32,000 nt of DNA from Raphidiopsis brookii D9 (GTDB lineage Bacteria; Cyanobacteriota; Cyanobacteriia; Cyanobacteriales; Nostocaceae). Below the pieces are notes generated by a model. It saw only the letters and a list, made by a program, of their open reading frames with translations, ran no database searches and had not been told where the DNA came from. The stretch lies in the NCBI GenBank assembly GCA_000175855.1, contig ACYB01000005.1, forward strand, positions 30,001-62,000, given 5' to 3'. The translations under genes and the position numbers were made by a program. Positions 1 to 32,000 of the stretch are shown piece by piece. Position 1 is the stretch's first letter. Every line of letters begins with the position of its first letter.

Positions 1-2
1 TG

Positions 3-371
3 TTAATCCCAGGAAAAAAAGCTCCAATTTTAGTTCCTCGGAAATTGGTTAAACAAATGCGTCCTGGGTCTGTAATTGTGGATGTAGCTGTAGACCAGGG
101 TGGATGTGTGGAAACCCTATACCCCACATCCCATAGCAACCCAGTGTATGTTGATGAAGGAATTGTACACTATGGTGTTCCTAATATGCCAGGAGCTGTT
201 CCTTGGACATCTACGCAAGCACTAAACAACAGTACTTTACCATACGTGTTACAACTAGCTAACTTAGGGCTAGAAGCATTAGAAGTTAACTCAGCTTTAG
301 CCAAGGGTTTAAATATCAAAAGTCATCATCTCTTACACCCTGCGGTACAGGAGGTATTCCCAGATCTATAG
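3..371 (+). CDS. ald: Alanine dehydrogenase, C-terminal part (5' end lies outside the window)
   Basis: The frame is open from base 3 (LIPGKKAPILVPRKLVKQM...). It contains GSVIVDVAVDQGG and GVPNMPGAVPWTSTQALNNSTLPYVLQLA, which are typical of the Ald C-terminal half. The stop is TAG at 369-371. Confidence 0.85.
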   Translation, partial: LIPGKKAPILVPRKLVKQMRPGSVIVDVAVDQGGCVETLYPTSHSNPVYVDEGIVHYGVPNMPGAVPWTSTQALNNSTLPYVLQLANLGLEALEVNSALAKGLNIKSHHLLHPAVQEVFPDL

Positions 372-812
372 CTTTAGCTCTTGACATTTTGCATTAGCTT
401 TTTCATAAGCATCTAAGTAATATTGATCACCCAACATTAAATCACCGTAATACTGGTAGGGTGGATCAGTATATATTGGTAAAGGATTGTCTTCTGGATA
501 GTCTTCTTCTGATTCTTCGAGAATTGCTTTTAATTTCTTCAGGGTTAAAACTTGTGCGGGGAAATACCAAATATTTTCAGCTTTTCTTTGCAAATAGGCA
601 AAACTAGGATCGATAATCACATCTTCTAATTCTATCCAAGCATGTTCTATAGGTTTATATGGGTGTCCGGTCAAGGCTAAAAAGCCTTGAACATATTTAG
701 CACCTTCTGTTACTAGTAATGCTTTATATGCGTTTTCAAAAGGTTTCTTAGCTTGACTTTTGATAGTTTGAGCAACCTGTAAAGACAGGGATTCGTTTAA
801 TAATTTGCTCAT
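366..812 (-). CDS. Hypothetical protein (148 aa), acidic and Tyr-rich in its C-terminal half
   Basis: This is a clean ATG-to-stop ORF with no competing frame. I recognise no motif. Its stop overlaps the ald stop inside the palindrome CTATAG. Confidence 0.5.
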   Translation of the reverse strand: MSKLLNESLSLQVAQTIKSQAKKPFENAYKALLVTEGAKYVQGFLALTGHPYKPIEHAWIELEDVIIDPSFAYLQRKAENIWYFPAQVLTLKKLKAILEESEEDYPEDNPLPIYTDPPYQYYGDLMLGDQYYLDAYEKANAKCQELKL

Positions 813-1007
813 GGTAAGTTAGTTATTTTTAAGGAAAAGGGGACCAAAACTATAAAACACTATAAAACTAAAAACAAGCGACCAGAACCCCATGCTAACT
901 TTGCCATGATGAAATGATCGCTCTTATCCAATTAATCAATTGACACCTAGCCAAAGGAATCAATTGTTATCATCTTATATCAACATCAGATAACGGGGGA
1001 TAGAGTG

Positions 1008-2441
1008 TTACCCCCATAGGGTGTCTGACCCCCCATGGGATGGTGTTGGTTGTAGTATTTGTTGCAAGGTGGGAGCTAAGTTGGGCAAAGGTACTTCTAT
1101 TTGCTCTCCCGTACTCAAATCCTTTAAGCATGATTTGGCGTTAGCAGCTTCCTGACTACCAATGATGACACAAAATCTAATTCCCTGTTTATCTGCTAAC
1201 TGAAATTGCTTACCTAATTGTTTTTTCTCAAAGTTAGTGACAACATTAATTCCCGCTCGTCTTAATTGTTGTGACACCTGTAAATAAATGGGCATTAGGT
1301 CTTCTTGAATATTTACTACCATTACTTGAGCGGGTGTGGGTGGTAATTTCTGTAAAATATCGGCTTTTAATAATCGATTAATTAGTCTAGATAGTCCTAT
1401 GGAGATCCCTACTCCTGGCATTTTTTCACCCAAAAATATTCCCACTAGTTCTTCATATCTACCACCAGAACAAATACTACCAAGGGATTCATGTCCAATT
1501 AGGGTGGTTTCATAAACGGTTCCTGTGTAGTAGTTTAACCCACGCGCAATGGATAAGTCAATACAGAAACGTTGGGCGGGTACTCCTAAATTCTTCACTC
1601 CATCAATTACCGCTTCTAATTCACTTACTCCTAAGTTTAAGTTAAATCCTTCCGCTTGGGGTAAATTTACTGCTAGATGTTTGAGTTTGTCTAAAACATC
1701 ATCCACATTGCCATCAATGTTGATAAATTCAATTATCTTTTGGCTTTGTTCTAAAGAAATACCAGTTTTTTCTAGCTCCTGTTGAACTTGAGATTCACCA
1801 ATTTTTTCTAGGTTATCAATAATACCAATACAAGTTTTAATTTGCTCCTGGGCAACCCCCAGAGATTGAAAAAAGCCCGAGAGAATTTTGCGGTTATTAA
1901 TACGAATGACAAAATCACCAATATTAATGGCTGCAAATATTTCCGTGATAATTGCTGGCATTTGGGCATCGTATAACAAACTTAGCTTGTCTCGACCAAC
2001 TACATCAATGTCACACTGACGAAACTGTCGAAAACGCCCATCTTTTGCCCGTTCCCCCCTAAATACCATATCCATTTGATAACGGGCAAAGGGGAAAGTT
2101 AATTCATTTAAATGACGGGCTATATAAGCAGCTAAAGGAACAGTTTGATCAAATTTTAAAGCCCTAGCTTCCGCACCAGTTTCCCCAGATTTATCTCTTT
2201 CTAATTGGCGGTTCGGTGGTAAAATTGGCTCAATTCCATATATTATATTATCCCCTTGATTGCCTTTGGCTTGCAGTACCTCTAGCCTTTCTACCGCTGG
2301 TGTTTCTATGGGTGTAAAACCATAACTCTCAAATACTTTACGAATGGTGTCTAGTAAGTATAATTCTAGCCGCTTTTCCCCAGGGAGAAATTCGGGAAAC
2401 CCGCTGGGAGTAGCAAAGTTAATTTTCTCGTTTCTTGTCAT
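1008..2441 (-). CDS. hisS: Histidine--tRNA ligase
   Basis: 477-aa ORF with a class II aaRS layout. It has an N-terminal PSGFPEFLPGE motif, RQFRQCDIDVVG (motif 2 region), GGRYEELVG (the HisRS GGRYD-type motif 3) and a C-terminal anticodon-binding-like domain (VMVVN...QLADKQGIRFCVIIG). Confidence 0.85.
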   Translation of the reverse strand: MTRNEKINFATPSGFPEFLPGEKRLELYLLDTIRKVFESYGFTPIETPAVERLEVLQAKGNQGDNIIYGIEPILPPNRQLERDKSGETGAEARALKFDQTVPLAAYIARHLNELTFPFARYQMDMVFRGERAKDGRFRQFRQCDIDVVGRDKLSLLYDAQMPAIITEIFAAINIGDFVIRINNRKILSGFFQSLGVAQEQIKTCIGIIDNLEKIGESQVQQELEKTGISLEQSQKIIEFINIDGNVDDVLDKLKHLAVNLPQAEGFNLNLGVSELEAVIDGVKNLGVPAQRFCIDLSIARGLNYYTGTVYETTLIGHESLGSICSGGRYEELVGIFLGEKMPGVGISIGLSRLINRLLKADILQKLPPTPAQVMVVNIQEDLMPIYLQVSQQLRRAGINVVTNFEKKQLGKQFQLADKQGIRFCVIIGSQEAANAKSCLKDLSTGEQIEVPLPNLAPTLQQILQPTPSHGGSDTLWG

Positions 2442-2471
2442 CTTTATACCTGGTTTTGTTAATCCTTCTAA

Positions 2472-3869
2472 TTATGGTTCATCATCCTGGGAAATTTGCA
2501 GAACTACTAGGGTCATATCATCAGTGTTTTGTTTATCAGTTCCAATAAATTCCTGCACTTTATCAAATAAATAATCCACTATTTCTTGGGGCCCGTTACA
2601 ATAGCGACAAGCAGCATTAAATGAAGTAATGAAATTATCTTCACTAAAGCGATCGCCACTTGCAGCTGCGGCATCCGTCAAACCATCAGTATAATAAATT
2701 ACAGTATCACCTGGTTCTAAGAGAGCTTGACCACTTTCATATTGACTGTTAGCATCGAGACCAATAAGCATGCCCATTGTGTCCAGTCTAGTCACAGTTC
2801 TAGATGCGGCATGCCACCACAGAGGTGGGTTATGGGCGGCATTACTATAAGACAAAACTCGGGTTCTTGGGTCATATTCAGAATAGAACATAGTAACAAA
2901 ACGGTTCGAATTTTCTAAATCAGCATACATAACCCGGTTTAAATTTTGCAAAATTCCTGCTGCTGAATTACCGTGAAGTACCTCACCCCTGAGCATTCCT
3001 CGCAACATAGTCATAATTAAACCTGCGGGAACACCTTTACCCATCACATCCGCAATCACTACAGCCCAACAGGTGTTGTCTTGACTCAGATGGTGGGGAG
3101 GGTAACTGGTGGTGTGATTGGTGGCAATAAAATCATAATAATCTCCTCCCACGCGATTCGCTGGTTTAAAACGTGCAGCCAAGACAGCACCGGGAATATT
3201 AGGACATAAACGGGGCAAAAGTCTCCGTTGGATTTCTGCTGCGATTTCCAGTTCTTGATCCAACAGTTCTTTTTTCCGCAGCTCTACGGACAATTCATCA
3301 TTGCCAATAGCTACTCCAGTTTGATCAGCAACCAGTCTCACTAGTTTTTGCCTGGTCTCTGTCCAACTGTAATCAGGATCCCGACTTAGAACATATAGCC
3401 AACCCCTTTCTGTGTGTTTAACTATAATTGCCGTGCCAAAAACCTGTACATCTGGACCCAAATACATTTGCATTTGGTCGTCCAGTATACTAGTGGTTGT
3501 GACTGGCACTGAACTGGGGAAAAGGGTAATTTGACTACTGGCAATTTCCAGGGCTTTACGGATACTTTTCCGTTGCTGACTATCTTGCCAATGTAACTGT
3601 TCTAAGGTAACTTGACCATTGGGTTTATACAGAAACAGGGCACTACCATCCGCATCCGTTACCTTAGCAGCCATAAACGGAATTAGTTCCAGAAACTGAT
3701 TTAAATTGTTGAAACTTCTCAAGGCAAATCCCAGAGAACTCAGCAGCTCTTGAATTTTGTTCTGTTCCCGATGTAACCTAGCCACAATCTCTTTTAGTGC
3801 CACCATTGGGGTGACATCTCTAGTGGCACTACTATTGATTTCTGTGGATTGAGAAGGAAATTGGGACAC
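2472..3869 (-). CDS. GAF-domain PP2C/SpoIIE-family protein serine phosphatase (RsbU/IcfG-like)
   Basis: The C-terminal half carries SpoIIE/PP2C hallmarks: RVGGDYYDF, VVIADVMGKGVPAGLIM, YYTDGLTDA and DDMTLVVL. The N-terminal ~200 aa look GAF-like. Confidence 0.85.
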   Translation of the reverse strand: MSQFPSQSTEINSSATRDVTPMVALKEIVARLHREQNKIQELLSSLGFALRSFNNLNQFLELIPFMAAKVTDADGSALFLYKPNGQVTLEQLHWQDSQQRKSIRKALEIASSQITLFPSSVPVTTTSILDDQMQMYLGPDVQVFGTAIIVKHTERGWLYVLSRDPDYSWTETRQKLVRLVADQTGVAIGNDELSVELRKKELLDQELEIAAEIQRRLLPRLCPNIPGAVLAARFKPANRVGGDYYDFIATNHTTSYPPHHLSQDNTCWAVVIADVMGKGVPAGLIMTMLRGMLRGEVLHGNSAAGILQNLNRVMYADLENSNRFVTMFYSEYDPRTRVLSYSNAAHNPPLWWHAASRTVTRLDTMGMLIGLDANSQYESGQALLEPGDTVIYYTDGLTDAAAASGDRFSEDNFITSFNAACRYCNGPQEIVDYLFDKVQEFIGTDKQNTDDMTLVVLQISQDDEP

Positions 3870-4166
3870 AGGCTGCTATTTTCTGTAAGTGTTAGAATAA
3901 ATGAACAAGCTTTTAAGATTAGTCATTTTAGCAAGGGCATCATAACCGAATATGTAACTTTTAGGGTATTTTAGGTTAGAAATTCCAGGCGGACATTTTG
4001 AATCGTGTGTATGTGTATATGCTCACTCTCCAATGACTAAAAAATAGTTCTAGTGTGAGATTTTACCAGAATTTGTCCATTTTTTACGAAAAAAAGAATT
4101 ATTTTTGATAATTTTTATTTCCAACCTATCTCCCCTATCCCAGTTTAAAAGTTTTTAGTTTTTTTG

Positions 4167-5729
4167 TTAGTTTAAGAGAGCCTCAACAAACTCATAACTG
4201 GAGAATGGACGTAAATCTTCAATTCCTTCCCCAGCACCTATAAAGCGAATTGGTAAACCTAACTGTTGCACTACTGCCAAGGCCACTCCCCCTTTGGCTG
4301 TGCCATCTAACTTAGTTAAAACAACACCACTAAGTTGAGCAGCTTGAGAAAAAACTTCAGCTTGTCTAATTCCGTTTTGTCCTAAGGTGGAATCTAGGAC
4401 CAACAGCGACTCTACACGGGCATCGGCGGCTTTCTTGTCAATAATTCGACGAATCTTGCTCAGTTCATCCATTAGGTTTTTCTTGTTTTGCAGTCTCCCT
4501 GCTGTGTCTACTAACAGTAATTCCGTTTTCCGTGATTGGGCAGCTGCGATCGCATCAAATACAATAGCAGCAGGGTCAGTATTTTTACCGGGGTTGGCAA
4601 TCACTTCTACACCACTTCTACTTCCCCAAACTTTTACCTGCTCCACAGCAGCAGCGCGGAAAGTATCAGCAGCAGCAATTAAACAGTTATATCCAGATTT
4701 CTGAGCTAGGTGAGCAATTTTACCAATAGTTGTGGTTTTACCAGCACCATTCACCCCTGTAATTAACCAAATAGTGAGTTTGTCTTTTTCTGGAGCAAAA
4801 CCCGATCTAGGTGCTGATTCCAGAGGTTTCTCAAGCATATCCCGGAGGATTTGCTTGAGATAGGCAATTGCTTGTTCGGGGGGGGTAACCTCATCGCGAA
4901 GTTTTTTCTGGAGGGATTGAATAATCAAATCAGTAGCTTCAACACCTACATCAGCCTGTAGCAGTACTCCTTCAATTTCTGCTACTGCGTCTTGATTTAG
5001 GGGGCCTTGTCCAACAATAGCTTTTAACTGATTTAGTATATTACGTCTAGTTTTATCCAGTCCCTGACGCAGTTTTTTCAACCAAGTAATTTCCTCTATG
5101 GAAATGTCTTCTGCTCGTCTACCCTGGGCGGCTAAAACTTCTGCTGACCAAACAAAGCCATCGTCAAATTCTAATTCAGGAATTGCTATTGTGATGCTAA
5201 CGCTGGGCATAACCGTAGTTTCTGGTTCAGGAACCTCCACAGCAGTGGCAATTAATCTCTCTTGTTTAGCCTGTCTATCTGCAGTTGCTCGCTCTAAAAA
5301 GGATAATTGCGGATGTCCATCAATTCCCGCTTCCGGTGGAATATGGTCCGTGTCTGAAATCAATTCTTCACCGACATCCCTACTGGTCACCAGAATCTCA
5401 TCTTTAACCGTTACCGGTGAATTGACAGAGCTGTCTTCTGATATTTCCCCAATTTCTTGAGTAATTTGATGGATTTCTGAAGTTTCACTAGTTGTAACTG
5501 AAGATGCTTCATCAGTTACAGTCGTACTTTCTTGATCTTGAGACTGTTGTTTTTGCTGAATATTCTTATAAGCAGCTTTGGCATAGGCCAACAGATCCGC
5601 TGGATCAATTATTGTTTCCGGAGCTGATTCTGGTGATACTTCCTGATTAGATGAAGTTTCACTTTGTACTTGAGTTTCCGTAATAGCGGAAGAATCATCA
5701 TGTTGACGGCGAAACCAGTTAAATGACAT
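4167..5729 (-). CDS. ftsY: Signal recognition particle receptor FtsY
   Basis: SRP GTPase motifs are present: GVNGAGKTTTIGKIA, DTAGRLQNKKNLMDEL, TKLDGTAKGG. A long acidic Ser/Glu/Thr-rich N-terminal A-domain precedes them. I chose the ATG at 5729 (MSFNWFRRQ) as start; the ORF is open up to 5795. Confidence 0.9.
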   Translation of the reverse strand: MSFNWFRRQHDDSSAITETQVQSETSSNQEVSPESAPETIIDPADLLAYAKAAYKNIQQKQQSQDQESTTVTDEASSVTTSETSEIHQITQEIGEISEDSSVNSPVTVKDEILVTSRDVGEELISDTDHIPPEAGIDGHPQLSFLERATADRQAKQERLIATAVEVPEPETTVMPSVSITIAIPELEFDDGFVWSAEVLAAQGRRAEDISIEEITWLKKLRQGLDKTRRNILNQLKAIVGQGPLNQDAVAEIEGVLLQADVGVEATDLIIQSLQKKLRDEVTPPEQAIAYLKQILRDMLEKPLESAPRSGFAPEKDKLTIWLITGVNGAGKTTTIGKIAHLAQKSGYNCLIAAADTFRAAAVEQVKVWGSRSGVEVIANPGKNTDPAAIVFDAIAAAQSRKTELLLVDTAGRLQNKKNLMDELSKIRRIIDKKAADARVESLLVLDSTLGQNGIRQAEVFSQAAQLSGVVLTKLDGTAKGGVALAVVQQLGLPIRFIGAGEGIEDLRPFSSYEFVEALLN

Positions 5730-5804
5730 TTTAGCTTGATTAAGTATGATTATTGTGATTTGATCCTTGGAGGATTGACAACTCAGAACCACCAAGGTAT
5801 ATAA

Positions 5805-6446
5805 TTAAGCAGGTTGTTTCTGTTCTGTGACCCGACGTAAAACACCATTAATAAATCGATGTCCATCATCGCCACTATAACGTTTAGCCAGCTCTACTGC
5901 TTCATTAATAGCAATGCTGGGAGGAACCTCCATAAATTTCATTTCAGCCACAGCAATTTGAAGTATATCTCTATCTATTTGAGCTAGTCTAGTTACTTGC
6001 CAGTCTACCAGTGCTTGGGAGATAATCTGATCTAAAATAGTTCGATTCTCATCAACAGTAACCACAATTTCCTTAGCGTAATTGCGAACTTCCTTATCTT
6101 GATTAGCCAATTGAATCAACTCAGGGAAATCAACAGCTAAACCCAATTGATTAATAGCTGTTTGAGTGCAGCCAATGGCTTCTTGAAGCATTGTTCTAGC
6201 CATATTTAAGTCAGAGGCACGGGTTTGACTAGTTAATAAACGGTCATTGCTGCGCTGTAATTCAGCTGCAGCACTATTTAATGTATCCTGTACTTCTGCC
6301 GTTAAAGTGCGGACAGCACCAAGAACGAGCTTGGCCATTAGTTGGTCGTCTGGTAGTTTCTGCAATTTTTTAGGATTGACTGGCAACTGACTAAGACTTA
6401 GTAGAGCTAGTTCTCTAGCTATTTGTTGAGGTTTACGAGGTTGCAT
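5805..6446 (-). CDS. nusB: Transcription antitermination factor NusB
   Basis: An N-terminal [12 protein letters not shown] and a C-terminal [28 protein letters not shown] are typical NusB signatures. The gene sits directly upstream of ftsY. Confidence 0.85.
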
Positions 6447-6520
6447 AATCTTACATAATAATATGGTAGGAATAAGAAATTAACTACAAGTTAAAACCAG
6501 GATATTGTTAGGTTGTTAGG

Positions 6521-7234
6521 TCAGAAATCAGGTTCAACACCAACCAGATGGCTTTTGCTTTCTGTGGTTAGTGCTGGAGTTGTTAAGGGCAATTGGGACA
6601 TAACTATACCATTGCTAGGCGCGACTATACCGCCAGATACAATGATTTTAAATGCATCCTCTATAGACATTGTCAGATTGATTGCTTCATCTTCTGGAAC
6701 CACTGCGTACCACCCAGTAGTGGGGTTAGGAGTAGTGGGAATAAAAATGCTCAACATGGGACGACTCAATTTTGCTTGAATGTCGCTGGCAATTACACCA
6801 GTGACAAAGCCAATAGACCATATTCCCCTCCTAGGATATTCCAATAACACAACTCGACGGAATTTGCCATTGGAATCTTTGAGTATGGTCTCTAGCAATT
6901 GTTTGAGAGTTTTGTAGACTTGACCAGCTAAGGGAATTGCGTGCAATATCCTCTCCCCAAAGTCAAGCAACCATTTGCCAAAGATATTCCGGGCCATTAG
7001 ACCAATAAATAGAATGCTAATTAATGGTACTGCTAAACCGACTAAAAAGTTCAATAAGTTAACTAGTATGGGGTTTAGTCCATCAAAGGGGTTAAGCTGT
7101 TTAGGGATTTGGGTGAGAAAGTTAATTACCCAGTTGGCAATCGTAATGGTTAACCAAATGGTGGTTGCTAGGGGTATTACCACCAACAAGCCAGCTATCA
7201 AGTCATTTTTTAAGTCCTGTTTAAGCCGTTCCAT
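6521..7234 (-). CDS. DUF502-family membrane protein
   Basis: Two N-terminal TM helices are followed by VVLLEYPRRGIWSIGFVTG and IPTTPNPTTGWY, which are DUF502-like. I chose the ATG at 7234 (MERLKQDL); the ORF is open up to 7390. Confidence 0.7.
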   Translation of the reverse strand: MERLKQDLKNDLIAGLLVVIPLATTIWLTITIANWVINFLTQIPKQLNPFDGLNPILVNLLNFLVGLAVPLISILFIGLMARNIFGKWLLDFGERILHAIPLAGQVYKTLKQLLETILKDSNGKFRRVVLLEYPRRGIWSIGFVTGVIASDIQAKLSRPMLSIFIPTTPNPTTGWYAVVPEDEAINLTMSIEDAFKIIVSGGIVAPSNGIVMSQLPLTTPALTTESKSHLVGVEPDF

Positions 7235-7468
7235 GACCAAGCCCGGATCCTCCTTGTTTTGGCTACTAGAATTTTTGTGATTGATTTCCACACCACAAAT
7301 CCTTATTGTCAGTCCAGATAAATGAGTCCTAAGTTTAAGATTTATTACTTGTTTCTCATTATCAGTTGCTTTAGTCCTGCAAATAGGCACGCTAAGACAT
7401 ATTGCCTGTAAATTATTGTTGCAGGTTTTCGAGGTATTATTAATCCTAGCGTTAATCGTAGCTAATGA

Positions 7469-8311
7469 TCACCCAAGATTTTGGTTTTCCTTGTTATTGA
7501 ACCTACGTGTACTAGATGTAGTTTTTAATCCATTCCAACCGATGATAATGTAACCAATAGATAACAACAGACTGCCAATTCCTATTCTTAGTCCAGACTT
7601 CCAAGCATTGTCTTTAGCTTGTGTTTCTGCTTCCCTTTGGCGTTGGCGAATTTGCTCGATTTTTTGTTTGGCAATTTCATTGGGATCGGTCTGCTGGGCA
7701 ATAAATTTATCTATGTCTTGCGGGTTGGCTTGCAGTTTCTTGAGTAACTCTTTCTGTTCCGGGGGAAGTTGGGGGTTGGCTATTGCTTGTTTATATTTTT
7801 GTGGATCTTTAAGTATTTCAGTAATTTGTGCCTTCGCCTGAATTTGAGCCTGTTGTAATTGAGCGCGACCTTGGTCATTATTCAGCTGACCCTGGAATTG
7901 GGCCAACTGGGTATTAAGTTGGGATTCTGCTTGTTGAGCATCTTGAGCAATTTGATTAACTTTTTCTTTACTGACCTGATCCACAGTTGTCACATGCAGG
8001 GGAAAAATCAACAAAAACATTAGACCAAAAATGCTAGAAAGTATTAAGGAAGGAAATTTAAAATCCATACCCGAATTTTTTCCCTGTTCATTGGTGTCCA
8101 ACCAGTGGGCAATGAGAATCATTGCTAAACCTACCATGGGGACAACACCACGATCTACTAATGCTGTGGTTAGACCAACTTGTGCTTGTTTATCTGTAAA
8201 GTTGAATCCCAGCATCAAAATCAAAAAATCTATGAAAAAAGATAAAATACAAACTATCCCCACTACTTTGAGAGTGAGGGAAGTATGAGAGTTGGTAGGA
8301 CGATTAGCCAT
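7469..8311 (-). CDS. hpsJ: HpsJ-family protein (hormogonium polysaccharide locus membrane protein)
   Basis: The architecture is N-terminal TM helices (LKVVGIVCILSFFIDFLIL, TALVDRGVVPMVGLAMILIA), a long Gln-rich coiled-coil segment and a C-terminal TM helix. It lies immediately downstream of hpsD. The family call is from memory of HpsJ architecture and has not been searched. Confidence 0.55.
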   Translation of the reverse strand: MANRPTNSHTSLTLKVVGIVCILSFFIDFLILMLGFNFTDKQAQVGLTTALVDRGVVPMVGLAMILIAHWLDTNEQGKNSGMDFKFPSLILSSIFGLMFLLIFPLHVTTVDQVSKEKVNQIAQDAQQAESQLNTQLAQFQGQLNNDQGRAQLQQAQIQAKAQITEILKDPQKYKQAIANPQLPPEQKELLKKLQANPQDIDKFIAQQTDPNEIAKQKIEQIRQRQREAETQAKDNAWKSGLRIGIGSLLLSIGYIIIGWNGLKTTSSTRRFNNKENQNLG

Positions 8312-8526
8312 ATTTTCCTAAGTCTGTGGTGAAGAAAACTGATGGGTCTATTAAGTTATCTAAGTTATCTAGAATATCAATATCAGTCCAAGCAGGGGTA
8401 GTTGCCGAGATGGATAATTGACTTTGATACAACCCAATTAAGTAATGACCATCATTCATAAAATATATCATACTGATGATACTGGCTCATCACGATATGG
8501 TTTTTAAAAACTGAAACTCGTATTAA

Positions 8527-9048
8527 TTAATAGCAGTAGGCATTATTTTTGATCACAGTATTTTCCCTAGCAGTTCTGAGGGAACCCAAAATTGTGGAGA
8601 CAATAACACAGCGTTTTGCCGTTCCACCCGACTTCATAGACAGAGTAACTGTCCCCAAAGGAGGTTTTCTGATAGCGCCTAAATCATCAAATTGAATATG
8701 TCTAATACCATGAGACTCTTGTAAAGTTGTTTCCCGATCTAATTGAACAGCAGAATCTAAACTATGCCAGACCGCATTAGCGGGATGAACTAAAATTGGG
8801 TGAACGGCCCATTTAACTATACCATTTTCTTGTTTAAAACTAGCTTGCCAAGTAGATTTTTCTTTTTTAGCCTGACTTTGAGCTTGACGCAATGCTTGAT
8901 AAACTTGTTCTTGAGCCACATTGAGATGATAGTTTGTCAAAAAACTTAGCCAGGAGGGTGTAACCATTGCTGATAGAATACCAATTATCGCTAAAACCAT
9001 GAGATTTTCCCACACAGTAAATCCTGGCTCTGATGTTTGGGTGTTCAT
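8527..9048 (-). CDS. hpsD: Pseudopilin with a prepilin-type N-terminal cleavage/methylation signal (HpsD-like)
   Basis: MNTQTSEPG|FTVWENLMVLAIIGILSAMV gives a short leader, G-F at the cleavage site, Glu at +5 and a hydrophobic helix. It is the fourth gene of the hpsA-D-type series. Confidence 0.65.
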   Translation of the reverse strand: MNTQTSEPGFTVWENLMVLAIIGILSAMVTPSWLSFLTNYHLNVAQEQVYQALRQAQSQAKKEKSTWQASFKQENGIVKWAVHPILVHPANAVWHSLDSAVQLDRETTLQESHGIRHIQFDDLGAIRKPPLGTVTLSMKSGGTAKRCVIVSTILGSLRTARENTVIKNNAYCY

Positions 9049-9115
9049 AGATAGTGTTCCTCTTTTGGAAAAAAGACTTTCTCAACAACTAAATTAATAA
9101 ACTAATTAACAACTG

Positions 9116-10180
9116 CTATTTATAGAAAAAACCCTTTCCCTTCACCTGAGTGCTAACAGTGGGAAAATAGTGACTTAGTTGATTACTATTGATATTTAAA
9201 TTATTAGGAATGCGAGCTAAAGCATCTCCCCGAATAAATACTTGTGCCGTTGCATTCAGTCTATCTACGCAGGCATAAAAACTAGTCATCCGACCAGTTG
9301 TAGTATTACTAAAATTGGATGAAGTAACCCTTGACCAAGTAATTTTAGGGTTAGTAGAGTCCGGGGGACAAACCGCAGGAGGTATATTATTAATTCTACT
9401 GTCAATATAATCTACTAAAACTATGGGGTCATTAGTATATCTAGCACTGTGCTTTCTCCAACCATTCATGATTTGTTCTAAATTACCTGAATTATTGAGA
9501 TTAAAAAGAGAAAATCCAGGTTCAGGACAAAATTCTGGGGGATCAGAATTAGAATTGCCCTTTATAGAATTGCCCTTAATATATGTTCCCGGATATCCAT
9601 TGCAATCAACTATTTGATTAAACTCTCTAGTATTAGCCAGAACACCATCTCTAATTTTCCATCTAGCAATACGAGCTGATTTTGACCACTCAGATCCGGA
9701 TGCAGTTGTATCTCTGATTAAATAATAAACAACCAGAGAATAAACAAAAGCATCATCTTTGATTGAATTTCCGGGAACTGGTAAAACATTTTCTATTGTT
9801 TCCTGTCGCCAAAAAACCAGCACAGGAACCCTGTCTATACCGGTAGGAGTAGAGGGTAATTGGGATCTGATAGCATTTATTCCCTGAGCATCATAAATAT
9901 AAATTGCCTGTTTTAAATCATTGGCAATATAGTTCAAAGCTGTTTGAATTTCTGCCCCAGTAGTTATTTTGGCTTGTTCCTGTCGGTTTATTTCGATCAC
10001 ATTAATTAGTAACCTTAATAGAAGAGTAATACTGATGACTCCTGTGGTCAAACCAACGAGTAGTTGCACTATGGTAAATCCATAGAATGAACCATTTTTT
10101 GAGGGCGTAAGTAAGGAGATTATTGACATAGGGTGGAACTGGAATAAGTGGTGGGTGCGATCGTACCTAAACGCTGACAT
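9116..10180 (-). CDS. hpsC: Pseudopilin-like protein (HpsC-like)
   Basis: ...NGSFYG|FTIVQLLVGLTTGVISITLLL is a pilin-like N-terminus with Gln instead of Glu at +5. An alternative start at ATG 10129 (MSIISLL...) gives a 17-aa leader and a 10-nt overlap with the hpsB stop. The 10180 start gives a 34-aa leader. Confidence 0.6.
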   Translation of the reverse strand: MSAFRYDRTHHLFQFHPMSIISLLTPSKNGSFYGFTIVQLLVGLTTGVISITLLLRLLINVIEINRQEQAKITTGAEIQTALNYIANDLKQAIYIYDAQGINAIRSQLPSTPTGIDRVPVLVFWRQETIENVLPVPGNSIKDDAFVYSLVVYYLIRDTTASGSEWSKSARIARWKIRDGVLANTREFNQIVDCNGYPGTYIKGNSIKGNSNSDPPEFCPEPGFSLFNLNNSGNLEQIMNGWRKHSARYTNDPIVLVDYIDSRINNIPPAVCPPDSTNPKITWSRVTSSNFSNTTTGRMTSFYACVDRLNATAQVFIRGDALARIPNNLNINSNQLSHYFPTVSTQVKGKGFFYK

Positions 10181-10803
10181 AGAGAGTAAAAAGAGGTTTT
10201 ATTATTGGTTACTTCCGTGGTCATTTGTATTAGTGGCACCTGTTTATTGCCAAGATTATGACTTATGGAAGATGAGGTGGATTTATTAATTGAGATTTGT
10301 TGAGTAAAATCAATATCTGCTCTAAAAACTCGTATGGACAAAAGATAACTCTCATTTTTGGAACTTGTGGCAATTGTACCCGCTTGAATATAAAACAAAT
10401 TATTGGAATTATTTTGGCATCCCGTAAAACTAATTATGCCATTTTGGTTATAACAATATAAGCCATTTGCTGATGTTGGTGCTGGCATTTGCGAGCTGGT
10501 AATCAAATAATCTTGGGGACTGGTAGAAATATTCCTGGGAGCTTGTTGACTAGGAGTAATTTCAGATATTACTTGTGGCGTGACAATGGAACCCATTTTC
10601 ACCCCATTAACAAATGATGTTACTGCTTGAGCAGCCATTTCCACGCGCCGTGCTTGCATACGGATGGCTGTGGACATAATCCATATTGGAGTGATTACCA
10701 TTAATAATAAAGATACAGTGGAAATGGCCACTAGTGATTCTAAAACAGTAAAACCATCATATTCTGAATAACAGGGTAAATATTTTTTGAGATGACTTAG
10801 CAT
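10120..10803 (-). CDS. hpsB: Pseudopilin with a prepilin-type N-terminal cleavage/methylation signal (HpsB-like)
   Basis: ...YSEYDG|FTVLESLVAISTVSLLLMV matches the N_methyl consensus (G-F-T-x-L-E plus a hydrophobic helix). It is the second gene after hpsA. Confidence 0.65.
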   Translation of the reverse strand: MLSHLKKYLPCYSEYDGFTVLESLVAISTVSLLLMVITPIWIMSTAIRMQARRVEMAAQAVTSFVNGVKMGSIVTPQVISEITPSQQAPRNISTSPQDYLITSSQMPAPTSANGLYCYNQNGIISFTGCQNNSNNLFYIQAGTIATSSKNESYLLSIRVFRADIDFTQQISINKSTSSSISHNLGNKQVPLIQMTTEVTNNKTSFYSLCQRLGTIAPTTYSSSTLCQ

Positions 10804-10829
10804 ATTTTTAAAAATAATCTAAGAATAAT

Positions 10830-11219
10830 CTAAAAACAATTAAATCGTTGATCTGGATCAACAGCGTAGGTTGCATCACTGGTTTGTTTGGCACATAAAA
10901 GGGTTTGAATCCATTCATCATCTCGACCAACTTGACGAAAATAGTCTTTGGATAACTTTTGTGATTTTATAGGAATTTTTTGGGCAAATAAATCCAGTGG
11001 TTGAGATAAAAGTCCCACATCATAATGCCATTGTCGTCTAGGTGGAAGATGCCCAGAACTTCTACCAAAATTCACGGCAATTTTGTATTGAAAATCCTGG
11101 GGTTGACTGTTAATAGATGTGCTATAGGTTCCCGTGGCATAGTTACTCCTTTTCATTTGAATAAATGCACCATTGATTGTCAGATCTATAGGGGTAGTAT
11201 TAGGGCTCCAATTTTCCAA
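10830..11219 (-). CDS. hpsA: Displaced C-terminal segment of hpsA, in a different frame after a 1-nt indel
   Basis: The ORF has only a TTG start and overlaps the 3' end of the 1341-aa ORF. Its frame stays open upstream to 11246 and reads WGLPNLLRLLENWSPN. It joins the large ORF if one G is added to the G5 run (plus strand C5 at 11241-11245). Confidence 0.55.
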   Translation of the reverse strand: MENWSPNTTPIDLTINGAFIQMKRSNYATGTYSTSINSQPQDFQYKIAVNFGRSSGHLPPRRQWHYDVGLLSQPLDLFAQKIPIKSQKLSKDYFRQVGRDDEWIQTLLCAKQTSDATYAVDPDQRFNCF

Positions 11220-14200
11220 TAAGCGGAGTAAGTTGGGTAACCCCCATTATCTTCCATTGGACGAGCTGGATTGTCTCCCGTAGCAGCAATAAAATTCACA
11301 GTAGTTGGGGTTGCTATCTGTAACCAATGACTATGTGAACCATTGGTAATGCTGTTAGTGTTATGGGGGTCAGTTAGGGTGGCAAAGGGTTGATTAATTT
11401 GTAAAACTGGTTGCCAAAAACCATTGAAATCAGGTGTTAACCAGGGAATGAGAAATCCTTGATTATTTTCATTGACAGCTAATCTTGGTAAGGTGTTACC
11501 TGAAAAAGCAAAAGTTTTAATTATCTGATTATTATCCACTCCATAAACAGTTAGGGGTTGAAGTAATTTACCTGTTGCCAGATTTCTTTTGAAAGCAATT
11601 CTTTTAGGCAAGTTTATGGCTTCCCAACCATTAGATGGTGGATGATTATAACCAAGACTTCCAGTTTTAATGGCAGTTATTGGTAGACCCTCTATATTAC
11701 CTTCTGGTTGTGCATTGTATTCACTTCTAGAAAATCTACTAATTACCCATTGTGTTGGGTCATTGTTACATATATCAGTATTAGACACTAGACAAACCTC
11801 TAACAGAAATTCTCTAGCTGGTATTTGTTTAACTATGGGTGTGACAAAGTTGTGAAAATAGGAACTACCTTGTGTACCGTTAGTTGTGGGATCCAGATCG
11901 ATATTTGGTATACCATTGATATCATAATTTCGGGTTACTGTGGGAGCATAAGTGTTATATTCAAAGTTGGGAGGACGATTATTTAGGGATGCAGTATGGC
12001 CAATATAATTATTCCAATCATAGTCTCCTTCATTGCGAAACCCAAATCTAAAGTTCTGAGAAAGTAAGGTAATGGAATCTGCTAATATGGCAGCATTTCG
12101 CCACTCATCACCTACAGTACAAATAGATGGTCCAGAATCACTAGGAATTAGTTTAGGATCGCCAGGACGACAAGCAAATTGACGGTTTACCTGACTACGA
12201 TTGTAAAAATTACTCCAATCAGCTGCTAAGGTACTGGTAAATTCTTCTTGGGTATGTCTATTGAAATCACCTTTAATATAAACCGGTAAGTTAGAAGCTA
12301 AAATCAAACCCTTTTCCTGTCTTATAAATGTATTACTTGATCCACGGAAAAGTTTAGTTGGTGAACCATCACTAGTGGTAATTAGAATCCCATTAGGACG
12401 ACGAGTAGGATCAAGTTTATAATCCAGAGAACTTTCTGATTTAGCAGATATTCCTCCACTGCTATCTGGTAGAGCATCATCCCGAGTCGCATAAATAATT
12501 CCACTATTGGGTAATAAATACTCATCGGTTGATATTCTGGTTGTGCGTAGCTGATTTAAGTCTATGACTGTAGCACGAATTTCTAACGGTTGTCTATCTC
12601 TCAGAGGTAAATCGTAGGGTAAATTACTATCCATTTGTACCCGGTTTGAGGTTTGATTAGCTCTGATTTCTCTGGAATCTAAAAAAGCTATTTCCTTAAT
12701 TGCACCATGGGGAATGGGAGGGTTACTCAGAGGACTTATACTACCATCCATAATTTGTAAAGCACATAAGGCAGTATCTATGGCAGACTTTTCTGATAAG
12801 GAATAGTTGTTTTTTGCTAAAGCATTTCTCAAAGGTTCATTTACCCAACGTCCATTAGGATATTGCAACTCGGCTTGATATCTGAGTAAATTTGCATAAG
12901 CATTAACATTTCTAGTGGGAGGTGGATAAACAATACCATTGTTTGATAATCCCTGGGGAGATTTTTCTATTCCTCCTGCATTGGGTAAGCTCATCATATT
13001 TGTTGCTGTGCTGCTATTTGTAGGAAGATAAAAACTACTAATGCAAGCTATGGGGGTGGGGTTAGTCTGGTTATAGTTAGTAGATTTATAGTGGTAAACC
13101 ACCGTAGCTCGCATTTTTAAATAGGGGGTTGTAATGTCTGTTTCAGAAAGTTTAGGTAGGGTAAATTTTAAGGATGAATCATACATCCAGTAGGGATCAA
13201 TGGTTGTATTTGGGTATTCTTGAGATGTTTGTGGTATGGGTAAGATATCGGACCAAATTTTTGTTGAAACATCTACAAAGTTCGTGCTAGAAGCAGTATG
13301 ATTTCTGGGTAAATATATTCCAGAACCAGTAACCACACGCAAACCACCAATGAAATTTTCCTGTTGTGGATTTTGGGGTACTTGTGCTGCTGCATATTCC
13401 CAATCTCCATCCCTTTCTATTGCAGCTAAATCAGCTAAGTTATGCAGGGTGGTATAACGAGTTCTTGGTTGATTACTTAGATCCCAATTAATATCTTTGA
13501 GGTTTTGAGTGTGGTTAATATCGGTGGTAAAAAAGCGATTTTGTGGATAGTTCCACCACATTTGGGGTAGATTGTGACCAACTATAACCCGGTCTCCTAA
13601 ATACTGCTCTACTCCCCCTAGTTGTTTTTGCAGTTGCTCCATGGGTTCTGTTGCACTAGGTTTGAGTAAATTACCACCAATATTCCCACTAATATTTAAT
13701 GATAATTCACTATGATTAGTTCCTGTAATTCCATCACTAGCAAATGGATAAATCCATCGATCTATGGGACGCAGGGTATCACCAGTACCTTGTAAGGGAT
13801 TATGGATCTTATTTACATCGCTCTGTTCACTGCCAAAAGGTACTTCTTGAAAAGGCACACGGCGGGTGCGTTTTTGAAAATAGAGTTCTAATTCTTTACG
13901 GCGAATTTGGTCATACTGATCGTTTGTATATGCTGTTCCTAATTGCCTTTGTTTTTTGGTGATTCCCTGTTTTACTTCTTGGGGGTCGGTGGTCAAAGAA
14001 TTGGCTAGTTGGGTATCTACTAACTTATTAATTCTTTTTACATAAGCCAGACTGTTATAGGCTATGCTTCGTGGTGAATTAGTAACTGATTTATGGTCTC
14101 TAATTCTGGGGTTGTATCCCGCAACTGTTTCTGGATTTATGCCTTTATCCTTAAATAAATCTATGGTGGTTGCTATGGATAAATCTGTATTATCTGTAAA

Positions 14201-15211
14201 TCCACCCGCTGCTAAATTCCCACCTACGATAATTTTGGAGTTTTCTGGTTCGTAAAAGCAAGAACTCTGACTACTAATTTGATAGAGTCTAATTGAGCGG
14301 GAAGCTGAACCAGTTAACAAGTTACTATTGGTAAAAATTCTGCCATTAATTCTGAAGTCTTCATTGCCAGTAATTTGTAAGTCATCTTCATAAACAATGG
14401 CGTTGTTACTAGATGGAAGTTGGATTCTCTCTTGCTTATATTCTAGAGCATAAAATGCTTTATTTTCTGAGGATATTTCATAGTTAATTTGATTTTGTGT
14501 GGGTATGGTCATCTGGCTAGTAATGGGAACTGTAACAGTATAAACAAAAAAGGCTTTTCTCATTTGTCTACCGATTATTAACCACCCGTTTGTATCTACT
14601 AAATTACCACTTATTGAATTGAAATCCTGACATCGAGAATTAAAATCGATTGGATTTATAGGTAAAGATCTAGCTTCTAAAGTGTTTCTAGCTCGTATGT
14701 ATTGCTGATTGCTTTGAGGAGGATTTTTAAAATAAATGCCATAAAGAGTGTAACTGTCAAATTTACCATTGTTATTAGTGTCTACGGGAAATTTCCAGGC
14801 GGTTTTTAAGGGTTCGTAGTTTTGCAAGTTCAGGGTCAGATTAGTCTCATCACCAAAGGTATATTCGTCTAGGTGATTCACTAGGTTATTATATAAGTCT
14901 TGATCTGAAGGTAAAAATTGGGTAATTCTAGGATCTGCCAACATTTGGTTAATCTTGGCTCTTCCCCTATCTATTGCGGGAGTCGCTGCATTGATTACTG
15001 TTTGATTAATCCTGGTATTATGAGCATGTTTAGCTCTTTCAAAGGAGCGAAATATAATTGCCATTGTTAGTAACATTAGGACCAGGATAACCATGGTTGT
15101 TGTGGGCAATACAAATCCTTGGTTTTTTAAGGTTTGTCTCCTTTGATATTTCAAAATAATTTTTAAAAACCATTTTATAAAGCTTTTTATAGCTCTTGCT
15201 AAAATAGACAC
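11186..15211 (-). CDS. hpsA: HpsA-like giant pilin-like protein (hormogonium polysaccharide locus), apparently frameshifted near its 3' end
   Basis: This 1341-aa ORF is first in a series with three pseudopilin genes. Its N-terminus ...TLKNQG|FVLPTTTMVILVLMLLTMAIIF resembles a pilin signal plus anchor helix. The rest is Asn/Thr/Ser/Pro-rich with no recognisable enzymatic motif. The start is GTG at 15211; an alternative TTG at 15154 would give a 13-aa leader. Confidence 0.7.
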   Translation of the reverse strand: MSILARAIKSFIKWFLKIILKYQRRQTLKNQGFVLPTTTMVILVLMLLTMAIIFRSFERAKHAHNTRINQTVINAATPAIDRGRAKINQMLADPRITQFLPSDQDLYNNLVNHLDEYTFGDETNLTLNLQNYEPLKTAWKFPVDTNNNGKFDSYTLYGIYFKNPPQSNQQYIRARNTLEARSLPINPIDFNSRCQDFNSISGNLVDTNGWLIIGRQMRKAFFVYTVTVPITSQMTIPTQNQINYEISSENKAFYALEYKQERIQLPSSNNAIVYEDDLQITGNEDFRINGRIFTNSNLLTGSASRSIRLYQISSQSSCFYEPENSKIIVGGNLAAGGFTDNTDLSIATTIDLFKDKGINPETVAGYNPRIRDHKSVTNSPRSIAYNSLAYVKRINKLVDTQLANSLTTDPQEVKQGITKKQRQLGTAYTNDQYDQIRRKELELYFQKRTRRVPFQEVPFGSEQSDVNKIHNPLQGTGDTLRPIDRWIYPFASDGITGTNHSELSLNISGNIGGNLLKPSATEPMEQLQKQLGGVEQYLGDRVIVGHNLPQMWWNYPQNRFFTTDINHTQNLKDINWDLSNQPRTRYTTLHNLADLAAIERDGDWEYAAAQVPQNPQQENFIGGLRVVTGSGIYLPRNHTASSTNFVDVSTKIWSDILPIPQTSQEYPNTTIDPYWMYDSSLKFTLPKLSETDITTPYLKMRATVVYHYKSTNYNQTNPTPIACISSFYLPTNSSTATNMMSLPNAGGIEKSPQGLSNNGIVYPPPTRNVNAYANLLRYQAELQYPNGRWVNEPLRNALAKNNYSLSEKSAIDTALCALQIMDGSISPLSNPPIPHGAIKEIAFLDSREIRANQTSNRVQMDSNLPYDLPLRDRQPLEIRATVIDLNQLRTTRISTDEYLLPNSGIIYATRDDALPDSSGGISAKSESSLDYKLDPTRRPNGILITTSDGSPTKLFRGSSNTFIRQEKGLILASNLPVYIKGDFNRHTQEEFTSTLAADWSNFYNRSQVNRQFACRPGDPKLIPSDSGPSICTVGDEWRNAAILADSITLLSQNFRFGFRNEGDYDWNNYIGHTASLNNRPPNFEYNTYAPTVTRNYDINGIPNIDLDPTTNGTQGSSYFHNFVTPIVKQIPAREFLLEVCLVSNTDICNNDPTQWVISRFSRSEYNAQPEGNIEGLPITAIKTGSLGYNHPPSNGWEAINLPKRIAFKRNLATGKLLQPLTVYGVDNNQIIKTFAFSGNTLPRLAVNENNQGFLIPWLTPDFNGFWQPVLQINQPFATLTDPHNTNSITNGSHSHWLQIATPTTVNFIAATGDNPARPMEDNGGYPTYSAYWKIGALILPL

Positions 15212-15510
15212 AACTTGAGCGATCGCCTTAGCAGATTTTTTTAGTGATGATCCGGTAAGAATGACACTTTTTAGCCATAACTATGAGTCCCCCTCCATAA
15301 GCCCATGACTTTTGAGTAATTGGGTTAGTTGGATAAACTTAATATATCCAACATATCTAATATAGATTGTTATCTCTTGGCGGGGATTTTATGTACAGTA
15401 TTTACACTGTTTTTTAAAAAAAAGGACTGAATATTGAAAATTGGGAATTCACTGAAGGAATCTTGGGTATGATAGATTTTTGTCAGCAATCCCCTAATTA
15501 AAATCCCCTA

Positions 15511-18045
15511 ATGAAAAACCATAAGATCAAAAACATCAAACTCCCCGAACTCCTAGCACCTGCGGGTAACTGGGAATGTGCAAAAGCAGCAGTAGAAAAT
15601 GGTGCGGATGCAATTTATTTTGGTTTAGACAAATTTAACGCCAGAATGCGATCGCACAATTTTACTATTAGTGACTTACCGGAATTAATAGAATTTTTAC
15701 ACTTACGGGGAGTGAAGGGATACGTTACCTTAAACACCCTAGTTTTCACTTCAGAACTCCAGGAAGTGGAGCAATACCTCAAAACCATGATTACCGCTGG
15801 TGTGGATGCTGTGATTGTTCAGGATGTGGGTATTTGTCGTCTGATTCGTCATCTTTCTAGTGATTTTCCTATTCATGGGTCAACCCAAATGACTATTACC
15901 AGTGCTGCTGGGGTGGATTTTGCTAAATCTCTGGGATGTCAATTAGTTGTTTTAGCGCGAGAGTGTTCAATTAGTGAGATTAATAAAATTCAACAACAAA
16001 TATTAGAGAAAAACATCCCCTTACCTTTAGAGATATTTGTACATGGTGCATTGTGTGTTGCTTATTCTGGACAATGTTTAACCAGTGAAGCGTTGGGGGG
16101 ACGCTCCGCAAACAGAGGAGAATGTGCTCAAGCTTGTAGAATGCCTTATGATTTAATAGCAGATGAGAAAATTGTTGACCTAGGTAATCGCAAATATTTA
16201 CTCAGTCCTCAGGATCTTTCTGGAATAGAGGTATTACCGGAGCTAGTAAACTGTGGAGTAACATGTTTAAAAATTGAAGGTAGATTAAAAACACCTGAAT
16301 ACGTTGCTAACGTTACTCAGGTTTATCGACAAGCATTAGATAAAATTGCCAAATTATGTGATATTCATGTAACTGCTACATCTCAATATATTACAGATAA
16401 CCACGATTATAAAAGTTATAACAAGTATCCCTTAGAGATGGCTTTTTCCCGTGGACTTTATACGGGATGGTTGAAAGGTATTAATAATCAAGAATTGGTA
16501 CATGCAAATTTTGGCAAAAAACGCGGGGTTTATGTGGGAGAGGTAACGCGCATTAAAAATGAACAAATAACTTTAAAAATAGTTGCACCTATTAAAGCTG
16601 GTGATGGAGTGGTATTTGACTGTGCACATCCGGAATTACCAGAAGAAGGAGGGAGGGTATACACAGTCACACAAAAAGGAAAAAAAGAAGTAGTGTTAAC
16701 TTTTGGTAGGGATGCTATCAATCCCAGCAAGATTCATATAGGTGATAAGATTTGGAAAACCAGTGACCCAGAATTAGATAAAGCAATTCGTCAAACCTAC
16801 ACAGGAGAAAATGCCAATTTTACCCAACCAATTCATCTAGAATTATTTGGGGAAACAGGAGAAAAATTAATAGCTATAGTTGGGGATGAAATTGGTAATA
16901 TTGTCAAAGTAGAATCAGAAATGCTGCTAGTTGAGGCTCATACTAAACCCTTAACTACAGAAAAATTGCAAGAACAATTTGGACGTTTGGGGAATACACC
17001 ATTTCATTTAGGAACTTTGAAAAACAAAATTATGGGTAATGCGATTTTACCGGTTAGTCAGTTGAATAAAATGCGTCGAGAACTGGTGACAAGATTGCAA
17101 ATTCTTAGAAGTAAACCCCAAGTTTGGCAGATAAATCATGATCATCAATGGCAAGATATGCTCAAGATTGTCACAGATGATAAGAGTGTAACTAATTCAG
17201 GTGTTTCTTTGATAATACTAGTCAGGAGCATGAAACAACTCATGGCTGTGTTAGATTCAAATATTGAAACAATATATTGTGAATTTGAAGATCCTCGTAA
17301 ATATCAAGCCGCAGTAAAACTCTGTAGGGATACCCAAAAATCTTTTAACCTATATATTGCACCTCCTCGCATTACTAAACCAGGTGAAAATTGGATTTTG
17401 AAACAGCTAAAAGATTGTCAAGTAGATGGTTACTTAGTTAGGAACTATGACCACTTAGAATATTTTAGTGGTGCAAAGTGTATTGGTGATTTTTCTCTAA
17501 ATATTGCTAATCCCTTAACTGCGGACTATTTTCAAAAACAGTTTAACCTGGAACGATTAACTGCTTCCTATGACTTGAATATTAATCAACTCATGGATTT
17601 AATTACCAGTTATACGCCAAGATTTTTAGAGGTAACCATACATCAACATATCCCCATGTTCCATATGGAACACTGTGTATTTTGTGCCTTTCTCTCCCAG
17701 GGAACAGATTACACAAATTGTGGTCGTCCCTGTGAAAAACAAGAACTAAAAATTCGTGATAGAGTAGGTAGCGAGCATATAGTCAAAGCAGATACGGGAT
17801 GCAGAAATACTGTATATAATGGCACTGCACAAACTGGAGCAGAATATATACAAAAACTAATTAGTGTGGGGTTGAAAAATTTCAGAATTGAATTTCTCCA
17901 GGAAACACCAGAACAGGTAACCCAAACCATCAATTATTATCAACAACTGATTCAAGGGGAAATCACCGGTTCACAACTTTGGAAAACCTTAAAATTACAA
18001 AGTCAACTTGGTGTAACTCGTGGTGCATTAACCAATCACTATTGA
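15511..18045 (+). CDS. Long-form U32-family peptidase-like protein (U32 domain, DUF3656-like middle, second U32-like half)
   Basis: The N-terminus is LLAPAGNWECAKAAVENGADAIYFG. The U32 signature is EIFVHGALCVAYSGQCLTSEALGGRSANRGECAQACRMPY. A second Cys cluster, HMEHCVFCAFLSQGTDYTNCGRPC, lies in the C-terminal half. Confidence 0.85.
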   Translation: MKNHKIKNIKLPELLAPAGNWECAKAAVENGADAIYFGLDKFNARMRSHNFTISDLPELIEFLHLRGVKGYVTLNTLVFTSELQEVEQYLKTMITAGVDAVIVQDVGICRLIRHLSSDFPIHGSTQMTITSAAGVDFAKSLGCQLVVLARECSISEINKIQQQILEKNIPLPLEIFVHGALCVAYSGQCLTSEALGGRSANRGECAQACRMPYDLIADEKIVDLGNRKYLLSPQDLSGIEVLPELVNCGVTCLKIEGRLKTPEYVANVTQVYRQALDKIAKLCDIHVTATSQYITDNHDYKSYNKYPLEMAFSRGLYTGWLKGINNQELVHANFGKKRGVYVGEVTRIKNEQITLKIVAPIKAGDGVVFDCAHPELPEEGGRVYTVTQKGKKEVVLTFGRDAINPSKIHIGDKIWKTSDPELDKAIRQTYTGENANFTQPIHLELFGETGEKLIAIVGDEIGNIVKVESEMLLVEAHTKPLTTEKLQEQFGRLGNTPFHLGTLKNKIMGNAILPVSQLNKMRRELVTRLQILRSKPQVWQINHDHQWQDMLKIVTDDKSVTNSGVSLIILVRSMKQLMAVLDSNIETIYCEFEDPRKYQAAVKLCRDTQKSFNLYIAPPRITKPGENWILKQLKDCQVDGYLVRNYDHLEYFSGAKCIGDFSLNIANPLTADYFQKQFNLERLTASYDLNINQLMDLITSYTPRFLEVTIHQHIPMFHMEHCVFCAFLSQGTDYTNCGRPCEKQELKIRDRVGSEHIVKADTGCRNTVYNGTAQTGAEYIQKLISVGLKNFRIEFLQETPEQVTQTINYYQQLIQGEITGSQLWKTLKLQSQLGVTRGALTNHY

Positions 18046-18053
18046 ATTGAGTA

Positions 18054-19502
18054 TCAATAACCGAAAATACTGCCACTGCGTGGAGGAATATTGACCTCAA
18101 TATTCTTCTCGCTCCAGAATACTTCCCCCTTACCATACAGCAACTTGCTTAATTTATTTGCCAACTTACTACTATCTATACTAGCTTTAACTGATTCCTC
18201 ACCTATATTGACAGCAATCATTAACTCCTGATTTTCCCAAGTTCTAACAAACACATATAATGTGGTGTCCGCATAAATAACTTGATAATCTCCTATCCTT
18301 AAAGCTGGATATTGATGACGCAAGGAAATTAACTGTTTATGAGTTTTCAGGATTTCTAAGTTCCATTTATCAATTATAGGAAACCCTCGACGACAATCGG
18401 GGTCTAACCCACCAGGTAAGCCAACTTCGTCTCCATAATATATACTGGGCGATCCAGGAAATGTCAATAGTAATAGGGTTGCCAATTCAACAGATGTAAT
18501 ATCACCACCAGCAATAGAAATTAATCTGGCTGTATCATGACTTGCCAGTAAATTTAGTTGGGTTAGTTGAATTTCCCATGGGTACAGCTTTAATAGTTCC
18601 TGCATTTTCTCAGCATACTCAGCTGCAGATAAAGGTGGAAAAGCTTCATAATCACGTCTTTTTACCATTTCTAATTGCACGCGATCGCCTGCAGTAAAAG
18701 CAATAGTAGGACCAGTAAATAGATAATTCATTACGCCATCAAATTGGGTTCCATCTAACCACTGACGGGAATCTTTCCACACCTCTCCCACAATATAGGC
18801 ATTGGGATTAATGGCTTTCACCCGTTCTCGGAATTCTTGCCAAAACCCAGGAGTTTCAATTTCATTAGGTACATCTAAACGCCATCCATCAATGCCAAAT
18901 TTTATCCAATATTCGGCAATTTGCATAATATATTCCCGCACATCTGGATGATCATGATTAAATACTGGTAAAGAACGAATATCTGCCCAACTTTCATAAT
19001 TTGCTGGTGCATCACCTGTATAGGGTGCAAGTGGCCAACCTTGGATCTTAAACCAGTCTACCCAGGGAGAATGGGGTCCATTCTCTAATATATCATGGAA
19101 GAAGAAAATCCCTCGACTTGCATGATTAAAAACTCCATCTAACACAATCTTGATATTGCGTTTATGCGCCTCGTTTAACAACTCTCTAAAAGCTCCATTT
19201 CCCCCTAATAACGGATCCACTTGATAGTAGTCATGGGTATGATAACGGTGATTACTTGCAGACTGAAAAATAGGAGTAAAGTAAATAGCATTAACTCCCA
19301 AGTTTTCTATATGGTCTAATTTTTCTAAAACACCCCACAAATCTCCACCTTTATAACCTTGTAAAGTGGGGGGAGCATCCCAATCTTCCCATTGGGGATT
19401 ACTTAATAAACTAGGTTTAAATTGTTTACCTTTAGCAAATCTGTCAGGGAAGATCTGATAGAAAATGGCGTGCTTGACCCAGTCCGGTGTGTGAATCTGC
19501 AT
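18054..19502 (-). CDS. Glycoside hydrolase family 13 (alpha-amylase superfamily; neopullulanase/cyclomaltodextrinase-like)
   Basis: The GH13 conserved regions are present: FYQIFPDRF, VLDGVFNHAS, DGWRLDVPNE, VGEVW, LLASHDT. Confidence 0.85.
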   Translation of the reverse strand: MQIHTPDWVKHAIFYQIFPDRFAKGKQFKPSLLSNPQWEDWDAPPTLQGYKGGDLWGVLEKLDHIENLGVNAIYFTPIFQSASNHRYHTHDYYQVDPLLGGNGAFRELLNEAHKRNIKIVLDGVFNHASRGIFFFHDILENGPHSPWVDWFKIQGWPLAPYTGDAPANYESWADIRSLPVFNHDHPDVREYIMQIAEYWIKFGIDGWRLDVPNEIETPGFWQEFRERVKAINPNAYIVGEVWKDSRQWLDGTQFDGVMNYLFTGPTIAFTAGDRVQLEMVKRRDYEAFPPLSAAEYAEKMQELLKLYPWEIQLTQLNLLASHDTARLISIAGGDITSVELATLLLLTFPGSPSIYYGDEVGLPGGLDPDCRRGFPIIDKWNLEILKTHKQLISLRHQYPALRIGDYQVIYADTTLYVFVRTWENQELMIAVNIGEESVKASIDSSKLANKLSKLLYGKGEVFWSEKNIEVNIPPRSGSIFGY

Positions 19503-19675
19503 AAATCTAGGTAAAAAGTGAAGATTTTTGCCAGCATAACATATAACTTTAGACTGTTGCTCTTATGTTATTTTTTATATTATCTTTAAGTGCAAAATTT
19601 TACAATGCCTATACATATAGCTTAGAAATAAATTAATGCATAAAAGTAAATAAAACTGAATTGAGGATAGTAAAA

Positions 19676-20290
19676 ATGTCTTACAGTGATTTTAAGTTAA
19701 GCCAAGTTGTTGACGACTTTGGATTGACAATTAATGAAAGGTCGGGACTGTTTGCAGAACATCCCCAGACAGAATGTAGTGATTTATTGAAGATCATTCT
19801 CAGCGAAAGTATTGATTTAGCAGTTGCAATTAATACAGAAAAAGCTCGTTCGGAAATGATCATTAGTCCAGTTTTACTGGAAGTAAGGCGAAAATTAAAT
19901 TATCAAATCAGCTTGTTTTCCGGAATTGATTTTAATGTTGATCCTCAACGAGGACTAAATGGGTTTTGTGATTTTCTCATCAGTCTTTCTCAAGAACAAC
20001 TTTTTGTTCGTGCACCTGTGCTTACCCTAGTGGAGACTAAAAATGAAAATCTCAAATCTGGCTTAGGACAGTGTATAGCGGAAATGATAGCAGCTCAAGA
20101 GTTCAATAGACAAAAACAAAATCAGCAGATAAAGATTGTTTATGGTGTGGTGACAATTGGTACTATTTGGCAGTTTTTACAACTAGAAAATCAAGTGGTT
20201 TCTATTGATTTAAGCGAATACTATATCAAGGATGTAAACAAAATTCTAGGAATATTAATCAGTACAATTAATAATATAACTAGAATATAA
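19676..20290 (+). CDS. Hypothetical protein with a PD-(D/E)xK, HsdR-N-terminal-like nuclease-fold motif
   Basis: The motif order is EKARSEMIISPVLLEV ... GFCDFLIS ... LTLVETKNENLKSGLGQCIAEM, which is the D...E-x-K...Q arrangement of HsdR_N-type PD-(D/E)xK domains. The ATG at 19676 is preceded by GAGG at 19664-19667; the ORF track starts at a TTG at 19661. Confidence 0.55.
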   Translation: MSYSDFKLSQVVDDFGLTINERSGLFAEHPQTECSDLLKIILSESIDLAVAINTEKARSEMIISPVLLEVRRKLNYQISLFSGIDFNVDPQRGLNGFCDFLISLSQEQLFVRAPVLTLVETKNENLKSGLGQCIAEMIAAQEFNRQKQNQQIKIVYGVVTIGTIWQFLQLENQVVSIDLSEYYIKDVNKILGILISTINNITRI

Positions 20291-20426
20291 CTAGTTGATA
20301 CATGTAAATATTAAATAAGGGATGTGAAAATTCTTGGCTAACATTCTTTGATCCCCCCCTCTTATCATTTGTAACCCATAGTCCTAAACTAAAGATGAGA
20401 GTTGAAAGGTAGTCTGGAGAAATTTT

Positions 20427-21716
20427 GTGAAAAGAGTTTTAGCAATCATTCTAGGTGGGGGAGCGGGTACAAGACTGTACCCCCTGACTAAGCTCAGGGC
20501 TAAACCAGCAGTACCTGTGGCTGGTAAATACCGGTTAATAGATATCCCCGTTAGTAACTGTATAAATTCAGAGATTTTTAAAATTTATGTTCTTACACAG
20601 TTTAACTCAGCGTCCCTAAATCGTCATATTGCTCGTGCTTACAATTTTAGTGGCTTCAGCGATGGTTTTGTAGAGGTACTAGCAGCACAACAAACTCCGG
20701 AAAACCCCAATTGGTTCCAGGGAACCGCTGATGCTGTACGTCAGTACATTTGGATGTTAGAGGAGTGGGATGTAGATGAATTTCTGATTCTTTCTGGTGA
20801 TCATCTATATCGGATGGATTACCGTTTATTTGTCCAGCGTCATCGGGAAACCAATGCTGATATTACCCTTTCCGTAATTCCCATAGATGGTCGTCGGGCC
20901 TCGGATTTTGGTTTAATGAAAATTGACAATGGTGGTCGGGTAATTGACTTCAGCGAGAAACCCAAAGGTGAAGCTCTGGCAAAAATGCAGGTAGACACCA
21001 CTATTTTGGGTCTAACCAGCGAAGAAGCCCGATCACAACCCTACATTGCCTCCATGGGCATTTATGTCTTTAAAAAAGACGTTCTCATCAAACTTTTAAG
21101 GGAGTCCCTAGAAAAAACCGATTTTGGCAAAGAAATTATCCCCGACGCTGCCAAAGATCACAATGTTCAAGCATATCTATTTGATGGTTATTGGGAAGAT
21201 ATAGGTACAATTGAAGCCTTCTACAATGCTAACCTGGCCCTAACCCAACAACCAGTCCCTCCCTTTAGCTTCTATGATGAGGAAGCACCCATTTATACCC
21301 GCGCTCGCTACCTACCACCTTCCAAATTATTGGACTGCGATATCAAAGAATCCATGATTGGCGAAGGCTGTATTTTGAAAAACTGCCGCATTCAGCATTC
21401 GGTATTGGGAGTGCGATCGCGTGTAGAGTCAGGTTCCATAGTTGAGGAATCTTTAATTATGGGTTCAGACTTTTACCAACCCTCCGTGGAACGAGTATGC
21501 AACCTAGATAAAGGAGACATTCCTTTAGGTATTGGTACGGATACAATCATTCGCCGAGCGATCATTGATAAGAATGCCCGAATTGGTCATAATGTCAGGA
21601 TAATCAACAAAGACAACGTCCAGGAAGCGGAGCGAGAAAAACAAGGTTTCTACATCCGTAGCGGTATAGTTGTCGTTTTAAAAAATGCTGTTATTCCCGA
21701 TGGAACTATCATCTAG
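20427..21716 (+). CDS. glgC: Glucose-1-phosphate adenylyltransferase
   Basis: [53 protein letters not shown] and the C-terminal left-handed beta-helix region are canonical GlgC features. The start is GTG. Confidence 0.95.
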
Positions 21717-21739
21717 TTAGGGAACTAACCTAGCAATAT

Positions 21740-21757
21740 CCCCACAAGCTTGTGGGG
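21740..21757 (+). terminator. Perfect 18-bp palindrome CCCCACAAGCTTGTGGGG, 24 nt after the glgC stop; possible terminator or stabilising hairpin
   Basis: The palindrome is read directly from the sequence and could form a 7-bp GC-rich stem around an AGCT loop. No U-tract follows, so its function as a classical intrinsic terminator is uncertain. Confidence 0.35.
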
Positions 21758-21950
21758 GTAATCTCTCCCAACTAACTAACCTCTAAAGTACCATAATTAC
21801 TCTGGAAGTGTGAGGGAAAACAAAAATAAATTTTTGCCATGCTTTGCTAATTTAGGATCACTATCTTATCCTAAAAAAGACATGACCTATATTTCTCCTA
21901 TATTGTATTATAGTAATGTATTGTAGTAAGTAGTAACAGGAGGCTTGTGG

Positions 21951-22907
21951 ATGGCTGGAACCGATTTTAAAGACTATTATTCAATTTTAGGAATCAGTAA
22001 AACTGCCAGTCCAGAAGAAATTAAACAAGCTTTTCGCAAACTAGCTCGTAAATACCACCCTGACGTTAATCCTGGAAATAAACAAGCTGAAGCAAGATTC
22101 AAAGAGATTAATGAAGCCTATGAGGTTCTGTCGGATCCAGATAAACGGAAAAAATACGACCAATACGGTCAATATTGGAAACAAGTAGGAGAAGGTGGTT
22201 TCCTGGTGGTGCGGGGAGTAGATATGAGTGGTTTTGACTTTGGTCAATACGGCAGTTTTAATGATTTCCTCAATGATTTATTTGGTGGGGTAGGACCCCG
22301 CAGCTCAACCTCTTCTCGCTCCGCTGGTCGACCCGGTGGTTTTGGAGACTTTGGTTTTCCGGATATGGGTGCCCAAGATAGTGAATTTGTCATTACCCTA
22401 AGCTTCGCCGAAGCATTTGGAGGAGTACAAAAACGATTCAGTTTAGGAAATGAAACCATTGAAGTGCGTATTCCTGCAGGAGCAAAAACTGGCACTCGTT
22501 TACGGGTGAGGGGTAAAGGTGCAGTTAACCCTAAGACCGGACAAAGGGGAGATTTATATTTAAAAACAGAACTATCACCCCATTCATTTTTTCAACTTGA
22601 AGGTGACCAACTAATTTGCGAAGTGCCAATCGCACCAGAGGAAGCAGTTTTAGGTGCGACCATTCAGGTTCCCACACCTGATGGTCATGCTAGCGTAAAA
22701 TTACCCGCAGGAGTGCGTTCTGGTCAGTCTCTGCGCTTACGTGGCAAGGGATGGCCCCTACCCAAGGGCGGTCGTAGTGACCAGTTGGTAAAAGTTGCCA
22801 TTGTACCCCCTAAAGACCTCACTCCCCAAGAGCGGGAATATTACGAGAAACTGCGTGCTATCCGTAGTTATGATCCTCGCGCTCATTTACAGCAAATTAA
22901 ATTCTGA
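21951..22907 (+). CDS. DnaJ-class II (CbpA-like) J-domain co-chaperone without a zinc finger
   Basis: The J domain reads [36 protein letters not shown]...[15 protein letters not shown]. It is followed by a G/F-rich linker and DnaJ C-terminal domains (GDLYLKTEL...). No CxxCxGxG repeats are present. The ATG at 21951 is preceded by AGGAGG at 21937-21942. Confidence 0.85.
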
Positions 22908-22989
22908 TTCTGGATCACCCCAGGGAACAGAAGTAACCCCGTATTTTTTCGGGCAACGTAGAAAATTTAGTATTTTCTACTTTTTACAC

Positions 22990-23019
22990 TTGACGGAGTA
23001 AATTCACCCACAGTATGAT
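22990..23019 (+). promoter_or_regulatory. Candidate sigma70-type promoter upstream of the COP23 cluster (TTGACG, 18 nt, TATGAT)
   Basis: The -35-like TTGACG is at 22990-22995 and the -10-like TATGAT at 23014-23019. This is pattern only, and it would imply a leader of about 210 nt. Confidence 0.2.
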
Positions 23020-23237
23020 ATAGGTGTTGATTAAAAAACTTCTTGTTTGTAGGGAATGACTGCTTGTCATCTCATTGAGTGGGTTAAGTAAACATAAAGG
23101 ATATCTTTGTGGTAACCGGTAGTCCAGGAATAAACAATGCGCCATTAATGCATTAAGAATAGTCGGTAGTGCGCAACTTTCAGTTTAAACCCTAGCGAGT
23201 TTCTGTTAGGAAAGAATAAAATTAGGAGATATATATT

Positions 23238-23912
23238 ATGAACAGCAAATTCTCAGCCACAGGTTTAGTAGCAACCCTAGCCCTATCAAGCATTTTGGGT
23301 TTAGGACATCGTCAATTAAAAGCCCAATCATCAGATGACGCATTCTTTGATCCGAGCGATCCCAGTCAATACAACGGAACTAAATTTACCTGTGTAGCCC
23401 AAGGTAGCGACTGGTCCACAGTTGGACAGCGCCCTGGTGGTAGACCAATTCCCATAATTGTGTGGACAAAAAAAGGAGCCCAGTCCTTTGGCGAAAATTA
23501 TAATCCCAAGAGCCGTTGTGAAATCGTCACAGCCAACCTCAACCAAGCGGTAGAAGACAGTGCTGGTAAGCTTTACGACGTAGTCCTAACCTGGGGTAAA
23601 CTTGGCGATGGCAAGACTGTTATTTGCGCACTTTCTTTAAAGGATAAAGGAGGTTGTGATGGTAACAATACCCTGTTTGCTCTGAAGCCAGAAAATGCCA
23701 AGGACCCTAATAAGGTTTTAGAAACCCTGACTCAAATTAGCATTAAAGGTTCCAGTGCAGGGACTGTTCGTGAAACAACAAGTCGTTTGAGTGTAAACCT
23801 GGGCAAAGTTGTCTCACAAGCAGCCAAGCGATTGCCTCAAGAAACACCCAAAACTCGCACAATTCCCGGAAATAGACCCGTTAAAGATACACCCGTTAAA
23901 GGTACTCTGTGA
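23238..23912 (+). CDS. Exported COP23-like domain protein, paralogue 1
   Basis: A signal peptide (ATGLVATLALSSILGLG...AQS) is followed by the core FTCVAQG..W.TVGQRPGG.PIP..VWT...FG.NY.P..RC..VT..LN.AV...G.L......G......VIC.......GC...NTLFALKPEN...P..VL. This resembles my recollection of the COP23 family (PF14218). There are four conserved Cys. The SD AGGAG lies at 23224-23228. Confidence 0.65.
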   Translation: MNSKFSATGLVATLALSSILGLGHRQLKAQSSDDAFFDPSDPSQYNGTKFTCVAQGSDWSTVGQRPGGRPIPIIVWTKKGAQSFGENYNPKSRCEIVTANLNQAVEDSAGKLYDVVLTWGKLGDGKTVICALSLKDKGGCDGNNTLFALKPENAKDPNKVLETLTQISIKGSSAGTVRETTSRLSVNLGKVVSQAAKRLPQETPKTRTIPGNRPVKDTPVKGTL

Positions 23913-24031
23913 CGAGTTGGTAACAAAACTTTGTATTAGAAGTTATCAGCATCGGGAACTTTCGCAATTCCATACTAGTCAATTTTTTCTAGGATGCACA
24001 CAACAAAATTAGGGAGTCATTTAGGAACATT

Positions 24032-25261
24032 ATGAACATTATATCAAAATCACATCTAAAATCTTCCGTAGTTATGGTAACCCTGTCCATCTGCGGTTCC
24101 TTGTCAGTTACACTTCCCATAGGTGCTCAGGTGCCTCCAGTGGCACCAGTCATCTATGTAGATCCCGCTAATGGGTTGAATGTTGTTGGCAATGGTAAGT
24201 CCCCAACAAATCCATATAAAAGCATTACTTTTGCCCTGGATCAGGCCCAATCGGGAACCATAATTCAGTTAGCTCCTGGTAGCTACACTAACGAGTCCTT
24301 TCCCATCCGAGTCAAACAGGGTGTTACCTTGCGGGGTGATGAATCAACCCAGGGCAAGACGGTGGTGATTTCCGGTGGTGGGGATTACAACAGTCGTAGG
24401 TTTGCCAAACAAAACGTGACAATTCTTGCGGGAGAGAATAGTACAATTACTGGTGTAACCGTGACGAATCGGAATGACAGAGGCACGGGTATATGGGTAG
24501 AATCAACTAACCCAGTGATTAAGAATAGCACATTTACCCAAAATTCCCGGGAGGGAGTATTCTTGATTGCTAGTCCCAATCCTACCGTGGAAAATAACCA
24601 GTTTATAGCAAACAATGGCAACGGTATTTCTGTAACCAAATCCAGCGGGGGGAAAATTAACGAGAATGTATTTGAAGGTAGTGGCTTTGGGTTGAGCATC
24701 AATGATGACTCCGCACCAGTATTGACTAAAAACCAAATCCTAAACAACAAAGATGGACTACTTATTACTGAGACAGCTAAACCATCGTTACGGGGCAATG
24801 TAATTAAGAATAACCAACGGGATGGCATAGTCATCACTCTTAATTCTTCCCCGGACCTAGGCACCCGGAGCAATCCAGGTGGCAATGTCATCGTCAACAA
24901 TGGTCGCTACAACATTTATAATGCTACCACAACTGGTGTTGCCATTTCCGCACTGGGTAATACCATAGACGACTCAGGGATTTTAGGTGAAGTAGAAATA
25001 GATGGAATCCAAATTACAGGTAGCAAAAAACCAGTGTCATCCGACGACCCAAATTTAGCCCTGTTAAAAAGATGGCAATTAACAGCTGTTTCCTGCAACT
25101 CTGGTCCAGCAATTGACATCTTTATAGGTGATAGACAGTATTGTGTCAGTCCCCACCCAGACCTAACCGCTAAGGCTTATGAGTACAATCCTACCACTGG
25201 TACCCTCAGAGCTTTAAGAACTGGCCCACGTGGCAACTCAATCATACGACCTGGCTTGTAG
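24032..25261 (+). CDS. Exported right-handed parallel beta-helix protein (DUF1565-like)
   Basis: A signal peptide is followed by IYVDPANG...NPYKSITFALDQAQSGTIIQLAPGSYTNESFPIRVKQGVTLRGDE. Repeated N-x-F/I-x-x-N beta-helix turns follow (NSTFTQNSREGVFL, NNQFIANNGNGISV, KNQILNNKDGLLI, GNVIKNNQRDGIVI). Confidence 0.8.
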   Translation: MNIISKSHLKSSVVMVTLSICGSLSVTLPIGAQVPPVAPVIYVDPANGLNVVGNGKSPTNPYKSITFALDQAQSGTIIQLAPGSYTNESFPIRVKQGVTLRGDESTQGKTVVISGGGDYNSRRFAKQNVTILAGENSTITGVTVTNRNDRGTGIWVESTNPVIKNSTFTQNSREGVFLIASPNPTVENNQFIANNGNGISVTKSSGGKINENVFEGSGFGLSINDDSAPVLTKNQILNNKDGLLITETAKPSLRGNVIKNNQRDGIVITLNSSPDLGTRSNPGGNVIVNNGRYNIYNATTTGVAISALGNTIDDSGILGEVEIDGIQITGSKKPVSSDDPNLALLKRWQLTAVSCNSGPAIDIFIGDRQYCVSPHPDLTAKAYEYNPTTGTLRALRTGPRGNSIIRPGL

Positions 25262-25309
25262 ATTTTGCTCCAGCAAGACCTGAAACTAAAAGCAAATTAA
25301 GGAGATATT

Positions 25310-25957
25310 ATGAACAGCAAATTCTCAGCTACATTTTTAGTAGCTACCCTAACCCTATCAAGCATTTTGGGTTTAGGAAATGGTCAATTAAGAGCCCAAT
25401 CATCAGATGATGAATTTTTTGATCCGAGCGATCGCAGTCAATACAATGGGACTAGATTTGCCTGTGTAGCCCAAGGTAGTAACTGGGCCACAGTTGGACA
25501 GCGCCCTGGTGGTAGACCCATTCCCATAGTTGTGTGGACAAAAAAAGGAGCCCAGTCCTTTGGCGAAAATTATAATCCCAAGAGCCGTTGTGAAATCGTT
25601 ACAGCCAATCTTAACCAAGCAGTGGAAGACAGCGCTGGTGATCTTTATGACGTAGTCCTAACTTGGGGTAAACTTGATAATGGCAAAACTGTGATTTGCG
25701 CACTTTCTTTAAAAGACGAAGGAGGTTGTGATGGTAGCAATACTCTGTTTGCTCTGAAACCCGAAAATGCCAAGGATCCTAATAAGGTTTTACAAACCCT
25801 GACTCAAATTAGTCTTAAAGGTTCTAGTGCAGGGGTTGTTACTGAAACAAAACCTCGTTTGAGTGTAAACCTAGGTAGGGTTGTATCCCAAGCGTCCAAA
25901 CGCTTGCCCCAAGAAACACCCAAGACCCGCAAAACTCCCAAATCAACTATAAGGTAG
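25310..25957 (+). CDS. Exported COP23-like domain protein, paralogue 2
   Basis: This gene is near-identical to paralogue 1 at the nucleotide level, including the SD region (AAGGAG at 25299-25304). It has the same four Cys and a shorter basic tail. Confidence 0.65.
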   Translation: MNSKFSATFLVATLTLSSILGLGNGQLRAQSSDDEFFDPSDRSQYNGTRFACVAQGSNWATVGQRPGGRPIPIVVWTKKGAQSFGENYNPKSRCEIVTANLNQAVEDSAGDLYDVVLTWGKLDNGKTVICALSLKDEGGCDGSNTLFALKPENAKDPNKVLQTLTQISLKGSSAGVVTETKPRLSVNLGRVVSQASKRLPQETPKTRKTPKSTIR

Positions 25958-25966
25958 ATAGAGATT

Positions 25967-26647
25967 ATGAGTAGGAAATTCTCAACCACATTTTTAGTAG
26001 CTACCCTAACCCTATCAAGCATTTTGGGTTTAGGACATGGCCAATTAAAAGCCCAATCATCAGATAACGCATTTTTTGATCCGAATGATCCGAGTCAGTA
26101 TAACGGGACTAGATTTGCCTGTGTAGCCCAAGGTAGTAACTGGGCCACAGTTGGACAGCGCCCTGGTGGTAGACCAATTCCCATAGTTGTGTGGACAAAA
26201 AAAGGAGCCCAGTCCTTTGGCGAAAATTATAATCCCAAGAGCCGTTGTGAAGTTGTCACAGCCAACCTCAACCAAGCCGTGGAAGATAGCGCTGGCAATC
26301 TTTACGACGTAGTTTTGACCTGGGGCAATGTTGGTGACAAAACTGTTATTTGCGCACTTTCTTTGAAGGATGAAGGAGGTTGTGATGGTAACAATACCCT
26401 GTTTGCTCTCAAACCCGAAAATGCCAGGAACCCTAACAGGGTTTTAGAAACCTTGACCCAAATTAGCATTAGAGGTTCTAGTGCAGGGGTTATTACTGAA
26501 ACAAGGGGACGTCGTCCTAATCGTGCTAGCGTAAACCTAGGTGAAGTTATCTCACAAGCAGCCAAGCGCTTGCCCAAACAAACGCTCAGAACCCGCCCAA
26601 ATCCTGGAGTTAAACCTACTGTTAGGCCTACTAGAGGTGGTCTATGA
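25967..26647 (+). CDS. Exported COP23-like domain protein, paralogue 3
   Basis: It starts 9 nt after the paralogue 2 stop and has the same core and Cys pattern. Its Arg/Pro-rich tail ends in RGGL. Confidence 0.65.
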   Translation: MSRKFSTTFLVATLTLSSILGLGHGQLKAQSSDNAFFDPNDPSQYNGTRFACVAQGSNWATVGQRPGGRPIPIVVWTKKGAQSFGENYNPKSRCEVVTANLNQAVEDSAGNLYDVVLTWGNVGDKTVICALSLKDEGGCDGNNTLFALKPENARNPNRVLETLTQISIRGSSAGVITETRGRRPNRASVNLGEVISQAAKRLPKQTLRTRPNPGVKPTVRPTRGGL

Positions 26648-26685
26648 CGAATGGCGGTTCTTGCATAATTGCTAACAAAATTGAA

Positions 26686-26714
26686 AGCGTGGGATAACCA
26701 AAATTTTCCACGCT
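26686..26714 (+). terminator. Hairpin AGCGTGG-15 nt-CCACGCT between COP23 copies 3 and 4
   Basis: A 7-bp inverted repeat is read directly from the sequence. There is no clear U-tract, so it could be an attenuator or RNA-processing structure rather than a terminator. Confidence 0.3.
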
Positions 26715-26738
26715 CCACCGAGAAAAGAAAGAGGCATT

Positions 26739-27514
26739 ATGAAATTTTCAGCAGCAGTTTTGACTACTTTCCTGACTGTATCAGCTATAGGTTGGCATGC
26801 TGGTATGGTGAGAGCTGTACCAGTGGAAAGTGGAGATAACCCCCCACTATCCCTGCACCCGACAACCCATCAAACTCACAACAGACTGATGGTGATGAAG
26901 GCTACAGTGGAGACAACCCACCCACTACTCCTGCATCCAACAACCCATCAAACTCACAACAGACTGGTGATGATGAAGCCTACAGCGGGACAAAATTTAC
27001 TTGTGTGTCCCAAGGTAATGGCAAGTGGGCTACCGTTGGACAGCGCCCTGGTGGACAGCCAATTCCTGTAATCATTTGGACCCAATCAGCTTCCAAATAT
27101 TTTGGTAGCCAATTTGCCCCCGAAAACCGGTGCCAAATCGTCACCAGCAAGTTCAATACAGCAGTGCGAGAGAGTGGTGGTAGCCTTCAGGATGTGTTGT
27201 TAACTAGTGGCAATGTTAATGGTCAGGTTGTTATTTGTGTAATTTCCGACCGAGATAATGGGTGTCAGGAGAAAAATACCCTATTTACCCTGAAACCAGA
27301 AAATGCCAAGAACCCTGATAAGGTTTTATCTCAACTCTTGGAGATTAGCACTAAGGGGTCAGACGGAGGTGTAATTACTGAAACAAGAAGTAATCGGCGG
27401 CGGGTTACAGTCAAACTCAGTGATGTGCTGTCAATAGCAGCTCGACGCTCATCTTCTTCACCCGTTAAAAGGCCAAAGGTTCAAAATAACCGACGGAATC
27501 AACGTGGTTTGTAA
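26739..27514 (+). pseudogene. COP23-like paralogue 4, split by a 1-nt deletion in a C6 run (26840-26845)
   Basis: The signal peptide frame (26739...) and the COP23 core frame (open from 26840, ...YSGTKFTCVSQGNGKWATVGQRPGG...) differ by one nucleotide. They join at AAC CCC CC|ACT. Restoring one C gives a continuous protein of about 258 aa. Confidence 0.6.
26829..26983 (+). repeat. Imperfect tandem duplication of a 78-nt (26-aa) linker unit inside COP23 paralogue 4; copy 1 is only 77 nt
   Basis: Copy 1 spans 26829-26905 and encodes SGDNPP(T)IPAPDNPSNSQQTDGDEGY. Copy 2 spans 26906-26983 and encodes SGDNPPTTPASNNPSNSQQTGDDEAY. Both were read directly from the sequence. Confidence 0.8.
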
Positions 27515-27541
27515 AGTAATTGTGGGAAAAAGGAATGGTAC

Positions 27542-28162
27542 ATGATGAAACTATCCACGACAGTTCTAGTTACTAGTTTAGCCCTAACAGGAACTTTGAT
27601 TCAGTTTGGGGTACAAGCTAAGCCCCCTACTGAAACCTACAATGGCACCAAGTTTACATGTGTTTCCCAAGGCAATGGCAACTGGGCTACTGTTGGTCAG
27701 CGTCCCGGTGGTGGTCCAATTACCGTAATTACCTGGACAAAAGAGGGTTCTAAATATTTTGGGGACAACTATACTGCTCAAAATCGTTGTCGAATGGTAA
27801 CTCCTAAATTTAATCGAGCTGTGAAACAAAATGGTGGACGTCTGAAAAATGTAGCTCTAATTAAAGGTATTGTTAACAATGAGACAGTTATCTGTGTAGC
27901 TTCTACAAGAAGTAGAACAGGTTGTAATGCTGAAAATTTCTTGTTTACTCTTAAGCCAGAAAATTCTCAAAAAGCCAATGAGATTCTGGCACAACTTACG
28001 GGAATTGGTAAATTGGGTTCCAGCGCAGGAGTTATCTGGGAAACAACCGGTCGTCTGCGAATTGAATTGAGTGAGGTTCTCGACCATAATCTTGACCCAC
28101 AACCCCAGCATTCTGACAAAATAACACCACCAGCAGACTCTAATCGGGGGTTCAAACTATAA
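27542..28162 (+). CDS. Exported COP23-like domain protein, paralogue 5 (diverged)
   Basis: A signal peptide is followed by YNGTKFTCVSQGNGNWATVGQRPGGGPITVITWT...NRCRMVT...ETVICVAS...GCNAENFLFTLKPEN. It has the same four-Cys core. Confidence 0.6.
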   Translation: MMKLSTTVLVTSLALTGTLIQFGVQAKPPTETYNGTKFTCVSQGNGNWATVGQRPGGGPITVITWTKEGSKYFGDNYTAQNRCRMVTPKFNRAVKQNGGRLKNVALIKGIVNNETVICVASTRSRTGCNAENFLFTLKPENSQKANEILAQLTGIGKLGSSAGVIWETTGRLRIELSEVLDHNLDPQPQHSDKITPPADSNRGFKL

Positions 28163-28217
28163 ATTCTACCCGGATGAGAAGGAATTAATCAACCGCTCCT
28201 TTTTTGAGTGAATCACC

Positions 28218-29030
28218 GTGTTTTATCCCATGTCTTTTAGGTTGTCTGTGCTATTACTGACAACAACTCTTCCCACTGTTTTGTATTCTCAAACCCTACC
28301 TAACTTCCTGGCTTCCAAACCCCATCCCGGATTTGAATTTCCCGCCGCCAGGACTGCCAGTAAAGTAACAGTCAGAATTTTTACCAAGTCTGGATCCGGT
28401 TCAGGAGTAATTATCAACCGTCAAGGAAAAAGCTACACGGTTTTGACCAATGATCACGTAGTAGTGGATAGTCCTGAGAGTGGTTATGAGGTTTTAACAC
28501 CTGATGGCAAGATTTACAAAGCTCACCAGTTGCCAACGGTAAATCCTGATTCCCTGGATCTAGCACTGGTGGAATTTACCAGTGGGGAAAATTATCAAGT
28601 TGTGCAATTTTCCCAGTCGCCAAATATATCTGGGGAAGTGGTATATGTATCTGGGTTTCCAGCGTGGCATTTTGTTTTTAATCGGGATACTATCAGCAAA
28701 GTGGAAACAACCCGCAATTGGGGACTGGGTGCTTTCAAGCTACGACCAGGCAACATCAAAATGTATCTTGACAAGACCTTGGTAGGTGGTTACAAGTTAG
28801 GTTTTACCAATGATTTTACCCAAGGGATGAGTGGAGGCCCTGTTCTAAATCAACAAGGAGAGCTTATTGGCATCAGTGGTTTATTAAAATACCCATTTCA
28901 GGGGATTAATGCCTTTATTTTCACTGATGGAACCAGGCCAGAAAGGGAAGAATACCGTAGAATCGAGTCTTTAAGTTGGGCTATTCCTATTTCCACTGTG
29001 GTTGGTTTTCTCCAAGAGCAAAAAAAATAA
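28218..29030 (+). CDS. Exported trypsin-like (S1/chymotrypsin-fold) serine peptidase
   Basis: The catalytic triad contexts are GSGSGVIINRQGKSYTVLTNDHVV (His), DLALVEF (Asp) and TQGMSGGPVLNQQGELIGI (Ser). The N-terminus is a hydrophobic signal. The start is GTG at 28218; an alternative ATG lies at 28230. Confidence 0.8.
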   Translation: MFYPMSFRLSVLLLTTTLPTVLYSQTLPNFLASKPHPGFEFPAARTASKVTVRIFTKSGSGSGVIINRQGKSYTVLTNDHVVVDSPESGYEVLTPDGKIYKAHQLPTVNPDSLDLALVEFTSGENYQVVQFSQSPNISGEVVYVSGFPAWHFVFNRDTISKVETTRNWGLGAFKLRPGNIKMYLDKTLVGGYKLGFTNDFTQGMSGGPVLNQQGELIGISGLLKYPFQGINAFIFTDGTRPEREEYRRIESLSWAIPISTVVGFLQEQKK

Positions 29031-29113
29031 TAGAATTATCATTATCAATCATAAGCAAATATTTATGATTTTTGACACTATTCCTACGCAAAAACACTGT
29101 GGGAGAAAAGTAA

Positions 29114-30499
29114 ATGAATTTAAGTATTACAACAAAAACCCCAAGAAAAACTACGATAAAAACTGCCAGAATTAATCTTTTTCTACTGGCTAGTGCACTC
29201 GTAACTGCTATTACATCTACTACTTCGTTAGCCACAGACACTATCAGTGCCCAGGACATAGCACAAATTGCTAAGAAGACATCTGTACAGATTAATACAG
29301 AAGGTGATATTACTCCGGGTGGTTCAGGAGTGATTATTGCCCAACAAGGTAATCGTTATTCTGTACTAACGGCCAATCACGTGGTCTGTGATATTATAGA
29401 CAGGCCGGGAAAAATTACCTGTGCTAAAGACATTACCTATTCTGTAAGAACAAATGATGGCAAAGAATACCCGATTCAATCACAGGACATTATAGTCCTA
29501 CAGTCAACCAAAAATGATCCTGATTTAGCCCTAGTTAGCTTTGTAGCTACAGAAGAATATCCCGTAGCTAATTTAGGTGATTCTGACCAAATGACAGAAG
29601 CATCAGATGTGTTTGTGGGGGGTTTTCCAGCAGTATTTGGTAAAGTTGGATCAGCCAGAGATTTTAGTTTTAGTAAAGGGATTGTTCTTTCGCGTGGTAG
29701 AACTTCTATTAATGGGTACAGTTTAATTTACGATGCCAAGACCCTGACCGGGAATAGCGGTGGACCGGTTTTTGATATTAAGGGTAGAGTGGTGGGAATT
29801 CACGGGTTAGCAGACGCCTCGAATAAAAGTAAAACAGAAACGGGAGAACTAGTATCACAGAAAACCGGATTTAATGCTGGCATTCCCATTAATACTTTTT
29901 TGAACTTCAATAACCCCCTGGTTAAAGATCTGCCAATTAAAAGGAATACCATTGCTACTGGGGAAGCGCCACAAGAACGTTTAAATTCTCCCCAATCTGC
30001 TCGAGATTTCTATGCCAGAGGTATTACTAAGCTGGAACAGTTTAATTATAAAGAGTCTTTAGCTGATCTTGATCAGGCGATCAAAATTGACCCCAAATAT
30101 GCAGAAGCTTATTTCAAACGCGGATATGCTCTCAGTTGGCTGAGAAGATACGAAGAAGCCCTTTTGGACTTTAACCAGGTAATTGCCTTGGATCCAAATT
30201 ATTTGGATGGTTATCTCAACCGTGGCTGGACTTATATCTGGTTACAAAATGACCAGGCCGCTCTTGAGGATTTCAATCGGGTAATTCGTATCAATCCTAA
30301 TTATGCTGAGGCATACGCCCATCAAGGTATGGCTTATATTAAGCTGGGCAAGTATCAAGCTGCCCTAGAATCTTCTAAACAAGCTATTAGGTTGGATCCT
30401 AATAAAAGTTATGGGTATACGATTCAAGGTGATGTATTCAATTATCTTAAAGACTATCCTGCTGCTATCAATGTTTCGACTTTTGCAATTAAAAATTGA
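29114..30499 (+). CDS. Trypsin-like S1 serine peptidase fused to C-terminal TPR repeats (3' end displaced by a frameshift)
   Basis: The triad contexts are GGSGVIIAQQGNRYSVLTANHVV, DLALVSF and LTGNSGGPVFDIKGRVVGIHG. At least four TPR units follow (AIKIDPKYAEAYFKRG, VIALDPNYLDGYLNRG, VIRINPNYAEAYAHQG, AIRLDPNKSYGYTIQG). The ORF stops in the middle of a TPR unit. Confidence 0.8.
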   Translation: MNLSITTKTPRKTTIKTARINLFLLASALVTAITSTTSLATDTISAQDIAQIAKKTSVQINTEGDITPGGSGVIIAQQGNRYSVLTANHVVCDIIDRPGKITCAKDITYSVRTNDGKEYPIQSQDIIVLQSTKNDPDLALVSFVATEEYPVANLGDSDQMTEASDVFVGGFPAVFGKVGSARDFSFSKGIVLSRGRTSINGYSLIYDAKTLTGNSGGPVFDIKGRVVGIHGLADASNKSKTETGELVSQKTGFNAGIPINTFLNFNNPLVKDLPIKRNTIATGEAPQERLNSPQSARDFYARGITKLEQFNYKESLADLDQAIKIDPKYAEAYFKRGYALSWLRRYEEALLDFNQVIALDPNYLDGYLNRGWTYIWLQNDQAALEDFNRVIRINPNYAEAYAHQGMAYIKLGKYQAALESSKQAIRLDPNKSYGYTIQGDVFNYLKDYPAAINVSTFAIKN

Positions 30500-30635
30500 T
30501 CCAGATGATTTTAATGCCTACATAAATCGTGCTTTAGCATATACTCTCACAGGTAATTATTCAGACGCTCTTGTGGACTATCAAAAGTCCGCAGAAATTT
30601 TTGAAAGACGTTACACCAGAAAACCTTCAAACTAG
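30492..30635 (+). CDS. Displaced last TPR unit and C-terminus of the TPR-S1 peptidase gene (+1 frame)
   Basis: The +1 frame reads K IDPDDFNAYINRALAYTLTGNYSDALVDYQKSAEIF, which completes the interrupted TPR (..AINVSTFAIK|IDPDD..). Removing one A from the A5 run at 30491-30495 fuses the two frames. Confidence 0.5.
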   Translation, partial: KIDPDDFNAYINRALAYTLTGNYSDALVDYQKSAEIFERRYTRKPSN

Positions 30636-31030
30636 ATAACCAAAAATATCTGGTATTGAAGGTGCATTACCTACCCTAACCCACTCTAAAAGAGCGGCGA
30701 TCGCACTGATAGCGACAAAATTCCCTACCCCTTGAGGTCCTGGGAAGTAACCTGGATTATTCGTCAGAGTAGAATAAAAATCGCTGAAAGGGTTATACTG
30801 CAACAGCTACGGCAATAAGGGTTAATGAGCGATCTCGCGTAGCGAGTGCTTAACAAACGCGGATGGTGAGTACTTCGCGATCGCCCAGTAGGTGTTGCTA
30901 CGAAGTTTGTTAAAGCAAATTGTTATTCGCCTAACCCAAAAATATTTTGGTGCCAGGTATCAGAAATGCCTGGAATGGCAAGGTTTGGTGGAAATCTGGT
31001 AGTTTGCAAATGTTTACAGATGCTGGGAAT

Positions 31031-32000
31031 CTATTGTGTGTTACACTCTGCATGTCTGGATAGGACAGCTGCATGTGTCTCGGGGAGGGAAGCTCTCACG
31101 CACCAACGACGCACCCACCCTAAAAATCCATCTCCAAAAACTAACCCAAACACCCACAACACTAACAAAAATGGCCACAGCAATGGCCACAGCACATAGA
31201 CCACAGCAACCAGCAGCAAACCAAACCCCCACCACTCATTCCAAACCCTCTCTGGAGACGTATAGAAGATATCAGTGAATATAGCTTTTGGTAGGTGACC
31301 TGATGGTACTGTTTGTGAAAAGTTTAAGTCTTCATAAGAGAGCCATTTTCCTGTACTCCTCCATCCGATACGGTCTCCTAATGATTTATATATGTTTCTA
31401 CTAAGCCCCTTTGTGGAATTCAGGCTTTGGTATATCTGGTACTGAATGGATATACCAAATTTACCTTGACTGTATTTTAACCACAGTTCGTCGATGGTCT
31501 GCAATCCTTTGCAAGGAAAATTTTCTACATCTTCTTTTCTTAGGTAACCTTCTTTTTCTCGGTTTGCTACCTTTAACATGATTTTTCCGGTTTCTATATC
31601 TGCTTGCCTAAACTTTTTGGATTTTAATAGTCTATCTAGTCTTGAGAATAGAGGTCTATAACGAGATGATTTAGCTAATTTAGTATCTTTTGAAAGCAGT
31701 AAGTTATAAACAGCATCTTTAACCTCCCAGGAATCATCTTTTTCTAAGATTTTCAGTAATAAATCAGTTAAGTTATGGTTAAGTTTGATAGCTTTTGTGT
31801 AATCGTCAATGGCACCCTGCTTATCTCCTAACTCGCTGCGTGTATTCCCACGGTTATAGTAAGATTCGGCATCATTAGGATTAATTTTGATGTCTTGATT
31901 ATATTTATCTAATTCTCTATACTTTCTCAATATTTCTAGGTATTTATCTCTGTGGTTTTTAAATATGGAACTAATCCAATTTTTTGATTCTTTAATAGGT
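31031..32000 (-). CDS. TPR plus GUN4-domain protein with a Trp/Gly/Val-rich C-terminal transmembrane tail (N-terminus probably outside the window)
   Basis: The GUN4 domain reads FRQADIETGKIMLKVANREKEGYLRKEDVENFPCKGLQTIDELWLKYSQGKFGISIQYQIY...GDRIGWR..GKWLSYEDLNF...GHLP. A TPR unit (NPNDAESYYNRGNTRSELGDKQGAIDDYTKAIKLN) lies upstream of it. The frame stays open from 31930 to the window end, and the listed start at 31930 is only a TTG. Confidence 0.8.
   Translation of the reverse strand, partial: PIKESKNWISSIFKNHRDKYLEILRKYRELDKYNQDIKINPNDAESYYNRGNTRSELGDKQGAIDDYTKAIKLNHNLTDLLLKILEKDDSWEVKDAVYNLLLSKDTKLAKSSRYRPLFSRLDRLLKSKKFRQADIETGKIMLKVANREKEGYLRKEDVENFPCKGLQTIDELWLKYSQGKFGISIQYQIYQSLNSTKGLSRNIYKSLGDRIGWRSTGKWLSYEDLNFSQTVPSGHLPKAIFTDIFYTSPERVWNEWWGFGLLLVAVVYVLWPLLWPFLLVLWVFGLVFGDGFLGWVRRWCVRASLPETHAAVLSRHAECNTQ

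What the first reader, a model, noticed from the sequence alone, without database searches (positions are those of the whole stretch)
23238..30635. Co-oriented cluster of eight exported proteins: five COP23-like paralogues, a DUF1565 beta-helix protein and two S1 serine peptidases
Eight consecutive plus-strand genes are separated by only 9-119 nt. Each has an N-terminal signal or anchor sequence.

Five encode the same small four-Cys domain, with the core F-x-C-V..G..WATVGQRPGG.PI..I.WT...FG..(Y/F).(P/A).NRC..VT..(L/F)N.AV...G.L...L..G.....VIC......GC...N.LF.LKPEN. I recognise this as COP23-like. COP23 is the circadian oscillating peripheral-membrane protein of Cyanothece, and its molecular function is unknown.

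The paralogues are interleaved with a pectate-lyase-fold beta-helix protein. Two trypsin-fold peptidases follow, both with intact His/Asp/Ser contexts, and one carries a TPR protein-interaction module.

A multi-copy family of unknown function, physically coupled to dedicated proteases and a putative glycan-binding or glycan-cleaving beta-helix, looks like a functional envelope or exoproteome module. Options include a protease-processed surface or matrix component, or a pro-protein/maturase set. To my knowledge no such module has been described.
Basis: partly seen in the sequence, partly recalled or inferred. Interest (0 to 1): 0.8.

Follow-up and report, generated by a model that had tools for sequence, protein, structure and literature searches.

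The report
Conserved cyanobacterial COP23–protease envelope gene module
A run of exported COP23-family proteins, a partner protein and two dedicated HtrA-like serine proteases forms a gene module conserved across many cyanobacteria, which gives the first testable handle on COP23, a protein whose function has been unknown since 1996.

Summary
The cluster is real. Pfam confirms five COP23 genes, one DUF1565 beta-helix gene and two Trypsin_2 peptidases, one of them with TPRs, all co-oriented with gaps of 9-119 nt. The window is Raphidiopsis brookii D9.

Three copies are imperfect as assembled:
- COP23d is frameshifted (C6 here, C7 in relatives).
- COP23b is a 3'-truncated duplicate.
- The S1-TPR gene has a 2-nt deletion near its 3' end.

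Synteny is strongly conserved. In 27 of 42 species loci with enough downstream sequence, COP23 is followed on the same strand by S1 peptidases (two of them in 25). No S1 gene occurs elsewhere in 432 kb of flanks. The flanking genes differ between genomes. In Arthrospira, COP23 and two serine-protease genes with consecutive locus tags fall together in published RNA-seq.

Two features are new here:
- A roughly 60-aa two-Cys domain with no Pfam match forms the C-terminus of the beta-helix protein. It also lies in the gene just upstream of COP23 in 31 of 43 loci and at the C-terminus of many S1-TPR proteins.
- COP23 and partner proteins share a lineage-specific extreme C-terminus. 207 of 229 COP23 proteins end in G-L or G-F.

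My best reading is a periplasmic or cell-wall module in which PDZ-less HtrA-type peptidases process or turn over COP23 and its partner. That function is inferred, not shown.

The parts
22990..23019 (+). Promoter-like site (TTGACG-18-TATGAT) in the 330-nt gap upstream of the first COP23 gene.
   Evidence: This is a consensus match only. The number of such sites in the region does not exceed that in shuffles.
23238..23912 (+). COP23a: an exported COP23-domain protein of 224 aa that ends in ...KGTL.
   Evidence: Pfam PF14218, E 2.1e-24. It is identical to EFA74311.1 (CRD_00240) of R. brookii D9. Hydrophobic N-terminus.
24032..25261 (+). DUF1565/right-handed beta-helix protein of 409 aa that ends in ...RPGL.
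   Evidence: Pfam Beta_helix 3.4e-36, DUF1565 1.2e-34, NosD 4e-16. NCBIfam hits fall below their cut-offs. An orthologous gene is found upstream of COP23 only in Nostocales.
25037..25228 (+). Two-Cys 'CTD' module of about 60 aa (residues about 336-399 of the beta-helix protein). It has no Pfam or NCBIfam family.
   Evidence: It recurs in the protein immediately upstream of COP23 in 31 of 43 loci and at the C-terminus of many S1-TPR proteins. It is the only copy in the window. Pfam finds nothing over it. phmmer finds 35 cluster representatives.
25310..25957 (+). COP23b: a 3'-truncated tandem duplicate of 215 aa that ends in ...KSTIR and lacks the G-L end.
   Evidence: Pfam 4.4e-25. The single b/c gene of relatives L056-58 maps to both b and c. 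3'-end alignment. Direct repeats D1 and D2.
25967..26647 (+). COP23c: 226 aa, ends in ...RGGL.
   Evidence: Pfam 1.3e-25. Identical to WP_040553110.1 of C. raciborskii CENA303.
26739..27514 (+). COP23d: interrupted by a 1-nt deficit in the C-run at 26840-26845. The repaired product is 258 aa and ends in ...QRGL. Its linker contains a 78-nt tandem duplication at 26829-26993.
   Evidence: Three-frame translation. Alignment to intact orthologues shows C6 against C7. The repaired length equals that of orthologues P0069/P0090. TRF. Pfam 1e-30 for the domain part.
27542..28162 (+). COP23e: 206 aa, ends in ...RGFKL.
   Evidence: Pfam 9.4e-30. In the AF2 model the core (residues 30-170) has pLDDT 83-94. 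No PDB relative by sequence or by Foldseek.
28218..29030 (+). S1 peptidase of 270 aa. It is HtrA-like and has no PDZ domain. Triad H80/D114/S205.
   Evidence: Pfam Trypsin_2 4.6e-22. NCBIfam Do/HtrA models score below their cut-offs. The closest solved protein is 'periplasmic serine protease DO', E 2.6e-6. Triad. Identical to EFA74315.1.
29114..30635 (+). S1-TPR peptidase. Triad H89/D137/S215, with at least 4 TPRs. The frame breaks at about 30491 through a 2-nt deletion. Intact orthologues are 507-512 aa.
   Evidence: Pfam Trypsin_2 2.1e-22 and TPR_1 5.5e-28, with a further TPR in the downstream frame. Frames. Alignment to L056/L057. Orthologue lengths.

Best explanation
This is a conserved, co-transcribed cyanobacterial envelope module. 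Its core order is [protein carrying a roughly 60-aa two-Cys 'CTD' domain] - [one to five COP23-family proteins] - [S1 peptidase] - [second S1 peptidase with a C-terminal extension: TPR, CTD or both]. In Raphidiopsis and other Nostocales the CTD is fused to a DUF1565 beta-helix, and the COP23 gene has been amplified.

All products are Sec-exported to the periplasm or cell wall.

The proposed mechanism is inferred. The two PDZ-less HtrA-type peptidases are dedicated to this protein set and process or turn over COP23 and its CTD partner. Recognition uses features the module members share: a disordered tail ending in a lineage-specific hydrophobic C-terminus (G-L in Nostocales, G-F in Chamaesiphon, M/V-F in a Phormidium group) and/or the CTD. 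In this reading the TPR and CTD extensions of the second peptidase play the substrate-docking role that PDZ domains play in canonical HtrA proteases.

Shown: domain identities, conserved synteny, the shared CTD, the shared C-terminal motif, intact triads, and co-regulation in Arthrospira. Inferred: export, who cleaves whom, and what reads the C-terminus.
For: - Domains.
- Synteny with unrelated flanks in named genomes: Anabaena FACHB-1237, Anabaena sp. 90, Scytonema PRP1, Phormidium CCY1219 and P. yuhuli.
- Synteny statistics over 47 species loci: S1 follows on the same strand in 27 of 42 loci, two S1 genes in 25, and there are 0 S1 ORFs in the other 431,830 bp.
- Four Chamaesiphon loci have a convergent S1 gene directly downstream instead.
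- The CTD lies upstream of COP23 in 31 of 43 loci and at the C-terminus of S1-TPR in Anabaena, Dolichospermum, Cronbergia, Phormidium and Pleurocapsales.
- C-terminal motif: 207 of 229 database COP23 proteins end in GF or GL, and 226 of 229 end in F, L or Y. All 34 non-protease CTD proteins end in a hydrophobic residue. Only 7 of 394 background ORFs end in G-[LFIMY]. COP23 and its CTD partner share the same last residue in 30 of 33 loci.
- 77 of 78 S1 orthologues keep H-D-S.
- Neither peptidase has a PDZ domain.
- Literature: COP23 of Synechococcus RF-1 is removed by light- and Ca2+-dependent degradation (bioRxiv 10.64898/2026.04.23.720389 citing its ref. 53). Arthrospira COP23 and two adjacent serine proteases are co-regulated (PMC13114239). 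The Anabaena homologue Alr2313 is in the exoproteome and is the gene most reduced in a sigG mutant (PMC4390845 and PMC4390870).
- A PG_binding_1 x2-COP23 fusion in Lyngbya PCC 8106 places the domain at the cell wall.
Against: - There is no direct evidence that the peptidases cut COP23.
- The C-terminal motif also occurs where the second S1 has no TPR (Microcoleus) and where no S1 is adjacent (most Chamaesiphon loci). TPR therefore cannot be its general reader.
- Outside Nostocales the peptidases themselves often carry the same C-terminus (for example RRGL/DLGL, PLVF/GFMF). That fits a common sorting or assembly signal at least as well as a degradation tag.
- Whether the original COP23 of Cyanothece, UCYN-A or Alr2313 lies in such a module could not be tested. 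The last homology search returned mostly Chamaesiphon-like sequences.
- The within-locus match of C-termini is confounded by phylogeny.
- In this strain, two of the eight genes are frame-broken as assembled.
- Signal peptides were judged by heuristics only.
Confidence: 0.5

Rival explanations
1. COP23 proteins are cognate inhibitors or regulators of the adjacent peptidases rather than their substrates. In this reading, small, abundant, disulfide-stabilised periplasmic proteins keep the two S1 enzymes in check. The hydrophobic C-terminus mimics a cleavage product and occupies the active site or an allosteric site, as OMP C-termini do for DegS.
For: - Tight, conserved adjacency of a small four-Cys exported protein to proteases.
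- A C-terminal Leu or Phe looks like a P1 residue of HtrA-type cleavage.
- Multi-copy and very high expression are reported for COP23 homologues (PMC11131595).
- The fold resembles no known fold, so no alternative activity is indicated.
Against: - COP23 genes occur without adjacent S1 genes in many Chamaesiphon genomes, always with the CTD partner.
- The PG_binding_1 fusion suggests a wall-directed role of its own.
- COP23 is reported to be degraded.
- The model shows no similarity to ecotin, SSI or other inhibitor folds.
Confidence: 0.15
2. The module is a sorting and assembly set for a surface or extracellular-matrix structure. The G-L or G-F C-terminus is a shared targeting or anchoring signal read by machinery encoded elsewhere. 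The beta-helix binds or cuts sheath or wall glycan. The peptidases mature the components as pro-protein convertases.
For: - In non-Nostocales lineages all four protein types carry the same C-terminus, peptidases included.
- Another exported protein near one locus ends in ...QGGL (L019 9319-9957).
- Alr2313 is found in the exoproteome.
- A DUF1565 protein is abundant in Spirulina extracellular vesicles (PMC11635480).
- dTDP-sugar genes lie upstream of the module in Anabaena sp. 90.
Against: - No known sorting system uses a bare C-terminal dipeptide without a transmembrane helix.
- No candidate sorting enzyme is conserved in the neighbourhood.
- The beta-helix is restricted to Nostocales.
- The sugar genes are not conserved neighbours.
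Confidence: 0.25
3. In this particular strain the cluster is a decaying remnant. In this reading, a function linked to N2 fixation was lost when R. brookii D9 lost nif, leaving frameshifted and truncated genes.
For: - Three of the eight genes are imperfect.
- D9 lacks nif and has a reduced genome (PMC2821919).
- The literature links COP23 to diazotrophy.
Against: - Five genes are intact.
- Several proteins are identical in C. raciborskii CENA303.
- Relatives at 94-97% nucleotide identity have all genes intact.
- The C6/C7 difference is a classic 454 homopolymer error in a 454 assembly.
- The module is present in non-diazotrophs such as Arthrospira and Chamaesiphon.
- The S1-TPR break would remove only about the last 45 residues.
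Confidence: 0.1

Closest known systems
COP23, the 23-kDa circadian oscillating protein of Synechococcus/Cyanothece RF-1 (Pfam PF14218)
   Same: The same Pfam domain scores well above the gathering threshold in all five paralogues, with four conserved Cys and an N-terminal export signal. Published homologues are envelope-associated or found in the exoproteome.
   Different: - Here there are five tandem copies in a non-diazotroph, whereas the literature ties COP23 to N2 fixation.
- Linkage to S1 peptidases, the CTD partner and the conserved G-L or G-F C-terminus are not described.
- Circadian behaviour was not tested.
- It was not established whether the RF-1 protein belongs to the protease-linked subgroup.
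HtrA/DegP/DegQ/DegS periplasmic serine endopeptidases (MEROPS S1C), including cyanobacterial HhoA/HhoB/HtrA
   Same: - A Trypsin_2 catalytic domain with the H-D-S triad and a GxSGGP motif.
- An exported location.
- The best solved relative is a 'serine protease DO'.
- DegS is switched on by hydrophobic C-termini of its clients, which parallels the conserved hydrophobic C-termini seen here.
   Different: - There is no PDZ domain. One paralogue is a bare protease, and the other carries TPR and/or the new CTD.
- Scores are far below the NCBIfam HtrA cut-offs (53-55 bits against 416).
- The genes are encoded as a pair next to a fixed set of putative clients, rather than as general quality-control enzymes.
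Prc (Tsp)-NlpI system of E. coli
   Same: It is a periplasmic protease that reads non-polar C-termini and uses a TPR protein as adaptor to deliver a specific cell-wall client (MepS). The TPR part here gives a sub-threshold NlpI hit (E 3.8e-14).
   Different: - Prc is an S41 peptidase and NlpI is a separate lipoprotein. Here the TPR is fused to an S1 peptidase.
- The similarity to NlpI is generic TPR similarity.
- The client relationship is hypothetical.
DUF1565 / LIC10774-family parallel beta-helix surface proteins; NosD and pectate-lyase-like folds
   Same: Pfam DUF1565, Beta_helix and NosD all score above their gathering thresholds, and the protein is exported.
   Different: - It carries the module-specific two-Cys CTD and the G-L end.
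- No catalytic residues were assessed.
- It is below the NCBIfam family cut-offs.
- It is present in the module only in Nostocales.
Magnetosome MamE/MamO (HtrA-like) with the TPR protein MamA
   Same: HtrA-type proteases and a TPR protein are encoded together to process a dedicated set of compartment proteins. There are weak NCBIfam hits to MamA, MamE and MamO.
   Different: The hits are far below the cut-offs. There are no magnetosome genes, and the clients and cellular context are different.

Membership tests
COP23 (PF14218) | Profile match above Pfam's gathering score (27 bits). | tested here: met
   86-107 bits for all five paralogues.
COP23 (PF14218) | Four conserved cysteines and the L-F-T-L-K-P-E-N core. 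| tested here: met
   In the alignments C118 and C128 are invariant. C40 and C83 are nearly invariant. The L134/F135/L137/N141 core is invariant.
COP23 (PF14218) | Circadian oscillation and peripheral association with the cell membrane, as for the founding protein. | not testable with these tools
   This needs time-series expression data and fractionation. Only literature on other species is available.
HtrA/DegP (S1C) peptidases | Trypsin-fold catalytic domain with the His-Asp-Ser triad. | tested here: met
   Trypsin_2 at 80-81 bits. H80/D114/S205 and H89/D137/S215. 77 of 78 orthologues keep the triad.
HtrA/DegP (S1C) peptidases | One or two C-terminal PDZ domains. | tested here: not met
   Pfam finds no PDZ in either protein. 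The second has TPR instead.
HtrA/DegP (S1C) peptidases | Score above the NCBIfam Do/HtrA/HhoA cut-offs. | tested here: not met
   53-55 bits against 416 for TIGR02037. 24-40 bits against 450 for HhoA_HhoB_HtrA.
DUF1565 / right-handed parallel beta-helix | Profile match above the gathering score. | tested here: met
   DUF1565 120 bits (cut-off 20.3). Beta_helix 125 bits (cut-off 25.9).
DUF1565 / right-handed parallel beta-helix | Beta-helix three-dimensional fold and an active-site groove of pectate-lyase type. | tested here: inconclusive
   The single-sequence AF2 model is poor (pLDDT 43). No PDB sequence relative.
Sec-exported proteins | N-terminal signal peptide: positive n-region, hydrophobic h-region and a cleavage site. 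| tested here: inconclusive
   A hydrophobic 12-mer (KD 1.9-2.6) lies within the first 35 residues of all eight proteins, with A-x-A-like sites. No SignalP was available.
Conserved operon-like module (COP23 + two S1 peptidases) | Same order and strand in distant genomes with unrelated flanks. | tested here: met
   27 of 42 species loci. 0 S1 ORFs in 432 kb of other flank.
Conserved operon-like module (COP23 + two S1 peptidases) | Co-expression of the member genes. | not testable with these tools
   Not testable for this strain. In Arthrospira platensis three consecutive locus tags (COP23 plus two serine proteases) are all down about 4-fold among 21 DEGs (PMC13114239).
Known anti-phage defence systems (PADLOC) | Match to full system components. 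| tested here: not met
   Only protease-domain-level hits (LmuA, RT-Protease, Avs1b). COP23 and the beta-helix protein have none.

The most novel reading that the evidence does not exclude
Cyanobacteria have a previously unrecognised envelope system built on two undescribed signals.
- The first is a genetically encoded extreme C-terminal G-L or G-F tag on a disordered tail.
- The second is a roughly 60-aa two-Cys adaptor domain.

Together these would direct a peptidoglycan-associated protein family (COP23) and its partners to a dedicated pair of PDZ-less HtrA peptidases, or to a common sorting step. This would explain the timed synthesis and degradation of COP23. It would also explain why COP23 is kept and is among the most expressed genes in N2-fixing endosymbionts and organelles.
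Probability: 0.25. Interest if true: 0.8.

Novelty: new variant of a known kind. Interest (0 to 1): 0.62.

Why it matters
COP23 was described in 1996 and still has no function. It is nevertheless the most strongly cycling transcript in UCYN-A, the most expressed gene in diatom spheroid bodies, and strongly nitrogen-regulated in diazoplasts.

Three findings here turn an orphan into a system with clear experiments:
- The family sits in a conserved, co-regulated module with two dedicated peptidases.
- It travels with a partner domain that no database describes.
- Its members share an almost invariant C-terminal dipeptide.

The experiments are protease knock-outs, tag deletions and binding assays.

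The work also shows that the family is not restricted to nitrogen fixers. It occurs in five copies in the nif-less R. brookii D9, and also in Arthrospira and Chamaesiphon. This corrects a statement repeated in the literature.

Tried and rejected
The exhaustive phmmer search did find the family. Its three largest hits (LRR, TSP_1 and M23 proteins at E about 1e-3 to 1e-4) look spurious.
- Reaching the canonical Cyanothece, UCYN-A or Alr2313 COP23 with a profile of divergent members failed. The listed hits were almost all Chamaesiphon-like.
- NtcA site (GTA-N8-TAC) upstream of the cluster: none. The count in the window is at chance level.
- Promoter and terminator scans were not above shuffles and are not informative on operon structure.
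- Rfam found no RNA family in the region.
- An anti-phage defence reading is rejected. PADLOC gives only generic protease-domain hits, and the proteins are exported.
- TPR as the universal reader of the C-terminal tag is rejected as a general rule, because tags persist where TPR or the adjacent S1 is absent.
- A lipoprotein reading of the beta-helix protein is not supported. L-S-I-C is not a canonical lipobox (by eye).

Full report
**1. What is in the window**

- COP23a: 23238-23912.
- A DUF1565/Beta_helix protein: 24032-25261.
- COP23b: 25310-25957.
- COP23c: 25967-26647.
- COP23d: 26739-27514.
- COP23e: 27542-28162.
- An S1 (Trypsin_2) peptidase: 28218-29030.
- An S1-TPR peptidase: 29114-30635.

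The gaps are 119, 48, 9, 91, 27, 55 and 83 nt. The COP23 hits score 86-107 bits against a cut-off of 27. DUF1565 scores 120 bits. Trypsin_2 scores about 80 bits for both peptidases. The four Cys and the LFTLKPEN core are invariant or nearly so in alignments with 21 and 43 homologues. Both peptidases keep the triad: H80/D114/S205 and H89/D137/S215. All N-termini have a hydrophobic stretch consistent with Sec signals. This is a heuristic only.

Exact-sequence look-ups identify the source as Raphidiopsis brookii D9 (EFA74309, EFA74311 and EFA74315). Several proteins are identical in Cylindrospermopsis raciborskii CENA303.

**2.

- COP23d is split between two frames. The window has C6 at 26840-26845 where relatives at 94-97% nucleotide identity have C7. 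Adding one C restores a 258-aa protein, the same length as orthologues P0069 and P0090. Its linker carries a 78-nt tandem duplication.
- COP23b and COP23c both map to a single gene in the relatives. COP23b has a shortened 3' end and lacks the usual terminus.
- The S1-TPR gene has a 2-nt deletion at about 30491 (ATTGACAAAAT becomes ATTA--AAAAT). This moves the last TPR into another frame. Orthologues are intact at 507-512 aa.
- D9 was sequenced with 454/GS20 (PMC2821919). The C-run difference may therefore be an artefact. The 2-nt change is less typical of that error.

**3. Is the cluster a unit?**

Gene-context look-ups for homologues give the same order with unrelated flanking genes.
- Anabaena FACHB-1237: DUF1565, COP23 x2, S1, S1-TPR.
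- Anabaena sp. 90: DUF1565, COP23 x2, an IS605 element, COP23, S1-TPR.
- Scytonema PRP1, Phormidium CCY1219 and P. yuhuli: COP23, S1, S1-TPR.

A scan of one genome per species returned 47 COP23 loci. I annotated them with profiles built from the window proteins.
- Of 42 loci with at least 1.2 kb downstream, 27 have an S1 gene on the same strand right after COP23, and 25 have two.
- Four Chamaesiphon loci have a convergent S1 instead.
- No S1 ORF occurs in the remaining 431,830 bp of flank.
- The lineages covered are Nostocales, Phormidium, Microcoleus, Limnoraphis, Pleurocapsales, Leptolyngbyaceae, Chroococcales and Elainellales.
- 77 of 78 S1 orthologues keep H-D-S.

There is independent expression evidence. 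In an Arthrospira platensis RNA-seq study with only 21 differentially expressed genes, GDL46_RS07465 (COP23) and RS07460 and RS07455 (serine proteases) are consecutive locus tags, all at log2FC about -2 (PMC13114239). The authors did not comment on this.

**4. Two features found here**

(a) A shared two-Cys domain. The last roughly 60 residues of the beta-helix protein (window 25037-25228) have this consensus:

...DPNLALLKKWGLTRVACNSGEVVVSIIIDGKTYCVQPHPALTAGEYTYNRATGRLEPL

- They form a two-Cys module that recurs in one or two copies at the C-terminus of S1-TPR proteins in Anabaena, Dolichospermum, Aphanizomenon, Cronbergia, Phormidium and Pleurocapsales.
- The module also occurs in one to three copies in the otherwise unrelated 160-370-aa exported protein immediately upstream of COP23 wherever there is no beta-helix. 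That includes Chamaesiphon loci with no S1.
- It lies upstream of COP23 in 31 of 43 loci.
- Pfam and NCBIfam have nothing over it.
- An exhaustive phmmer search finds 35 cluster representatives, including a 947-aa protein with 11 repeats.
- The conserved partner of COP23 is therefore this domain, not the beta-helix, which is a Nostocales-specific fusion.

(b) A shared C-terminus.
- COP23 proteins end in a low-complexity tail with an almost fixed last dipeptide. 207 of 229 database members end in GF or GL, and 226 of 229 end in F, L or Y.
- The CTD proteins do the same: all 34 have a hydrophobic last residue, and 27 of 34 end in G-[LFIMY]. Only 7 of 394 other ORFs from the same loci do.
- The residue is lineage-specific: G-L in Nostocales, G-F in Chamaesiphon, M/V-F in a Phormidium group and [LVP]-F/Y in Microcoleus.
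- COP23 and its partner match in 30 of 33 loci. That figure is not corrected for phylogeny.
- Outside Nostocales the peptidases often carry the same end, for example RRGL/DLGL and PLVF/GFMF.
- In the window, COP23a, c, d and e and the beta-helix protein end in L, and three of these five (COP23c, COP23d and the beta-helix protein) end in G-L. COP23b and the peptidases do not.

**5. Location**

- A Lyngbya PCC 8106 protein fuses two PG_binding_1 domains to a COP23 domain (E 1.7e-38 and 7e-21).
- The Anabaena homologue Alr2313 is found in the exoproteome (PMC4390845).
- Alr2313 is the gene most reduced in a sigG mutant (PMC4390870).
- The founding COP23 was described as a cell-membrane protein.
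- Together with the signal peptides, this places the module in the periplasm or cell wall.

**6. Fold**

- The AF2 model of COP23e has a confident alpha/beta core (pLDDT 83-94 over residues 30-170) with disordered ends.
- It has no counterpart in PDB by Foldseek (best TM 0.19) or by profile.
- Other structure libraries were unavailable.
- The beta-helix/CTD model was unusable.

**7. Mechanism**

Shown: a conserved, co-regulated set of exported proteins with shared recognition features and two catalytically intact peptidases that lack PDZ domains.

Inferred: the peptidases act on COP23 and its partner, either processing them or turning them over in a timed way.

Support for the inference:
- The founding COP23 is reported to cycle through synthesis and light- and Ca2+-dependent degradation (bioRxiv 10.64898/2026.04.23.720389).
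- HtrA relatives (DegS) and Prc-NlpI read hydrophobic C-termini. This point rests on established knowledge.

Against a simple 'TPR reads the tag' model:
- Tags persist where TPR or the adjacent S1 is missing.
- The peptidases themselves can be tagged. A common sorting or assembly signal is therefore a serious rival.

An inhibitor role for COP23 is also possible. The decay-in-D9 reading is unlikely, given intact genes in close relatives and in other non-diazotrophs.

**8. Comparison and novelty**

- Each domain family is known, and GenBank already labels these genes.
- The module, the CTD and the C-terminal motif were not found in the literature searched.
- It works most like a dedicated HtrA-type or Prc-NlpI-type periplasmic proteolysis unit, but it fails HtrA membership on the PDZ domain and on family cut-offs.
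- I class it as a new variant of a known kind.
- The statement that COP23 occurs only in N2 fixers (PMC6315102) does not hold for the family. D9 lacks nif, and Arthrospira and Chamaesiphon carry it.

**9. Limits**

- There was no SignalP and no multimer modelling.
- The context of the founding COP23 is unresolved.
- The genome scan used a single peptide pattern (NxLF[TA]LKPEN), so the sample is biased towards conserved members.
- There is no expression data for this strain.

Noticed in passing
window 26838-26846: The frameshift site in COP23d reads AA C CCC CCA in the zero frame. This is formally an X XXY YYZ heptamer at which a -1 slip would restore the COP23 frame. A 454 homopolymer error is the more likely explanation.
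   Followed up: partly
window 26829-26993: A 78-nt tandem duplication (2.1 copies, 87% match) encodes a repeated GDNPPT(I/T)PA..NPSNSQQT.GDE.YS linker between the signal peptide and the COP23 domain of COP23d. The orthologues have the same two repeats.
   Followed up: partly
L045 9392-10483 (Lyngbya sp. PCC 8106): A 364-aa protein has two PG_binding_1 domains fused N-terminally to a COP23 domain. This fusion links the COP23 domain to peptidoglycan. The locus has neither an S1 gene nor a CTD gene.
   Followed up: partly
window 7469-15211, minus strand: Six consecutive ORFs (280, 173, 354, 227, 129 and 1341 aa) have no Pfam hit at E<=1e-5. Two pairs overlap by 34-61 nt, which may mean frameshift-split genes in this 454 assembly.
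   Followed up: no
L002 8732-9970 (Anabaena sp. 90): An IS605 OrfB/TnpB element is inserted between the second and third COP23 genes of the module. This genome also lacks the short S1 gene and has only S1-TPR-CTD.
   Followed up: no
L019 9319-9957, minus strand (Leptolyngbyaceae MAG): An unrelated 212-aa exported-looking protein about 6 kb from the module ends in a low-complexity tail ...NSLQGGL. This hints that the G-L terminus may mark more proteins than the module members.
   Followed up: no
P0280 (947 aa, metagenomic representative): This protein has 11 matched stretches to the 60-aa two-Cys CTD and no credible Pfam domain. The CTD can therefore form long repeat arrays.
   Followed up: partly
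L047 6031-6936: By eye, a COP23-domain protein is followed by a hydrophobic segment (PLALPFSLIVSFVFGSVVGGLAIFLL) and a charged coiled-coil-like tail. This would be a membrane-anchored variant without the G-L/F end. The sequence contains masked X residues.
   Followed up: no
window 31031-31930, minus strand: A convergent gene encodes a TPR plus GUN4-like protein (GUN4 E 1.9e-37) with a hydrophobic C-terminal region. It is not conserved next to the module in other genomes.
   Followed up: no
L004 16456-20723 and L006/L007 flanks: In some genomes the module lies near large TPS-domain (two-partner secretion) or NB-ARC/WD40 STAND proteins. These neighbours are not conserved and are probably coincidental.
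   Followed up: no
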